A stretch of DNA of 63,858 bases, the filler included, from Hausera hauseri (lineage: Eukaryota), in the NCBI GenBank assembly GCA_046269625.1. It is 12 parts of 12 records of this genome, joined end to end, with 100 filler letters (N's around TTAATTAATTAA, not from the genome) between each part and the next. Parts side by side here need not be neighbours in the genome. Positions count along the whole stretch, not along the records: positions 23,080 to 27,414 come from JBJURY010630997.1; 11 more parts are not named here. One strand, 5' to 3'. The notes under the pieces were generated by a model, which saw only the letters and a list, made by a program, of their open reading frames with translations, had not been told where the DNA came from and ran no database searches. Positions within the stretch are counted from its first letter, which is position 1; every line of letters starts with the position of its first letter. Positions 1 through 63,858 of this stretch are shown here, piece by piece. Position numbers and translations under genes: made by a program.

Positions 1-1503
1 TGACTAATGATTTGAATAGGTTGGACTCAAATTGGGGGCCTTGATCTGTAATTATATATCTAGGAGAACCAAACCTACTGATCCAAGTACGAATGAATAC
101 GTCGGCTATTGTGTCCGTATTGGTACTCCGTAATGGGAAGCATTACGGCCGTATAGTATTCTGGTGAATGAGTTAGTCTCATGCAATACATGTTTACATC
201 CAAAACTACTGCAATTCCTAACTCGTTTATTAGCATCATCAATAACCGGAATGGAGGCTTTGCGAGAGCCGGATTACAAGAAATGCGTTGTCGACATGTT
301 CATTCATCTGTTTTGTGAAGGTGATGGTGTCATTTATAACTTCTGTTCGGCTCAACGAATTATGCAAATTTTTGTAGACGTTTTTTAAAAAACTTTGTTT
401 CAAAGGTGAAGATAATTATAAAACTACATTTGACAGGTGTATTCAAGTTTTATTTACAACTTTTAACAAGCCGGAATGGCCTGCAGCAAATTTTTTACTA
501 AACTGCATCGGCAACACCTTAATTCATTTGAATACTAATCAAACAGATCGCACAACTGCCATTGATTCCCTGGGTGTATTATGCTCTTCCCTTTGTCGTC
601 ATATTTTACTTGACGATTATAAATCGAAGTCCACCGATTCAATTGTTTGTAGTTTGCTGAATGTCATATCAAAATATTGTAAGCTTAAAGTTGAAAAATG
701 TGAAATGATTCAGACAATGACTTTGGGCGAAAAGGTTTATTTGCTAAAATATTTGGTGCTTAACTTCACGTTGGATTCATCAGATTCTACGTGCATATAC
801 GCACGGTTTTATTCCGTGGGTAGTTGGTTGCACGATTTTCTGGGCACAAATGTCGTTAAAAGTCAACATTCAAAGCAAGACAAATTTCCAGAATCAATTC
901 GTTCTTTGACAAATGCAGAAGAATGTTCCCTAATTCAGTCGCGTTTTTCTAAATGCTGTTGTTATATAACGAAATTAGCAAATCGTCAAGATTTACATTC
1001 AAACAATTCAAAGCGTTATGTGCCAAACATGTTGGGAACGTATGCGTGAATCTAATAAAAAACTGCAATGACAGACAAACCAGAGTACAGCAGTATACTA
1101 CACAGGAAATACAGCAGTACTTCGGAATCGGATTTCTCTGGTACGTCGTCTTATCTCATTGTTCATACTTTTGTTCTAAATAATGAAGCACCAGACGCTC
1201 AGGCCAGCTACTACAACTCAGGGATTTTGGGTGCGCCAGTGTTTTATACATTGCATTGCACACCCGACTTGCGTGACGATTTCGTCCCACTTGTCCTGTT
1301 ATTCAAAAATAAAAATACACAAGCATATTACATACACAAATCAACAACAATCGCAAAATTGTCAGACACGTTACGGAGACAAATAACTCGATAATTTTTG
1401 CCTAAGTTATAATGGATTTTTCTCCAACAATCCGACATTATAACTAGTTACACCCATTCATCTTCAATATCTATTCTCAAGATTTTGCCGACATTCCTAC
1501 TAT

Positions 1504-2509
1504 ATGTGTACTGTTAAATCCACGTCTACCCCGTCATATACTGTAAATCTACCTAGTGTAGAATACTTCGTTGACAAGCAACACTCCATCCGGACGTGGT
1601 TAGATTTTCATGCGGCTTGCTTGAAGTCAAATAATATTGTGGACTCGTTGCTTAAAGCAAACAGCTTGCTGATACTTCTACCTTTCAACATTAAGTCGCA
1701 ACTTTCCAATTTATTGGAAATTTTCCAAAACAGTGACCCATAAATAACACTTTTTTGCTCAGTACTAAAAATCACGGAACCATCTCTGGATAATATTATC
1801 CATAAATATTTTAATAACAACACAACAGGAAATCAAAACCCTCAGAATTTTTACAAACATCTTTAACCCAATTAAACAAGTTAGGAGTAAACCATACAAA
1901 CAATGCCGACTTATGCGCAGATATTTCCCTCAATCGTTACCAAAAGAAATACGCGCTTTAATAACCGTAGTTGATGATACCGCTACGTTAGGAAAGTTAA
2001 CATAACTGGCTGATAAAAGCTATGAAATACTAAATACACACCATACTGCTATTGTTGCAGCCGCATTACAATCACCTTTGGCACCGCCCAATGCTGAAAT
2101 ATTAGCGCTGAATAACCAAATAAATGCTCTCTGCGCTGAAAACACGGCAATACACCAAGCCATTTATTCTCTAACTTCTAAACTGTACAATTTATCAATG
2201 CTGTGACGAGATCGATTCACACCTAATTATAGCCGTGCCTCATTGCACAATTCTAGTTCCGCTAAGTCCCCTAATCAACCTATGGTGTGCTGTTATCACT
2301 CTAAATTCAAGAACCAATCCAGCAAATGTTGTTTGGTGTGCAAATTCTTTACACCAACTTTTCAAAAATCTGACATTGTTTTCATTTATCCTAATAGATT
2401 CAGCAATAAAGCCCAAAACTGCATCAACGGTTGCACGTTTTTCAGTCGACTTGACCAATTCCATCGTAATTCTCCCGACGCCCCAGATCCTACTATTCCA
2501 AAAAACTGA
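1504..2509 (+). pseudogene. gag: Gypsy gag, disrupted
   Basis: Capsid-like fragments 1504-1743 upstream of the protease, a C-terminal Cys/His motif, and an end at CCA AAA AAC TGA. Confidence 0.7.
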
Positions 2510-2548
2510 CAAAGCCGCCAGATGTTTCGGTACATTCTGGCACAGGCA
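2500..2548 (+). promoter_or_regulatory. Putative -1 ribosomal frameshift signal (gag-pol)
   Basis: A AAA AAC heptamer in the gag frame at 2500-2506, followed by hairpin GCCAGATGT-ttcggt-ACAtTCTGGC. Confidence 0.6.
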
Positions 2549-4626
2549 AACAACTTCATGCTAATAGCCGTACCTACGCTGTTTTCACATTAAAAGCCTC
2601 CTTAACATCCAAATCCAATCAACCAATCAACTTTCTCATTGACTCAGGGGCTGCTGTTTCCTTGTTACCACCATCCATCAAAACATCATCCATCTCACCA
2701 TCTAACACTAAATTATACACAGCTAATGGCCAAGCTTTACGCATTTTCGGCACATCCAAAGTTTCATTCACTTTACCATAATTCGCTGACATTTTCAATT
2801 GGACATTCATCGCTGACAACACACAATCTCCAATACTTGGGTCTGTTTTCTTATCCTTCTACAACCTCCTTGTAGATTGTAGACAACGTTAGATCATTAA
2901 AAGCAGTTCAACAAAGCCGACCCCTACAAATAAGCAACCGATCATGCATCCTATCTCAGCTATAAAATCAATATTGAAGAAACCATTAATCAATGTGAAT
3001 AAAAACCTTACTGATAAAACCAATATAAATAATCTTACTTTTCTGTTGAAGTCCGATTTAGGCGGCCCGATTTCTACCATTTCTCACACTAAATCCAATC
3101 AAACTTTTACTGCGCTTAGCCAAGAAATGAAAGAATATTTAGTCAAGTCCATACCCAGCATTTCGACCGGCTAACATGACGTTTCATCATATCATCACAG
3201 AAAATCTTCGACCCGTTATACAGAAACTCCGCCCACTTTCACCGCGTCGTCGACGGGCAGTCCAAGCGAAATTCTCTGCACTCGAGCAAGCTGGAATAAT
3301 AAAACGGTCAAAATCACTGTGGGCGTCACCACTTCAAGTCGTCCCGAAAAAGATTGCACATTCCGTCCATGCGGCGATTATCGCCAACTAAATAACGTCA
3401 CTACCATGGACGCTTATCCTCTACCTTTAATTAAGGATATATTACATTCATTACACAAGCCAACAATCTATTCGATAAAAGATCTCGAAAAAGCCTACCA
3501 CGAAATACCGGTAGCACCAGAAGACATCCCAAAAACGGCCATTATAACTCCTTTTGGTCTTTTCGAATATGCATTCATGCCGTTCGGTTTATAGAACGCA
3601 GCACAAACTTTTTAACGGCACATTGATTTAGTTCATTCATGCTTGCCATTTGTATATTCATACATTGATAACATACTAGTCGCATCGGCATCGCCCAAAA
3701 AACATGAAGAACATCTCAAACTAGTTTTCCAACGCTTGCACAACTACAATTAGCAAGTAAAATTTTCTAAATGTTTTTTCTTCCAGAAAAAGGTAAATTT
3801 CCTTGGCCACGTCATCACACCTGACGGTCACAGTCCACAGCCTGATAGAATCCATTAGATACGAAATATCGAGCTACCCAAAACCACTACTGACATGCGT
3901 AGTTTTCTTGAGACTTTACATTTTGTACATAAATACGTCCCACATTGTAGCCAGTTAACTGCGCCTTTCGCTCAATTAGAAGCACGGCCAAAGAAAAAGC
4001 TCATATATTGGACACCAAAACTTGTTAACCAGTTTGATGAACTCCACGACAAGCTTAAAACAGTCGAAATTTTAGCTTACCCAAAATTTGATGCTGACCT
4101 AATTTTAACAACCGACGCATCAACTACAGCAGTAAGAGCGGTTCTTCATCAAATATCTCAAAGTATAAATGAACCGTTAGAATTCTTTTAACGCAAGCTG
4201 CAGCCACAAGAACGCCGTTATTCTACCTTCGATAGAGACCTCCTGGCCATTGTTTCAGCACTGAAACATTTTTCACATTTGCTTATCGCTTGTTCCTTCA
4301 CTATCCAAACGGACGACAAACCTCTCGTTTACGTAATGAGCATGAAACAACCATCACTGCGACAAGAAGGCCATATATCATATCTTTCAACATTCAGCTT
4401 TAAAATTCGCCATATTTTTGGCACAGACAATTTAATAGCCGATTTCTTATCACGGTCAGTTGGAGCAATTAGCGTCACACCAATTTTCTCAAAGGACAAA
4501 TTAATCCAAAATCCGCCTTCCAATGAAATTCTGAAACAATACAAATCAGTGCAAATCATCGATGGAATAGCCATGGATACTTCGACACTTGGACAACATT
4601 TGCCAATTTTGGCACCTCCTCTCTAT
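2510..4626 (+). pseudogene. pol: Gypsy pol (PR-RT-RNase H), disrupted
   Basis: ORF pieces 3176-3391, 3319-3594, 3895-4191 and 4279-4626 carry RT and RNase H motifs. Confidence 0.9.
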
Positions 4627-4627
4627 A

Positions 4628-4881
4628 ATTGTTTTATAGGCCCTCGAATTCTTAGGAAGTACCAAAAAAATAATATATCCCAGTTGATCAAGGAAAATAG
4701 ACAAATCGCTAATATCATAAGTAATTACCCTCAGATCTGAACATTCCTCGGGTAACTTCAGAGGTTCTTCAAATATTTTGATAATTCTTTCTAAACATTG
4801 ATTGACGTTATCATAATCATCCCAACTATGAGGATCGATGTCTTTAGCAAATGTTCGCAGTAATAAATCAGCACAGTACAT
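4628..4881 (-). pseudogene. ERH: Enhancer of rudimentary homolog-like, divergent and 3'-truncated
   Basis: DDYDNVNQCLERIIKIFEEPLK...ITYDISDLSIFLDQLGYIIFLV matches the ERH pattern [22 protein letters not shown]...ITYDISQLFDFIDDLADLSCLV. The C-terminal helix is replaced by antisense Gypsy pol. Confidence 0.75.
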
Positions 4882-5439
4882 GAATAAATAAACAATGCGA
4901 TTTAAGTTGAAACGTAGAGCTGAACGGCAAGTAAATAGCATGTTTTCGTAAAACCCAACAAAATTGTTCTATCACCGATATCAATTAAATGAAATACTAA
5001 TTACCAAATTAATTCAAATCGTTGAGAAGAAACTGAAATTGAAACGAAGTTTTTGCACAATATGATAGAAAATTTTTTTCAAAAGGTGTAAATAAATTTA
5101 TTGAAATAATAAAACAAATTTTTTAATACACGTATGTACATGGGTTTCAGAAAAGCAAACCAAACGTCTAAGTCTAAAGAAATACAAATTGAAAATGATT
5201 CAAGATAGGCTACATGTAGTAAAAATACAATGAAAATAAAAGGAAAACCAATTCGTGAGAAGAGCATCCGAAAATTGTGAATGAGGATCGGCGTTGGAGA
5301 GGATAATTAGTACTGTACACAGACTCAATAAATAAGAAAAATTTTCAACTAAATTGTAAAAGAAACTGATTTTAAAATGTTGCTGTCCAATCATATCAAG
5401 GAACAAGGTTATTCCGTGAAACGTCAAAATTTAATGTTG

Positions 5440-5882
5440 CGCAATTCTGCCCCATCTTTCTTCCGTAAGTGCACTTGTTGGTGTCATTTTAAATGCCATG
5501 AGTCATAGAATTTCGTTATCGCGATTTGTCTGACTCGATTTCAAATAGGTAATTAATAACTCCATAAATAAATTCGTATTGACACATGCACTTCGTTTTC
5601 CGAACAAAGTATAATATTTTTCCGCCAATTTGAAATCATGAACTTTATGAACAATAATGTTTAGTGCAGACTGATGATCTGACATCTGGTCCAGAATAAA
5701 TGCTTCTTCAATTAGCAGCGGAACAGGAAATTTTCGAACTTGAGACAATGTGTTTACAGCCTGATATTCTCCCGAAGCATAAAGAAATTCTTGAAATTTC
5801 TCTAGTTAGCAAAACGTTCTTTATCATCCTTACTATCTTTGAGTTTCCTCAAAAATATATTGGCCAAATGATCGTGTTGTGA
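5440..5882 (-). pseudogene. Vps39/TGFBRAP1-like clathrin-repeat region fragment
   Basis: HDHLANIFL...EEAFILDQMSDHQSALNIIVHKVHDFKLAEKYY resembles the Vps39/TGFBRAP1 motif E.AIL.G....HE.AL.I.VH.L.DF..AE.YC. In-frame stops are present. Confidence 0.6.
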
Positions 5883-5982
5883 NNNNNNNNNNNNNNNNNN
5901 NNNNNNNNNNNNNNNNNNNNNNNNNNTTAATTAATTAANNNNNNNNNNNNNNNNNNNNNNNNNNNNNNNNNNNNNNNNNNNN
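5883..5982. other. Artificial contig spacer (first of 11)
   Basis: 44N + TTAATTAATTAA (stops in all six frames) + 44N. Repeated identically at 11936, 18219, 22980, 27415, 33018, 38819, 42873, 47206, 55044 and 59595. Confidence 0.98.
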
Positions 5983-6013
5983 CACACAAACACACACACA
6001 CACACACACACAC
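5983..6013. repeat. (CA)n microsatellite
   Basis: CA run at the contig start. Confidence 0.95.
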
Positions 6014-9000
6014 AGCAGCAAGACTTGTAGATTTGTGTCTTCAGTAAGTGTGCACATTATGTAAAATAAAAACATGAATATAATGATAAACAAATATAAT
6101 CTCATCTTTATCTCATGATGGTGCTTTTATATGAGCTGTGTTCACTTCTACCTTTAAACAGGTAGATTTAAAGAGATGACCTCAGCAGTGTGACACATGA
6201 TGAACTCTGTGGTCAAGTTTATTTTACAGATGTGTTGTTTCTCCCAGCAGAGCTCAGAGCAGAGAGAAAAGCAGAGAAAAGAAGGAGTGGGGCTGAGCTC
6301 CGGCTGCTGTGAGCTGCAACACGGACGGTCCAAAAAGAAACAGGGCCCACATCTATCCATTCAGCTTGAGTGGAATAGGCTATAGAATATTAATTATAGG
6401 AAATACAACTGACTATTTGAAACTACGAACTGGGCAAAGGACTGAGTGTTGATTGCATGGAAATTAATCAGTGGTATAGAATACCCTATTAGGAACTGTT
6501 ACTCATGATTATCATTACTCATTAACGTATACAGGAGACACAGTGACACAGCAAACTAATAGGTTAGGGGAAACATATTTAAGATGGGATTGAAGGAAAA
6601 CAGAAGCAAGTTTTGTAAGGTAATACTTATTCCCTGTCAAAAGTATGGTAGTATAGTGATGGAATTATTTTGTTATTGGGAGACCTCTGCAGTCTGGAAC
6701 ATAAAGCTACAATTATAATTTGTCAAAATTGACCGTCACAGTGAATGGGATTTAATAAAACAAATTAATTGATTACAGGTAAAATACAATAACTCAAATA
6801 ATCGCAATATTATTCACTAACAGGTGGATCTGTTGGCCATGATAGAGTTGCATATGGCAACGTTGGCACTAGAGGAGGAGTGCCTATGAAGCTGCTGACT
6901 GGTGACCTTGTGACCTCACAGCATGTCAACATGGAGAACCAAACTCATCTCCACAGCAGAAACCTGCGTGGACCTTGAAGCAAAGGCACAACGCCCGCTC
7001 AAGGAACGACGCTCAGGCCAGCAACAACAGCGGCCGAGTGCTGGAAACGGTCTCCACTGGTTGGCAACAGCCTTGGACGAAAGGAGAGCAGCACAGGAAG
7101 CATCGTGCAACCAAGGCCAACAGACCTTAAATAAGTCTTCATCAACACCCTCTGAACTTCTTGAACTTAATCTTGCAATCTGAAAGTTAAATTTCATAAA
7201 TTATGAAATTGAGCATTCAAATGATAAAAATAATTTTTGAAAAGACATTGAATCAATTAAACTGGACTTAAATGCTATTTTTATTCTAATACAATTTTTT
7301 CTCAATTCCAGTTCAAGGTTTGCTGATTAACACCTCGTCTAAATTGTTTCTAAGCTGAACTATAATATTCTATCAAATAATGATGGTAAGAAGTTCTCCC
7401 ATGACAGAATAATTCATAACACTATGCACTGCTAAATAGGAGACAGATATTGTCTTTAAGAGTGGAAGGAAAATGAATGGAGAAATAAATGGATAAGTAA
7501 AGGATTCAGATAATTAAAAGCTCAAGTGAACCTGACGAGGATAGGTGTGACGTTCCTATCCTAGAGACCAGGATTACTTTCAAGGGGGGTCAGCAGGTTA
7601 GAGGTTAGAACAACACATATTTAGTTCTGAGGAATGGGTCATAATACTGCTTTGCATTAAACAGCTGATGTCAAAAAAGAAAACCAAGAGTACAAACCGA
7701 ACTAAATTCAGTCTTCAATATGGCAATATAGTATAAACGTCATGCACAAGACGATGCTAAGAGATTTGAATGAGAAATTGTCTTGGAAACTCATACATTG
7801 TGACCTCTGCAGTAGGTGTTTCGTTGTACCTTTACAAACGAAACTTGTACAGTCAGAATGTAAACTTCATTTTTTCTCTCTGTATTTTTATTTAAACTCA
7901 TGTTGAGGATTTGAAATTTTACACTAGGGTTAAAGTATCATTGGGTTCTGTTTGATTGGTCATCGATTTATTTCGGTATTTCTAAGACTGTGGATAAGAA
8001 TAAGTTTATTTTGGCATCAATCTGACTTGTTATATTTGTCAAACTCAACACATGCCCTTAGCAATACGTTATGGAAGAAGAGATGTTTCATATTCTGACC
8101 AGGACCACAGATTCAGCCTTAGTATAACAGAGTAAAGACAGGACCACGGTTTGATTGCATACCTTGTCTAATTAAAAGCACTAATTGTTTCTGCTTTTAG
8201 ATCTGTCTTTCCGGAAGCTGAAAACCTGTCCTATTCTAACCACCTTCTTCTGATGGAAGACACCTAAATATCTCCAACACAGGAGGAGTGAAACCTGGAG
8301 AGATGGTGTGAACTATAGGTGGACATATGGCGAATGTTGATTCTTGATTAGGTATTCGGAACTTCAGGTAACCGGAACCCGTCTCTCTTGATTAATTAAA
8401 TTGACAATTTCCTTTCCACAGTGGGAAGTCACGGTCATAGGGGGGTAATTCACAATTTGAATTTATAACTGATCATTATATAAGCACTCTGTGGTAGATA
8501 TAACTCACATGCTAGTGTGAATAGTTAATCTTTACAGCCCTGAATTGACCTATAGGTTATCCAGCCTATCTGACCAAGCAATGCCTTAACATAGACACAC
8601 ACGAATTTAGATGTTCTTGAATCTTTATGTTTGGCAGACGAAAATCTGGCATCTGTGAGTGTGGATGGGAGTCTTCCAGAAGAGAAGGGGATTTCTGATT
8701 CTATTGCTATTCACTTTTACTTTTTCCTTACTCTTTCTCTTGCATGAAAACCTGGTCATTAAAATTATATGATCCTAACCATAATTCAATTCCATTTAAT
8801 GTATATTCCCATTAGAACTATGTTTCGGACGTATGATCAGGTAGAGCGGATTTGCCAGGAAAATGGCTGAATCTGGATACTGGCTGAGTGAACTACACGA
8901 ACGATGTCCTTTGAGTTGAAACCTGATAATTTGTAATTGTTACATCCATTATGAAATGTTCTTTAAGGTTCTGAATGTTACTGGGACATTGATTTGGGAG

Positions 9001-10116
9001 TTATTTTGTTGATGTCTTTCTTTTGTTATTTTACGTCTCGAGTGGAGTCGTGGTTCTTGGACAACCTCGTGGACTGTGAACGAGTGGACTGTGATAACTG
9101 GGGGACTGACACCATTAGAATGCAAAGGTGATGTCATTATTACGCAACTACATGGATAATTTGATGCTGGAATGACGTGTTCGGATCAGCCGCACTGGCT
9201 ATTATATGACCTGCCTTTCTTTTCTTTTTTATCAAATTTCTTTATTGTATTGTCAAAATGTTTTGTTCAATTCTGGTTGCAATGTCCTTCCCTGAGTGAT
9301 ATTGGGAAGGCTAGCTTATTTGGTTATTATTTGTCTGTGTGTTGTTTGTCTGTGAAATACGAATACGCCTCTCTGTGTTCACATGGGGTGTTATTATGTG
9401 AGTATGGACTGAAGTGACTGTGTAGAGGAGGATATGTAGAGATCGGTAATAATATAGTATGTAAAATATGTTAAATGAAAAGTACATGGAAGATCACATG
9501 TGAGTTATTAATGGGACTTTAGAATCCAATAATAGATGCATCAAGTGTTTCTCCGTATAAATAATGAAGACTTTCTTAGTGGAGCATAGAGTATTATAAG
9601 ATACTGCTCAGTATTTTCTGTCTTCTCAGGACGACCCAGAGAGATGGCCGGTTCAGGGACCCTTACTGTGTTGGACTCAGAGACTCATGGACATGGAGAC
9701 TGGTTGGGGACCCTGAACCTGGACAGTGAGAAGGCAGAGTAATAAAATCAAAGGAACATCAACCTGGAACAACTGTTTCCTTCTGCGACCGAGGACAGGA
9801 TCTGTGCTACACAACGCTACACTGCATCGCTGCTGAGGCTCATTTTAGTGTTATAATTCAAGCCTTACTTCTACTTTGTTCAACCTGTGCCAATATGTCC
9901 TATGATGATGCCTGGATAAAAATCATTGCGGGTACCATGGTCATCTGTTTCATTGGTGCCTGAGGGCGGTTGCCTAGGGGGGAACCATAGGATAATTTTT
10001 CCCTCTAATAAGATTGTCAGAGGTTTTTCGATCCTATACCAAGGGAACCTATGACTATGGGAGAGCAATGCACTACGAATAATTAGAAAATAAGTGTACT
10101 TATTTTAGGGGGGATA

Positions 10117-10788
10117 TGTAGAGATAAATAATTATACTAATAGTTAAAAGTCATGTTAATGGGTGATTCACATTAAGATATGTTTTGATCGAAAAAGGAA
10201 TGTACTGTGTCAAATGTACTGGGTCAATCTGACCTAGAAGTCAGGAAAGAATTCAGATTGGAGACGTGGAGTAAGTAATCACCAAAGAAGCAAAAGTCGA
10301 CTGTTGTGTAAGGAATCTTGGCAAAAGTCTTTTCCTGCTACGTGCAGAGCACAAATGAATTACCATTTCCCAGAAATCCAGTCCGAGAACTTACGGGAAA
10401 GGATGTCTGTTCGGCCGAGATAATATCAACAATTCTGAAACGGAGGCAGATGTTAAAAGTACGTAAGGTCCAACTAGTCCAGAGGTTACCCAACACACAT
10501 CCAGTGTAGAACGGAGCCAGAATTACTACGCAAGCGAGGTCCAGCAACGCCATTGGTCAAAGATTCCCAATACACAACAGTGGAGCTGGAACTGTATAAA
10601 AACTTGATGTCAGAAGGAAGAGACGAGACATTTTGGATTCTGAGACGATGAATATGAGACGATGAAATGTAATGTGTGAATCCGCAGATGTGCATTAAAT
10701 GTCTTCCTGGTTGTCAGTGAGCCGGAGAGAATGGAGTTTGTGTATCGTTTCTTATTTCCTGAGTTTAGCACCTTTAAATTCCTCAACA
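10117..10788 (+). mobile_element. LTR (TGTAGAG...CTCAACA)
   Basis: TG...CA ends with a near-inverted 7-mer. Purine tract AGGGGGGA lies just upstream and a PBS 2 nt downstream. Confidence 0.65.
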
Positions 10789-10790
10789 AA

Positions 10791-10807
10791 TGGTGAACCC
10801 CGACGTG
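10791..10807 (+). promoter_or_regulatory. Primer-binding site, tRNA-Trp-like
   Basis: TGGTGAACCCCGACGTG versus the common Gypsy PBS TGGTGACCCCGACGTG. Confidence 0.7.
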
Positions 10808-11255
10808 CCAATTGAGCCGATTTAAGTTAAAGAGGATGGAAAGGTGACTCTCTCCAGACTGGCTGCAAAACGGGGAACTGGGCCAAACACACAAGAGGTA
10901 AGAATTTCTCTTATCTCTTACTTATTAAATTGTAGAACGGTTTCCTGTCTGCTGCCGGTTTGAAGAGCTAAAAAGAAATGAAGTTCTTTCCTGCTTATTG
11001 ACAAACAGTACCTTGCGCAAGGTGGGGTTGTAATAAAACATTAGATTCATAGTTATCTAGTACATTTTGGAAAAATAAACAACCCTTAAAAATAAGCACC
11101 TTAGTCAGTCTGGCAAAGCCCGTTTGGCGATGGTAACATTTAGGAATTTTAATTCCGCATTATAAGTTACCACATATCAGCAAGCCTGGTGTAGCTTCTG
11201 AGCAGGCACTTTCGCGAGCTGACTAATTAATAACATATCACGATTTGTTAAATAC

Positions 11256-11321
11256 GGCAGGAGGCCGTGAGTTAAGGCAAGAGGCCATGAGTTCAAAAGT
11301 ACGGCAAGAGGCCGTGAGTTT
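11256..11321 (+). repeat. Three short direct repeats in the LTR-element leader
   Basis: GGCA(G/A)GAGGCC(G/A)TGAGTT occurs three times. Confidence 0.8.
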
Positions 11322-12991
11322 AATATTATGCCAACTGAATCTGCGAAGAGAGATTGCGATCTCTGTGAAGAAGCGCTATAGAAATAAAGAATAGAGAATG
11401 ACAGTTCTGTGAAACTACCGAGTTTTCTGTGAAAAGCGGTTCAGTTTTCCTTAGCGGAGGAACGTGTCTTTCTACAATGATATATGTGGCCACATGAGAA
11501 AAAAAGAGAAAAGAAATTCAAGTGAAGAAAATAAATAAGTTGTGTTAAAACTGCAGTAATTGTTTTTCTCTTTGTCTGAGATTTTTTGGTGAGGAGTTTA
11601 AAGTGATGTTGTCAGCCTTGGCTAAAATAACTGAACTGTGTGCACACATTAAAATTGGATGGTGGCTACTTAAATCTATAGCCAACTAAATTTTATATAT
11701 ACATATATATTTTATATATAAATAAATATATTAGTCAGTATAGTTATATTATCTAGGATCCCCGGGGAGGAGGAGAAGAAGATAGGAAAATAATAGAGTT
11801 AGAAAAGCAAACGGAATCGTTGTTGCTGTAATGAATGTTGAATGTATGTTGTCTGTCTGTAAGTATTTAATCGGCATGCCTGTATATACTGTAAAATTCT
11901 GAAATGTGCATGTTTTTGGTTATTAAATAACTTGANNNNNNNNNNNNNNNNNNNNNNNNNNNNNNNNNNNNNNNNNNNNTTAATTAATTAANNNNNNNNN
12001 NNNNNNNNNNNNNNNNNNNNNNNNNNNNNNNNNNNGGTAATAACAGAAAAAGATAAAAATAGAGTTAGAAAAATTAATCAAGAAGGTTTTATATGTATAA
12101 ATTTCTTACCTACAGATTGCCTTTTGAGTCCTGGACAACAAAAAAAGACCAGCTCTACGAAATAAAAATAAACCCGCTTCTGACGGGTAAGCTTATAATC
12201 TCTTAAAATAAATATTCGTTAGTATTGTATAATCCTTATATGGAATTATTTGTATCTAAATTCCAGGATTTAGGTTGGTAGAGAATCTACAGTCTTTTCA
12301 TAGTCCAGCAACAAATTATCAATCTTCAAATTGAGCAAAAACCAAGACATAGTCCTTACAGATTAAGACAGATAGTTGTAGTAAGAAGAGTTAAAAGATT
12401 AGAGAGAAAGAGTCTGTTCTATAGTCCTTATATAAGGTAATTCCGTCAGTGTTTTATATTACGCCGTCACCCACAATCTTGTCATCGTCCTCACCTCCGA
12501 CTCCGAATTTAAATTCGCATTATCAAGCTAAGTTATAGGTCATTCGTAGCAAACATATCAGCGATTAGGAAATTAAGATCCATAATTAGAAATTTGTATT
12601 TATTTAAATTTCAATTAATCAATATCTATATATGTTAATCACCGTTTATTTATTGTATAATCTTTAGTATTTGTCGTGCTCACGGTTGCATGGGCCCGTG
12701 TTGCCGTGAGTGTGACTAGTAGGTTAACGAAATTGTATAAAAATAAAAAAAAAAAATCGTCATAGTCATAGGTTGTATCAAAATCCGCTTTCTAAATTTT
12801 TGTATTTTTATAACAGTAGCTTAGAGGTGTTTAGTTAATAAACATTGTACATACTAATAGTCTCTTCTTAACCAAGCAAGGATTCTGAGATACGTACCTG
12901 AATTAATTTCCCCCCCTTTATTTTTATCAATCAATTCTCTTACTTACTTCTCCCTTTGCCTTTAAAAACCTTCTCCCCGCGACATAATATT

Positions 12992-13009
12992 TGGCGACCT
13001 TGCCAGGAT
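12992..13009 (+). promoter_or_regulatory. Primer-binding site, tRNA-Arg-like
   Basis: TGGCGACCTTGCCAGGAT, about 300 nt upstream of the gag ATG. Confidence 0.7.
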
Positions 13010-13288
13010 CCTTGCATTGGTTGTTGAGGCGGACATTGGTGGTGGAAAAACATATATCTGTTGTAGTAATTTAAGCTTTATAGTAATTTAGTAGTCCCAA
13101 AAGGACTTTGATACTAAGTACAGGTGGTGGTATTTAAGTAGTAATTTAAGTTGTTGAATTCAGTAGTAAGTTAAGCCTATTTAATAAATTAAGAAATTTA
13201 ATAGTAAATTAATTAAGTAGTAATTTAATTAGTAATCTAAGTAGTTGTGTCATTTATTCTTTACTGATTTAAAAAAAAAAAAAAATAT

Positions 13289-15196
13289 ATGACTTCTGAA
13301 CAAAAAGTAGCCCCTTCTAACCGATCCTTTGATGAAGGCAGTTCTGAGCAGGATGTACGGGACTTTTTGCAGGGGTTGTTAGATCAGCCTCAGGGTAATA
13401 TGGTAAGTGGTGGTGGTGAATTGGTTGATGTAGAAGGTACTAGAGCGCCTGTGCATGAGGTGGCAGATATTAACACTATGCATGATAAACCTTTAGCAGT
13501 AGATAGTCCCAGTACTAATGTGGATCCGCTGATGGCTGTTGCTGGTGTGCTGCAGAGCATAAATAATAATTTGCAGAATTTGCAGACGCAAGGTAAGACT
13601 GTGTTCGTCCCAAAATCGGAACCCATAGTCCAGGAGGATGGCTCCGTAGCGTTGCCATTTGAACGGCGGGAAATGCCGCGACCACCTGTGTCGCAAAGTT
13701 TTAAAGTAACTGACGTTCCGACTAGTTCATGTGCGAGTAGCGTTGTTAATAGTACTCCCCTCATAACTAAGCCAGTTTTAAATCGACCACTAGTATCCGA
13801 TTATAGTCAAGTTCCCCCGATAAATAAGCCCCAGGACACTGTTACCAATTCGTTGCCTGTTATTAATAGTCCAATGGACGCTTTACAACAGCAAATTAAT
13901 TTATTAACTCAAGCGGTCTTGACGTTGACTCAAATTATGCAACAGGCTTACAAACCAAAAATAGTCCCTCCAAGTAAATTTAATAACCATTTCGAACAGT
14001 CTATTGCGGTGTTCTTCGATTAGTTCGAACAATACTGTAATTATAGTTACCCAGGCGCGTGCGATCAGTGGGCGCGATTGCTTCCCCATTATTTGGATGG
14101 ATCATACCTCGATTTATATAGTCAACTGGTGCGTACTACTAGGGACTATCAAGTTATAAAAAACACTATGTTGAAATGGTATGAACATGAAAATAGTCGT
14201 ATTGCAGGCCGGCATCTTCGAGCGTTTAACGAAGCACGGATGCGGAAGGGCGAGTCAATAACCATGTTCGCGCTCCGGTTGGAACAGTTGGCTGGGAAAG
14301 CGTATCCAGGAGTAGACATGCGTAGACACGAGTCCCTACGGTCAGCTTTGTTGCGTGCGTTGCCTCTAGTGGTCCAAGAATGGATAGAAAGCGAAATTAT
14401 AAGCTATGAAAGCTTACAAGGGAAAAATATTGAGTGGGACCAGTTGGTCTTGCTGGCTGACCAGCATTTTTATCGGTTTGAGCGAAATCATAATAATTCG
14501 GATAGTCCTCGTTATCGATCCGAAATTATAGTAGATCGTCGCGAAGCTGAACCGGAAATAGTTACAATTGATAACGTTAACGTGGTTCCCCGAAAGAGTT
14601 ATAGTAATGTAGTAAGGAATTCGGCGAATAAAAGTATTAATGGGCATAATGACCAATATTCAGGTAATAGGTCACCCGTAGTGAATAGAACTGGTAAACC
14701 ATCGTCTCCTAGAAGGAATTATAGTTCCCGGTCTAGTCTAGATTGCGGTTATTGTGGGAAAAAGAACCACACCATTGAGAATTGTTTTAAGTACCACGAT
14801 ATCTGCTCATACTGTCGGAAGAGCGGTCATTATCGTGCAAGTTGCCCTGAAATAGAAAAAAATAGTAGTCCTAGAAGAATTAGGCATTGTCCATTTTGCG
14901 GTGGGGACCATTTAGGTCAATATTGTGACAAGCGATCCGAGTCTAGTGTGGCCCAAGGTGGCGCTAGGAAAAAAACTGATAGTCCCAAGCCACGACGGGA
15001 TAAGAGAAATAATCGTAGCCGAAGTAGTAGCCAAAATAGTGAAAATGGAGAGAAAGAAAAAGACAAGGGAAAAGCCAGTAATTATAGTCCGTCAACTCCA
15101 CATAGTCAGTTAAAGCATGATTATCCGTTATGTAAAGATTGTAATTGGAGGCATGATCGTGGAGATTGTCGGATGAAATATTCTTTAAACCCGTAG
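13289..15196 (+). pseudogene. gag: Gypsy gag with one premature stop (14021)
   Basis: ORFs 13289-14023 and 14078-15196 are in the same frame. Capsid motif RKGESITMFALRLEQLA. Knuckles CGYCGKKNHTIENC, CSYCRKSGHYRASC, CPFCGGDHLGQYC, CKDCNWRHDRGDC. Confidence 0.9.
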
Positions 15197-15228
15197 GCTC
15201 CGTAGTAGCTGGTAATTGTACTACGGAG
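15184..15228 (+). promoter_or_regulatory. -1 programmed ribosomal frameshift signal
   Basis: T TTA AAC in the gag frame, a 7-nt spacer, then a perfect 10-bp stem CTCCGTAGTA/TACTACGGAG. Pol is in the -1 frame. Confidence 0.85.
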
Positions 15229-18018
15229 GCTGATCATAGTCCTAGTCCCTGTATAGTTAACAGTCCCGATAATGGAGTAGTGGAAGTATGTTTTAATAGA
15301 CAGGAGTCAGATCCTTTATTAGTAGATGTGGTTATTGTAGGTTTTGATGATATAAAGTTTACTAGTTTAATAGATAATGGGGCAATGGTTAGTCTGATTG
15401 CCGACGCCGAGTTTAGTCAATTGAAGGGCATTCAATTGTTGACTTCAGACATAACAGGAATTAGTGGAGTGGGACAAAATATAGTCTATATTCATAATAA
15501 AATTAAAGTCCACTTAAAGTTTAATAGCGGATTTATTACGGAAGAAGTAGAGTTGTATATTGTCCCGGTAGAACATCTAGGATATCCAATGGTATTAGGA
15601 ATAGATGTTCTCAAGAAAAATAGTCTCATTCCGGATATGTCTCGAAGACAATTGTTGAGACGAAGTGGGGATGATTCGTTGACACTTATTGCTGGGGACG
15701 AGAGTTTCAAACTTCCTTTTTATAAAGTTAAGGTTGTGGAGAATGTGGAAGTGCCCCCACAAAAGTGTATGTTTATAGAAGTAAAAATAGAAAACTTAGA
15801 TAATGGATCGAAAGTAGGATATTTGGAGAGTAATAGAAATAATGCTATTGTGGATTTTCCTCCCGGAGTAATTGACACTGTTCATAATAGTCACATAGTC
15901 CCTGTTTTTAATGGGATGGATAAACCTTGTTTTCTGGCAAAAGACTTAATAGTTGGGAATTTATCACCCGTAGAAGTATTAGACGCACTTCCTACAGTTG
16001 CAAGTGCCAAGGTGATAAATCATAGTCCCATTAGTAGCCAGGAATATTGGACTCCTGAGAAAATTAAGGAGGAATTCCGATTTTCAGAGATACCATTATC
16101 TGAGGAGGAGAAAACCCAGTTACTTGATTTGTTATTAAAATATAGTCAAGTTTTGAGTATAGGTGATGAAGATGTGGGGATGGCCACAAACATCAAGCAT
16201 CACATAGAGTTAGAAGTAGATAGGCCGGTACACGTCCCGGTGCGGCGTTTTCAAGGGCCGCTGGCACAGGAAATAGAAGAGCAGTGTGACGAGCTTGAAA
16301 ATAGTGGAATAATCAGGAAGAGTAAGTCTCCATTTTCGGCACCGGTCGTTCCTGTACGCAAACCTGATGGGACGTTAAGGTTATGCATAGACTATAGGGC
16401 CCTTAATAAGGTTACCAAAGGGGATGCTTTCCCATTACCAAATTTAATAGACGCTGTCTATAACATGGCCGGTACTAAGTACTTTACGACCGTAGACTTA
16501 GTTCGTGGATACTACCAAATAGAAATGGAGCCTGATAGTATAGAGAAAACCGCGTTTTCTACTCCTTTTTCGCATTACGAGTTCGTTCGTATGCCGTTCG
16601 GTGTTAAGGGTGGACCAGCCACTTTCCAACGTGGGATGATGCTTGCGTTAGCGGGTATTCCCTGGAGTGAGGTTATGGCTTACCTGGACATCATTATTAG
16701 GTCGAATTCGTTTACGCAGCACATAGTCATATTAGAAAAGGTACTAGTCGCTTTGGAGAACAATGGGTTTAAGTTAAAACCAAAGAAGACAAATTTATGT
16801 CGCGAATCAGTAGAGTTTCTGGGTCATGAAATTAATAGTCAAGGTATAATGCCACTGAATAAAAATTTGAGTGGGGTAATGAATTTTCCCATTCCCACGA
16901 CCCCTAAACAGATGCGACAGTTTTTGGGAATGGTAAATTTTTATAGAAGACATATTCCTAATTGTAGCATAATCGCGAAACCATTGTCACAGCAGACCGG
17001 TAGTAAAAAGATAGCCTGGAACGAAGATTGTCAACGGGCTTTCGATCAGTTAAAGGAAGCGTTGGTAAGTCCTAAACTATTAGCGTTTCCTGATTATAGT
17101 CCTGAAGCTTCTCCTTTAGAGCTTCACGTAGACGCATCGGGCATTGGAGCTGGCGCCGTTTTGTCACAAAAACAACAGGGACATAATAGGCCAATTTGTT
17201 TCATGTCCATGACCTTCTCCAAAGCACAACAACGTTATAGTACCATAGAGAGAGAACTTGCGGCTCTTCGTTGGGCAGTTAAAATTCTTAGGCCATTTTT
17301 ATGTAATAGTCGGTTTGTCATTTATATAGATCATCAGCCATTAGAGTATTTACAAAATATGAGTAGTTCGGATAGTCGTATAGCTCGTACGTTGGAGGAG
17401 CTTAGCGAGTTTAATTTTGAAATTAGACATATTTCTGGTCGTTTAAATGTTGTGGCTGATGTTCTTTCTAGGTCACCGATTCCATCAAACGAACTAGGCG
17501 CTGAATTGAGCGAGAATTATAGTCATTTAGATAATAGTCAATTTGGCATCCCCGCAGGTTACGAGGAGATTGAAGTACCTGGAGGAGGAGATTCCTTGTT
17601 TAGATGTTTCTCATTGTGGAAGACTGAGAGTCAGGATTCTCATGTGGATATCCGGGAGCACACTTTAGATGAGATCCTCAAAGACCCTAGTAAATATCAG
17701 TTAAAAGGCCGTAACATTCGAAAAGTATTAAAAGCCATGAGATTATCAGGCCATATGCCAATAATCGAGGTAATTTCAGCTTTTGCTGATTTGAATAAAG
17801 TACAAATTCTTGTGTATTATAGTAATTTAAATCCCATAAAATATGGAGAGAATCATAGTCAAGTATGTACTTTAAGATGTTTATCGGGTGTACATTACAA
17901 TTATTTAAAGCCAATAGACCCTGGTAAATATACTATTGTTGAAATTAATTTAACCAATGTTCATACGACTCAGTTACATAGTAATATAGATAAGATTGAC
18001 AAACAATTTCAAAATTGA
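15184..18018 (+). CDS. pol: Gypsy pol: protease-RT-RNase H-OTU-like domain, probably inactive
   Basis: LIDNGA protease motif. RT SPFSAPVVPVRKPDG.LRLCIDYRALN and MPFG, with YLD-II lacking one Asp of YxDD. RNase H LHVDASG..ERELAA..IDHQPL..VADVLSR, followed by the OTU-like region. Confidence 0.9.
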   Translation, partial: FKPVGSVVAGNCTTEADHSPSPCIVNSPDNGVVEVCFNRQESDPLLVDVVIVGFDDIKFTSLIDNGAMVSLIADAEFSQLKGIQLLTSDITGISGVGQNIVYIHNKIKVHLKFNSGFITEEVELYIVPVEHLGYPMVLGIDVLKKNSLIPDMSRRQLLRRSGDDSLTLIAGDESFKLPFYKVKVVENVEVPPQKCMFIEVKIENLDNGSKVGYLESNRNNAIVDFPPGVIDTVHNSHIVPVFNGMDKPCFLAKDLIVGNLSPVEVLDALPTVASAKVINHSPISSQEYWTPEKIKEEFRFSEIPLSEEEKTQLLDLLLKYSQVLSIGDEDVGMATNIKHHIELEVDRPVHVPVRRFQGPLAQEIEEQCDELENSGIIRKSKSPFSAPVVPVRKPDGTLRLCIDYRALNKVTKGDAFPLPNLIDAVYNMAGTKYFTTVDLVRGYYQIEMEPDSIEKTAFSTPFSHYEFVRMPFGVKGGPATFQRGMMLALAGIPWSEVMAYLDIIIRSNSFTQHIVILEKVLVALENNGFKLKPKKTNLCRESVEFLGHEINSQGIMPLNKNLSGVMNFPIPTTPKQMRQFLGMVNFYRRHIPNCSIIAKPLSQQTGSKKIAWNEDCQRAFDQLKEALVSPKLLAFPDYSPEASPLELHVDASGIGAGAVLSQKQQGHNRPICFMSMTFSKAQQRYSTIERELAALRWAVKILRPFLCNSRFVIYIDHQPLEYLQNMSSSDSRIARTLEELSEFNFEIRHISGRLNVVADVLSRSPIPSNELGAELSENYSHLDNSQFGIPAGYEEIEVPGGGDSLFRCFSLWKTESQDSHVDIREHTLDEILKDPSKYQLKGRNIRKVLKAMRLSGHMPIIEVISAFADLNKVQILVYYSNLNPIKYGENHSQVCTLRCLSGVHYNYLKPIDPGKYTIVEINLTNVHTTQLHSNIDKIDKQFQN
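17560..17915 (+). other. OTU-like (pseudo)deubiquitinase domain within Pol
   Basis: EVPGGGDSLFRCFS...SQDSH..IR...IEVISAFADL..VQILVY...HYNYL follows the OTU pattern VPGDGNCLFRA.S...H...R...E..A.A......I.VY...HY. The catalytic Cys position is Ser. Confidence 0.75.
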
Positions 18019-18318
18019 CTTAGATTTAGATCTGATTAATATTGTTCAAAATAAAGACCGAGAATTTTAAGGGAGCTAATAGATTGAAGATTTTTGGAGT
18101 TATATTTAATGAGGGGGAGACGTTTGAAGCGTTTGGGACGACGAAAATGTAGTGTTTTAGTTTTGTCTATTGAAATTTTGAGTCCTAAAGAGGTAAGGGT
18201 TGAAGAGAAAAAAGAGAGNNNNNNNNNNNNNNNNNNNNNNNNNNNNNNNNNNNNNNNNNNNNTTAATTAATTAANNNNNNNNNNNNNNNNNNNNNNNNNN
18301 NNNNNNNNNNNNNNNNNN

Positions 18319-18898
18319 TGGTAGTAGCAAAACGCACTTTGTGTGTAAACTATTGCAGAAACACCGTGACATGTTCCATTCACCGTGGTACAATCACATA
18401 TACTGCAATCAGGGTTTGACACATCGAAAATTTTGACAATTAAAATCGATTACGGTAATTGATGGGTTTGATGAGAACTGGTTTGAGATATTACGCAACG
18501 GTGACGTTATTGTGATTGACGATTTATTTCAGGAAGCCGCGAAACAATCGGACTTCAATAATCTGTTCACGAAGATTGCACGACACTGTGGTGTGACAGT
18601 TATTTTCATTACGCAAAACATGTATAATCAGTGCGGACAACATCGAACAAGAAATCTAAACGTGCACTATTTGGTGTTGTTCAAAAATCTCCGTGATCAG
18701 ACTATTGTTGATTATGTTGCACGACAAGCGTTTCCTCTCAAACGAGCCTACTGGATAGATATTCTACGAACAAGCCGCATTGATATCTGTTTATTGACTT
18801 TACACAACAGTATCCCGATGACATGCGTGTACGAAAGGACACTTTCAAACAGAAAGGTGTATGTGTCTATAAACAAATTCAAAAATCGACACTATAGA
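18319..18898 (+). pseudogene. A32/FtsK-like packaging ATPase
   Basis: GSSKTHFVCKLL (Walker A remnant), IVIDDL (Walker B), ARHCGVTVIFITQNMY...RTRNLNVHYLVLFKNLRD. Confidence 0.85.
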
Positions 18899-18904
18899 GA
18901 TAAA

Positions 18905-19090
18905 ATGAAAAATTTCCGAAAAACAATTGTTAAACGTAAACCAACCAAATATGTATCCAAGACAAAGAAACGTGCGTCAAATACATCAAAACACAACGCT
19001 ACAGTTAAGCGATTGATCAATTCAGTGCTTCGAACTACAATATCATCAGCAGCGAGACGCAGGTTACCGTCAAAGTGGCAACGATTATAA
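18905..19090 (+). CDS. Small Lys/Arg-rich Polinton protein (possible core protein)
   Basis: MKNFRKTIVKRKPTK...SKWQRL. The homologous reading frame is conserved at 44520-44695. Confidence 0.5.
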   Translation: MKNFRKTIVKRKPTKYVSKTKKRASNTSKHNATVKRLINSVLRTTISSAARRRLPSKWQRL

Positions 19091-19351
19091 ACAACTCCGA
19101 TTCGATACATCAGTATTCGTTGATTGATTGATTGAAACATGCGTTTCAAATGTTGTCAACCGTACTTTATTGCTTTGCTTAAAGCACCGTCGAGACATAA
19201 ATGGAACATGCTGCGATCATTGCCGCAATTTGTAGTAGACGATTGATGGAAATTTTGTACAATATCGTTGTAGGTCACGTTGACATTGGTAGTGGAAATC
19301 GGAATTTACTAGAGTATGAAATCAACGGAATGCGCACAGTTGACGTAATCG

Positions 19352-19741
19352 ATGATTTGGATGTGTGACTATCAAAACCGATCACAACGACAGGCAATTA
19401 AACGTCCAAAATACAAAATCGGTGCTTACAAACGTATTTCCAAAATAAGTATGACGCCATTCATTAGGAATTTCAATCAGAATTGGAGCGATGAGGCTTT
19501 CCGCATTTCAGCAATCAACACAAAACAAACACCTGTCATGTACGTTTTAGAAGATGAAAACGGTGAGGAAATACGCGTTAAATTCTACAAACAGGAACTG
19601 CATGTACTGTCCGAGAAACCCGATGTGTATCGCATTCATGAAATTCTACGTTCATGTGGCAAATGTTCGAATAAACAATATCTCGTCAAGTGGCACGTAT
19701 ATACTGCATTGAGTTGTATTTTTGCATCACAGATTCAATGA
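19352..19741 (+). pseudogene. Polinton integrase C-terminus with chromodomain-like tail; catalytic core deleted
   Basis: PKYKIG..RISK...QNWSDEAFRI...Y.LED.NGEEI..KFY.QEL...QYLVKW. Confidence 0.85.
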
Positions 19742-20789
19742 TCAGGAGCAGCATTTATTGGTACTTCATAGTAACAGATCATTATCACAACATGACGACA
19801 ATGACAATACCGCTAAACAGTTTACCATGCACTTCGACCAACCGGTCGATTTACGCCAGGGAGCCTGGAAAGTGGCTTTCACGGAATTCACATTTACATT
19901 TTCACCAATAACAATACGTCAAAACAGTGGTATTTACTTTACCCGACATTAAACATACCCTATTTTAAATTGTTGGCGAACAATCCGACACAACAACCGA
20001 TATACTCTTCGCAATTATTCGCAACAACAATTCTCGATGTATGCTTATTTTTCAAACTACCTTATGAAACGAATACATCGAAATCCCATTAAAATGCAGT
20101 TCAAATCTACAGTTGATGGTTAGGTATGGAGTTTTCAATCAGTCAATGTACACTCAAAACGTCTACAACTAGGTGGACATGTTATAAATTGAACCTTTCA
20201 TCCAATGAGGAATCCGATATTATAATAAAGTGAATTAAGTCAGTATCAGTCTTCCGTTCATATGATACCACGCGATTAATTAATGGAAACGGAACTGGAA
20301 TTGTGTGAATATGTCAAGAAAACGGCTACATAAACTGTAAAGACATGTGAAATAAATGCAGATGGTCATATTTCGTTTACACTGCATGACAATGTAACAT
20401 ATTTTGCCTTTGATGAATTATTGGCTCGGAATCTGGGTTTTCAAAACGCGAATTCTATCAAACCATCGTTGGACAATCTGTTATTGCCAAATACAAACCG
20501 CAACTCTATGGAGCGTTTCATAAAACCAACACTTTAACGGACTTAACCGAATCCGTACTCGTTGGTGGTAAACGTAAACAACTGCCGGCTTCTATCGAAC
20601 TAGAGTCTGACACGTATAACATATTGGGCGAAACTTCGCGTTAGTGTGCTCAGACCCATGTACTTATCATTGCCTCACAATATTGTGCACAGTATTTCCG
20701 TGTATATGCTTGATAAATTTTGGAAATCCATTAAATTTCTGTTAAGGTCAACGACATATTTCACGTTACATTTTCGACGTTGTCGATAA
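19738..20789 (+). pseudogene. Minor capsid/penton protein 1
   Basis: LHSNRS...NTAKQFTMHFDQPVDLRQGAWKVAFTEF and a C-terminal TLHFRR. Homologous to 46254-47205. Confidence 0.75.
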
Positions 20790-20840
20790 TAAACAAACTG
20801 CGTCATCGTTATCATCATCATCATCATCATCATTGAGATC

Positions 20841-21901
20841 ATGAGTAATTACATGGTGTTGCCGAGCAACAGTTGCCCGACAACTCGTCCGGATAATTCA
20901 GCCGGTGAATACGTTATAGATTGCATCAATCGTTTGGATTTATCTGGAGAATGGAAGGTTTCACTGACGGAATTTAACTTTCCCTACGCACCGGTGACAT
21001 TGAAAGGTAGTATGAAAATAACGTACAACAAGACTGTTACTAAAACCAAAACACATTATTCTCCTCTGAAACTTACGAACAATAAAATAACAGTTGGAGA
21101 ATCTCCCATTTGTACAACCAAAGAAAATTACAGTTCACACGGCAAGATCGGTGTTTTTATTTTAGGAGAAAACTTACATTTTATGGCAAATTTTGAATTT
21201 ACTGCTACCGCTGATTCCCATGATATGGCACAGAAATTTGGATTCAGAAATAGAGTACAAAGATAAAGATATTAAAAGTGAATATGCAGTTGGTCCAAGA
21301 TTAAGTCACGTATATTACTAGACAAGGGTGAAATTTACCTATACAGCACAAATAGTGTCAACATCATATTTATCGATTAAAGACAATGTCTACTACGAAT
21401 ATGTAGCACACCTGTCAACACTTTTCAAATCAAAAGTACAAGGAGATATTTACAGTTTTCGAATCAGATGCAAATGGGTACATTAAATTTGAACTGGCTA
21501 AGGATATTGTGGATATTTCATTGAACAAAGCTTTGGCCATGGTATTGGGTTTTGAAAAACATCGGCTTGAGGCGAATATGAAAGCGCATATTGCAACACT
21601 TAAACCAAAGCTGAAAAACGCACATCACATGCACATTTACACAAATGTCACCGAACCGATTCTGTTGGGTGGAGTACGTGTATTGCTACTCCGTGAAATA
21701 TATCCGGAAAGTAACGGGTATACTTCTGGAGATAATATCACTCTCAAGTTCCATAATCCAATGTACTTATCTGTGGCAACTACATCCATAAACAATGTTG
21801 AAGTCAATATCAGATGTGACGCGGGCTACTTTATTGAATTTTCGTACGGTACCACAACCTCTCTATCTCTTCATTTCCATCGAAACCAACAAAATTATTG
21901 A
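20841..21901 (+). pseudogene. Minor capsid/penton protein 2
   Basis: YMVLPSNS...DNSAGEY...LDLSGEWKVSLTEFNFP and IYTNVTEPILLGG...LLREI...NPMYLSV....INNVEVNIRCDAG..I.F..G.T.LSLHF. Confidence 0.85.
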
Positions 21902-22250
21902 TTCTGAAATCGCTTCCATTTATAGGAAATCCCAGCAAGGCGGTGAACTGCCGTATTTTGTTGGTAAACAGTATGGCTCTGGATGGTTGCTTACATTGAC
22001 ACGTTTAGCATTTCCAGTGTTGAAGCGTATTGGAGCCGTGACAGCAAAAACAACACATGATGTACTACATGGAAACAAATCGATTTTACCATCATTGAAG
22101 GAACACGCCTTGATAGAAATAAAAAGCGCTGTACTGGGAGTCGTTGAATCAGTAAAAAAACAATTTGCTGGTAGTGGCTTGAGAAAGCGTGGTAGATCAG
22201 CTAGCTTTTCAACTAGAAACAAACGTCGTCGTCGTACGATTTTCGACTGA
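21895..22250 (+). CDS. PZ-like small virion protein between minor and major capsid genes
   Basis: SQQGGELPYFVGKQYGSGWL.TL.R.A.P.LK...AGSG...RRRTIFD. Position and pattern are typical of Polintons. Confidence 0.65.
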
Positions 22251-22265
22251 TTGATTGATAGACAG

Positions 22266-22979
22266 ATGACATCTGCAAAATTTGAACTGTGTATATTTGA
22301 CAAAGCCGTGTCACAAGTTACTGACAATGCAGCATTTGAAGAAATCTACCCCGTTGATGCTGTTTCAACGGACGATAACATTGACATTCAATTCAACATT
22401 ATGACATCTGACAATGATTATCTCGATTTGAAAGATACGTTACTGTATGTAAGTCGTTAAAAAGGATGCATTAACGGTTCTCGCTGCAACAGATACTGTC
22501 ACACCGGCAAATTATCTTTTCCTCACAATGTTCCAGGAGGCTTCACTGACTCTAAACAGTGTCAAAATTGAAGGCAACACCAGTCTATACAGTATCATAA
22601 CACTCATTGAAACGGCTCTGTATTACAGTGCAGACACAAAAACGACTCATTTGACGAAAACCATCGGATATGACGCTACTGCAGCAAACCAGCAGGCATG
22701 GGTGGCAGAATCAAATGCGCTTACAATTTGTAGACCGCTGTACTTTGACTTTTTCGATCAGCCAAAATACCTACTTCCCGCTGTTAAAGCCATGATTTGA
22801 CTCACACGCAGCGACAATGTCTTTGCTTGAAAACCGCAGTTGCAAATCTGAAGCCCATACTGAAAATTACCGAAGCACGATTATACGTACGTCGTGTAAA
22901 AGTAGAACCATCTGTGCTCATGGGACATCGATTGGGCTTGGAAACACAAAATGCCTGTTACCCGATACAACGCACAGAA
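22266..22979 (+). pseudogene. Double jelly-roll major capsid protein, 5' part
   Basis: KFELCIFD...EEIYPV...IQFNI..SDNDYLDLKDTLLYV...FFDQPKYLLP...ITEARLYVRRVKVEPS...NACYPIQR. Confidence 0.85.
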
Positions 22980-23079
22980 NNNNNNNNNNNNNNNNNNNNN
23001 NNNNNNNNNNNNNNNNNNNNNNNTTAATTAATTAANNNNNNNNNNNNNNNNNNNNNNNNNNNNNNNNNNNNNNNNNNNN

Positions 23080-23880
23080 GTCGATAAGTCGATTTTGCAC
23101 ATGTGCCTATCGATAGTGCACCCGGAGAACTATCGATCGAAAAAGTGCCTAGCAACGGTGCCGCTTGGCACCGTTGCTAAGGGCACTTTTGCACTTTCCA
23201 TAAATCGATAACTGCATTGTGTACTATTGATCGAATCGATCTGCACTTTGTGCTAATCGATAGTGCACATGAGTGCACATCGATTGGTGCAATTGCAAGT
23301 GTGCAGCATATGCACAAGTGTGCAAAAATCAATAATATTTGATTTCCGATAAATTAAAAAGTGCTGATTAGCACCCAGGACCGGGTGCAATCGGTAGCAC
23401 ACACGATGTTGCATGTAAACGTGCAGTTAGAATTTAAATCAATTGATTGGTTTTTAAATAATTCGAAAATAGGCCCGAACCGCCACAGGCCTTTCCGCTA
23501 TAAATTTTAAATCTATGATATGAATATGGCACATATACAGGCGTGTGCAGTACTTGATGTAGTATCGAATGGTGCACAATTAAAGTGCTGTGTTTATTGA
23601 TTGTACGCATGAGCACTTTTTCACTTTACGCACATTTGCAATTGTGCAGCGTAAGATTGATGGTATTGATGGGGATCAAGTGCAGGTGGATAGAGCACAT
23701 CGCGATGCACCTTGATATGTGATGTGCAGTGCGAAAACATGTGCGCAAGTGTGCAAAAATCAAGATTATCTAATTTACGATATTTCCAATATGAATGGTT
23801 AGCACTCGGGACCGTGTGAAATCGAAAGCAAACATGATGTAGTATACGAATATGCATTTAGAATCTAAATTTATTGATAA
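23080..23880. repeat. Palindrome-rich non-coding region with diverged ~430-bp duplication and a 22-bp hairpin
   Basis: 23300-23450 resembles 23730-23880. Dense GTGCAC, ATCGAT and TGCA sites. Hairpin at 23141-23190. Confidence 0.75.
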
Positions 23881-23928
23881 ATTATTGATTAATATCTATC
23901 CATAGTGCAAATTGTTTTTTTTTTCAAC

Positions 23929-24445
23929 ATGTCTTTTAAGCCTAAGGAAGCAAATTTCGATCCAACATTGAGATGGTACAGATAGGAAATTGAGTATGCT
24001 GAACGCGAATATCTAGTCAAAAGTTCGAAATTCGAAGATTTTCGAACTCGAAAATCGAAGTTCAAACTATTAGAAAAATCTAATGGCGGGAATATATTTC
24101 TCGTATTTGAAACCCCCTATGTGCATAAAAATTATGTCACGAAAGTGTACTATATAGATACAAAATCAATATTTCGAAGTAAGCAAAATGTGTATTTAAA
24201 TTGCGATGAAGCGGAAATCGATAAATGTAATAGCGGGGCTGGATAGGAAAGTATATGTAGAAAATCGGAATATGAAGTTAGATAATCAAAAACATTATTC
24301 GAACTCGAAGAAATATCGATTCGAACTCAAATATTCGATGAAGCGTGCATTATTTGAAGAATGTAATGGCACAAATCAGTTCAGCATATATGAAAACCTA
24401 TTGGGAAATGGTGCGCGCGATATTATAAATCACTTGATGCATTAA
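23929..24445 (+). pseudogene. Unknown disrupted ORF upstream of pPolB
   Basis: ATG at 23929 with coding-like composition; contains stops and a frameshift. Confidence 0.3.
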
Positions 24446-24612
24446 AGCAAAACGAAGAAAATGGCATAAGTATGTGACAACTTCATGTAATTGATGCATT
24501 AAAACAAATGCACATTTATATATTGGCTATACAATTTTCGTTGCCGAATTTACCCCACCATTAAAATTATTTCATTACATGTATTTTACTATATCAAAAT
24601 TATTTTTCATAT

Positions 24613-27414
24613 ATGGTAAGTCTTTTTCTTATTTGTTGGCATCAGATAATTTTGTTTTTAGATGTGCAAATTGTACAAAGAATGTCTGGCTCCAATATAT
24701 GAACCAGAAACCTGTAATAGTACCATGATCAAATACAATGGCCACATGTTCAATAGGGTACTATACTGTATATGCCCTACATGTGAGGTTGTGTGCTGGA
24801 CAGTGTACAATGAATTCTACGACTCACATAAACGTCACTTGACATCCTTCGTCAAATCAAAAAAAGAAATATTCTATAGCAATATTCCAACAATGTCTAA
24901 CGTACCAAAAGAAAACAAAATGTGTTGTTCATATATGTATTCCACATGCACAATACATAATCCTGACAATTGCCACAATTCCATGAGGATTTATTATGGC
25001 CACAAATTCAATCGAATACTTTATTATATTTGCCCCTGGTGTGAGACTGTATGCCAGGACGAGTACATGCAGTTCTATGAGGATCATAAGGATCATCTGG
25101 CCGACTTTTCATCAAAGTCAAAGAAGTTTATATTTAATAAGCATAGGCCAGCTTTACAGTCCGCAGTCCCGTCCACAAGAGTAAAATGTCCATCAGCTCC
25201 ATCAGGCTCAACAGGTGTAGCGGCTCCACCAAAAAGCCAAAGACAGAGGCCAGTAGATGCTGCTGCATTAAATAATAAAATCCAAAAATGTGTCATTGAT
25301 GAAGCTGGACAAACAACCATCAAAGAGTTCCTGGAATATACAAAGGAAGAAACAGAGGGCATTCTCTAGAACAGTATGACTAAGCTCAAGGCCCTTAAAG
25401 TTAATATGAAAGTTGAGACCACATACGTCAATGTGAAAGCGGAGGAATCCGCTACGGCCTTCAAGACCAAATATAGGCCTATATTGGAAAGCACAAATAT
25501 AGCTAAATAGCTGCATGAAGAACACACGATGCTGATCCGTAAATCTGATGAGAGCCAGAGTAAAAAGAGCGCATGGGCTTTAGCAACCGTCAAGAAACTG
25601 ATTACATATGTGCACAGATACTCCCCCATGCGGGGCAGTTCATATATACAGCTTCCTGAATAGATCACTAATAAAAAGGCATGTGTCAATGTCAATAATA
25701 TCGACATGTATGCTATTTTATGTCAACTCGTACGGGATCAAATGCATTCTTACCGTGTTTCTCTATATAATTATCTTCAACATAACTACGACTTTCAGTG
25801 TATTACATTACCTCCATCCTTAGATGAAATCAAGAAGTTCAGCCGCATTAATAACATATCAATCAATATCTTTGGATTGGATGAGTAGGACAAATTCTAC
25901 CCTTTACAAATATGTAATGATGAATAAAAAGATCATAGGGATCTGCTCCTGCTAGACGATGGTGATAAAAACCATTATGTTTGGATCATGAATTTTAAGC
26001 GTTTATTCAGTTCCCAAATAACAAAGAATGAACACGAAATTGAAATATGTAAAAGATGCTTATTGCATTTCAGCGGTAAGTTAGCTGTGCAGGAACTGAA
26101 GGAACATAAAATGTGTTGTAACATCAATTATTTTGTAAGGCCAGAATTTTCCAAAGAGGACTATATCGAATTTAAGGAATTTGAGAAGACGATCAAGGTC
26201 CCAGTTGTTATCTATTGTGATTTGAGGCCATCATCAAGCCAGTTCACACATGCAGTCCCAGTTTTCAACATAGCAGTACAACGGCATACCAACATCACGA
26301 ATTATCATCATATTGTATGTATGTCAAAGGATTGCACAGTAAACCATATCTATTCAGGGGTACAAGTGCAGCAGCACATTTCATGGAGAGACTTGAAAAC
26401 ATGGCTCATAATTTAAAAAAGATGCGACAACAACATAAGAACGACATGAGCATGTACTGGATACAAGAACAAGAATGTGCAAGGCAGCATCATGCTACTT
26501 GTGTGACAAGTCCTTCACCAAGGAAAATTGGAAAGTTAAGGATTACTGCCATTTTACAGATACATATCGTGACGCAGCATGAAACAACTGCAATCTACGA
26601 TGCAAAATATGCACATATGTGCCTGTGGTATTCCACAATCTCAGCGGCTATGACAGCCACTTCATAGTACGATAATTAGGCAATATTGATGGCAATATAA
26701 AAGTGATTTCCAGCAGTGAGGCGAAATATATCACTTTCACTAAGCATGCTGGAAAAATTCGATTTCGATTCATTGATAGTTTCCGATTCATGTCGTCTTC
26801 ATTGGACAGTTTAGTAAAGAACCTGCCTACCGAAGAACTCAGGGCAACGAAGCAATTCTCTCCGGATACCTTCGACTTGGTTAAAAGGAAAGGAGTGTTT
26901 CCCTATGACTATATAACATCATGGGAAACACTGGATGAGTCCTTATTACCTCCCAAGGATGGATTTTACAGCCAGTTGTCAGATAGTGATATCAGTAATT
27001 AGGATTACCAACATGCTCAGAACGTCTGACAGGCATTCCAATGCAGAATATTAGGGGAATATAGTGATATATATCTTCAAACCGATGTGCTTCTGCTAAC
27101 ATGTATTTGAAAGTTTTAGGGATGTCACAATGAAGAGCCATACTTTGGATCCAGCTCATTTCTTCGCGGCTTCAGGTATGAGCTGGACAGCAATACTGCG
27201 CTATACTGGTATCAGGCTACAAATTATTAAGGACTATGACATGATCCTTATAATTGAAAGAGACATTAGAGGAGGAATATGCCAAGCCATTCACCGGTAT
27301 AGGAAGGCCAACAACAAGTATATGGCTGAATACGACACAACAAAGGAGTCATCATATATTTCCTACCTGGATGCCAACAACTTGTATGGATGGGCAATGA
27401 GCGCCCCATTGCCA
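24613..27414 (+). pseudogene. polB: Protein-primed family B DNA polymerase (Polinton/adintovirus type), degenerate and 3'-truncated
   Basis: PMRGSSYIQLP...KKACVNV, VVIYCD (ExoI), endonuclease VII-like Cys cluster, VFHNLSGYDSHF (ExoII), RFIDSFRFMSSSLDSLVKNL, KGVFPYDY, YLDANNLYGWAMSAPLP. Confidence 0.9.
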
Positions 27415-28299
27415 NNNNNNNNNNNNNNNNNNNNNNNNNNNNNNNNNNNNNNNNNNNNTTAATTAATTAANNNNNNNNNNNNNNNNNNNNNNNNNNNNNN
27501 NNNNNNNNNNNNNNTTTTGGTCTATGTTGTTGTACAACAGCTCGCATTGTATTACATCAAACATAAGACTGACACACTTTAAACTAGTACATGACGTAAA
27601 CTTTTGATTCTGACACAGATACTTAGGCCACTTTAAACATTACTAGAATCTGTATAAAAATGTTTTATCTATGCGATTTTTTTAAAAAATAAGGTTACTG
27701 CAGAGACAGGCATTGCTTGTCTGTTTTACAATTTGAATTTGGAATTGATGTAATGTATACTGTTCTTTACGTAAGTTTGACAAACTATAACTTAACTAAC
27801 TAAGTTAACTAATCCTCTCACACGTAAGAGCGTCTATTGAAATCTGGAGTTACTGTGCTTACTTTCTTGATCAAAGGCACATGACTAGGTTCTATGGTCA
27901 ACGGGACTCAGTAGAATCCAGGTAACACGTCCCACACAGTGCCTAACAAAAAATCTGGGCGGAAGAGTTTATGATTTTGTTTCTCTTTAATCGACCCGTA
28001 AAAAACCAATTGATCTCTGGGTAGTGACTCTGAAGTACAGTCCAGGTGGGGACAGAGGAAAGCGAGATCTGGAGACGGAATACAGAAAGAGATAAAACTG
28101 AATTAAAAACCTGAACTTGTTTAGCTAAGACAGATCTAGATTTCTTATGTCAAAGAAATTAAGAAGACGCTAGTAGTGAGCGACATAAAATGATTAAAGG
28201 TATGACTGATTTCAATGTGTCAGTGAACTTCTCTTTGAACAAAGGATGGCAAATATTGAATTCATGCACATTTTAAAGTTAATTAGCATAATTAAAGCC

Positions 28300-28530
28300 T
28301 TCTACTGCTACTCCTATTCCGACGACTGCCGCTACTACTATTTCTCATATTAATACTACTAATACCGCTACTGCTACTTCTACTGCTAGCTATTGCTATT
28401 TCTACTACCTACCACTACTACTGCTACTGCTACTATTACTACTATAAATGCTGCTGCCATAATTGCTACCTTGCTACCACCACTATTAAATTGTAACTAC
28501 TAATTCTACCATTATTAGTAATAATACTGC
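28300..28530. repeat. Degenerate (ACT/GCT)n trinucleotide repeat
   Basis: CTACTGCTACT-type low-complexity tract. Confidence 0.85.
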
Positions 28531-28619
28531 TGCCTGTAATTTTTTGTTCACTCTACTGGGGAAAATAGGACTTTATTTGGAGATCTCCACATCCGCCGAT
28601 TTAATACTTTTTTCTTTAC

Positions 28620-28915
28620 CTCACCATTTTACAAGAAGCAGATGCAGAATGAACATTTATCAGGAAGATCAGAAAGAGACAAGCATCTATGATTAGCCAT
28701 GTTTTAAGCAAAGAAAGTCTGGAGAACTGGGTCGCGACAAGCAAAATACCAGGAAATAAAAGTAGTGGACGACAGAGCATGAAGTATTTGGATGGTTTGC
28801 ATGGATGGCTTGGACGTAAATCAACAGCAGAGATGATTGGAGACACCAAGAATCTCGAGAAATTGAGATCCATGACAACCTACGCTTCACAGCATGGCAC
28901 TAATGATGATGATTA
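28620..28915 (+). mobile_element. RTE-clade LINE 3' end fragment
   Basis: IRKRQ....HVL.KESLEN....KIPG.KSSGRQ..KYLDGL followed by a (GAT)n tail. Confidence 0.75.
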
Positions 28916-30694
28916 TTTCAACCAAAGACTTATTTCTTACGTTAATTTGTTCATCGAGAGTCGTTCTCCAGATTGTGATTGTTTTCGACCCTACACCGTC
29001 CATGTGGTTTACATTGTAAGTCATATCTAACAATGTTATTCTTCTATCTGCGCGATGTCACCCGTGATTTTTCATCTCATGTAATCGATTCCGAAAGCGT
29101 GTTATTTTTGTATAACTATGGCGTCTCCTGCACCTTGTGTGATTTTACAAGAAACATGTATTGGCCCCTTGCTCAATGCAGCTTAGTCAGTTCTTGCCTG
29201 TTTCAGGATACATGTGACCTCACAGGAGTTGTATGAATTTATTACCCAGTGTTTTCGTAATAGTTTTTAAGCGCAGGAGGAGAATGATGACAGTTCATGC
29301 GTATTTTAGAGCGATGATTACTTCTACTTTTTTAAAAAAATTGAGGAGTAAACCATACACTTATCTCCTTTGAGACTGTTTGCATATGCGTGTATGGAAA
29401 TAACATAAAACAATATAGAATAGCAATGTAACTGGTATCTTTGACCATCACAAGCTGGGGAAATAATGAGGAGGGATAGAACCAACCACCGACTAGTCCG
29501 GAGTGCAGTGATGATGATCCAGCTCCTAACTCAGAATAACCATGTATGCTAAAATGAAATTTGATAACAAAAGGTGAAAACCGTGAAAAAGCTAATGTTC
29601 GATTTAAGCAAAGGTTGGAAAAAGGAACGCAAAAAATGAAGCCAATAATTGCTTCTAATAAGATAACAAGTTTTATGATATTACAGCATGAAAGCCATTT
29701 TAACGGCGTTTGATACGACATACGCTTACATGAAAGTCAATTTAACGGCGTTGATAATAGATATTGTGATAAGAAAGCCATTTGCTGGTCACTAGAAGGT
29801 TCATTCGTTCGTTCCTTCGTTCGCCGAATCTCCTGTAGGTGTGAGTGTTAGTTTGTTGCAACCGATGCAGTCGTACTCACCTGTACACCCATAACGTTCT
29901 AACATAAGAAGTTCACATGCCTTTAACGGATCCCGGCACTTGCAAGGCAAGTCCCACCACCACGAGTATTGTGTCTTATAGGCTGTTGTTGTTGTTCGAA
30001 ATCCACATCACCGAGCGTCAGCTCTTTTGAATGAGCCATGAGAAGGGTTGTTGCAGTCCTAAGAAGGACTATGGAGGAGGACAGCTGAGCTTTTCTGCTG
30101 TCTTGGTGGTGTCTAGGAGGTGGACTGAGGTCTTTCCTTGGGTAGGGCAATACCTGGCATTCCAGAAGTGTTCTAGCAATCAATTGAAGACCATCCCGAA
30201 CCTTCTCCTTTAGCCCGCAGGTTTCCCTACCGTTGCCCTGAGGCACGACTTGGGCGTGGGCAGAGGATCTTCACTGCTTATGATTCGTCAGCCCTGACAC
30301 TGTGTATCAGGGCCGACTATGGGTCGCCACTTTAATAAAGTACCTCCATTTTCGTGTCTGACAAGTAATTGGTTAAAATGGATTGTTTGTTTTAGTTGTC
30401 ATAGATTTATCATGTCACGTTTTTCCATACTTGATAAATTGATTTTTACTATTGCAGAATGGCAAATCTGACAAGCATGACTTAGTAAACATCACGTGAC
30501 GGGAAGACGCTATCTCAGAGCCTGCTGGAAGAAGTCAACGGTTTATGCAATACCAAAACGTATACCTTGTTAAATCAGGTTGCTAAAATTTCATAATGAC
30601 AAAGACGAGAACTACTGTCATACACCTATAGTCTAGGCTTTGTTCTGCAGGTCTGAAAATTTATAAAATTTAAATTTTTGAAAAACAAGGAAAT

Positions 30695-31942
30695 ATGGTT
30701 CAAATAGCAGCACAATCGGAAAACGTCATTCTAGAATCTTCAGAAATGTCAAATAATGCAAGCTTAGCTAAAGAGATGCAGTCTTTAGGAAGTCTATCGG
30801 ATGTTGAGATTACCCCAATTATCATAGGCGTCGCTTGTGTTATTATAGCTGGGGTCATCATTACAATTTTTATTTTTGTTTTGAAACGTAAAAGAAAATG
30901 TTTATTCAGCTCAATGGGAGAGTTTACACACGTCAAGAAGTCTTCAGCACCTTTAGCGAAAAACGAGATCCCTCCAGACTCAACTGTTTTGAATTCGGCG
31001 ACCACACCTGATGAACATGACTGTGAACTTTATATCAACTGCAGACTGGACAGTGTTCTACCAAACAAGCATCCTCAAAGAGGTCTACATTTAACACTTG
31101 AGAACCAACATTCTGCAGAAATACTGTATGAGGCCAAATCTGATGAACCACCGACACCTGAAAGTTCCTGTCTGTCTACAGACGAATCCATCTATTCCAA
31201 CACTTCACCATTGATTTCTCCGTTAACAATGTCACAATACAAAACATCTAAACTGCATAGGACAAAATCTGATGAGCCACCGACACCTGAAAGTTGCGAT
31301 ATGTCTACAGACGAGTCTGTCTATTCCAACACTTCACCGCTGATTTTCCCAAAGCACAGTTTATCGATGTCAACAAATCAAAGAACTAAACTACATTTAT
31401 CTGATCAGGAACGAATAAACAACATTAATGAATGCAAAGAAAATAATCAAAAACAAAAGAAATCCTCTGGAAACGGATTACATGCGAATTCTGTCATTCA
31501 GAATTGCGACAATTTATATACTAACTCTGATCAAACAGAGACTAATCTGATGCAAAGCAGGACAGAGGTTGTCTCGATTATAGACACAGTTTACAATTTT
31601 CGTCTTATTGATCCTTACACAGAAGTTACACCTTATTTAATGTACCAGAATAGTGAAACCGTTTCACTATCGAATGCAGGCATCGATACAAGAACCACAC
31701 ATGACAATGTCGAATACTTAAATAATCCAAATTCCTTCATAGCCACGAATAAATCAATTTATCAGAATTTTGTCAAATCAGAACCAGAGCTATTTGAAAG
31801 TGTTGCTTATGAGCGTTTCGAAATTGTAAATAGCAATTTTCTCACAAGTACAGAAGTTGATGAAGACTCCCAAAGCGTGTACAGCCATCTTGGTGAAGAT
31901 TTTCGTTGTCCGGTAAACATTTACGATGTTCTGTCAGAATGA
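30695..31942 (+). CDS. Host single-pass membrane protein with long Tyr-motif-rich cytoplasmic tail
   Basis: Intact 415-aa ORF. TM IIIGVACVIIAGVIITIFIFVL followed by KRKRK. Internal duplication KSDEPPTPES...STDES(I/V)YSNTSPLI. AATAAA at about 31966. Confidence 0.75.
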   Translation: MVQIAAQSENVILESSEMSNNASLAKEMQSLGSLSDVEITPIIIGVACVIIAGVIITIFIFVLKRKRKCLFSSMGEFTHVKKSSAPLAKNEIPPDSTVLNSATTPDEHDCELYINCRLDSVLPNKHPQRGLHLTLENQHSAEILYEAKSDEPPTPESSCLSTDESIYSNTSPLISPLTMSQYKTSKLHRTKSDEPPTPESCDMSTDESVYSNTSPLIFPKHSLSMSTNQRTKLHLSDQERINNINECKENNQKQKKSSGNGLHANSVIQNCDNLYTNSDQTETNLMQSRTEVVSIIDTVYNFRLIDPYTEVTPYLMYQNSETVSLSNAGIDTRTTHDNVEYLNNPNSFIATNKSIYQNFVKSEPELFESVAYERFEIVNSNFLTSTEVDEDSQSVYSHLGEDFRCPVNIYDVLSE

Positions 31943-32116
31943 GAACTGGTGAAACAAAACTGCAAATAAATGACATGCTGACGATGTAAACAATTTAATA
32001 TAATAGATGAAGACACCGTGATTATGTATTTACTGGTTTGGAAAAGCTAATGCTCACAATATATTGACTTAGTTCACTGAAATAAACATCAGATGAATAG
32101 TATTCTAAGATTTTAT

Positions 32117-32153
32117 TGATTGATTGATTGATTGACTGATTGTTTGATTGATT
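32117..32153. repeat. (GATT)n microsatellite
   Basis: TGATTGATTGATT run. Confidence 0.9.
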
Positions 32154-32479
32154 GCCTCGTTTAGGCAACTTCTTTGTGTCCATTTTAAAGTACTAGCTGG
32201 ATAGCAAGGCGTTCAGCGATCAGACCGTTTTAGGTTTGTAAGACCGTTTGCGATAGGATCCAGTGAAGGACACCTTGTATCACCTTCATTGGTCGAATTG
32301 TGTTGCGAAAAGAAATCTAAAACCCACACATTAGAGTATGCGTAGACTTGTCTTTGATCTACAGTCATCGAGCATTATCTCTTGTTGACTTTGATGAGAA
32401 TATATGGCACTGTGCAGTTTTCATAAGCTGCATTGGGCTGCTATGTAGGAAGGACACTGTATATGTTTGGGTTGTCCAG

Positions 32480-33017
32480 TGGTAGAGTCCGTCTTAGCTC
32501 CTGGTGTGTGGAGCAAGACAGCAGGTAGTGGAGTGCTTCACTGTCTCATTTTTGTGTGTACAATGTCTGCATCTTGCTGGTCTCTGTGGGCCTAGTCTGT
32601 TTCTGTGAGCATTTAATGTAGAGTGGCCAGTTCTTCTGTGTCTGACGGAATGATTACAGCCCCAAACCTGCATTAACTGCAGTATTAAATGCTGACCCAT
32701 CTGTGTAAACATGGATAAAATCTTCGTAATGACAGATATTTTCCAGTGCAAGTGTTTTAGCAATGTAGTCAGGAGGCTCATCTTCTGGACAGAGGAGATT
32801 TGTGCATATTGTTGGTGTTCTCAGTTCTATTTGAGGTGGAGGATTAGGTACAGATATTGTTGACATTCTTGTCTCTGGTAGCTAATGCTTCTCTTTAAAT
32901 TATTGCATGAAAGAAGTTTTCTTGATTCGTCTCCTGGGTTCGTAGTTAGTTTCAATCTTCTTGTAAGGATCTTTTCTCAGAAATCGGTCTGCTGTTATTA
33001 TAACTGCCCTTTCTCTA
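32480..33017 (-). mobile_element. RNase H-containing LINE (I/Nimb-like) 3' fragment
   Basis: IHVYTDGSA (RNase H) and RTGH..LNAH..R...CRHC...ETVKH...C C-terminal knuckle. Confidence 0.7.
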
Positions 33018-33121
33018 NNNNNNNNNNNNNNNNNNNNNNNNNNNNNNNNNNNNNNNNNNNNTTAATTAATTAANNNNNNNNNNNNNNNNNNNNNNNNNNN
33101 NNNNNNNNNNNNNNNNNCTAT

Positions 33122-33834
33122 TGTACGAAATTAGGAATTTGTACAAAATTAAAGAAGGAATTTAGCAATAAATTGGTATATTTTACAGAATTTTGGAGAA
33201 AGCATTGAATTGATATTAATTTTTAAATAAGAAAATACTGAAAAATACAGTTAAAACTGATTATAATTCCAAGAATAAATCAGTCACGTACACAGTCGTA
33301 TTACTATATAAACCAGCAGGTTTTAGAACAATTTGAGTTTTTGTGAAGCCGCTGAGCTTTGAAGCTGCGAAAAGTTGTCTTGATTAAACCGAAGCTATTG
33401 GAGACCATTGTATTTTCTTAGAGAAGTGAAGCTGAACTGCTAAATTGCCGAAAAGAAGAGGATTCTAGAAGCTGTCAAGGAGCATAAATTCAGAAAACTA
33501 GTTATTAATTTCGATTTGATACGTGGAGTGTCGAGTAATTGTTTTGTATAAATATACTGTTTATTCTAAAATTCTAAGTTTTTCATTGCCCTTTAAGGGT
33601 AATTTGACGACACTAAGGTATTAAAATCCACTGTATATTATATAGGTAAGAGAAGATTTTCTAAACATTTGCAAAGGACCGCAAGCAGTACACGCACTAC
33701 TGATTAATTAAATTGATTTAAGGTACATTCTGTCTACGCGATAACGGTAGACCTTACCTGCTCAAAATATTAACTTCAAGTGTAACTATTGTTATATAGA
33801 GGGAGTTCATTGAGGGCCACCCCAATATATAACA
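33122..33834 (+). mobile_element. Probable solo or 3' LTR
   Basis: TGTA...TAACA ends and TATATAAA at about 33305. Its end resembles the LTR at 62845-63381. No PBS follows and no TSD is visible. Confidence 0.4.
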
Positions 33835-34245
33835 ATTCTATTCCTATCAACCAAAAAACGCAAATTTATTAAATTTGTGCGAATGTTTGTTTTCTCAAAA
33901 TCCGATTCTATGGCAGTTTTTGTAATTTTAGCAGAAACATTATAGTTTGGAAAAATAATTTTAAAATGGAGATTTTATCGTGGAATGTTATAGTAATTTT
34001 CGTTGTTAAAAATGTTTGGACGGATCACCTGTACTGGTTGGTTTTGGTGATTTGGGAAACGAAATTTTGCATGTGGTCAGATCGAGATGGAATGTTTCGT
34101 CTGCTCGGTAGATTTTTTGTGTCAAAAGCTGACAACCAAATGACAACGGTGTTGTGGAATATGCAAGTTCCATAATGCGACAACGGTTGTGAAATGACTC
34201 ACTAACCCTGTCAAATTGAAAATTGTTGGGTTTATTATCGAGCTT

Positions 34246-37200
34246 CTAATGAGTCGCCTGGTTGTGTGTGGCTTGCCCGTCGCGTATAAAAAGCGGCATG
34301 AGCAAGTGTCGATTCGACACTGTGGGTTCGATCCCCACCTGCTTTGATGCGACGTACATGCTGCGCGCAATCGGGTACTCTTTTTGTCGAGCCTGTAGCG
34401 TTTTAATGAAGTCTAGGTATCTTTCATGCACTCCTGGTGCGACTCGACTCCGGAGCGGCAGGGGTTTAGCTACGTATGGTCGTACGCTTCGTTTCCGGAA
34501 GTATTGGCGTTGGGATAATATTTGTTTCAGTTTGGACTGGGGTTGGGTCATAGGCTACGGGAGTGTCCATATTGAATGGATCAATTCTGTCGTAGTTTTC
34601 TCGAAGCTTGTCTACTTCTCACATGCTTGGTACGTTTTGTTCGATAGGATCTTTGGTATCGGAATCGTGATAGCCGAATGCGGGTTTTACATTCGACAAG
34701 TGGACTATAAGTTCCTCATTGTCGCGCAGTATTTTAGCGTTGTGCTCAGTGATTTCTATGAGTTTGTAGGGGCCCGTGTAGTATGGTTCAAAACCGTGTT
34801 TTTAATGGCTTTCGAGCCAGATAAAGGATGCATCTCGTAGGTTCTTGGGCATGACAGGTTTCTTGTGATTGTCGTGGAATGTAGAGTTCGTGTCTATTGA
34901 CAGGAAATACTTCCGGGCTTGGTTGATAGCAGGAATTGAAGTTACTTCCTCGTTGCTCACCAAATCTTGTGGAAATGTGAGGTGGGCACCAAATAATAGT
35001 TGTGCCGTAGAGGCATTGGTGCTAGTGTTAGGAGTGTTTCTCCATCCTAATAGCACAGTGGGTAACGCATCCAGCCAATTCTTGTTTTTCTGGCAAAGGA
35101 TTCGCAGGGATGATTTGAGTGTACAATGAAATCGTTCAATCAAGCCATTCGCCTGTAGATGATAGGGTGATGTATTTATGTGCTTAGAACCAAGCAATTT
35201 TGTCAATTGGTTAAACATGGCTGACTCAAATTGGGTACCTTGATCTGTTATAATATTTTTGGGCACTCCAAATCGAGAAATCCATGTATTTAGTAACCCA
35301 GCCACAACGCTTTGCGTTGTTAATTGACGGATTGGAATGGCTTGGGGCCATCTTGTTTTCCGGTCCAGAATGGTTAGGATGTACTGATATCCATTACATT
35401 GGGGAAGTGGTCCTACTATGTCCATGTGGATTGTTTCAAACCGTGAACCAGTAGGATAGTGTAAAATAGGGAGTTGTATAGTCTTGTTCGCTTTGTACTG
35501 TTGGCAAAGTAAACATTCTTTTGTCCACCGCTTTATGTCGCTTAGCATGCAAGGCCAACAAACTCTACTGCTCAATAATCTAGCTGTGGCGATGGGTGTT
35601 GTGAATGGTGTCAAACGCCTGTTTCTGTAGGTTTGCTGCCAGAATTTGGCGTGGAAAACCATTGAGGATGGTATTGTAATGTATTCCATCCTTTGTGTCG
35701 ACTGTTTTGAAGAACGTAACATCGTCTTTATGTGGAGGGTTCGATCGGAGAACCTCTTCCGTGAAAATTGGGTCAAAAGATATTGTCAATATCCCAGTTC
35801 TGGAAAAGAAGTCAGCAACTGTGTTATCTTTTGCAGTTATGTGTTCTATCTGGAATGAAAATTTTGATAGGAATGAAATGTGCCGCTCTTGACGAAGGGA
35901 TGGGTTCTTCATACTCATCATGTGAATGAGTGGTTTTTGATCCGTACAGATTGTGAACACATTTTCTTCGAGGAAGTGTCGGAAGTGTTTGACACTGCGG
36001 ATTATGGCTAGTAATTTTCAGTCAAAGGCTGAATAGCGTTGCTCAGCCGAATTAAATTTGTGGGAAAAGAATTCAATTGGAGCATTTCTGCTACCAATTG
36101 ATTGGGCAAGCATGGTGCCTGCAGCGATTGTGAATGCATCTGTCGTTAAGGTAAACGGTGCATCTCGTTTAGGATAGTGTAGTGTGGGTAGGTGGAAAAG
36201 CGCCATCTTTGCCTGGTCAGTCTCATCGGTCCAGTTTACCTGGGATTTCTTGGGTCCTTGGCTTAGAGCAGATAGAGGTGACAAGATTTCCAAGCAATGC
36301 GAAATGTAGCGATGGCAGAAATTGATTGTGCTGAGGAAGCTGCGAAGTCCAGTCACTGTGGATGGCTTCGGTATTTGTTTGATGGATTTTAGTCGCTCAG
36401 GAAGTGGACTGTGACCATGTGATGTTAGTCAAAGTCCGAGAAATACGGCTTCAGTTTTAAAAAATGAACATTTGTTTATGTTCAACTGTAAGTTGTTTTC
36501 ATTCAACCTATAAAACATATGTTCTGGATGTGCTTTGTGAGTCGCTTCATCGTATGATGCAATCAATGTCACCTATATATGGGATTGCATAAGGCATGTC
36601 GATGGAGACTTGGTCTATGTGGCTTTGGAATGTTTGACTTACATTCCTTAAGCCAAAAGGCATACGTAGATACTCAAACAAACCAAAAGGCGTTATTACG
36701 GCTGTTTTTGGAATGTCTTCGGTAGCCACTGGGATCTGGTGGTATGCCCTTTCCAGATCGATTATGCTGAATATTGTTACACCAACGGTGTTGCATAGAA
36801 ATCGTAGATGGTGACGATATTCAACATTCTATAATCACCACAAGGCCGGTATGATCCGTCCTTTTTTGGAACCATGTGCAATGGTGATGCCCACGGTGAT
36901 GTAGAGCGGCGTATGATGCCTGTTTCTTCCAGATGTCTGAATTCGGCTTCCGCAGCTGCTGTCTTGACAGGATCAAGCTCTCTCCGGGGTTGCCGAATCG
37001 GTCGATTACATGATGTGACGAGAAAGTGTGATGTTTTCACCTCTTTCTGTGTTGGTTGTGCTGAGCGCTTCAATAGCTTAGGGTATTGCGCTTGCAGCAA
37101 TAATGCGATGTCAACGGAATTTGCGATTTTTATGCGCTTGACTGCGTTTATGGTTAGAGTGAATGCGGGTGGAGGTAGTGGATTGCTCCCGCTGGTGAGT

Positions 37201-37590
37201 TGTTGATTTCGGCAATGAACTGTGAGATCGTAGTAATCTAGGAAGTCAAAACCAAGCATTGGTTGCATGACATCGGCCAATATGAATGACCAAGTGTATG
37301 ATCGGCCTTGTAAGTGAAATTGTAGGTACAGTGTACCTGTGATTTTTATGCACGTGCCATTGGCAGCTTTGAGCGATGCGTGAGAGACCAGCGTAGGTCT
37401 AGCGTATGCGCTAGGTATCAGCGATAAAGCTGCACCAATGTCGATTAAAATATCGAGCTGTTTCGAGATGTCGGAGTGTAGTAGCTCCACCTCGAGGGTG
37501 AAAATAGCGTCGGCAGTGTGTTCGCTATTTGCATGCGGCAGTTGTGATGGTGGGGTTTCCAGTCGATGTGCCGTTGGTCGTCTTGGCCCA
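34246..37590 (-). pseudogene. pol: Gypsy pol (PR-RT-RH-IN), frameshifted
   Basis: ORFs 36777-37490, 36547-36729, 36018-36356, 35580-35960 and 34802-35776. Confidence 0.92.
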
Positions 37591-37591
37591 T

Positions 37592-38654
37592 TTAGTTTTT
37601 TGACGGCTTGTGAAATTTCCAGCCGGGTCGACAGACTTTTGCATCTGGACCGAAATGATTATAATAAATGCAAGTGTCTTGCATTTTTAAGTTTGCCGAT
37701 GGCTTGTCGAATTGACAACCATGGTAGCATTTATAGGCCGATTCGCCAAATCGTGTGTGGAAGTGGCAAATTTTGGAAAATTTGCCTTTCTACCTCTTGG
37801 GGGATTGGCGCCGAGATGACGGGTTGTCCCTGACTGGCAGATTCTTGTGCGTTACAAGTGCCTGCAGTGCGGCGATAATGGTGTCCAGCTGATTTTGATG
37901 GGTCGTTGTGACAGAATAGATACTTTCCGTCAGTGCGGATTCCACAGTGCCTTTAGTGCACTCGTATATTTAGTCGGCTTTTAATGCCATATCGCCCAAA
38001 GTGGTATCGGGCGGTAATAGCACCAATGCCGCTTGAATTTGATTGGGAAAACTACTTAAGAAGTAGCGCCGTAGTATGTGCTAGTTGATGTGTAGGTGCA
38101 ACTCAGCATTACTCAGGTCTGAGTGTAACTTGTGAAGCAGAGCAGACGGTTTCATATTGCTTGTCTGTGCTTGGTGAAGACCAAGTTGAATTGGTCCTGT
38201 TGGGATGGCAGATATGCTTTGAATATGGCTGTTTAATTTTGTCGAACGGTTTTTTATCTGACAGTAGCGTGTCCAGATCCGTTATGGCTGCAAGAGTTGT
38301 TGGCTGCAGGTATTGAATGAGTGTTAAGACCTTGTTTAGTTGGCCGGTGATTCTGCATTGAGTAGCCCATGTTTCAGACACATGGAACCACTTCAATGAC
38401 GTTCCGTTCAAACCTATGAAGAAGATTGGACATTCTAATTTGGGTGGTTTGGCCTGTGTTGCTGAAGCAGTTTTTGCTTTTGTGTCAGGCGTAAGGTTGT
38501 CAACGCCTCCTTTTACTTTCGAAGTCGCCAGTATGGTATTATTGTCAACCAAAATTGTATTAATTACGCAATTATTCTTGCGTAATAATTTTTCATTATA
38601 GGAAAATGTATGCTCGGGATATTGTTGGTTTAAAACTTCTAGCATTCCCGACAT
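37592..38654 (-). pseudogene. gag: Gypsy gag, disrupted
   Basis: Capsid-like ORF 38109-38654. CHCC-type remnant CIYYNHFGPDAKVC. Slippery AAAAAAC at 37595-37601. Confidence 0.7.
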
Positions 38655-38958
38655 AGTTAGGGTCGATGGGAAGCGATGAGCTTTCGTTTAACGCCAGTTT
38701 TGTACAATGAGTTGTACTTCGTTTGGGGTACAATCGGTCGATGTTGTGTGATCACGTTTGATGACGTTAGTGAGTGTAGCCGGATTGGTTTCGACGGCAT
38801 TTGTATGAGTTTTAGCCGNNNNNNNNNNNNNNNNNNNNNNNNNNNNNNNNNNNNNNNNNNNNTTAATTAATTAANNNNNNNNNNNNNNNNNNNNNNNNNN
38901 NNNNNNNNNNNNNNNNNNAATAATTAATTAAAAAGGACTAATTTTTAAAAAAAATGGG

Positions 38959-39094
38959 AGTAATTGTATAAGGAGGGTTATGGGTCGGTTTTTCAATTTT
39001 TTTAAAAAGTTTTCATGAATGATCGGTGGCGAACGGATGAAAATTTTTTTAAAAAATTGAGGGGCCGGTCCATAACTCTCCTTATACAACTACT
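38959..39094 (+). ncRNA. Long RNA stem-loop (58-bp stem, 20-nt loop)
   Basis: Arms 38959-39016 and 39037-39094 pair without gaps: 48 Watson-Crick pairs, 8 G-U pairs and 2 mismatches on the + strand. Confidence 0.65.
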
Positions 39095-39109
39095 GAAAGT
39101 GGAATAAAC

Positions 39110-40700
39110 ATGTATTAAAACAAAACAAAGAGCGACGAGGTTGGATGAACTAACGAAGGAGCTCGAAGTCTATATAAACAAATATGCTTTTACTGAGTCA
39201 GAGATCAAGAATAAACGAGAATTCGTACAAAGATGGCAAAGAAATGTAATTATAGAATTAACAGATTACCACCAAAAAGGATTCATCGATTCTAATGAAT
39301 TAGGCAAGCTATTGAAATTGATTCAGTAAGTCTGTGGAAACGGCATAGGTTTCCGAACTACGCAGATAAAAGAAATACAACCAAGATTGAAAGAAATTAG
39401 AGAAAACGTACAGAGAACAAAGACAGTTTTGATAGACCATGGACCTCCTGAAGCCGGAAATGAACCTGAATGGGATGCATATTTCGACGCAATACTTGTC
39501 GAAAAACCCATGACTCCAGTACAATTAAACAAGATAGAAACATATTTGCAGGACAGGTGACTCAATGTGGACATGTTTCTAAATTCAGCGCTAACTGAAA
39601 AAGACTTAATTGAACTAATTAACGTACATATTACAGAAAGTAAGTTAAGACAACTTATTCCTACCTTAACTAAATTATCTAACAAAAACACGATCTATAG
39701 AACGGTGCCGAAACTTTTAATAAGGAAGTATGCTAAAATCTTGAGGGCTAAACCTAAAATGGCGATAAAAGTAATGGTATCATCCGAATGGGTGGACGAA
39801 AAAAAATGCGAATTAACTACATATTCCTATGTGAGAAATGTAAGAGAATGACTGATAAACAACGGCGGAACAAACGCGTAAAACTACAGATTTTACTTTA
39901 GAGGTAGAATACTCGACGAACTAGAACAATTAATAGATGTTGGGATCCTTCCCGACGAAATAAACCGGATAGTGGCAGTAATGGCTAATGAACAGACAAA
40001 GCAAGAAGCTACACGTAAGGCCAAAACGAAGCAATGCGTAGGAAAAATTATGGGAGTCCGAAACGCTGCAATGTATTTTGAGTACTTACAAACGGATGAG
40101 GATAAGGAACTATACGACATAAACTTAGTGCCACTGAGTGAAGTAACCACTAAGGGTCCAAGACCGAAACGGCCAGTAGGTAGGCCCAAGAAATCGCGAG
40201 AAGAAGTGGACTATAATGGAGAATTGATTGCAGAATTGAGACAGATGTCGATTCCGACTCTTAGTGCAGACAACGAAGAATTAAACAAGTTAATGAAGAA
40301 TCTAATACGGATTGTAAATTGTTCCAGTCTTCTAGGTGATGTATTAGATGGTAAAGGAAAGATAATATTCGATGCAGCCAAAATGATGCGATGTTCACGT
40401 TTCAAACTATCAAAAAGTAACCTAACCGATGAATCGGTAATCGAAAAGACTATGATATGGAACACCAGCAAGGAATTGAGAAAATTATTATTATATATAG
40501 CTATCAAAATAAATCCTAATCGAGAGAGTGAAATCAATAGAGCTGTAAGCTTAGCACGTATGGCAGCAAGACGATTGCCCTACGAAGTAAACTGGTCAAG
40601 ATTATTTGACATCGAAGAAGACAGATGAAACGGTAATAAGCTCGACGATATGTTACGTAATTTAACAACAGCGAACGTTAGATGCCGGAAGAATGAATCA
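39110..40700 (+). pseudogene. Unknown ~500-aa helical protein with AT-hook-like motif, in frame with the downstream glycoprotein
   Basis: ORFs 39141, 39567 and 39972 share one frame and are separated only by point stops. Motif KRPVGRPKK. Confidence 0.6.
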
Positions 40701-40706
40701 AATTGA

Positions 40707-42805
40707 CTGATTAGCCTACTCACTTTGATGATGCTAATTAAGCATATAAGCGCTGTAACTGTCTACGACTGCGGTAAGTTCAAACTAGGACAGAGATATT
40801 CCTTAATGAATCTTGAAATATGCGAAGATGCCAGACCATACAAATTGGCGACAAAAGAGAAAAATTACTTTCTATATCAGCAGCAGGAATTGATATCGCT
40901 AGATGGAATAGAATGTATGCTGAGACGATGGCGTAATATTTTTCTCTGTGTTTTGGTTCATGGACATTCATCTATAATCAAACCAACGACTCCACTAATT
41001 CCAATGGACTTAGAACGCCAAAACGCCAAGCAAGCCAAGGAAACTGGGAAAATACAATGTGACAGTATGCAATTAGAGATGCAGCCAGGAAAAATAATTA
41101 GGGCATATAAAATAGTGGCCGGAAGATTGGATATGCATAGTGGACATTGTAATGGAGCAGAATACGACACCGGGAAGGGATTGGAGGCAAACGTAGTGGT
41201 TGTGGATTTCTACAAATCAGAAATGCGATCACAGGTGGTAATGTTCCATAGTGTCACCAAACTATATACAGAAAATCAAAAATGTCATTTACAAGACGGG
41301 ATCTGTACTTTTAGAAGTTCGGTTATAATATGGGAACCTCCCTCTGGAAGAAATTGTAATATTATTAAAATTAAAGAACTAAAGTTCAATGAGACTACAG
41401 GAAAGCGATATGTGGACAAATCAGAAACTAATTCGAGGACACGTGAGGATGTATCAGAACACTCTACACCTACTATATTAATTTCGGATCAGCATGAATT
41501 GAAATTTATTAAAAAAGAGATGATTTCTCGCTGTGATGTAGTGATGTTTGCTACGAACTATGAGGCGCTTTTCGTCGCAGAAACGGAGATAAGTGCGAAA
41601 ACTTATAAGCTAGAAATGCAGGATGTCCGCATCGAAGATTACCTGACGAATAGCGACAATTACTTTTAATACAAAGGACAAGTCGGAATAACGGAATTAT
41701 ATCATAAAATGATAATGAATGACTGCAAATTGGATACGGAAATCATGAGAACTAAAATGGCTCTGATATATGCAAACCCAGAATTAACTTTACCAATAAT
41801 TCCAATGAGAGAAGGAATTTTTGGTCGGGGAACAGGCGAAGTATTGCTAACTTATGAATGTGAAAAGAGAGATGTACCCATTAACGTGGAAGAAAAACGT
41901 TGCATTCAAGAACTTCCTGTTATTTACCAAAGTATTCCGAGATTAGCTACACAGCTGACGAGAGTGTTATTGGATAACGCTACCCAACCGACCTTCCTTA
42001 AAAATTGTAAAGCAAGCTTAGGAGAACCTATGTTTAGACGCAGTGACACAGATTGTGTTAGCTTGCCAAATGGAGGTATTATTGCCGCACCAAACAAATT
42101 AAGAGGAACAAACCTCGCAAAAGGAATTACAGACAATAAATTTCAAGACACTTCATCGAAATCATATATAGACCGAAGGAAACTGAGGCCTTTAGACAAT
42201 TCCTTGCCTTTCCACAACAACGAAAACATAAGTTAAACCGAGCTATGGCCTTGGTAGTAGACGACACCCGATATCAAGCTAAATCGGAATCTTTACTCGG
42301 TGTAAACCATTATCAGCGAGTAACAACCGAAATAATTTGCAAAATGTGGGAAAGATTTCTGATATTCGAAAAAGCTGCATCCGGATTCTAAGCGATATAT
42401 TTTTTGATACAGATGATTAAAGCAGTCATCCAAGCAGTAATAAATGGCTATGAAATATTTACGTTGACTGGATTTTCATGTAAAATATTAACGGCGATTA
42501 TAACGCCCTTTTGAAAGTTTTTAAAAGCATATGAAGAGAATAAATGGAAATCTGACGTAGAACGCCATGTTGGATATTACCACCGTAAAAGAAAAGGAAG
42601 GCCTACATTTCTGTACAAGCGGAAATTTATAAAGCATAACGCGGGAAGAAATAATTCAGATGATGAAGATCCTAAGGGAGGCGAAGCATTTTCAGGAATA
42701 AACCGACATAAGGCATACTCTGTCATTAAAACGCCGTTGCCTATGATACCTCCTACCGCCCCATTTTACAAAGATTGTGACAAACGATCCATGAATTCGT
42801 ATTAG
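40707..42805 (+). pseudogene. env: Class III fusion glycoprotein (chuvirus G/gB-like env), degenerate
   Basis: Signal LISLLTLMMLIKHISA then VYDC...YSL...EIC. GHCNG..Y. C....G.C......W. GEVLLTYEC...CIQELPV.Y...TRVL. Membrane-proximal W.RF..F...SGF.AIYFLIQMIKAVI..VING near 42350-42510. Confidence 0.8.
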
Positions 42806-43855
42806 ACAGAAATCTATAAAAGGACAATTAATGTAGAAGACCTTTACAAAGGAACGAAACGTTAGGGGATCTNNNNNNNNNNNNNNNNNNNNNNNNNNNN
42901 NNNNNNNNNNNNNNNNTTAATTAATTAANNNNNNNNNNNNNNNNNNNNNNNNNNNNNNNNNNNNNNNNNNNNAAGCGAGCCCCGTACCGGACCTATTCGG
43001 ACTTCCTGACAGTACGGAAGCTGTTGCAACAAAGCCTTTTCTTGCGCACCTTGTCAGGTTGGGACGAGATGACCCCTACTCCTTACTTGCGGGAACGCTC
43101 CATCGGTTCTACGACGACGGAGAAAATTGACGACTCTGACTCGTTGGTTTTCCTGCCAGTTTTCTTAAGATTGATGGTGGCAGCCGACCGCCTTTACAAA
43201 TCACTGGCTCTCTCGGAGAGCCACTTGATTCCGGTACCCCGAATTACTGAACAGCGGCATGCAAGGACGTCGAGCTCCGACGATATGCCTAACCTGTGTC
43301 GCAGACGTCGTTTAGATCCGTCACGACGAAAACCTGCACCGTTGGATTCAAGTTCGAACGACGCTTCGACTTGTACACGCCGAAGTCTCCGAACTGATCC
43401 GGCACTCTCATCGAAGGACGAATCATACGCCTCGACGGATGCCGTTGACGATGTGAATAAAAGTGTTTATATTATTTGTTTGTTCTTTTTATGTTTCGTA
43501 TGTCAGTCATTTTATTCGACTGCTTTTATAAGTTGACTCCAGGTTTTATGTTTCGGAGGTCGATTCGTAGGGAAGAAACCCCTGAACCATAAAACGACAC
43601 TTTCCCGATTGAAATATGATGCATGTAAAATCTAGTGGACACTTGAGAACATACTATCTCGGCTTCCATTATTTAAAAGGTAGTGTGTTAATGTCACACT
43701 CGGTAACATGTCCTCGATAGTTGATATTAGCTAACATTATGGAAACAGTGTTTATACTATAGCTATATATATGTGTGTATGTATATATATATGTGTGTAA
43801 CACGATTATAAACAAATTATGTGAGGAAAGGTTGTATTATTTTTACTATTATTAG

Positions 43856-44514
43856 ATGAAGCTGCAGAATGATGCCATTTTCCAGATTGTAGGTCCCAGT
43901 GGAAGTTGCAAAACGCACTTTGTTTGTAAACTATTGCAGAACTACCGTGACATGTTCCATTTACCGCGGTACAATTACACATACTGGCATCAGGGTGTTG
44001 GTGATGATGATGAGTCCGGTTTGACATTTCGGGAATTCTGTAAACTGAAATCGATAGCGATAATTGATGGGTTTGATGCGAACTGGTATGATCGATTACG
44101 AAACGATGATGTTATTGTCATTGACGATTTATTTTAAGAGGCAACGAAACAAACCGACTTCAACAACCTGTTCACAAAGATTGCACGGCACCGCGGTATG
44201 ACGGTTATTTTTATTACGCAAAACATGTTTCATCAGAGCGGACAGCATCGACCAAAAAATATAAACGTACACTATTTGGTGTTCTTCAAAATCCCCGTGA
44301 TCAGACTATCATTGATTATGTTGCACGACAAGAATTTCCTCACAACCGGGCCTACTTGATAGATGCATATCATGATGCTACGACAGAGCCACACGGATAC
44401 TTGTTCATCGACTTTATACAACAGTGGCCCGATGACATGCGTGTACGAACAAACATTTTCAATCAAAAAGGTGTATGTGTCTATAAACAAATTCAAAAAT
44501 CGACGACACGATAG
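43856..44514 (+). pseudogene. A32/FtsK-like packaging ATPase
   Basis: IVGPSGSCKT (Walker A), IVIDDL, RH.GMTVIFITQN, HGYLFIDF. Confidence 0.9.
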
Positions 44515-44730
44515 TGATAATACGAAGAATTTCCGAAAAACCATTGTTAAACGTAAACCTACCAAGCGGGTGCCCGGCAAGAAACGTGTATCAAAGCGAA
44601 CCACCGCTACAGTCAAGCGATTAAACAATTCTGTGCTTCGAACAACAGCAGCAGCAGCTAGACGCAAATTATCGTCACAGTGGCAACGGTTATAAACAAC
44701 TACGTCTCATCAACATCAATACGTCAAAAA

Positions 44731-45054
44731 ATGCGATTCAAACGTAGTCAACCGTACTTTATTGCTTTGCTCAAGGCACCTACGAGACATAAGCGAAACA
44801 TGCTGCGATCATTCTCACAGTTTGTAGTGGACAATTTGATGGAAATTTTATAAAATATTGTTGTGGGTCACGTTGACATTGGTAGTAGAAAGCGCAGTAT
44901 ACTAAAGTATCGAAAACGACTCATCGGCCTTGCCAACGCCAGTACTAAATGACTGAAACGAGAGGTTATGTACCAGCAAGATGGCGGATTCCTTGGTTCA
45001 ATTCTACCGGTTGTCACGTCATAACTGGGTTGATTCATTGCTGGAACAGTTTAG
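44731..45054 (+). pseudogene. Conserved small Polinton protein with QxGGFL motif
   Basis: MRFKRSQPYFIALLKA...EIL.NIV.G...QQDGGFLGSILPVV. Partial copy at 19139-19320. Confidence 0.6.
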
Positions 45055-45165
45055 TATAAACAATGAAGGTAAGTATATAATGATTCGGCAATATGGGTGC
45101 ATGTTTTTCATCTTTCTGTCCCAGTTTACCGAACCTTTCGTTTACGTTTCGTTCTGATTGTTGTA

Positions 45166-46257
45166 ATGCAAGCAGAAAAACCGACACCATCGACGGAAAC
45201 AACGATAAACGATGTGTAGTTCAACCCACGTGATCCTGTCGGCTATACTGGCGTCGACAAACTGCCAAAGATTGTCAAACAGACTCGGCAACACACCAAA
45301 CGTTGGCTTAGGAAACAGTTAGCATACAGCCTAAACAAACCGATAAGAAGGTGGTTTTCAACTCGTGCATACCGTGCTGCCGGTGTAACTAATGTATGGC
45401 AAATGGATCTGATGGAAATGATTCCGTACGCCAGCATTAATGATGGGTATCGATACGTGCTGATATGTGTTAATGTGTTTAGTCGTTTTGCACGTGCAAT
45501 TGCCGTAAAATCTAAATCCTGTAAAGAGATTGCCGACGCTGTTCAAACACTGATACATCAACAATAACAACAACAACCGAAGCATTTACAAACGGATTTG
45601 GGTAAGGAATTCTACAACCCCCACGTTGCAGCGGTCTTGAAACGGTTCGGCGTAAACCAATACTCAGTGTTTTCCCAATACAAGGCTGCACTCACTGAAC
45701 GATTTAATCAAACATTCCGCGGTCGCTTAAACAAATTCTTTACGAAGCAAGGCAACAAGCGCTGGATAGATGTACTGCTGGATATTATTCATGCATACAA
45801 TCATTCGACACGCCGTAATATTAATGGATTACGGCCGGTTGACGTAATCGATGATTTGGACATGTGGCTTTATCAAAACAACCGAACAACACAACGAGGA
45901 CGACAGGCAATTAAACGTCGCCCAAAATATAAAGTCGGTGATTATGTACGTATTTCAAAGCTTAATACGACGCCATTCATAAAGAATTTTAGTCAGAACT
46001 GGAGCGATGAGGCTTTCCGAATTTCAGCAATCAACACAAAGCAAAGTCCGGTTATGTACGTTTTAGAAGATGAGAATGGTGACGAAATACATGGCAAATT
46101 TTACGAACAGGAACTGCAAGTACTATTGGAAAAACCTAACGTGTATCCTATTCAGAAAATTCTACGTTCACGTGGCAAAGGTTAAAATAAACAATATCTC
46201 GTCAAGTGGCACGGATACACTACACCGAGTTGGATATTTACATCGCAGATTGAGTGA
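45166..46257 (+). pseudogene. Retroviral-type (rve) integrase with chromodomain-like tail
   Basis: DDE motifs WQMDL, LQTDLGKEF and TERFNQT, plus QYLVKWHGY. Three premature stops. Confidence 0.92.
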
Positions 46258-47205
46258 TGATTATTTATTTGGTACTTGATAGTAACAGATCATTATCACA
46301 ACATGACGACGACGACGCCGACGACGATACCGCTAAACAGTTTACCGTGCACTTAAACCAACCGGTCGATTTACGCTACGGAGCCTGGGAAGTGGCTTTA
46401 ACGGAATTCATGTTTACATTTTCACTAATGACAATAAGTCAGAACAGCGGTATTTACTTTACTCGACAAGAAACTTACCCTATTTTAAGTCGTTTGCGGA
46501 CGATCCGACACAATAACCGATATTTTCTTCGCAATTATTCTCGAGAAAATTTTTCGGTTTATGCTTATTTTTCAAACTACCGTATGAAACTAAAGCATCG
46601 AAATCCCATGGAAATGCAGTTTAAATCTATAGCTGATGCTCAGGCATGGGGTTTTCAAGCAGTCAATGTAAACTCAAAACGTCTACGGCGAGGTGGACAT
46701 GTTATAATTGGTAAAAAATTGGACTTTTCATTTGATGCAGAATCTGATATTATAGTAAAGTGGACTAAGTCAGAAGCAGTCTTACTCTATTATACTATAC
46801 CACATAATTTAATAATGGAAACGGAACTGGAATTGTGTGAATACATCAAGAAATCGGCTGCATTAGCCGTAAAGACACGTGAAATAAACGCATATAATCG
46901 TATTTCGATTACACTACATGACAGTGTTACATTTTTTGCCTTTGATGAATTATTGGTTCGAAATCTGGGTTTTCCCCAACGTGAATACAATCAAAGCATT
47001 GTTGGACAATCTATTGTTGCCAAATACAAACCACAACTTTATGGAGCATTTCACTAAATCAACATTGTAACGGACTTAACCGAATCCGTACTCCTTGGTG
47101 GAGAACGTAAACAACTGCTGGCTTCTAACGAACTGGATTCTGACACGTACAAAACATCATCATCGGGTGAAACTGTTCGCGTTATTATGTTCAGACCTAT
47201 GTACT
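46254..47205 (+). pseudogene. Minor capsid/penton protein 1
   Basis: YLVLDSN.S...TAKQFTVHLNQPVDL..GAWEVALTEF and INIVTDLTESVLLGG..KQLL. Confidence 0.8.
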
Positions 47206-47541
47206 NNNNNNNNNNNNNNNNNNNNNNNNNNNNNNNNNNNNNNNNNNNNTTAATTAATTAANNNNNNNNNNNNNNNNNNNNNNNNNNNNNNNNNNNNNNN
47301 NNNNNACCGGTCTCAAAATGTCTAATGTACGCAATGATGATTTAAAGTGTCGACTAAACATTGAGTTGCAAGGACACAAGGAAAAAGCCGGTATCAAAAT
47401 CCCGATTTGGCATGTAGCTGAAGCACATTTTAATTATCAATAAATTTTGTTGTTGTTTTGTTTTACCGTTTTTCTTTCATCAACCCAATTAACGATTAAA
47501 TATATACGTGTAATTTTAATATTGGTATAAGAATAATGATA

Positions 47542-48003
47542 ATGAATGATGTAAATATTACCTTAACAGACGAAAGTGCCTTTGTACCGAGACGTGTTAC
47601 AGCAAACAGTGCAAGCTACAATGTGTTTTCAAATGTCAATACGACAATTTCGAACAGCACAATCACATGCATAACAACTGGGATTTGATTGGCGATTCCA
47701 CCCGGTTACTACGGCCAACTTTTATCGAAAATCGGACTGGAAAAGCTCGGACTGACGGTTGTGGGCGGCGTCATTGATTCGGATGTTCGTGGTGAAATTA
47801 AAGTGTTGGTGAAAAAGCAATCCGGCGAACCGTATGCTTTTACGAAAGGCAGTGCAATCGCATAAATCGTTTTTCTTCGCTTTGATGAGGCGGAATTCAG
47901 TGTAATGTCACCGGAACAGTGGGTACTGTTTTGTGTCAATGAAACGCTGAATGAACGCAAAGAACGCGGTTTCGGTGATTTAGACAAAACTACTTTTGTT
48001 TAA
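47542..48003 (+). pseudogene. dut: Trimeric dUTPase (missed by the ORF track; two stops)
   Basis: P.R.TANSASYNV...TTGI*LAIPPGYYGQL...VGGVIDSDVRGEIKV...IA*IV...RKERGFG, covering dUTPase motifs I-V. Confidence 0.9.
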
Positions 48004-48089
48004 TGATTTGTGATGATAATAGCAATAGTTGTTTTGTTTGTGTTATAGAAAGAAAATGATTCTGTACATGATAAGTAATAGCGGCAAGA

Positions 48090-48564
48090 TTTATAGATAT
48101 TGAAACTTTCAAAGATGATAATGCCTAGTACCTGATAAAGGAATTATGCATTATGGGCGTCGGTAACAATTTCAAACCGCTTGTGTACGTATTAAAACCC
48201 GGTGTTGTGTAGAATAACCTGACAGAAAAAGCGAAAATTACCAATGGATCTCATACGACGTCGTCATGGACTTTATTGGCACGAAGGCAATTCAACGTTT
48301 TGTGTATCATGTACCATGCGAGACATTTGTGATCGTTTTGACATTGAAAATACAATATTTTACATTAAAGATCTAATTGGCGGACAAAAGTTTACGCAAC
48401 TCCATTCACAGTTTCCCGAGTTGCGAATGACGACGTATTCAACATCGAACAGCTCGCTGGCGATGGTACCTAATAATACTGTATGTCCGTATCGTGATCA
48501 TGGACCGCATTGTGCTTACAAAAAATGTCAACGGCTTTGTATTGACTATATTTCATGCAAATAA
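48090..48564 (+). pseudogene. Polinton-associated DEDD-exonuclease-like protein
   Basis: IDIETF...IKEL.I...YVLKP....L....K.TN...RHGLYWHEG...CPYRDH..HCA. Frameshifted. Confidence 0.5.
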
Positions 48565-48701
48565 ATGTATTTCTGTTTCTTTTTTCTTTCCGTAAATATG
48601 GTCCGTCGTATTGGTCAGTTGAATAATTCAAAAACTATAAATACGAGTAGGTTATAGTAGTAATAATAATCATCACGGAAATAGTTAATCAACTGAAGCA
48701 A

Positions 48702-49142
48702 TTGCAAAATATTGACGGATTGTCAATTTCAGACTCGGTGCAATGGTGGCAAGTACTTGATAGTGAGCTGGTTGCAAGAGCAGCAGGTGAATTTGGATTT
48801 AAAGATTTAGAGTCAATAGCATTGATGACAGCAACAGATTGCAGCTCTATAGAAAATCTAATTATGTTAAATCAAATGTACATTCACCGATTGTACGATA
48901 CAAATTATTTTAATACTGTTGAAAAGGTACGCGGTGAATTAGCGAATTTGAAAGAGAAAATAATGGACAAAGTACGAAACTTACAGTTTATGTATGTACT
49001 ATGTAAACAAAGAAAAGTGGATACGGTATTCTTAATGTGCGGCCATCTTGTAGTTTGTCAAATGTGTTCCACCAAAGTAATACACCAATGTCCAGAATGT
49101 AAATGTGCTATAATAAAAATTGTAGACATTTATTACGAATGA
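48702..49142 (+). CDS. IAP/Mdm2-type C-terminal RING protein
   Basis: VLC.....TVF.MCGHLVVC.MC......CPEC...I......Y. The first Cys is replaced by Tyr. No BIR domain was seen. Confidence 0.7.
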   Translation: MQNIDGLSISDSVQWWQVLDSELVARAAGEFGFKDLESIALMTATDCSSIENLIMLNQMYIHRLYDTNYFNTVEKVRGELANLKEKIMDKVRNLQFMYVLCKQRKVDTVFLMCGHLVVCQMCSTKVIHQCPECKCAIIKIVDIYYE

Positions 49143-49274
49143 CTTCAATAACGGAACATGGGCTTAAATGACGTGGAGGTAATTTGTATCATTGCGATGA
49201 GATAATACTCAAAGTAAATGTCTATTGTTTGCAATGAAAACACACCAGTATGAACAAATTTGATATAAATATGG

Positions 49275-49773
49275 ATGCAATTTCATTTCACGTTTCTCTT
49301 ATTTAAAAAAAGGCTTTGGAAAACAATTCAGCAGGTGACATTGTCTCAAAAAAGCCAAGGTACAGCGAATATTCTCAGAAATTCCCGGTTGTATAATGGA
49401 TACAACTTACATTATCTGCGCAACGCTATTCAATTGCCACTGATGCAAACTGTCAAAATCAAACTGGTTAAATATGGTCTATTGGTGAAAAAGATCAGCG
49501 ACGATGATTTGGATACGATGGAAGACACAATTAGAAAAGTTGACAGTGATTTGGCGTTGAGTAACAATATCCGAGATATATCGTCGATTTTTCTCAAAGG
49601 AAATATGGTGAAAATTGTCAGTTCACATGGTGGAGAAATCGCAGCAGCAACAATAAAAACAGTTTTGCCACGGAAGGATCTAAAAGTCTTCTAACACTGA
49701 AGTTGGAAGGATACAAGGGTTTGCACAACGTTAAATTACCAATATTGAAGCTGGGAAAGATTACGTTGATTTG
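49275..49773 (+). pseudogene. Unknown Polinton accessory protein
   Basis: 139-aa ORF with a probable frameshifted tail and a downstream AATAAA, converging on polB. Confidence 0.35.
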
Positions 49774-49974
49774 ACTTACTTTGTTTTTGATTTTAGCTTA
49801 TGATGATGAATAAATTTTATTGGTTTTGTTTGTTTGTTTTTTATATTGTTTCTCGTCACATTAAGTTAAACATAAAAGTACATTAAGTGATAATAAAATA
49901 ATAAAACAAAAGGCAAAACAGTGCACAATATACATTACTTATAAAACACAGCTAACAACAAAATGCCATAGTCA

Positions 49975-52900
49975 ATTGATCTCTCTGCACCGATTTAATC
50001 TGTGTGTGCGTGTTGTATTCCAAACGCCAATGTCAGTACGCCCAATTCTTATTCCGCCCCACCCACTTTCGCTTGTCACCGTTGCATGACAAAGCAACCT
50101 TTTTCTTTTGTGGTGTACAGCTGGTGCTTAATCTATCGTACGGTCGTTTGAGACACAACAGCCTTTTCTTCTTCTTCTTCTTGTCCATGATAGACGCGGC
50201 GATAATCACGGTGATTTATTTCCGTCTTCTTCAGCTGGATACCTTTTGCCCGCATTTTTGGCCCACAGTCCATCAGAAGACTCTAGCACTTTGGGCGCAA
50301 AAATATCCATTCCCTGTATTGAACCTAGCCTTCACTTTCGTCCTTAAAGCAGCCGATTTTGTTTGTTATCGGGCTGCTGTACAGAGGATGGTTCTGCAGG
50401 TAGTTGGACGTGTCCAGTAGACCATCTGACATTATTTGTCGGAACACCTAGTCATGATTTATGTTATTCAGCTCAAGGAAAAGCTGTCTGTGTCACCGGC
50501 AATGATACTAATCTCATAGCCGTCGAACATTTGCCGGTAACGTGCCAAATCGCGATACTGGAGCTCGTACATTCGCAACTTGCTCAAATCCAATACCACT
50601 TGTCCGATATAGCTTTGTCGATCCAGTACGACATCTTCTCTGTTTAGAAACACGGCGACCAATCCATCGGCAATGTGCATTGATCGCCTGAACTGGGCCT
50701 TGCTGGTGTATGTAACCAGTCGTTTTTTGTTATTGCACAGGCGCATATTGAGCCGCTTCTTCAAATTCTCCACAATTTTTCCGTACAGTGAATGAGCTTG
50801 TAATAGTCCTTTTCGAACTTTGTACAAGCTGCGGCTCGTTTTTCTGAATTTCCGTCAATGTATGCCTTGAATATCAGCGGCTGATTGAATTGGTTTGCGC
50901 GATATATCTGTGTTACATGTACACCGAGCTGCATGTAGAACTGTTGCATACGCCAATGGACCACGTAATTCAGCTTCGGTTCATGCGTCATGAGCAGTTT
51001 CTTTACGTTTGAGCCTGGTGGACACTGAATAAATGGTGCGACCGGTAAATCATTCAAAACATCATGCAAATCATCTGGTACCTAGAGATCGATCTCCATC
51101 AGGTATTGAACTGAGCCTGCCATGTCTTCTCGTGGTAGGTTGACCATTATGTCATCCAGATCTTGTCTGTCGACTACCCATTCGAATGAACCGTATGGCA
51201 AGGGTTGCAAAAGCGCCCAGCAGTACAGGTTATTAATATCTCTATACAGCAGTGATGTGGTATCGGCGGTAGCACTGACCTGATGCTTGTTGACAAAAGT
51301 TATGCCACCGTGAATATTAACATCAAACAGCCAGTACATTTTCGGGTCTTGCAGCAGCTCAATATCTCGATTCAGTGACACTAGAGCTGACGCCCCATTT
51401 TTTCCCGGTATAGAATAAAAGTTGAGTGGCTCCAACCTATCTTCAGCCAACGCTTTTGCTCGAAACGCCTGGAACACATCGGCTAACAGGTACACGTCCA
51501 GTTTAAAATACTAGAGAATGTAATCCAACATGTTTCTACGGCCGAGTTCTGTCCAACACCTCTGTGTTTCCCGGTATTCATCCTTTGTGATACCTGTCCA
51601 TCGCGGCGGTAATTCCTCTGCTGTCCGGAGTCGCTCATATGAGGTTGCAAAGTCATATAGAAATATGCCTTTGCTGCGTGCACTATGTGTGGGGAATTGT
51701 GTTTAGGTTATTGGCACATCCGGCAAGGCATTTACCAGCTTCGCCAGTGATTCATTGAGAAATTCCAATGAATCAAGGAAGCGTACCTGGAACCGGTTTA
51801 TAGGTGCTGACAGGGACAGGTACTTCTCTATTATTGTTGGGATTATGGACAGGTCCCAGTGTGGAAATCCGTTGATGGCCCATTTGAGTATATGATGACA
51901 ATCATAACCTCGGAAATTATGAAAGATCACCGGTAGGAATGGCCGCACACGCCTTGCCAAATTGCATGAATTGCATGCCGCTGCTAGGAATCGACCGGTA
52001 AAATGATCATTATCCGGTACGAGCCATTCCTGTGCGTCAAACGGTAATATTTTGTGGCACAGGTAACATTCTTCTGTGACTGCAAACGTCAGGCGTTCGT
52101 ATTCGTATGTCCAAATCAGGAGTTTTGTGCTGTTATTGCGATACCACTGTGCGATTTCCGATTCAACTATTGCTTCCAAATGATTCAGGAAATCACGTAC
52201 AGAGTCCCAGCCATGAAACATGTAACATTGCGGTTGACATGCAGCTTTTATTGGAACAATAACATTTCAATGGCGATTGGAACATGTTTTTGATCGTATA
52301 CATTGTGCCGCAGTAGGATTCCCTCAATATCAGCATATACCACATATGCTGGACTGTCCGTTTTAGATTAGTCACTAAATTGCAGCTCCTTTTTGATTGA
52401 CATGTCGTACATAGTTGTTCCTGATATAATTTGTCTGCACAGCGTCACATGTTTTTTCCAAGTGGTTTCTGATTTGAAGCCATGCAGACATACAGGACAC
52501 CATTTACAACGTATACGCTTTTCGATGAACTGATGGTGGTCCATGTTCAACAGTCGGTCCAAATTTGTTACGGCCACGTAATGAAATTTTTCTGCCTGAT
52601 CCAACAATAACAAATTTACTGTGCGTCCATTCGGGTTCCGACTTCGATAGATTATATCCACATGTGGATTCTTGTAAATTTCTTTGTCTGCCGGTATTTC
52701 AACTATTGCATTGTACCGGAACACGTTGATTGACAGCGTTGGATTACGCCGTTCAAATGTTGGAATGGTTTTTCGTTTCATCGGCATCCAGTTTTTGTCG
52801 AATTTCAATTCGGAGAAATACTGCCGATACTGACTTGGACAACATGTCTGTCCACTTCGTCATATTTTAATACCGCCAGAATACTGTAAATAAAACAGTA

Positions 52901-53920
52901 ATTATCGTCCGTGTTTTACATTCATTACCGCATATGAGTGCTTTAGAGCTTCAGGTGTTGATATGAATGAACGTCCGGACAGTTAAATTATGTCAATCGA
53001 CTATGTTATAATAAAACCGAGAGTGACGATTTTTATTATTCGCCAACCACTGCCCTTTTCGGTGTAGTTGGCAATTTTTAGGTCCAGCTTTTCGCCTATA
53101 TCGGCAATGAAATCTTTGGAATATGGAACTGCTCGATGTGACAGGTACCATTGTTTCCTGTCACTCTGCAGATTATCAAAATCTGCAAGTGCATAATATT
53201 GAACTTTGCAGTTGTGGTTTTTGAATTTCTCCACTTTGGTTTCTAACCGATTACGCACATGAGCGGGCACATGCCTTAGTTGAGTTGCTGATCTCGCCGA
53301 GATGTTTACTTTTATGTCCACGTAAGATCTGTTTACATCGTACTTGACAGTAATGGGTGGTTCCTGCTGCTGCTCCGTATTGCTGCTTTGCAGGTATTCG
53401 TCAAGATTTGTTGATGCTTGACGTTTTTTGCTTGTTGAGGGAATACTGCTATTTTCTGCCGCCATTAATATTTTCTTTTTCGACCTCTGAAACTGGTTCA
53501 AGTGGTCCCAGTGCTCATTATAAAACTGTTCATAGTTGATTTCACCAACTATAGAACAACAATCGGGACAAACGTAGGCCCGTTTACAGTGCATCGTTGT
53601 GGCGCCATAGCATTGCTCCATTGCACTATGGCAACCATCCACGTCGTTCACTGTACTTGTACAGTACCGTGAGTACATGGGCAATGCACTACCATCATCT
53701 TCTTCGACCGTGTTGTAAACGGTCCGAGATGATGCTTGTGCATCTTATAAAAATCGGGGTACGGACATTTGGCTGAAATATTATTACACGTCGGACACAG
53801 ATATGAGTCCGGACCAATGCTGTAATATTTCGCCATCTGTTGATGGCACTGACCACCCCCCCCACATGTATACGAGAGACGCAATACATGGGATATTACT
53901 TGATTTCTAAATTTAAACAA
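49975..53920 (-). pseudogene. polB: Protein-primed family B DNA polymerase (second lineage), near full length, frameshifted
   Basis: KGSGW, VVYADIE, CYLC...DHFTGRFLAAACNSCNL, VIFHNFRGYDCH, RFLDSL, LDVYLLADVF, DINNLY.WAL.QPLP, KDYYKL..SLYGK, GDTDSF. Confidence 0.92.
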
Positions 53921-54346
53921 ATCAAAGTAAATGTTAACATTAAATATAATTATATAATAAATTGATATACACTAACTTATTTCTTTTACTCAGGTATAAA
54001 CATATTAACCAAATTACATATTACAACTTAAATGAAAGAGTACATTGAGAGTGAAATTCGGAAATTGACAGATGACATAATGACTGGATACGTGTTTGAC
54101 GTTCAGTATCTATGTGAGCTGACAGAAACCAGGATAATGAGCAGACGAGAGTATACTGAATTAATAGTCTAATCTCTCTTCATAAAACGTATCGAAGATG
54201 AGTGGAAACGAAAGGGGCAACAACGACGACGTATTAATTTCCTCATTGGACTTGTATTTACTGCTTTGCTTTGTATTGTAATGAAAAAGTTGATTGACCG
54301 TATTTAACCACAAATATATAATTTCGCTACGTTTTTGTTTTTATTT

Positions 54347-54365
54347 TGTGTGTGTGTGTGTGTGT
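54347..54365. repeat. (GT)n microsatellite
   Basis: GT run upstream of a TATA box. Confidence 0.9.
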
Positions 54366-54424
54366 TCAAGCTACACTGCAGTATAAATACTTATGCTTTT
54401 TCTTTCTTTCCATAAGATTATATA

Positions 54425-54883
54425 ATGACTTACTTGGCGACACAACTCATTAGCTTATACCACTTATTCGACGGTCTCCGGAACTACCTGTACAATCTCG
54501 ATCGACCTTTGGACAATGCTCGATATTTGCCTCCGGAAGAGCTACTTCTACTTGCTGAGCAGAACTGGAGGGCACGCGAACCTTACTTACGCCATATGAA
54601 GCAGGTTGTTGGTGATATGGAATTTTTATTCTGTAAGATTTTTTGCTCATATGGAAAATGGACGACGTTGGACGATAATCCTCGTCAAGTACGTCAATTT
54701 ATGACCGATTTTGTCAAAAAACGTGGTGGTAGTGGTGGTCAGACGGATTACATTCCTACGTGGCAGTCAGCAGATGAAATTTGCTTCAAGCAATATTGCA
54801 ATATGACTAATTCCGATGGTCTCGATCATTCTTCTTCTTCTTCGGAATTGACTAATCCCTGTGGTTTGTGTAATCCGAATTAA
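54425..54883 (+). CDS. Hypothetical protein, divergent from polB
   Basis: Intact 152-aa ORF, TATAAA at about 54382 and AATAAA at about 54915. Confidence 0.6.
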   Translation: MTYLATQLISLYHLFDGLRNYLYNLDRPLDNARYLPPEELLLLAEQNWRAREPYLRHMKQVVGDMEFLFCKIFCSYGKWTTLDDNPRQVRQFMTDFVKKRGGSGGQTDYIPTWQSADEICFKQYCNMTNSDGLDHSSSSSELTNPCGLCNPN

Positions 54884-55143
54884 CTCGTACGATTTAGTAG
54901 CAGTAGCAGTAAAGAATAAAAGTTTGACGTAAACTTTGTTTTCTCGTTACTCAAACGACCATTATAGCGAGGTAGGTGCGAAAAGGTATTGTCCAAAACT
55001 AGGTCAAACAAAAAATGTTTGTTATAGTCAGATAGGTGGGGAANNNNNNNNNNNNNNNNNNNNNNNNNNNNNNNNNNNNNNNNNNNNTTAATTAATTAAN
55101 NNNNNNNNNNNNNNNNNNNNNNNNNNNNNNNNNNNNNNNNNNN

Positions 55144-55473
55144 AAGAAGACGGCACATGTTGCAACGCTTAAACCCAAACTGAAAACTGGACTAAGTCAA
55201 ATGTACATTTATGTGAACGTCACAGAACATATTTTTGTGGGTGGAGTACGTGTACCGCTACTCCGTGAAATTTACCCGGCAAGCAGCATGTATACTGCTG
55301 GCGATAATGTCACTGTCAAGCTCGATAATCCAATGTACCTACCTATTGCATCTACATCTATAAACAATGTTAAAGTGAATATCCCATGTGACGCGGGCTA
55401 CTTTATTGAATTTCCATACGGTACCACAAACAGTCTAACTCTTCATTTCCGTGGAAACCAACAATATGATTGA
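55144..55473 (+). pseudogene. Minor capsid/penton protein 2, C-terminus
   Basis: MYIYVNVTEHIFVGGVRVPLLREIYP...NPMYLPI...SLTLHFR. Confidence 0.85.
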
Positions 55474-55828
55474 TTCTTAAATCGTTTCCATTTACAGTAA
55501 ATCTCAGTAGGGCGGTGACCTGCCGTAATTCGTTGGTAAACAGTATGGCTCTGGATGATTGCGTACATTTGCACGCTTAGCATTTCCGGTGTTGAAGCGT
55601 ATTGGAGCCGTGGCAGCAAGAACAGCACAGGACATACTATATGAAAACAAATCGATTTTACCATCACTGAAGGAACACGCCTTGACAGAAATAAAAAGCG
55701 TTGCACCGGCAGTCGTTGAATAAATCAAAAACAATTCGCTGATAGTGGCTTGAGAAAACGTGGTAGATCAGCTGGCTTTTCAACTATAAGCAAACGTCGT
55801 CGTCGTACGATTTTCAATTTATAGACAA

Positions 55829-56550
55829 ATGGCATCTGCAAAATCTAAATTGTGCATATTTGACAAAGCCGCACCATAAATTGTTATTGACAATGCGGCA
55901 TTTGAAGAAATCCAATTCAACATTATAGCATCGGACAATAAACATCTCGATTTAAACGATACGTTTCTGTATGTAAAAGTCATTGTTAAAAAGGATGCAT
56001 CAACGGTTCTCGCTGCAACCAACATTGTCATACCGGCCAATTAACTTTTCCTCACACTGTTTCCGGAGGTTTCACTGAATCTAAACAGCGTCAAATTTGA
56101 AGGCAAGATCAGTCTATACATTATCAAAGCACTCGTTGAAACGGCTCTGAACTACAGTGCGTACACGAAGACAACTCACTTGACAAAAACCATCTGATAT
56201 GACGTCAGGCATGGGTGGCAGAATCAAAAGCTGAAATGCCTACTGTCCCGTGTTAAAGCCATGATTCGGCTCAAACGCAGCAACAATGTCTTTTGTTTAA
56301 AAACCACAGATGCACAGCTTAAACTCATACTGAAAATTACCGAGGTACGATTATACGTACGACGTGTAAAGGCAGAACCGTCTGTGCTCATGGAACATCG
56401 ATTGGGCTTGGAAACGCAAAATTCATGTTACCCGATACAACGCCCAGAACTCGTCTTTTACACCATACCGAAAGGTTCAACTACGTTTTTCAAAAATGCA
56501 CTGTTTATGACATGCGAATACCGAAATTTGTGCTCGTTACATTTCAAACA
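55829..56550 (+). pseudogene. Major capsid protein, internally deleted
   Basis: MASAKSKLCIFD...LDLNDTFLYV...IRLKRS...LYVRRVK...YPIQR...IPKFVLVTF. Confidence 0.85.
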
Positions 56551-56554
56551 ACCG

Positions 56555-56797
56555 CTCAGTCACTACGGAAAACTGCTCTTGGGTGTGAAATTTCGTGGCA
56601 TGTTTCCATTGGATCGTGTGCCGCGTGATTTGCGACAAACCGGCGGCTTTATTGTCAATACACAAACTTCGTCGTTGCCGGGCGAACATTGGATTGCTGT
56701 GTATGTCCACCATCCGACCAACGTCGTCAGAGTATTCGATCCGTTCGGATTTTACTATCCGTCATCGTTAGTTTCTAAAATTGAACGGCAATCACCA
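56555..56797 (+). pseudogene. Adenain-like maturation cysteine protease, N-terminal part
   Basis: FRGMFPLDRVP...FIVNTQTSSLPGEHWIAVY...FDPFG (catalytic His/Asp region). Confidence 0.88.
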
Positions 56798-57649
56798 TCA
56801 TAATATCGTGTTGAATATAGTCAGCATCTCCATCACTGCGGTTCCAACTACCGTCTTGTCGTTTAACACTTGCAATACTTTCTGATAAAATATATTTGTG
56901 TCAATCTGGTTATTGATGTTACTTTCGGTCAATCCTGTAATGTGCGTTTCAAAGTTGTTGATACGTTGTCTAGGCGTGACCAGTGCATAGAACAACGTGT
57001 CTCCACGTAGGTTGATTATGGCACATTCTAAAGGTGTTAATTGATTATATTGATCGATTACGGAAGCTATAATTCTGTCTTCATTTGATATCGTTGGTAA
57101 CCTTAGATATGACGTCATAGCATGTTTGGAATAATCCGGTTCTGTTAAATTGAAGGTTTTTCCTGGCGATGTTATCGCCCACGTATTTTCCGACTTGATA
57201 AGTTAAACGCCGAACATTATCCTATTTGTCAATGAACGAATTTTGAGGGAAATCTTAATGAATTGATACTCGATGGCTATCCCATGATTAAGGTCTAGAT
57301 TTATAAAATCATCCTGTTAATGGGTTTTATTATCTATCGTCTTTAGTTGGAATCGTCTAATGATAATAAAAACGTTGGTACTGTGATACTTGTCTGGAAG
57401 GCTAATCAAGTCCAGCAGAAGGAAAGACGTCGCCTTAGTCATTTGAATGAGAGCCAGTGATCGATTACTTTGGGAATATCCTTTCAAATTGTTGGGGATT
57501 TGTTGTACTATTGCATAATTGAGATTGCAAGTATTGTCGTTTATGTTTACATGACACTGGTTCGTCTGATTTGCATTTACCAAATGATTCTTAGCATTCT
57601 CTAACCAGTTCTTGGTACGTTGGATTGACTGGATTTGAGAACTTTCCAT
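56798..57649 (-). pseudogene. Retrotransposon accessory ORF with ISG20/REX4-like DEDD exonuclease fold, truncated
   Basis: ORFs 57317-57649 and 56798-57118 share a frame. IINLRGDTLFYALVTPRQRINNFETHITGLT...VLQVLNDKTVVG follows IVN..G.VLYD..V.P...I.DY.T..SGIT...V..LL.GKILVGH. Confidence 0.65.
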
Positions 57650-57654
57650 GTTTA

Positions 57655-58685
57655 CTATAAAAATAGTGGTACTTGTATATTAGGAGAACTTAACAATAAC
57701 ATAACGGTTATCAGATACTCGATTTTGGTAATCGTTATTGTTTTATGGGCATTTTTGAAAAAGGTAACTGGATAACGTTCAGTTACCTTAGACTTTCGGA
57801 TTGCCTCGATTACAATCCGACGAAGTAACCGTAAACTTGGATTTTCAGTATCCAAGATATTTGCTATACGTCGCATATCTGTTCTAACCCAGTTTGTTCT
57901 GCGACGTTTTCGTAGGTAAATAACTATTTTTACGGTAAGTATTATACCTATTACTATTATTATAAAAGTTATTGTGCATATTAATATTATCTCTAACCGT
58001 GAATGTGAGTACGTCGTACGTGGGGTCTTAAAGTTGTGATTACCACAATAGTGACATTTCTTTGGGGCACTTTTATTTTTACTTCATTTCTAGTCAGGGC
58101 CGTTAAGACCTTCGTAGATATTATCTTATTATTGTCATTATAGAGTTGCAACACTATTGTATATTTGGTATTTGGGGTCAGCGCAGCACAGGGCACAATT
58201 AAATCATCTGATGTTATAATTCCTTTAGCAACAATTGTATCTCGTATTTTACATGCAAACTTTACTTTAAAGAAGTCAAGGTCTGGTTTTACAGATACTA
58301 TCTGAGAGGTTGGGGCCGTAATAATTGTGACATTTTCCCACAGAACGTTTCTGTCGGTAATATGATGCGTATGGCTTGATTAGAACAGTGATCGCCCTTT
58401 CATTACTTTTATTAATCAGAAAGAAGTGCACAGATGATGCTGTAACATTTTTTGTTCTTCGTCGTATTCAACTCTATTTCGATACCGCATGTACATAGTT
58501 GGTCCCTTTCTTTTTAAACTATTCACAGATTTTCCATATTCTTTCCGAGAAAGCTCGTAGTTGACCATATATATATCTTACCTCTAGTTACGTTGCAGCA
58601 AACTTGTTACACATGGGTTAGCTGATATTTCTTAGTTCATCATTTGGCTCAGGACTTTCGGCATTAATATAAGAAGCACTAACAT
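57655..58685 (-). pseudogene. Type-I membrane protein in the env position, with FN3-like motif
   Basis: Reconstructed across stops and frameshifts: signal MLVLLILMPKVLS, several NxT/S sequons, LTPNTKYTIVL, TM IILICTITFIIIVIGIILTVKIVIYL, then RKRRR and a cytoplasmic tail. Confidence 0.6.
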
Positions 58686-58765
58686 GAATCAATCCCTTAA
58701 ACTAACAAACCCATGTTGATTTTTTTTTCACCGACTTTTTTCTAATACTTCTTACCATTTCTTGT

Positions 58766-59594
58766 TCATCTCCGCAGCTTGCTTTCTTTGGCTGCTGGCT
58801 TAAATATGTTAACGTGGACTTTAAAGACTACAATATTCTTCTTTAGACAAACATTAGATATGTCCACTTTTTCTACTTCATATGGTCCCTTGTATGGTCT
58901 ATCCAACTTGGATGTTTTACCTTTCTTACTTAACGGTGTGTACAACATCATCTTATCTCCTACTTTAATCATTGGTTGCTTAGTCTTCATCGATAATACT
59001 TCTTGTATTTCATTTTATAACCCTTCTGGTTGTCCTTTATTACTTTATACTCTAATTGGAGACGTTCCTGCATTAATTGTTTATATTCTTCTATTTCCAT
59101 TAAATGTGATGTGGGCCGCGCATTGAAATCCAAATCAATTTGTAGTCTGGCATCTCTTAAATACATATCAAAAGGTGTCTCTTTAGTAGCTTAATGTACG
59201 GATGTTCGATTCAAAAAGACACGCGCATTGAGGTACTCATCCAAATCGTCTTGTCTTACATTAACTACTGTTTGTAGCTTTTCTTTCAAATCTCCTATGT
59301 ATCTTTCAACCGTTCCGTTGTTCTCCGGATGTCCCGGAGTTGAACGCAACTTCAATATCCTCATAATATCGTATATTGCTTGCATTAAATTGCCAGTTAA
59401 GTTGGATGCTTGATCGGTTAATAGAATTCGAGGAGCTCCATAATTAAATATTTTTTCTACGAATTTTTCGGCTATCGTTTCAGCCTTCATACCTGGCATG
59501 GGCAATGCGACGACCTATCAAGTGCAATAATCAATAAATACCAGGATATATTCATTCCCGTTTCTTGTCATTGGTAACGGTCCAGTTATATCCA
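58766..59594 (-). pseudogene. pol: Gypsy integrase core and GPY/F module
   Basis: DITGPLPMTRNGNEYILVFIDY...GAPRILLTDQASN...HPENNGTVER...KLDRPYKGPYEV. Confidence 0.92.
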
Positions 59595-59694
59595 NNNNNN
59601 NNNNNNNNNNNNNNNNNNNNNNNNNNNNNNNNNNNNNNTTAATTAATTAANNNNNNNNNNNNNNNNNNNNNNNNNNNNNNNNNNNNNNNNNNNN

Positions 59695-62640
59695 CTTTCC
59701 AGGAACTCTTTTATACGGTCTTCTACTAATTTACTCAGTCTCGTTAATACCCGGGACCATTTGTCTAGCTGGTTAGCAATATTCGGCTTCGCCAATATTG
59801 TTTTGCCCAGCATTTTGTATGCGTCTTCTAACTCATTATCTGGACCTTTGATGAAACTAATGATCTGGTATACGTAGTTGAATTCGTCCTTATATTCATC
59901 AATTTCAAGGATACAGGCCTTAATTATGTTNNNNNNNNNNTGTGTCTCGTCGTTGTCCATTTGCATGATCCTATTTCTCAAACTATATATCTGTGACCCT
60001 TTTTCGTTTTCGATTTTAATACGACTTTGCAGGCTTGTATACTGTTTCGATGCGGTGGAGGGAATTTTTATCATCTCCATTAATGGTGTGATATCTAGCA
60101 AGCTTATACTCAGCAATTCCAGATCAATTTGTTTTCGTTCCCAGACCGGTTTTTTTAAGCCTCCTAACCATTTCGAATCTGATTTCATTCATGTCGAGCT
60201 CCAGGTTACCTGTTACCCTCTTTAGTTTTGGATTGGCTTCTAATGTACTTAATAATACTTGGGCTTTCTTAATTCTTGCTTCCACATTCTCTATATGTTT
60301 ATCCCACGCTTCGGGAAATTTTACTCCACTTTTTATCCATGTTTCTAATTTATATATCTAATTTTCTAGCGTTTCTGGAGGCACTTCCTCAGGTTGCCCT
60401 AGGTATATAGCTTCGCACAGTTTTCCTTCAATATATAATTTTATTTTCTTGTATAATCTTTCTATAAATTGCTGCTGTTTACCAGAAATGTCTGCTTGTT
60501 CGTTCATCTTTTTAAGTTTCTCTAAGTTCTGTTGCAATACGTCTGGGTTGAGGCAATTAATTCTTATTCTCTTTAATTCCTCGGCATTTTTCCACGAGCG
60601 TCTAATTTTCCTCTGTTTCTGATCGACCCTCTCACTTTGTTCTGTCTCTTTTTCACTAGTAGGTTGTAAATATATCTCATTAATTTTATTCACAGATTTT
60701 GTTAACTCTTCTATTCCAACAGGGTTAACTAACCAAATTTCAGGGGTATCCAAGGTGAACTTTACATCGCTTCCTAGAGCAATTTCGGCGTTGTTTGTCC
60801 TGTCTGACTTTCCCTTATTCATCGGGGATCGTGATCGATCTTTACGTTTCAGCTTTAATGATGGACTGCGACCCCTATTCTTTGTTATTTTGAGTATTAG
60901 TTGTTCCATAAATTCTTTTTCTTCGTCAACCTCTATAGTTTTGTCCACTTTTTCTACAACATATTCCGGTTCTGCATATAAATCTACTTTATTTGGAGTT
61001 TGGGCCTTCTCGGTTTTCTCTATTCCTTTATTAGACGCAGATACATTCTTTTTCCTTGCCATATCGGTAAACCTTAGCGGGGCTATTGAGTGTTCATATT
61101 CGGTTTCTGGCTCGCGAAGTCCATAGTATACTTCTAGTAAGCGTAATTTTTGTTCATACTCATTTCTGGCCATTAAAACTTTGGGATCGTTAGTATCAGG
61201 TCGAGCCCTCAAGAAAAGTCGCAAATCTTGAATTTCAATAATCGTACCTGTGTCCTTACGAATACCATAAATTATTTCTAGATTTTCATTCCTAATTGCA
61301 TTAGTTTTACTAGGCTGAACAATTGAAACACTTCGCGGATTTGGACAGGACCTTACTACGTGTCCTTCTTGTCCGCAGGTGTAACGAATTAGGTTACCAT
61401 TTCTACCGACCCTTTGTCCTCCATCTTCATTTCTTGGAAATTTCGATCTGCTCGGATTTCTATTAAAATTCTGGTTCTACGAAACTTGTCTAGTGTCTCC
61501 ATTCTGACGATTATCATAACTTCGATTATCGCTGTGCCGGTTTCCATTGTTAAAACTTCTAGGACCGTTTGAACGTCTATCCGTACTATAGTTTGATCTG
61601 TTAGATGCGCTATTACGGTCATTGTCAAAATTCCGATTATCATAACGATTACTTCTATAATCATTGTTATTATTCTGGTTTCTGTTTCCATAATTTCGGT
61701 TAAATCGCCTATCTTTCTTCCGTGATTATCATTCCGATTTCTATTATTTCGATCACATCGATCATTATATCGGTCGTTTTTGTCATTACTTTTAACATAT
61801 CTATCCAGTGACATTTCCAAGTCCTGGGCCAACTGCAAGGTTTTATCAAAATTCTCAGGTCTTGCTAAAATCAAATGTTTCACTATATCTCTAGACCAGA
61901 TGCCATTTGTTAACTGCGTCATCATCATAACGTCCTAATCTGGAGAGCTTAACTTCTGTGCAGCTTTGCGCTTTGCGTCACTTTAGCCTTAGCTATATTG
62001 GCTATTCTTAAAGTACTTGCATATCTGTTCGCAAGTTTCTTCAATGCAAATGCAAACTGGGTTATCTACTCACCCTTTTGTTGCACCCTATTCCAGAAGA
62101 CCATGAGCTTTTGTTGTGGAGTAACTGTCGGCGATAATTTTCGGTTTAAGGCTCTTACAAGGGAGTACCACGTTTTCTTTTCATCGTCAGTGAGATAACT
62201 ATAGGTATCAGCGGCCAAATGCTTCAAATGTAGTGACAAGCGTTTAATCATTACGTTAGATGCGAGTCCAGCACCTTCTGCGTGCAACTTATAAGTTCTT
62301 AAGAATTCATTAAATTCGTCAGAGTCTCCGTCGTACGCCGACAGATTCAGAGAGTCTAATGTAAAAATGTCCAGCTTCTGCGCTACTGCTTGATTTTCGA
62401 CCATGTTTTCAACGTTTATTAAATTTTGTTTATTTAATGTACGGATTGTAATTCTCTTATCAGGAAATTTAAACTCTATAGGCTGTACAGCAGCGTTTAA
62501 ATCAGTAAGTTCAATGTTAACTAAATTCGTCTCGGATAAGGTTCGTCTATTCAACGTTTTATACTGCCTATAAACTTTGTTGCGCGTTTCTCGTAGGTTA
62601 ATATTTTCTTTACCGTTTCGAATTACGTTTAAGTTATCAT
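59695..62640 (-). pseudogene. gag: Gypsy gag with R/N/D-rich linker, zinc knuckle and long C-terminal extension
   Basis: AYDGDS.EFNEFL...LSLHLK..AA..Y...TW..L...L...RVQQKGE capsid motifs. YTCGQEGHVVRSC knuckle is in frame with ORF 60358-61224. Confidence 0.75.
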
Positions 62641-62825
62641 CTGACTTATGCCTATCAATATTCGTTATTATTTCTATAGTATGTCTTTAATTTTGCTGAG
62701 GGTTTTCTTACAACTGCCGAATTTTAAGTTCACAACAATTCTATAATCAATTATTTGATGTAGTGGTGCTGATCGCCAATATGTCGTTACTTTTCACTAA
62801 CAGTCAAGTTTAGCAAGTGCAAACT

Positions 62826-62843
62826 GTCCTTCTAGGGTTGCCA
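62826..62843 (-). promoter_or_regulatory. Primer-binding site
   Basis: Minus strand reads TTAACA-T-TGGCAACCCTAGAAGGAC, upstream of gag. Confidence 0.55.
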
Positions 62844-62844
62844 A

Positions 62845-63381
62845 TGTTAATAGTTGAAAGTGGGCCCTATCCAACATCCAACTATGACAATAATGAAACT
62901 AAAATTTAAATAATGTTATATGAGCAGATAAGTCCTAACCTTCTCGTTAGAATGTTTGCACTAGTTATGATGCGTGTGCTGCGTGCTGTGCCTTGCGTAA
63001 TTTAGAAAATTTCTCGACTTAACTATGAAGTTTAATACGATTTTAAGCCTTAATGTAGTACAAGTCCCTCGTAAGGAGTGAGGGAAACTATAAGAATTTT
63101 AGAAATACTTTATTAATAACACAAATAAAACAATACCAATAATCAACAGGGAATAATTTTCACAGTTCAAATTCAAGTAATATTCAAGTCCTTTTCCGTA
63201 TCAATCGATTCATAAAAACGTTGAGAATTCTATGCAGATCTACACTGTACACTGTTTCATTGCGTTTATATAGTAAATTGTATGCATAATTGGTAGTAGA
63301 GAATTTCTAATTTCTTCTAATTTTTCTCAATTTCATATTGGTTAATTTCATTAATCGCAGGCAGCATTTATTTTCTCCACA
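62845..63381 (-). mobile_element. 5' LTR (outer boundary approximate)
   Basis: Minus-strand TGTGG...TAACA with TATATAAA at about 63270, directly followed by the PBS. Confidence 0.5.
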
Positions 63382-63592
63382 TTTATTGTGCGAAGTTTTG
63401 CAGAGTTTCGGTATTTTCTCTGAATAATCCAAATAATTAATTGATTTTAATTGCACTGATGTATTGATTCTCTTTCGGTTTTCGCTTTCACTTTCACTTT
63501 CGTTTTCAATTTACTGTACACATACAATTTGTGATTCTCAGCTCTCTTTATAACATATATAAAGTGTCGAAAATATTTACTCTGTGATAAAA

Positions 63593-63769
63593 ATGATGTG
63601 CTCAATTTGCTTGGAAAATTATACCTCATTCAATGTGCGTATGGTCAATTGCGTTCATAGACATTGCTATAACTGTTTCACACAGTGGACTAACGTCAAC
63701 AGGTCGTGTCCAGTATGCAGGAGCAGCGCAACCAGTGCAGACGTTTTTATGAAGAGAAGCGTTTTATGA
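63593..63769 (+). CDS. Small stand-alone RING finger protein
   Basis: CSIC...C.H.HC..C...W....SCPVCR, with TATATAAA at about 63556. Confidence 0.7.
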   Translation: MMCSICLENYTSFNVRMVNCVHRHCYNCFTQWTNVNRSCPVCRSSATSADVFMKRSVL

Positions 63770-63858
63770 GCTGTCGGATATCGAAGTTGCAGACTATCGA
63801 AAGAGATGATTACACCAACAATTGGTGGGCAGCGTGGGTGGATGCGATGGACGAAGAG

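Follow-up and report, generated by a model that had tools for sequence, protein, structure and literature searches.

The closest described relatives of the genes analysed here are the pPolB of Polintons/Mavericks. According to the available text of PMC11161782, polinton pPolB has the order TP-vOTU-EXO-PALM, and a cut has been hypothesised between the terminal protein (TP) and the vOTU that leaves TP on the 5′ end; the handling of the terminal protein before integration is termed unclear there. As far as the available text of PMC4974454 goes, the phi29 terminal protein's N-terminal domain shows non-specific DNA binding and nucleoid targeting, and the terminal protein of adenovirus ties the genome to the nuclear matrix. 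To the known polinton polyprotein our analysis adds a Cys/His domain ahead of TP; it is a real domain, recurring in dozens of elements and uncatalogued, whose function we infer.

The window, that is, the whole stretch of 63,858 nucleotides analysed, consists of 12 pieces with linker gaps between them, and the two polymerase elements lie on separate pieces: the lineage-1 element on the plus strand of 23080-27414 (JBJURY010630997.1) and the lineage-2 element on the minus strand of 47306-55043. Because it holds decayed remnants of Mavericks/Polintons alongside ORFs of retroelements and a fusion glycoprotein of chuvirus type, we regard the window as animal repeat DNA. A Monjiviricetes-type fusion glycoprotein gene (40707-42233, plus strand) is made up of two ORFs with a stop between them (E 8.6e-16 and 2.9e-10). 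Further Maverick-like pieces occur on separate fragments (45220-47054, 56198-56800 and 18437-22800, all on the plus strand), among them an rve integrase (E 4.8e-5), adenain (E 0.002) and ORFs that, judging by eye, we take to be packaging-ATPase-like and capsid-like. A presumably host-like ORF fragment at 378-1046 (plus strand) may resemble the cohesin loader Nipped-B, and a Pfam search with it returned nothing below E 0.01. Contigs from four runs, belonging to four studies, covered all 30 bins of the lineage-1 piece, with 81,420 of them in a single run; this stretch is therefore a high-copy family and not an assembly artefact. The run that matched it best may be from the source sample.

Two pPolB loci headed by the same Cys/His repeats

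A six-frame profile search revealed four copies of the repeat domain across the window, at 24662-24874 (repeat 1A), 24920-25138 (1B), 53851-53693 (core of 2A) and 53681-53463 (2B). All six pairs of repeats scored above 2000 of 2000 shuffles, and pairwise BLASTP between the lineages was significant (E 2e-12 and 8e-8). The four copies and the shuffle test bear out the proposal, made in a preliminary description of this DNA, that a real Cys/His domain is present in two divergent pPolB lineages.

The lineage-1 piece starts with a non-coding, repeat-rich region (23080-23893) that contains a 156-nt direct repeat, whose two copies are 73% alike and stand 431 nt apart, a 20-nt motif occurring five times and a hairpin at 23141-23190. 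This is possibly the subterminal region of the element; no terminal motif was seen in it. A small decayed ORF with stops (23929-24480, plus strand) lies between this region and the polymerase gene. On the plus strand, an ATG directly precedes an intron-like stretch of 46 nt, GT...AG (24616-24661; together 24613-24661), which is predicted from its sequence to be spliced and abuts the ATG of the repeat ORF. The latter (24662-25369, 235 aa) contains both repeats, each of about 72 residues and 43% identical in one alignment. In both, the core is intact (CPxC-x14-H-x2-H in 1A) and the N-terminal cap, described below, is incomplete. Downstream follow a low-complexity linker (25139-25255), in which the basic cluster is weak (3 K/R in 18 aa, as in the lineage-2 linker), and a terminal-protein (D1)-like region (25256-25618), in frame and with stops at 25367 and 25508. 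From its position, its similarity to relatives and the available text of PMC11161782, we infer that this region corresponds to the terminal protein. The remainder of the broken pPolB (25619-27414) comprises a vOTU-like part, the exonuclease region and the start of the palm, with more stops and three frame changes up to the end of the piece; the vOTU Cys motif of relatives is missing from this copy. A full-length relative can be aligned in one frame over 24770-26224, across five stops, into the polymerase N-terminal region, and the lineage-1 repeats are thus in frame with pPolB, as had been claimed.

On the minus strand of the lineage-2 piece, repeat 2A (53693-53901) combines the core with a weak cap-like piece (53901-53866; score 0.3 in the six-frame profile search) that has a stop and lies in a third frame, and repeat 2B (53463-53681) is in a frame different from that of 2A. 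The same duplicated domain had been said to head this second polymerase; both repeats were indeed found, but each in a different frame, and their cores, which are free of stops where about two would be expected, are nevertheless frame-broken. A linker, terminal-protein-like and vOTU-like regions and the broken polymerase follow (50021-53462, minus strand), including an endonuclease VII/HNH-like insert. This insert gave a Pfam E of 3.1e-4 in the window (51706-52266, minus strand), 7.9e-9 in the relative P0064 (residues 585-626) and 4.3e-5 in P0035. In the available part of 10.1101/2023.08.22.554363 an HNH insert is called unique to nematode and oomycete pPolB2; its spread may be wider. The piece also carries, on the plus strand, a RING finger (48651-49139; Pfam E 6.4e-8) convergent to the polymerase, possibly an element-borne ubiquitin ligase or an IAP remnant, and a 155-aa ORF (54416-54880), divergently oriented to the polymerase, with no Pfam match. 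PF03175 matched lineage 2 at its cut-off (E 5.9e-6), the lineage-1 fragment with E 0.037 and P0035 with E 3.7e-7; P0064 gave no match to it. Both window copies are decayed and probably inactive.

An uncatalogued domain fused to pPolB in relatives

As the preliminary description had suggested, a profile was built from the four window repeats; it was compared with 1.84 billion representatives at a cut-off of E <= 0.001. Sixty matches were obtained, four of which were repetitive false positives and were removed; the other 56 are real. The term tandem suits the window elements, with two copies each, but 39 of the 56 matches have a single copy (many of these are fragments), 13 have two and four have three. 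In all 52 rows of the alignment C, C, F, H and H are invariant, as is the spacing H-x2-H, and the core motif reads [YF]-x-CPxC-x13/14-H-x2-H-[LA]-x2-F, followed by lysines; among 75 repeats the central spacing is x14 in 45, x13 in 24 and x12 in one. The invariant C, C, H and H make zinc binding likely. In relatives, a cap with four ligands, C-x4/6-C-x4/5-H-x2/5-C, is located ahead of a conserved Met and precedes the core in 48 of 77 repeats. First repeats often appear without it merely because the predicted ORF begins at an internal Met; however, it is missing outright in 8 of the 21 non-first repeats, so we consider the cap optional. In P0017, P0029, P0047 and P0065, which have two or three copies per protein, a Trp-containing motif takes its place. 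The cap is not complete and in frame in any of the four repeats of the window, which explains why the consensus first drawn from them captured the Cys/His core but omitted the cap.

No family in Pfam, NCBIfam or PHROG claims the domain, and no confident match to a described pPolB zinc-finger family emerged, in agreement with its initial description as unrecognised. Our search of the main texts of openly accessible papers and preprints listed none that describes it; such a domain could be present on the annotated genome maps of the adintovirus literature, under the label 'Ziftr'. The suggested structural check gave two confident models (mean pLDDT 86 for repeat 1B, and 88) but no clear fold match by Foldseek among solved and predicted viral structures. 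Each copy is predicted to fold as helix, hairpin, strand, helix and helix around a C2H2 site, and the cap would form an optional second, C-C-H-C site; the cap region reached a pLDDT of 85-90 in the model of a relative whose cap is intact, versus 55-73 in the window repeat. For both models the top rows were DNA-binding C2H2 fingers (Kaiso), with non-significant E values of 1.6-2.5 over about 33 columns. BFVD contributed one IAP-labelled row (E 6.5, TMq 0.27), and absence from these lists does not exclude a BIR fold.

The fusion itself is evident from two stop-free, full-length polymerases with two repeats each, one per lineage: P0064 (1286 aa), closer to lineage 1, and P0065 (1326 aa), closer to lineage 2, which are 29% identical over 1337 columns. 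The domain is therefore joined to the front of pPolB, ahead of the terminal-protein region, as had been proposed. Sixteen matches extend at least 100 aa past the last repeat; 13 of them fit a terminal-protein/vOTU profile (E < 1e-5, leave-one-out for seed rows), two fit it weakly and one does not, and no other domain was found downstream of the repeats among the profile matches. Another 35 of the 56 terminate within 60 aa after the last repeat, and the downstream context is beyond their reach. Ten of these 35 end in Gly and a hydrophobic run, which could correspond to an exon read into an intron, or to a separate protein. In the linkers of 10 of 14 relatives there is a basic cluster (at least 6 K/R in 18 aa), against 2.1 expected from catalytic-region stretches, with linker ends drawn by eye. 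The terminal-protein (D1) fold of polintons has a linking Ser/Tyr beside Gly/Pro. Further downstream, an S-G/D-W motif is present in the conserved terminal-protein-like region of 8 of the 10 relatives checked, and vOTU Cys and His motifs, assigned by position alone, in all four relatives long enough for both.

Trees of the domain were mostly poorly resolved. Support for pairing 1A with 1B is weak (83/87 and 81/0), the best-supported branch unites the repeats of P0029 and P0065, and a single clade for lineage-1-type repeats was tested and not rejected (p-AU 0.12). The presence of the domain in both lineages may be due either to ancestral retention or to swapping.

Candidate roles on the genome ends

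We tentatively favour, at a likelihood that falls just short of an even chance, an accessory zinc module that, together with the basic linker, would remain at the genome ends along with the terminal protein and act as a nuclear or chromatin tether. This reading draws on the proposed TP cut, the phi29 and adenovirus precedents, the basic linker and the free copy number. The order, in one frame, is one to three repeats, a low-complexity basic linker, the terminal-protein-like region, vOTU and polymerase. If, as the available text of PMC11161782 suggests, the vOTU cuts behind the terminal protein, anything ahead of TP, and hence everything upstream, would be kept covalently on the 5′ ends. By analogy with the terminal proteins of phi29 and adenovirus, nuclear import may be the task of the basic cluster, whose frequency in the linkers of relatives lends indirect support to nuclear targeting; the zinc modules might hold on to chromatin, to a nuclear protein or to DNA with no strict sequence specificity, and extra copies would add avidity. 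The variable copy number and the missing caps fit such an accessory module. On the other hand, the basic cluster speaks for import by the linker and not for a role of the repeats, and the window linkers are poor in it; the position of the cut has the status of a published hypothesis for polintons, and another cut could release the repeats; structural comparison gave no relative from which a function might be borrowed; and the matches that end soon after the last repeat, ten of them exon-like, could represent a separate protein. It is conceivable, but doubtful, that the place ahead of the Maverick terminal protein is a variable 'slot', filled by a new two-zinc fold in one to three copies or by classical C2H2 arrays as exon-like modules, which would ride the genome ends, choose the chromatin or host factor for docking, replication and integration, and pass as a cassette from one polymerase lineage to another, distant one.

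The preliminary description had suggested origin binding. The repeats would then recognise terminal or subterminal repeat motifs sequence-specifically and bring the terminal protein into place for priming, which we consider unlikely. The Kaiso-type Foldseek rows point to DNA binding but are not significant, and the spacing is unlike that of classical fingers. Behind the core there is a conserved basic patch (K at 51% and 65%), and 35 of 75 repeats carry a net positive charge; in 40-44%, however, the helix that would do the reading has an acidic first turn. Classical C2H2 fingers occur further upstream in 3 of the 56 matches, and the lineage-1 repeats lie downstream of a motif-rich non-coding region, but those of lineage 2 have another ORF upstream, and no non-coding DNA common to 23080-24661 and the second element was found. 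The suggestion thus gained no positive support.

We also hold it to be improbable that the domain senses ubiquitin or a host protein for counter-defence, working with the neighbouring vOTU deubiquitinase-like domain. The two share one polypeptide in P0064 and P0065, but the terminal protein lies between them and the proposed cut would part them. The acidic helix and conserved aromatic residues would suit a sensor, as would fast divergence and variable copy number. Matches to Pfam zf_UBZ (2 of 52 rows, best E 0.0029) and BIR (4 of 52, best E 0.0054) were all under the curated cut-offs, and the fourth ligand is His, versus Cys in BIR.

There is still less reason to expect a structural or self-association module of the replication complex that brings the ends together by touching integrase, polymerase or another copy of the terminal protein. 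The position at the genome-end protein agrees with it, and the available part of a preprint (10.64898/2026.10.13.758929) suggests pPolB and integrase on the same ends, possibly with an adapter; however, the copy number ranges from 1 to 3, the cap is optional, and the polinton polymerase modelled in PMC11161782 has, in the text available, only D1 and D2 before the exonuclease.

The lineage-1 ORF had been described as still open within a broken gene. Its 705 nt are indeed without a stop or frameshift, where about 4 would be expected, but this is only weakly unusual (P 0.04-0.06 for the repeats, 0.01-0.02 with the linker, whose end point is post hoc). Since the lineage-2 cores are frame-broken and the caps are decayed in all four window copies, selection on the lineage-1 copy is unsupported, and so is the idea that the domain was retained in a broken gene. 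That the host kept this ORF as a separate gene after the death of the polymerase is highly improbable despite the open stretch: the copy had been chosen for its readability, it differs inside the 1B cap from nearly all sister contigs, both lineage-1 caps are incomplete, the lineage-2 domain is broken and the element is a high-copy family.

Comparison with known systems

The domain bears on the ways in which integrated Mavericks/adintoviruses get into the nucleus and select their sites, and on what happens to the terminal protein before integration. It adds a family that Pfam lacks and for which neither solved nor predicted viral structures offered a clear counterpart, and as a small, well-folding domain ahead of the terminal protein in two lineages about 29% identical it offers a handle for expression and assays.

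Classical C2H2 fingers have the spacing C-x2/4-C-x12-H-x3/5-H. The repeats resemble them (PF00096; Kaiso, Serrate/ARS2) in having C-x2-C and then a two-His helix and in the weak structural rows, but they have x13/14 and H-x2-H, an extra N-terminal helix, three strands, a C-terminal helix and the optional cap. The spacing speaks against this family; the repeats do not match PF00096, whereas the true fingers upstream in three matches do. The ligand set of the BIR domain is C-x2-C...H-x6-C. An aromatic pair, a hairpin, C-x2-C and a helix with His are common to BIR (PF00653) and the repeats, but the fourth conserved ligand here is a His three residues on, not a Cys, and Pfam stayed below its cut-off, both of which speak against BIR.

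The same viral consortium has zinc-motif proteins that are often encoded upstream of PolB, namely NS3 of densoviruses, bidnaviruses and granuloviruses, 'Oncoid' and 'Ziftr' (PMC4061559, PMC8502044 and 10.1101/2024.03.25.586562, in the text available). These are separate genes, whereas the repeat domain is fused to pPolB, and they are set apart by their descriptions; likewise by description, densovirus/bidnavirus NS3 was rejected as stand-alone with four conserved Cys (PMC4061559), in contrast to the pPolB-fused C2H2 core. The phi29 and adenovirus terminal proteins (PMC4974454, available text) share an accessory region on a genome-linked primer protein and serve as a functional model only; the phi29 N-terminal domain is helical, basic and of an unrelated fold according to the available part of PMC11161782, and no homology is claimed.

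The nearest system is the pPolB of Polintons/Mavericks (Alpha-class adintoviruses; PMC11161782 and PMC8502044, in the parts available), which has the same polyprotein order that is found behind the repeats; PF03175 hits in both window elements and the vOTU Cys/His motifs assigned by position in relatives add to the likeness. The word 'zinc' is absent from the available text of PMC11161782, and the polinton pPolB described there has two globular N-terminal domains (D1 = TP, D2 = vOTU), whereas in the polymerases analysed here one to three folded domains stand ahead of D1.

Follow-up and report, generated by a model that had tools for sequence, protein, structure and literature searches.

The window analysed here is a stretch of 63,858 nucleotides from Hausera hauseri in which 12 unrelated records are split by 11 artificial spacers, and it does not represent one molecule. 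The record at 38919–42872 (3,954 nt) carries a long hairpin close to its 5′ edge, followed by a long broken reading frame and a gB-type envelope gene (Table 1). Because only 40 nt lie between the hairpin and that edge, there is almost no upstream context. The record is a broken copy truncated at both ends, and gag, pol and LTR are all missing from it; it ends at 42872, about 70 nt past the envelope tail, and no protease was seen before the end. No long direct repeat was detected in the record, itself a fragment, a tRNA gene was not found, and a bacterial promoter/terminator scan, a type not apt for this host, returned no match.

Table 1. Features of the hairpin record and of the spacer at its left edge (positions along the window)
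Feature	Position	Strand	Basis or remarks
Artificial spacer N44-TTAATTAATTAA-N44	38819..38918	.	Nothing contiguous 5′ of 38919
AT-rich 5′ flank, 40 nt, closed in all three frames	38919..38958	+	Stops 38921, 38925, 38929, 38939, 38946
TSD-like 7-mer, left copy	38951..38957	+	6/7 identical to 39096–39102
5′ arm of 58-pair stem	38959..39016	+	Pairing, fold
AUGA overlap, stem top	39015..39018	+	Long-frame ATG (30 codons, stop 39105) over stop of another frame
Loop, 20 nt	39017..39036	+	Pairing
3′ arm of stem, G4 run 39061–39064 facing U4	39037..39094	+	Pairing, fold
TSD-like 7-mer, right copy	39096..39102	+	6/7 identical to left copy
Broken pre-env part of long frame	39108..40706	+	Stops 39327, 39558, 39849, 39879, 40626, 40704
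ATG of the earlier note, two codons then stop	39110..39118	+	Out of frame with long frame
Predicted ubiquitin-like domain	39759..39989	+	Model read with X at stops, local pLDDT about 62–78
AT-hook-like basic motif	40167..40193	+	Motif
Broken gB-type (class III) envelope gene	40707..42511	+	Stop 41667, frame change near 42160, stop 42389
Envelope tail with PTAP motif 42752–42763	42515..42805	+	Sequence

Several of the 12 records contained pieces of reverse transcriptase (RT), integrase, protein-primed polymerase or adenovirus-type protease, and none of the other records belonged to the family of the hairpin record at the DNA or six-frame level. A broken retroelement on the minus strand at 59695–62686 has Gag, a zinc knuckle and a linker of more than 500 codons in a record that ends before any protease; it is possibly a gag-first relative of the element with the hairpin, with no significant match between the two. 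At 58775–59592 (minus strand) lies an integrase remnant with 42% identity to the relatives P0004 and P0005, in a record that also has an adenovirus-type protease match. Three records with common stretches at 83–90% identity (18319–22979, 44018–47157 and 55197–56449) have polymerase B and protease matches and resemble Polinton-type pieces. When 5 other retroelement-bearing records of the window were scanned, no stem longer than 23 bp was found; a 23-bp stem is present at 12668–12721, upstream of a gag-pol element in another record.

The two arms of the hairpin paired without gaps over 58 positions, and the 10 non-Watson–Crick positions comprised 8 G–U, 1 A–C and 1 U–U on the plus strand, with 4 of the 8 G–U adjacent (38989–38992 with 39061–39064). 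This confirmed the stem as the earlier note had described it, including the UUUU facing GGGG. Folding of both strands, the check proposed there, gave −70.5 kcal/mol for the plus-strand RNA (z −14.1, equalled by 0 of 200 shuffles) and −53.7 kcal/mol for the minus strand, about 17 kcal/mol weaker; with DNA parameters the values were −37.3 and −33.7, and the gap shrank to 3.6. Among 1,744 sampled 136-nt plus-strand windows the hairpin was the most stable, and all 8 G–U had a pair probability of at least 0.90 in their sequence context. The longest perfect Watson–Crick run in the stem was 12 bp. A third copy of a T-run/A-run palindrome, at 38940–38955 just outside the stem, did not compete with it in folding. 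The best Rfam match, MIR9563, reached 47.3 bits against a gathering score of 90, which does not place the hairpin in a known microRNA precursor family; sub-threshold microRNA matches occurred on both strands, as any long hairpin gives. With 10 of 58 positions differing between its arms, the hairpin is unlikely to be an amplification chimera.

Downstream, the long frame begins at 39108 and has 7 stops over 1,011 codons before a frame change near 42160. In comparison, the hairpin region of this copy has 3 stops in 53 codons (p 0.011) and is non-coding. The earlier note had placed the hairpin directly upstream of an env-like polyprotein starting at the ATG at 39110. We found that this ATG does lie 15 nt after the stem, but that its frame differs from the long frame and closes after 2 codons; the glycoprotein begins near 40707, another 1.6 kb downstream. 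Because the ATG is out of frame and about 530 codons, ubiquitin-like domain included, precede env in the long frame, the link of the hairpin to env fails. A profile built from the Gag-to-Env regions of 6 relatives matched residues 162–304 of the pre-env part with 29.1 bits (best of 1,000 shuffles, 8.5); owing to this partial homology the hairpin is placed on the gag side of that region. It may sit between gag and the long frame, or a gag-less derivative may begin with it, as the linker lengths of the relatives vary. No Pfam family was found above cut-off in the pre-env part, and no Gag motif in the 190 nt before the pre-env frame, where the record is cut.

The structural model of 39759–39989 matched 7mrj_B (Z 11.1, rmsd 1.6 over 73 residues) in a list dominated by ubiquitin-like chains, suggesting that this segment folds as a ubiquitin-like domain. 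The single-sequence model of 39561–39848 was poor (pLDDT 51). The basic motif at 40167–40193 is one that we call AT-hook-like, and similar GRP motifs were present in the relatives P0004, P0008, P0009 and P0013. The envelope gene was identified by PF24664 on three pieces (E 7e-16, 3e-10 and 6e-4) and by Foldseek, where the top matches of a model read with X at stops were herpesvirus gB (E 2e-6), and tblastn with relatives' proteins aligned to it as well; the long read-through P0154 matched no Pfam family, though its pieces match PF24664. We take the PTAP in the envelope tail to be a late-domain-type motif. A PSAP occurs at a similar place in P0010, 1 of the 12 relatives checked. When four relatives (P0006, P0007, P0013 and P0020) were scanned, weak Bcl-2 matches below the Pfam cut-off were seen just before env in three (E 0.00096, 0.055 and 0.2), and P0013 gave a weak ubiquitin match. 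There was no Bcl-2 match in the corresponding part of the hairpin record, where model confidence is low. A literature search returned nothing on ubiquitin-like or Bcl-2-like domains before env in such elements.

The type of element was read from its relatives. The best of 243 relatives were 27–33% identical, and most of the top ones were long polyproteins. Among 14 relatives scanned, protease and/or RT followed the glycoprotein in 10, RT in 5, and Gag motifs preceded it in 3. Two or more aspartyl-protease-like stretches lie after env in P0004, P0006, P0008, P0009, P0015 and P0017. A metagenome scan yielded 1 locus from at least 593 stretches. The complete relative L001, which is distant (26% identical to the query), encodes gag-env-pol as one unbroken frame of 2,693 codons (L001 440–8521); it contains no stem longer than 18 bp, and no LTR pair was found within 9 kb. 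Beyond its integrase, L001 carries additional C-terminal sequence resembling a secreted or membrane domain. DNA of the hairpin record's family was not found in viral contigs (by protein, by alignment or by arm patterns) or in GTDB or phage records. None of 100 metagenome stretches retrieved with the record's own peptides was confirmed, word-index protein searches returned nothing for the two halves and matched the middle region of P0013 only to itself, and ESM Atlas gave no usable match.

In the nearest relatives env precedes protease, RT, RNase H and integrase in one polyprotein, and a GAG-ENV-POL order is described in PMC13524379 (Chary and Hayashi, eLife) for gB-type errantiviruses of Nematoda, Bryozoa and Platyhelminthes. 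We assign the gene of the hairpin record to a Ty3/gypsy element of GAG-ENV-POL type with a gB-type envelope, a label based on domain order and on the description in that paper. The gB-type envelope, the polyprotein relatives with protease or RT after env and the multi-copy family are shared with the errantiviruses described there, whereas the hairpin record is a broken fragment. The main text of PMC13524379 names no RNA stem, MITE, ubiquitin or Bcl-2 domain, and its other spreadsheets may list more. In a literature search covering largely open-access papers, no description of such a hairpin in GAG-ENV-POL elements was found. The glycoprotein family (PF24664) is also that of the chuvirus-like glycoprotein insertions and BEL/Pao Anakin elements (PMC7642597); unlike the Anakin elements, the nearest relatives here have the env-first polyprotein order.

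One public run (X1) contains the stretch, with a share of 0.36; no RNA data set was listed as containing it, which has no bearing on expression. In this run 12,427 contigs matched the record at 80% likeness or more, covering 30 of 30 bins, mostly at 80–95% identity, and the hairpin record is therefore one decayed member of a high-copy repeat family. The two bins over the hairpin ranked 9th and 20th of 30 in depth; depth cannot separate a part of the element from a distinct, moderately repeated MITE.

The strand bias of the wobbles was evaluated under several null models. With transitions only, the 8:1 split gave a two-sided p of 0.039, and 5:1, obtained when the U4/G4 run was counted as one event, gave 0.22. 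When transversions were included, p was 0.016 at the family-wide transition share of 0.75 (0.15 with the run as one event) and 0.0004 at the share of 0.45 seen among near-fixed differences, a set biased to transversions (0.016 with the run as one event). The plus-strand excess reported in the earlier note is thus present, but its strength had been overstated (two-sided p 0.0004–0.04, or 0.016–0.22 for one event). A run of 4 among 10 mismatches in 58 positions had a probability of 0.024, which makes four neighbouring wobbles of one type an improbable product of point decay. The premise that neutral decay should be balanced between strands held: 40 near-fixed differences between this copy and others (40 of 1,238, none of them inside the hairpin) comprised 9 G–U-type and 9 A–C-type transitions and 22 transversions, and the family-wide transitions were balanced as well (A>G 243, T>C 240, C>T 205, G>A 241). 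Because the copy-specific transitions are balanced 9:9, a host-strand mutation bias does not explain the G–U excess, and since neutral DNA decay at the locus is strand-balanced, the excess most likely arose in an RNA phase. We read it as a real but moderate RNA-phase signal that comes largely from one cluster, and judge such an origin likely, as an estimate rather than a computed value. The further step from this bias to selection on plus-strand RNA structure does not follow, because A-to-I editing by ADAR, once fixed by reverse transcription, gives the same signature; a maintained function of the hairpin we would put a little short of even, again by estimate and not by computation.

Decay of this copy contributes to the mismatches. 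From the stops, decay since the frame died was about 4.7–6.5% per site, for which 5–8 new stem changes are expected (range 3–16). Several mismatches are therefore probably later noise, and later decay could in principle account for all 10; the 2 non-G–U mismatches seen, against 4–5 expected under decay, had a probability of 0.13–0.21. A single copy does not reveal in which direction the changes went. A decay simulation, in which 14 of 7,752 stems were G–U-rich and 115 A–C-rich, was set aside, its rates not being true mutation rates.

By the ADAR neighbour rule, edited adenosines avoid a 5′ G. The wobbles did not follow this rule overall, with a 5′ G at 3 of 8 wobbles versus 5 of 35 unchanged A, a difference opposite to the one expected (p 0.15), although the U4/G4 cluster fits it, as an A after a G is unchanged there. 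These data bear on the possibility that fold-back template switching in a founder copy, during reverse transcription or repair, produced the hairpin as a non-functional inverted duplication whose wobbles came from ADAR or a processive deaminase, plus later decay. The short 20-nt spacer would suit such an event, as would the long frame that stays open across the 3′ arm, 30 codons from the ATG at 39015, the microhomology offered by the T-run/A-run repeats, and the 5 of 8 wobbles that, taken as edited A, fall within or next to A runs. We nevertheless regard it as very improbable: the ADAR neighbour rule fails over the stem as a whole, 35 A–U pairs are unchanged, long A runs included, the loose ends listed do not accumulate in number at the stem top, and the 7-mer that flanks the hairpin is left unexplained.

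This 7-mer resembles a target-site duplication (TSD). The pair of copies bounds an element of about 138 nt (38958–39095), and the chance of a 6/7 match, from random position pairs in the record, was 1.5% for the nearest 3 boundaries and 4.6% for all 14; the reading came from a scan of 14 boundaries and requires a terminal G–G mismatch and one internal mismatch. A TA also occurs at 38961 and 39091, which is uninformative because it is palindromic. The earlier note had set against its own reading a dispersed MITE with TSDs, unlinked to env, and with this 6/7 match a TSD-like sequence does flank the hairpin. Like MITE and foldback elements, the hairpin is short and non-coding, with long inverted arms; unlike them, it has a one-strand G–U excess that is not expected from DNA decay, and dispersal and a partner transposase are only hypothetical here. 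A dispersed MITE or foldback element that inserted into this copy after integration and decayed as DNA, its G–U excess being chance plus one clustered event, would fit these flanks and arms. Later decay alone can give about 10 changes, and p reaches up to 0.22 when the U4/G4 run counts as a single event. In two contigs the outer arms are joined and about 50 nt of the hairpin top are absent, from between the 17-nt direct repeats at 38995 and 39042; contigs that lack the top in this way resemble shorter MITE members. However, 8 of 10 mismatches fall on one strand (two-sided p at most 0.016 under point decay), and no second copy of the hairpin was found in the window. No site at which many contigs start or stop was among those listed, 2% of placed contigs continued into unlike sequence, and one contig (depth 3.9) joins the right flank at 39097 to 42184 in env. 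The contig evidence comprises 6 of 1,365 loose ends, none of those listed lying at the stem ends, and at most 21 of 90 joints, and joints at this likeness often arise from repeats; they are thin hints that link the hairpin with other loci and, weakly, with env. We consider a MITE that decayed purely as DNA distinctly unlikely.

Another reading is that the stem is a native cis-acting RNA element of the lineage under selection, acting as a gate between gag and the downstream frame (by AUGA stop-restart or a shunt-like bypass) or as a packaging, dimerisation or export signal. It is in line with the plus-strand RNA being 17 kcal/mol more stable while the DNA folds lie 3.6 apart, and with the position of the hairpin on the gag side of the relatives' Gag-to-Env region. 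Furthermore, the ATG at 39015 belongs to the long frame and, at the top of the stem, shares bases with a stop codon, which would suit stop-restart control. That stop closes a 28-codon open stretch in the other frame, and the first two bases of the AUGA are paired. The overlap was spotted post hoc and open stretches of this length are common; it could be a coincidence. Stem-plus-uORF shunts and stop-start overlaps are described in passages of PMC5902531 for pararetroviruses, foamy virus and non-LTR elements.

The details of these known layouts were compared with the hairpin. According to PMC2241666 and PMC5902531, a ribosome shunt requires a short ORF that ends before the stem, followed beyond the stem by a productive AUG, and in RTBV and RTSV the short ORFs end 7–8 nt before the stem (PMC5902531). 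As in the pararetrovirus and foamy-virus shunt leaders of these two papers, a stable stem is followed here by an A-rich stretch and an AUG. Unlike them, the hairpin has no short ORF that ends before the stem in the visible 40 nt: the 5′ flank contains the T-run/A-run palindrome, an A AAA AAU heptamer (38949–38955) and a sole, 5-codon ORF from the ATG at 38954, which ends 11–13 nt inside the stem, and the AUG at 39110 does not open the long frame in this copy. In these respects the visible sequence of this copy does not fit a shunt layout. A −1 frameshift was considered separately. Its signal consists of a slippery heptamer a few nucleotides before a stem, and the A AAA AAU, of a kind frequent in A-rich DNA, lies upstream of the stem, 3 nt from its base and 8 nt from the first unbroken helix; a frameshift readout does not fit either, as no open frame runs through the stem after a slip (3 stops in 53 codons). 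The lack of a shunt layout and of a frameshift readout counts against a native element, as does the single gag-env-pol frame of L001 and several other relatives, which need no gate, and L001 lacks a long stem. The TSD-like flanks would have to be chance. A native signal is in our view unlikely, though a serious contender.

The stretch might also be read as an LTR end, with a U-tract and purine run followed by AGT...ACT termini. LTR ends of errantiviruses and lentiviruses show such termini and such a tract pattern, and here T5-A8-TGGG stands directly before AGTA and the stem ends in TACT. A purine tract should, however, precede the 3′ LTR, but coding sequence follows, and a second copy is absent from the record. 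The TGG 5 nt downstream precedes an AT-rich stretch unlike the tRNA ends in rows of an eLife table (PMC13524379). This reading is hardly credible.

A long RNA hairpin thus lies at the non-coding start of a fragment from a decayed, multi-copy retrotransposon that carries an envelope gene, and this hairpin is a candidate small foldback insertion whose pairing was kept or edited as RNA. Given the flanking 7-mer, the non-coding region and the lack of a stem longer than 18 bp in L001, a foldback insertion is favoured over an ancient lineage-wide signal; the unbroken gag-env-pol frame of L001 without such a stem is what would be expected if the hairpin were a lineage-specific addition, though L001 is distant. 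We infer that a foldback insertion was captured in the RNA of the GAG-ENV-POL-type element and gained its wobbles in an RNA phase, with later decay on top, a scenario that we prefer tentatively and hold at less than an even chance. The depth of the hairpin bins and the contigs of run X1 that join the outer arms, or 39097 to env, count in its favour. Against it count the weakness of the G–U bias if the U4/G4 run was one event (p 0.016–0.22), the later decay that could by itself supply all 10 mismatches, the ADAR neighbour rule, which the wobbles do not follow, the two mismatches in the TSD-like reading and the thin contig evidence for the joint with env.

In the foldback scenario, a short MITE-like sequence of roughly 138 nt, its inverted arms 58 nt long, would have inserted upstream of the pre-env frame, in non-coding sequence of a Ty3/gypsy element of GAG-ENV-POL type, and duplicated 7 nt of the target. 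The hairpin would then have passed through reverse transcription within the element's own plus-strand RNA, a phase in which G–U accumulated and A–C did not, through selection on pairing, through ADAR edits copied to DNA, or both. After integration, neutral decay of this copy would have added a few more mismatches. As RNA, the hairpin would form a very stable duplex that might block scanning or elongating ribosomes ahead of the downstream frame, and it could be a substrate for host double-stranded-RNA enzymes; the wobbles would interrupt the DNA palindrome so that no perfect run exceeds 12 bp. A comparable effect is known from engineered G:U hairpin-RNA transgenes in plants, in which all C are changed in one arm (PMC9263138) and the G–U likewise keep the RNA duplex and break the DNA inverted repeat. 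This is a likeness and not a membership: those constructs are designed, whereas the 8 wobbles in the 58-pair stem are natural. As a long shot, one may imagine that a lineage of gB-envelope GAG-ENV-POL retroelements co-opted the foldback insertion as a translation gate, the AUGA-topped stem splitting the polyprotein and metering the ubiquitin-like, Bcl-2-like and envelope product, with the G–U keeping the RNA duplex while breaking the DNA palindrome.

RNA signals of GAG-ENV-POL errantiviruses seem to be little described, the main text of PMC13524379 naming none and literature searches listing nothing about them. A high-copy family with a long, wobble-rich stem would offer hundreds of copies on which counts could separate the selection, editing and neutral decay of an RNA helix. 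Should the stem be just a decaying MITE, it is ordinary. The ubiquitin-like domain before env, together with the Bcl-2-like stretches of the relatives, may outlast the hairpin in interest.

Follow-up and report, generated by a model that had tools for sequence, protein, structure and literature searches.

Among flatworms, Chary and Hayashi (eLife, PMC13524379) describe elements ordered GAG-ENV-POL, with Smed_6 named as such; in the parts of that paper used here, the flatworm group comprises three species in nine rows, the Schmidtea elements are listed with 1-215 copies, and the gB-type Env is flanked by two transmembrane segments. The giant gypsy Burro/GYPSM1 elements of planarians are a published case of env following gag in frame, with Env lying between gag and pol (Arkhipova and Yushenova 2019, PMC6431247). 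The Burro Env is related to the gypsy Env and to the F proteins of paramyxoviruses and baculoviruses, and the Burro polyprotein of ~4,900 aa carries BIR, MATH and BCL2 (PMC6431247). In Anakin BEL/Pao elements and in insect gypsy elements, a chuvirus-like env is found 3' of pol (Dezordi et al., PMC10084718, PMC7642597).

The locus considered here lies on a single contig (38919-42872, 3,954 nt) of a window from Hausera hauseri, the window being the whole stretch of 63,858 nucleotides that was analysed, made of 12 separate contigs and N-linkers. The + strand is rich in A (AT skew 0.21), and one + frame from 39108 to 42233 holds 7 stops in 1,042 codons, compared with 78 on average and never fewer than 52 in 1,000 base shuffles of that frame. 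An earlier note on this DNA had placed these stops at 39327, 39558, 39849, 39879, 40626, 40704 and 41667, and all seven positions are exact and in one + frame. The contig is a dead, decayed copy, cut at both ends. We assign a probability of roughly 50% to the reading that it represents a dead many-copy repeat and likely spans the 5' to middle portion of a Ty3/gypsy errantivirus of the flatworm GAG-ENV-POL type, whose first long ORF (ORF1), ahead of env, is likely a divergent Gag; pol, the LTRs, the Gag identity, the function of the hairpin 5' of ORF1 and budding are all parts of this reading that we infer.

The repeat family of which the stretch is part is diverged and has many copies. In sequencing run X1, 12,412 of 15,501,002 contigs match it at 80-100% identity and in 30 of 30 bins, hairpin included, a figure that is not a copy number and that may come from the window's own sample. 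Up to 100 contigs differ at one site, and the transitions are strand-symmetric among the 40 of 945 difference rows listed. No RNA holder was listed among the sequencing runs with the stretch.

The earlier note was right in calling the product of the 3' half a chuvirus/gB-like glycoprotein (Env, or G), as Pfam PF24664 (Monjiviricetes_fusion) matches it at E 1.2e-31. The ectodomain of this class III (gB/chuvirus-like) fusion glycoprotein lies at 40755..41987 (+; profile positions 5-424 of 653, 109.8 bits, with stop 41667), and a C-terminal part lies at 42164..42535 (+; positions 478-602, 61.8 bits, E 4.3e-17, with stops 42389 and 42512), each above the gathering cut-off of 27 bits. The two parts are in different frames, the change falling between profile positions 424 and 478 (first frame to 41987, second from 42164), which refutes the single frame of ~1,200 aa that had been proposed. 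By hydropathy, the second frame holds a membrane-anchor-like stretch at ~42374-42439, followed by a basic predicted cytoplasmic tail of ~109 codons (42536..42865, +; pI 9.9) with a further stop at 42803. This tail contains PTAP at 42752-42763, and P[TS]AP was present in 32 of 20,000 tail shuffles. Searches based on shared 5-residue words, which are weak when blank, returned nothing for the G region against proteins of 573-1,824 aa or for the 320-aa G ORF against proteins of 176-560 aa. A search of PDB sequences gave 0 matches.

A Pfam family named for Monjiviricetes, an ORF1 of nucleoprotein length, an A-rich + strand and a contig without a retroelement enzyme would also suit a Jingchuvirales-like segment of a negative-strand RNA virus that became endogenous and afterwards multiplied, with G beside a gene for a nucleoprotein or matrix protein and with the hairpin as the joined genome ends. 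We consider this origin very improbable, given that many diverged copies extend over the whole stretch, that ORF1 has no Pfam nucleoprotein match, and that the G motifs match planarian retroelement Env in the published rows compared below. Negative-strand viruses carry a gene-end A-run between adjacent genes. Runs of at least six A are found on this contig only at 38947, 39051, 39799 and 41511 and not at the ORF1/G junction, where decay could have erased one. Scans of viral and metagenome contigs yielded one locus (L001), rejected as a chance match of 30 residues in a phage terminase/portal-like region.

The Env was compared by eye with 95 of the 229 rows in supplement 2 of PMC13524379, a comparison that carries no alignment score or tree, that has the three mosquito BEL rows outside it, and that uses a table from which true chuvirus glycoproteins are absent. 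Env motifs common to the window Env and the six rows of Platyhelminthes_C1a, the HSV/gB-type Env group of the Schmidtea mediterranea elements Smed_errantivirus_1-6, are Y-x-[VI]-YQ followed by EC, and [MLI][RK]F[IVL]K. A closing C-x(4-5)-TNY is common to the window Env and all six of these rows, and in a TP-x-hydrophobic-S stretch the window has REDVSEHSTP where Smed_4 has REDISEKSTP (8 of 10 identical). All eight short patterns taken from the six rows occur in order in the window Env, which was itself consulted in choosing them; specificity was checked independently for TNY and FIK only, over all 229 rows. TNY occurs there in 17 places, 6 of them closing and all 6 of those in flatworm rows, and three of the four places with FIK are in flatworms. 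Most of the insect Env rows examined have TEHP-like ends instead of TNY.

These comparisons bear on a gag-pol-(extra ORF)-env element of the usual order, whether Ty3/gypsy or Anakin-type BEL/Pao, of which the contig would be the 3' part and in which the hairpin would separate pol from the extra ORF. Such an arrangement has precedents in the chuvirus-like env 3' of pol in mosquito BEL and insect gypsy elements (PMC10084718, PMC7642597) and in the extra ORFs that occur between pol and env in LTR elements (PMC6431247). It appears improbable here, as the Env motifs fit the flatworm GAG-ENV-POL group and not the insect rows examined, and as no polypurine tract or LTR was seen by eye in the few bases left between the Env frame and the contig end.

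Since the Env matches the planarian GAG-ENV-POL errantiviruses in the rows compared, pol would lie downstream, past the right end of the contig, and ORF1 would occupy the Gag slot. The suggestion of an undescribed system with pol upstream is therefore not supported, and that of an enveloped retroelement with a chuvirus-like/gB-like class III fusogen, its other genes off the contig, is supported. On contig 38919-42872 there is no pol, LTR or primer-binding site; the protease motif D[TS]G[AS] is absent from all frames of its last ~720 nt, and the contig contains no long direct repeat, with only 40 nt of it lying 5' of the hairpin. None of the other contigs in the window resembles ORF1 or G. Counting against this best explanation, one env lineage can travel in different gene orders.

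ORF1 (39015..40628, +) comprises ~510-540 codons, its start being uncertain, and is interrupted by stops 39105, 39327, 39558, 39849 and 39879. The region upstream (38919-39104) is closed in all three frames, with 4, 5 and 6 stops per ~62 codons; ORF1 therefore stands first or by itself and is not an internal piece of a longer frame. An ORF start at 39110 or 39141 does not hold, for similarity to the one relative found already begins 5' of stop 39105; the ATG at 39015, inside the hairpin, is the only in-frame one within 39003-39200. That relative (P0003) was the single match of a HMMER search over 1.84 billion representatives (45% over residues 1-124, E 1.5e-16). Its similarity continues across the site of stop 39327, and it forms a one-member ENA cluster from a contig of 2,157 nt, with no usable match in the protein atlas. 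A homologue search of ORF1 against longer proteins on shared 5-residue words, again weak when blank, gave nothing.

The ORF1 product is basic (pI 9.3) and predicted to be helical. It has no CCHC zinc knuckle, no Pfam match to Gag, nucleoprotein, BIR, MATH or BCL2 and, by eye, none of the capsid motifs of the window's two plain Gags; these are weak tests for a Gag, as no Pfam capsid model recognised the two plain Gags either and neither of the two found the other. AlphaFold reached a pLDDT of 35.8 for ORF1 alone and 57.4 for P0003 with two sequences. Searches with these low-confidence models found no BFVD match at E 0.001 or better and, in a wide PDB structure search, generic helical bundles at a best Z of 6.5, a result that does not imply fold novelty. 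The motif KRPVGRPKK, which had been described as AT-hook/NLS-like, is present, and its RPVGRPK portion (40170..40190, +) is a putative NLS-like or nucleic-acid-binding basic patch; the pattern, picked after it had been seen, occurred in 31 of 20,000 residue shuffles. Canonical AT-hooks have an RGRP core; here the core is VGRP, and Pfam gave no match even with an E limit of 5, so the motif is not one of them. Given the flatworm gene order, ORF1 is likely the gene in the capsid position and not a new regulator.

The hairpin (38959..39094, +) is a long RNA-type inverted repeat with two 58-nt arms, 83% Watson-Crick paired, and a 20-nt loop region. The fold of 38925-39110 has a predicted energy of -73 kcal/mol (z -11.6), and the opposite strand of the same stretch folds at -55.2 kcal/mol (z -10.9). 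Among the ten positions that are not Watson-Crick, eight are G-U and one is A-C (p 0.02). Rfam gave no family at its gathering score for the hairpin, only miRNA-precursor matches far under their cut-offs. The hairpin is likely a 5' untranslated structure, and adjacency is the sole link between it and the leader protein. Placed in the RNA leader at the start of ORF1, it would likely act in packaging or in the control of translation. At 38944, 8 nt 5' of the hairpin, lies a slippery heptamer, TTTAAAA; it was considered as a -1 frameshift site and rejected, no frame being open at that point.

At the junction of ORF1 and Env, an in-frame ATG at 40650, 21 nt past stop 40626, opens a predicted 35-residue signal peptide (40650..40754, +; from the ATG list and a hydropathy scan) that is itself broken by stop 40704. 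The hydrophobic stretch corresponds to read-through residues 533-547 (40704-40748), just 5' of VTVYDC at 40755, and cleavage before VTVYDC was judged by eye. The internal signal peptide that had been proposed before VYDC thus has its hydrophobic stretch in place, but it also has an ATG of its own. As a stop with an in-frame ATG and a signal peptide behind it would give two genes just as well, the arrangement does not establish a polyprotein. A fusion of leader and Env stands somewhat short of even odds, and translation of Env from its own ATG is slightly favoured over continuation from ORF1.

The same junction is central to a different assignment of ORF1 within the same parent class, as an accessory or matrix-like protein encoded between env and a gag further 5', perhaps made as one chain with Env and freed by signal peptidase, as the earlier note proposed; it would reach the nucleus or membrane by its basic patch. 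No Gag feature was found in ORF1, and ORF1 and Env share a frame, which is expected by chance one time in three. Burro has long unannotated or accessory segments between gag and its in-frame env (PMC6431247), and an A-rich contig in the window (59695-63858, -) has a Gag with a zinc knuckle and, after it, a long extension that carries no annotation; however, ORF1 has no similarity to that extension, and the protein atlas held no usable match for its 60361-61476 portion. The gB-type Env with two flanking transmembrane segments, as given in the parts of PMC13524379 used here, would fit an internal signal. Against this stand the ATG and complete signal peptide after stop 40626, the basic motif that departs from a canonical AT-hook, and the two junction stops within 27 codons (p 0.015 at the frame's mean stop rate), although a pair 10 codons apart also lies inside ORF1. 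On balance, an accessory ORF1 seems possible but rather unlikely.

Distinctly less likely is a flatworm enveloped retroelement with a single gB-type Env precursor, from which signal peptidase would free a ~530-aa non-Gag cytosolic protein. This protein would bind the long G-U-rich hairpin that masks the start codon of its ORF, and PTAP, as a late domain in the Env tail, would drive ESCRT budding. Were it true, it would constitute an Env-centred assembly and self-regulation module of a kind not described for retroelements with class III fusogens. In the favoured GAG-ENV-POL errantivirus, by comparison, the ORF1 product would form a cytosolic core and bind RNA through the basic patch, Env would enter the membrane by the signal sequence at 40650-40754, from its own ATG or as a continuation of ORF1, and Env would form a gB-like trimer whose basic, PTAP-bearing tail may help budding.

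How a membrane protein is expressed from mid-genome and how GAG-ENV-POL elements bud are not addressed in the parts of PMC13524379 used here, and the present locus offers three handles on these questions: the junction between ORF1 and Env, the highly stable hairpin that covers the likely start of ORF1, and PTAP in the Env tail. In the literature, we did not find the orphan ORF, the hairpin or PTAP in the Env tail described; the main text of PMC13524379 mentions no RNA hairpin ('hairpin' appears once, for a protein fold, and 'stem-loop' not at all) and does not state whether gag and env are fused. The interest is limited by the copy being dead and the architecture already published. The locus would add a highly amplified family, in another host, to a group that in that source comes from three flatworm species.

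Among the known systems, nothing ties the HEART or Troyka retroelements to this sequence, and a literature search on HEART gave only unrelated papers. Jingchuvirales glycoproteins are related insofar as the window G passes the PF24664 cut-off in both frames, but no L or N gene was recognised and the many-copy pattern differs from a single viral insertion. Reportedly, NERV (Sacco et al. 2022) has Env before pol in one continuous gag-env-pro-pol ORF. The nematode Env rows examined in supplement 2 of PMC13524379 are without the motifs common to the window and the flatworm group. Anakin and the insect gypsy elements captured the same broad glycoprotein family as env, with Env after pol. Burro is similar in having a long segment, partly of unknown function, before env (PMC6431247); unlike Burro, the locus has a gB-type PF24664 Env and not an F-like one, an ORF1 without BIR, MATH or BCL2, and no continuous gag-to-env ORF, 38919-39104 being closed in all frames. 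Smed_errantivirus_1-6, as represented in the parts of PMC13524379 used here, differ from the decayed copy in the window, which is truncated on both sides, and the comparison with them covers Env sequence; with these elements the locus shares a gB/chuvirus-like Env, a long ORF directly 5' of env and many copies.

The window was assembled from 12 contigs, with 11 N-TTAATTAATTAA-N linkers between them, so adjacency across a linker is no evidence for linkage. The contig at 38919-42872 (3,954 nt, GC 0.37, AT skew +0.21) is wholly occupied by the finding. From 39108 to 42233 a single plus-strand frame holds seven stops, at exactly the positions claimed in the earlier note, against a mean of 78 and never fewer than 52 in 1,000 base shuffles. 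This stretch is a decayed coding region, and the stops in it are mostly damage. P0003, the sole relative found for the first ORF (ORF1, the putative leader, about 39015-40628), carries a residue at the place of the stop at 39327, and in sequencing run X1 another letter accounts for about 99% of the depth within at least two of the seven stop codons (39558 and 39879; 40 of 945 difference rows).

When the frame was read through with X at stops, residues 534-960 matched Pfam PF24664 (Monjiviricetes_fusion; profile 5-424 of 653, E 1.2e-31), and a second frame at 42164-42535 matched profile positions 478-602 (E 4.3e-17). As the domain is split over two frames, the glycoprotein (Env) changes frame between 41987 and 42164. 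The feature is thus real and was rightly called a glycoprotein; of the claimed product of ~1,200 aa, the long one-frame coding region stands, while its full length needs this frame change, which had gone unmentioned. Beyond it lie what resembles a membrane anchor and then a basic tail, ~109 codons long, with PTAP at 42752-42763. In retroviral Gag, PTAP serves as the late domain that binds Tsg101. The pattern arose in 32 of 20,000 tail shuffles, which overstates the surprise because it was spotted before testing. A literature search for PTAP in retrotransposon glycoprotein tails returned only retrovirus reviews. As a lead from sequence, the motif suggests that Env may assist budding.

Run X1, a single run of unstated kind that is perhaps the window's own sample and whose depth gives no copy number, contained 36% of sampled words. 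From its 15,501,002 contigs, 12,412 fell on the stretch and covered 30 of 30 bins, hairpin included: 467 at 99% identity or above, 1,728 at 95-99%, 4,626 at 90-95% and 5,591 below 90%. Single sites had up to 100 differing contigs, and transitions were strand-symmetric (A>G 174, T>C 183, C>T 166, G>A 179). An old dispersed element shows such a pattern; a single viral insertion does not.

ORF1 is basic (pI 9.3), predicted to be helical, and lacks a CCHC knuckle. No usable result for it came from Pfam, PDB sequences, AlphaFold or three fold searches, and among 1,835,955,588 representatives only P0003, a 150-aa protein in a one-member cluster, was related (45% over residues 1-124, E 1.5e-16). A Gag is compatible with these blanks: a pair of plain Gags on other contigs of the window likewise matched no Pfam capsid model and failed to detect each other. 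With all frames closed upstream of 39105, ORF1 starts close to the hairpin rather than continuing a giant frame of the Burro type. From 39003 to 39200 a single ATG is in frame, at 39015, and the first methionine of P0003 maps to it ungapped; with only 5 of 32 residues identical, the alignment may be taken as a hint of a start there. ORF1 is a Gag-slot ORF by position and an orphan by sequence; a divergent Gag is rated somewhat more probable than an accessory protein.

The ATG at 39015 sits at the top of the 5' arm of the hairpin (38959-39094), a stem with 58-nt arms. Folding of 38925-39110 gave -73 kcal/mol (z -11.6), and the antisense strand gave -55.2. Eight of the 10 non-Watson-Crick positions are G-U on the plus strand and one is A-C (p 0.02), and this G-U excess makes the sense RNA fold much better. 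Either selection on the RNA or A-to-I edits that became fixed through reverse transcription would fit this bias. In retroelements, packaging and translation signals are found in a structured leader where the first ORF begins, and ORF1 might bind the RNA here. No Rfam family matched the hairpin at its cut-off. The TTTAAAA heptamer at 38944-38950, 8 nt ahead of the hairpin, is spaced from it as in a -1 frameshift site but was rejected as one, all frames being closed there.

ORF1 and Env could have been one protein or two. Their common frame, a one in three chance, counts for a fusion. Nematode elements reported by Sacco in 2022 are said to have a continuous gag-env-pro-pol ORF. Further precedents are the planarian Burro, whose in-frame env lies between gag and pol (PMC6431247), and the two transmembrane segments that flank gB-type Env (PMC13524379). 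Against a fusion, an in-frame ATG lies 21 nt past the stop at 40626 and begins a complete predicted signal peptide of 35 residues, so that two genes would need damage at 40704 only. Two stops within 27 codons at the junction also count against it (p 0.015 at the mean rate, tempered by a closer stop pair inside ORF1). A fusion falls a little short of an even chance, and would still be a Gag-Env-type precursor of known kind.

Other retroelements lie in the window. The decayed gypsy-like gag-pol on the minus strand at 34802-38687 (Pfam, with an integrase match) adjoins the finding in the window yet belongs to a different contig; it is not the parent element. The plus-strand element at 13268-18018 has Ty3/gypsy-like gag, protease, RT and RNase H (Pfam), with no env between gag and pol; the stretch after RNase H is, by eye, presumably an OTU-type domain. 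On the minus strand at 59695-63858, Gag-like ORFs that include a single zinc knuckle (Pfam zf-CCHC) precede several hundred unannotated codons, basic and helical-looking, with no protease by eye. Their AT skew on the coding strand is 0.20, similar to that of the finding's contig. This region could represent the 5' portion of a further element encoding a long polyprotein; it showed no similarity to ORF1 and no match in the protein atlas.

Three contigs (18319-22979, 42973-47205 and 55144-59594) have common long direct repeats at 81-90% identity, and by eye we take their ORFs to be Polinton/Maverick ATPase, integrase and capsid-region fragments. ORFs at 47306-55043 and 24662-27462, which we take by eye for protein-primed DNA polymerase fragments and, at 48651-49142, a RING-finger protein, are consistent with further Polinton-like pieces. 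The plus-strand ORF with PEWPAA at 378-1049 has no significant Pfam match and presumably resembles the cohesin loader NIPBL/Scc2. A 422-codon plus-strand ORF at 30674-31942, with weak Pfam matches only, has one membrane-spanning-like stretch, an internal 95-nt repeat and a tyrosine-rich tail.

The setting, which the earlier note had proposed as an undescribed system, is already published. In Chary & Hayashi (PMC13524379; the bioRxiv version was also drawn on), Ty3/gypsy elements carry gB-type env, the order GAG-ENV-POL is stated for nematodes, bryozoans and flatworms, Schmidtea elements have 1 to 215 copies, and one of them, Smed_6, is labelled GAG-ENV-POL; further background came from PMC10084718 and PMC12440569. 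Literature searches for gag-env-pol retrotransposons returned only this eLife paper and its preprint, and those for flatworm env elements and Burro follow-ups returned nothing on ORF1 or the hairpin; the figures and GAG sequences of the eLife paper or the bioRxiv supplements may already show the ORF1/Env junction. The orphan ORF1, the hairpin and the PTAP tail merit attention in natural intact copies.

Supplement 2 of that paper holds 229 Env domain I-II sequences, with which the window protein was compared by eye (95 rows in full, none of them BEL) and by short-word search (all 229), without score or tree; the table holds no chuvirus G proteins. The six Schmidtea rows of Platyhelminthes_C1a run parallel to it through a series of motifs: Y-x-[VI]-YQ and after it EC, a stretch of histidine and serine, G-x-C-x-G-x-x-Y, a valine run, a stretch of the form TP-x-hydrophobic-S, [MLI][RK]F[IVL]K and, at the close, C-x(4-5)-TNY. 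Locally the two are most alike at REDVSEHSTP in the window, which is REDISEKSTP in Smed_4. Eight patterns taken from these rows all occur in order in the window protein, but as they were written with it in view they are description and not an independent test. Word searches are a fairer check: TNY occurs at 17 places in the 229 rows, the six at the closing position being the six flatworm rows, and three of the four places of FIK are flatworm rows. Insect Env rows have the central cysteine motifs in common with the window but end mostly in TEHP-like words. On this comparison the pol gene would lie beyond 42872, and a flatworm or flatworm-like host is likely. The parent is thus likely (probability about 0.78) of the flatworm gB-type GAG-ENV-POL errantivirus class, of which the window holds a decayed member; that it belongs there with ORF1 as its Gag is an even bet.

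Follow-up and report, generated by a model that had tools for sequence, protein, structure and literature searches.

The locus analysed here is what remains, after decay and truncation, of the 3' end of a Gypsy-type retrotransposon that carries two extra genes past its integrase. It lies in a 63,858-nucleotide stretch of Hausera hauseri DNA (the window) made up of contigs connected by N44-12 nt-N44 linkers; the element parts at 55144-59594 form one contig, and the Gypsy genes are all on the minus strand. Along that strand a broken integrase is followed after 80 nt by a broken gene for a membrane protein (gene 1), and this after 5 nt by a gene with predicted cupin and exonuclease folds (gene 2). 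The order, with spacers given as about 80 nt and 5 nt, had been claimed in a preliminary description of the sequence, and the spacers are exactly 80 nt and 5 nt. As an overall explanation, to which we assign a probability of roughly 0.5, we propose that this Gypsy 3' end encoded two proteins, one for attachment without fusion and the other an RNA-binding cupin-pseudo-exonuclease, and that the copy then decayed and was joined to a Polinton fragment.

Additional genes located past pol are commonly classed as env. Because gene 1 has the outline of env and apparently no fusion machinery, it may represent another route for a retrotransposon at the cell surface. Gene 2 defines a cupin-exonuclease family with active and dead branches, and this pair is ready-made for asking how a retroelement profits from capturing an RNase and what is left once catalysis is lost. 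The related loci are invertebrate LTR elements with long accessory-gene arrays behind splice acceptors, a plan as in complex retroviruses, which express their accessory genes via splice acceptors.

A truncated Gypsy element and its sister copies

The integrase core (59191..59594, minus strand) contains stops, ends at the contig edge, and matches Pfam rve at E 2.5e-7 when translated with X at the stops (31.3 bits against a curated cut-off of 32.6). Its C-terminal part was recovered from the ORF list at 58766..59014 on the same strand, with the stop codon at 58766-58768 and, at 58891-58874, a motif that we take to be a GPY/F-type integrase tail. The next contig carries a broken gag (61339..62431, minus strand) with a CCHC knuckle (zf-CCHC E 3.4e-4). 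Compared pairwise with the gag of L003, one of four related loci (L001-L004), it gave E 3e-8; tblastn of the L003 gag on the whole window gave no match. The gag contig probably holds the 5' part of the element to which the integrase and genes 1 and 2 belong, a link that we infer across the gap. Upstream of gag, sequence motifs mark a candidate 5' LTR (62761..63555, minus strand) that runs from TGTTA at 63555 to CA at 62782, with a TGG-starting primer-site-like motif behind it; no second copy of this candidate was found within the window. Reverse transcriptase and RNase H are on neither contig, and their expected place is the assembly gap at 59595-59694. The 3' end of the element is missing from the window, which holds no 3' LTR for it.

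At its downstream side the element abuts a Polinton/Maverick-type fragment on the plus strand (55144..56819), which has a protease-like gene at its right end (Peptidase_C5 E 0.0022), has another copy at 21584-22979 (78% identity), and cuts gene 2 short near 56813-56819. Other contigs have loose ends at 56819, and since none of the contigs listed spans the Gypsy/Polinton junction, it may be an assembly join.

Sister copies were sought among the contigs of run X1, which is possibly the source of the window, so that these contigs are not independent evidence. The 920 sister contigs cover 30/30 bins; 474/920 are less than 90% identical, and both genes are covered by these as well. A diverged sister contig (28 differences in 208 nt) spans the gene 1/gene 2 boundary. 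Differences fall within gene 2's second stop in 20 sister contigs and within the stop codon just 5' of the gene 1 ATG in five, and the true start of gene 1 may lie slightly upstream of 58685. The 40 differences listed, of 249, are mostly private to the window copy. This coverage agrees with the proposal that both genes are accessory genes of a complex Gypsy element, common to its sister copies; the preliminary description gave them putative roles in immune modulation and evasion of RNA silencing.

To gauge chance, the stretch 56820-58700 was resampled 1000 times at first order. None of these controls (0/1000) had four stop-free stretches of 120 or more codons on the same strand, and none (0/1000) a transmembrane segment with a basic cluster; the L.P.T.Y motif, which we take to be an FN3-type pattern and which was picked after the sequence had been seen, appeared in 6/1000.

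A membrane protein gene in the env position

Gene 1 (57655..58685, minus strand) occupies the position of env and, as preserved here, is a broken gene of about 343 codons for a probable type-I membrane protein, covered by sister contigs. From its ATG at 58685 to its stop at 57655-57657 it spans 1031 nt, interrupted by stops and frame changes near 58.57, 58.35 and 58.0 kb. The signal-ectodomain-transmembrane-tail layout ascribed to it held up best at its C-terminal end, where one strong transmembrane helix (57898..57990, minus strand; Kyte-Doolittle 3.14) is followed by an RKRRR stop-transfer cluster and a basic tail with a second, marginal hydrophobic window. The candidate signal peptide (58662..58685, minus strand) is weak: eight hydrophobic residues in a broken region, with no 19-residue window above 1.6. 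Between these lies an ectodomain of about 230 codons that lacks any hydrophobic window.

Next to the membrane the ectodomain is predicted to form a single, seven-strand, FN3-like beta-sandwich (58020..58316, minus strand; model pLDDT 56) with two cysteines and the L.P.T.Y-type motif at 58181-58149. Just ahead of it is an RQKR furin-type motif (58345..58356, minus strand), which in this copy is in another frame than the beta-sandwich. Two N-glycosylation sequons, at 58449 and 58413, share the frame of this motif, and we infer that the motif is part of gene 1. The preliminary likening of the domain to FN3 finds weak support in language-model features in Atlas, which give 0.91 to fn3 clusters and fn3 for 10/10 best matches, with a score below the Atlas recognition bar (2039 vs 2300; shared features 150 vs 170). 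Other searches gave no clear match: Pfam fn3 does not match gene 1, PDB sequences did not help, and in a fold search of the model FN3 chains reached Z 4.5-4.8 and were outranked by other beta-sandwiches (up to Z 7.4). An FN3 domain in gene 1 is plausible, if weakly supported.

The claim that gene 1 does not resemble a fusogen was supported. No piece of it matches the Pfam fusogen families, in a scan that gave E 5e-32 for another env in the window, and its ectodomain has no hydrophobic window. We rejected its assignment as an F-type or gB-type Env fusogen on the lack of a family match, the lack of a fusion peptide, and an ectodomain of about 230 codons. No relatives were found outside the organism's own copies in protein, Pfam, PDB and viral-contig searches: a protein search with residues 108-228 returned 0/16 candidates at E<=1 (lengths 126-403 only), Pfam gave 0 families, PDB sequences gave only a chance gp160 match (E 2.1), and viral contigs matched 0/24 stretches. 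In our explanation the gene 1 product, a single-pass membrane protein, likely had a non-fusing attachment role.

The same protein could instead be a mimic of a host receptor, serving as a decoy for a cytokine-type ligand or as a block to superinfection by related elements, and not moving capsids, with the rest of the explanation as above. The one beta-sandwich, close to the membrane and with two cysteines, is reminiscent of receptor ectodomains; FN3 domains of cytokine receptors are among the weak fold matches (Z 4.6); and related elements bear signalling-type cargo, for example TRAF and RING proteins. We nevertheless consider this reading unlikely: gene 1 sits in the env position directly past the integrase, the furin-type motif ahead of the domain (its frame assigned as above) recalls processed surface proteins, and Atlas, PDB sequence and Pfam searches matched no specific host receptor.

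Gene 2, its relatives and their loci

Gene 2 (56813..57649, minus strand) starts at an ATG at 57649 and is interrupted by two stops in its frame, one at codon 111 and the other at codon 149. Its homology ends at 56813-56819, the stop at 56798-56800 sits in Polinton-type DNA, and an intact relative of 447 aa, P0004, continues about 128 residues past the break, so that the 3' part of the gene is lost. Gene 2 and P0004 are 57% identical across 281 residues, evenly between both domains (91/150 and 56/90 positions). The preliminary description had seen a REX4/ISG20-like pattern in the C-terminal half (from about 57079), and both sequence and structure comparisons uphold it. The only two phmmer matches among PDB sequences were ISG20L2 (E 0.0011) and ISG20 (E 0.0041), and the model of P0004 aligns with ISG20 at Z 15.9 (rmsd 2.8, 155 aligned), with which Foldseek concurs.

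The N-terminal half of gene 2 (about 57604-57190), absent from that description, is predicted to have a cupin fold. Residues 54-191 of the P0004 model match many cupins at Z 9-10, a moderate range, and an independent Atlas model of residues 1-165 of another relative, P0007, likewise matches cupins. The cupin superfamily has a conserved metal-binding histidine motif; no His in this domain is invariant among the six aligned family members. Both folds of gene 2 are thus predicted from the P0004 model. In a viral structure library the matches were to single domains (cupin/AlkB-type or exonuclease), and among those listed none spans both at a good TM-score.

The catalytic columns D, E, D, H and D are occupied in P0007, P0008 and P0011 (D-E-D/E-H-D) and degenerate in P0012. 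P0004 has 0/5 of these residues and no acidic substitute near ExoI; the window gene lacks the ExoI and ExoII residues and breaks off before ExoIII. Because the intact relative at 57% identity has 0/5 catalytic residues, the branch of gene 2 and P0004 is, as judged from its sequence, a pseudo-nuclease, with distant relatives that retain the catalytic set. Two earlier ideas did not hold up: IIASVID is not a variant ExoI site, for at this point the gene in the window has three residues fewer than P0004, and P0004 also lacks D-x-E; and an active exonuclease in this element is not supported, given the 0/5 count in P0004. The retained fold and the relatives with full catalytic sets speak for an enzyme with a non-canonical site, acting to break down small RNAs or to trim the RNA of the element; given P0004, with none of the five residues in aligned columns and no acidic replacement close to ExoI, we regard such activity as very improbable. 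Separately, intact relatives match Pfam RNase_T and not DNA_pol_A_exo1, and have His at ExoIII, on which grounds membership in the rotifer RNase D-type DEDDy ORF3 family was rejected.

A tree of 11 exonuclease domains, from which P0010 and P0013 (repetitive chance matches) had been removed ahead of alignment, separates eight cupin-fused from three stand-alone REX4-like domains (split 100/100). With its long branches and midpoint root, and with four of the eight cupin-fused members (P0004, P0007, P0008 and P0012) lacking known genomic context, the tree is weak sequence evidence for a single origin of the cupin-fused exonucleases. Searches for loci found none for P0004 in viral contigs and 0/40 in prokaryote genome contigs, 0/233 for A3 in viral contigs, and 0/15 for P0007.

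In L001-L004 the exonuclease gene closes an array of accessory ORFs (RING, TRAF, coiled-coil), with RING and TRAF genes in L001 and L004. About 180 nt 3' of it, 4/4 loci have a common pre-LTR motif with TGT, and in L003 about 1.6 kb past the TGT leads to CA, then a TGG primer-site-like motif and gag; the pre-LTR and primer-site motifs were spotted by eye and then searched. This places the exonuclease gene inside the 3' LTR in the related loci. Acceptor motifs stand at 15/18 accessory starts vs 6/413 other ATGs, by a rule drawn up after the motif had been seen and in loci that are mutually related and so not independent. In the window, gene 2 has a splice-acceptor-like signal (57655..57683, minus strand) made of a CTAAT branch-point-like element, a T run, and a TAG that doubles as the gene 1 stop. 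Among 60 minus-strand ATGs in 56801-59594, only that of gene 2 meets the rule; the gene 1 ATG fails it. No gene 1-like gene lies beside the exonuclease in any of the four related loci (0/4), so the pairing of genes 1 and 2 is not family-wide.

These data bear on whether the two genes were once a single reading frame, a membrane-anchored protein with a terminal pseudo-nuclease, in which the stop and the 5-nt gap arose by decay. P0004 begins with 28 hydrophobic-rich residues in frame with its cupin domain, this start is faintly like the final 30 residues of gene 1 (E 0.067), and the gene 1 tail has its marginal hydrophobic window. Set against this are the full acceptor-like signal exactly at the gene boundary (1/60 ATGs), homologues in L001-L004 that are stand-alone ORFs behind acceptors, T-rich DNA upstream of those homologues that also translates as hydrophobic residues, and the lack of a hydrophobic extension in P0007, P0008, P0011 and P0012. 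On balance a former single frame appears improbable.

Within L001-L004, dN/dS is 0.055-0.149 for the cupin (6/6 pairs) and 0.026-0.040 for the exonuclease (4/6 pairs computable); like the LTR context, these values describe the catalytically intact lineage, about 20-28% identical, and not that of the window. The two genes might still be functionless passengers that template switching picked up from the host, and the window copy is indeed dead. This is quite improbable in view of the strong purifying selection on the gene 2 family in related loci, the 447 codons that P0004 keeps open at 57% divergence-matched identity, the separation of the family from the three stand-alone REX4-like proteins tested, and the coverage of both genes by sister contigs below 90% identity.

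Proposed mechanism and comparison with known systems

Under the favoured explanation, that of a non-fusing attachment protein with an RNA-binding pseudo-exonuclease, every accessory gene would be translated from its own spliced subgenomic mRNA, with the 5' leader joined to the acceptor at 57655 and, in L001-type elements, to each TAATTTTAG start. The gene 1 protein would be placed in the plasma or vesicle membrane, where its beta-sandwich could bind a receptor of an adjacent cell (germline or stem) while its basic tail recruits Gag capsids; fusion would be the task of some other protein, or uptake of vesicles would take its place. Gene 2 may descend from a captured REX4/ISG20-type RNase, with sister lineages still active. 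Lacking catalysis, its protein would work via RNA binding and might shield or chaperone the element RNA or decoy a host nuclease partner. Once inserted, the copy would have decayed, and a deletion or rearrangement would have joined the Polinton fragment at the cost of the gene 2 end and the 3' LTR.

A bolder extension, which we offer as speculative and rather doubtful, is that this Gypsy lineage swapped a fusogenic env for its own furin-processed FN3-type adhesion protein, made from a spliced mRNA and addressing Gag capsids in vesicles in the manner of Sas/Arc, together with an RNA-protecting cupin-pseudo-ISG20. This would be a third, non-fusogen route from cell to cell, within a wider family that has up to eight accessory genes with one splice acceptor each.

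Searches of the open-licence PMC and bioRxiv literature listed no paper that describes, for LTR retrotransposons, a membrane gene of FN3 type or a gene of cupin/ISG20 type; ORFs of these kinds may be described in supplements or in Repbase/Dfam entries. Like the F-type and HSV/gB-type env of errantiviruses, gene 1 lies right behind pol, with a candidate signal-ectodomain-transmembrane layout and a furin-type motif; unlike them, it is much smaller, shows no hydrophobic fusion peptide past that motif, and lacks a match to fusogen families (PMC13524379). In that paper the words fibronectin, exonuclease, DEDD and accessory each occur 0 times. The sORF2 of MDG1-group Gypsy elements is similarly a transmembrane protein independent of env and flanked by a basic region, but it is about 70 aa, 5' of gag, unspliced and fusogen-like (PMC11952523), whereas gene 1 encodes about 340 aa with a predicted folded ectodomain downstream of pol. 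By analogy, our working model for gene 1 is Drosophila Sas. The tail of this FN3-containing, single-pass type-I protein binds capsids of dArc1, which derives from Gag, and targets vesicles; Sas, unlike gene 1, is a 1693-aa host gene (PMC10289811).

The planarian giant Gypsy elements Burro/GYPSM1 also carry much regulatory cargo (RING, MATH/TRAF, coiled-coil, BIR), which in Burro is described as lying mostly inside a single polyprotein, and the env there, of F-type, stands between gag and pol (PMC6431247); here the cargo genes are separate ORFs past the integrase. The part of the Burro description available to us names no exonuclease or FN3 cargo (PMC6431247). ISG20, ISG20L2 and REX4 (PDB 1wlj, 7yw5; PMC9157404) are the best sequence and structure matches of the gene 2 C-terminal domain, and differ from the gene 2 lineage in its absence of catalytic residues and its N-terminal cupin fold. 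Finally, the bdelloid LTR retrotransposons Juno and Vesta likewise have a DEDD-superfamily exonuclease gene, ORF3, behind pol; their ORF3s are described as separate units made from spliced messages, and small transmembrane ORFs occur there in some families (PMC5408684). The Juno/Vesta ORF3 is RNase D-like, of DEDDy type, with intact catalytic residues (PMC5408684), in contrast to the ISG20/REX4-type DEDDh fold described here, which is cupin-fused, dead in this lineage, and set beside a 340-codon surface protein.

Layout and sister copies of the Gypsy remnant

The window joins short contigs by artificial linkers, and the Gypsy remnant with genes 1 and 2 lies on the minus strand of one of them (55144-59594). 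The integrase core is recognisable (Pfam rve, E 2.5e-7); the stop codon of its C-terminal part lies at 58766-58768 (minus). Gene 1, the membrane-protein gene, starts 80 bases past this stop and runs on the minus strand from an ATG at 58685 to 57655 (1031 nt). The ATG of gene 2, the cupin-exonuclease gene, is at 57649 (minus), 5 bases past the gene 1 stop. The window copy is dead. Stops interrupt gene 1, as do shifts of frame near 58.57, 58.35 and 58.0 kb, and the 283-residue translation of gene 2 carries X at two stops. None of 1000 resampled controls reproduced the four long same-strand frames or the helix with its basic flank, while 6 of the 1000 gave the FN3-type motif. The order given in the preliminary description (integrase, membrane-protein gene, second gene) is confirmed, and we hold the architecture with high confidence.

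For sister copies, 920 contigs of one public run (X1), possibly the window's own source, were compared with 56770-58790. They cover 30 of 30 bins, with 42 at 99% identity or more, 111 at 95-99%, 293 at 90-95% and 474 under 90%. The gene 1/gene 2 boundary is spanned by one contig that shows 28 differences over 208 nt, and another bridges the beta-sandwich and helix of gene 1; 20 differ within the second stop of gene 2, and eight show an indel difference where gene 1 first changes frame. Given these bridges and differences, sequence comparison indicates that both genes, present in diverged copies, are a family trait and that at least some of the breaks occur only in the window copy. Over the stretch encoding the cytoplasmic tail of gene 1 (57790-57925), X1 contigs are far more numerous and deeper than over the remaining gene (up to 73 at one place), as if a more abundant repeat shared it.

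Homology of gene 2 to P0004, its intact relative, ends at 56813. Left of this point is a Polinton-type fragment that includes a protease-like gene, and the fragment's sister contigs part from the window at 56819. This copy has lost both the 3' LTR and the end of gene 2. The next contig in the window carries, on the minus strand, a broken gag and a candidate 5' LTR (62782-63555), which we infer to belong to the same Gypsy copy. Behind the gag knuckle, where protease and RT are expected, 59698-61476 holds a long helical, charged frame with no Pfam match, reminiscent of extended polyproteins in Burro elements. Several Polinton/Maverick-type copies, nested and decayed, occupy 18319-27460, 43900-56819 and 63593-63769 (by inspection, pieces of ATPase, integrase, capsid-like, protease and DNA polymerase B genes, as well as a RING gene), and the Gypsy copy appears to lie inside or between them. 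Elsewhere, a gag-pol Gypsy element at 13268-18018 is nearly intact; after RNase H its long ORF closes with an OTU-like stretch (GDSLFRCF...HYN), and the contig end follows. An open frame of 422 codons at 30674-31942, which has a transmembrane helix, a basic cluster and an internal duplication of 129 nt, probably belongs to a host receptor-type gene as one of its exons. Behind an unrecognised ORF, 39882-42236 holds a fusion glycoprotein gene of the chuvirus/gB type (Monjiviricetes_fusion, E 5.4e-32), interrupted by a single in-frame stop.

The two accessory proteins

Gene 1 opens with a short hydrophobic segment; after it come a beta-rich stretch, a single strong transmembrane helix (hydropathy 3.14) and RKRRR. 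Sequence searches of proteins, Pfam, PDB sequences and viral contigs returned no relatives. Language-model features place the beta-rich part among FN3 clusters (0.91, 10 of 10 best matches), below the recognition bar; a single-sequence model of seven strands (pLDDT 56) matches assorted beta-sandwiches (best Z 7.4) and, at Z 4.5-4.8, FN3 chains. From these features and the fold matches of the low-confidence model, a beta-sandwich is likely, and FN3 itself is only plausible. The motif RQKR lies just upstream of the beta-rich part in another frame, together with two glycosylation sequons; if they belong to gene 1, its protein would undergo envelope-like cleavage. No fusion peptide lies behind RQKR, the ectodomain spans only ~230 codons, and no Pfam fusogen family matches gene 1 in a scan where another window env reaches E 5e-32, all in keeping with the non-fusogen character first proposed.

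Among PDB sequences, gene 2 matches only ISG20L2 (E 0.0011) and ISG20 (E 0.0041). Its sole close relative in protein collections is P0004 (intact, 447 residues, 57% identity over 281 residues); both halves are common to the distant relatives P0007, P0008, P0011, P0012, P0014 and P0015. A P0004 model built from a six-sequence alignment (pLDDT 59) matches ISG20 (Z 15.9, rmsd 2.8, 155 residues) and, over residues 54-191, cupins (Z 9-10); Foldseek concurs. The first 165 residues of the Atlas model of P0007 also fall among cupins. The ISG20/REX4-type fold is supported, and IIASVID, formerly read as a non-canonical ExoI motif, is instead a dead site of the P0004 type with three further residues lost. 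P0004 has none of the five residues D, E, D, H, D at the catalytic columns, and those columns are degenerate in P0012; P0007, P0008 and P0011 retain them (ExoII being D or E). In the cupin half, no histidine is invariant among aligned family members. An active nuclease from gene 2 is very improbable. The window protein and P0004 are ~61% identical in both domains (91/150 and 56/90), an evenness that would fit continued constraint on a catalysis-free protein.

Related arrays and candidate splice acceptors

A metagenome scan with the P0011 group yielded four loci (L001-L004) out of 297 pattern matches, in each of which the cupin-exonuclease gene is last in a row of intact ORFs. These arrays of up to eight ORFs (L001 300-6730, L004 54-4655, L003 226-2846, L002 226-2857) include RING-H2, IAP-type RING, full TRAF (with RING, zinc finger and MATH) and coiled coils; they make up a complex LTR element family that could merit separate study. 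All four lack a gene 1 relative.

Some 180 nt behind the cupin-exonuclease gene, one motif ending in TGT is identical in all four loci (L001 6881-6914, L002 3014-3047, L003 3002-3035, L004 4811-4844), with a six-C run on the sense strand in place of the purine-rich tract expected just ahead of an LTR start. Past TGT, L003 extends ~1.6 kb as far as CA, with a TGG motif resembling a primer site and a gag gene (Retrotrans_gag, E 2.8e-6) after it. In L003 (3034-4950) a single contig holds the element 3' end, the LTR-like stretch, the primer-site-like TGGCGCCCGA motif and gag, which would point to copies in tandem, a circle with one LTR or a collapsed assembly. From the shared motif and the continuation to gag, the gene is judged to lie inside an LTR element, ahead of the LTR, in this branch. 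Across L001-L004, dN/dS is 0.055-0.149 for the cupin half (six of six pairs), 0.026-0.040 for the exonuclease half (four of six, the other two saturated) and 0.11-0.28 for the tail. We consider it improbable that genes 1 and 2 are passengers.

A splice-acceptor rule set after the motif was noticed (T-rich, ending in AG within 8 nt of ATG) holds at 15 of 18 accessory starts against 6 of 413 other ATGs in these mutually related loci; the acceptor type at the 15 is TAATTTTAG. In window 56801-59594 it picks one of 60 ATGs, that of gene 2, with CTAAT 24 nt upstream of the AG. That the gene 1 stop doubles as the putative acceptor of gene 2 explains the 5-nt spacing between the genes. The gene 1 ATG fails the rule. 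A single fused protein from both genes seems unlikely.

Proposed function and known systems

We propose, with a probability of about one half, that the accessory genes would be expressed from spliced mRNAs, that gene 1 would encode a non-fusing attachment protein tying capsids to a target cell or vesicle, and that the gene 2 product would be an RNA-binding pseudo-enzyme. The attachment model draws on position in the element and on two precedents, as far as the excerpts of their reports go: the single-pass FN3 protein Sas targets vesicles and has Gag-derived dArc1 as a binding partner (PMC10289811), and sORF2 provides env-independent transfer to Gypsy elements (PMC11952523). A receptor decoy is a less probable role for gene 1. 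ISG20 effects, according to a partial text (PMC9157404), extend past direct RNA degradation.

Accessory-gene capture by Gypsy elements is already known, and the two-gene layout belongs to this class. Searches of the open-licence literature returned no report that pairs a surface protein with a cupin-exonuclease, and a recent overview of env genes in metazoan Gypsy elements describes F and gB types, with fibronectin and exonuclease unmentioned in the portion available (PMC13524379). Least familiar are a surface protein of non-fusogen type at the place of env, and a cupin-exonuclease family of multi-acceptor arrays that has both live and dead branches. The nearest counterparts, from the accessible parts of their descriptions, are rotifer LTR elements, whose exonuclease cargo differs in being DEDDy type and intact (PMC5408684), and planarian Burro elements, whose RING and TRAF cargo lies instead within a polyprotein (PMC6431247).
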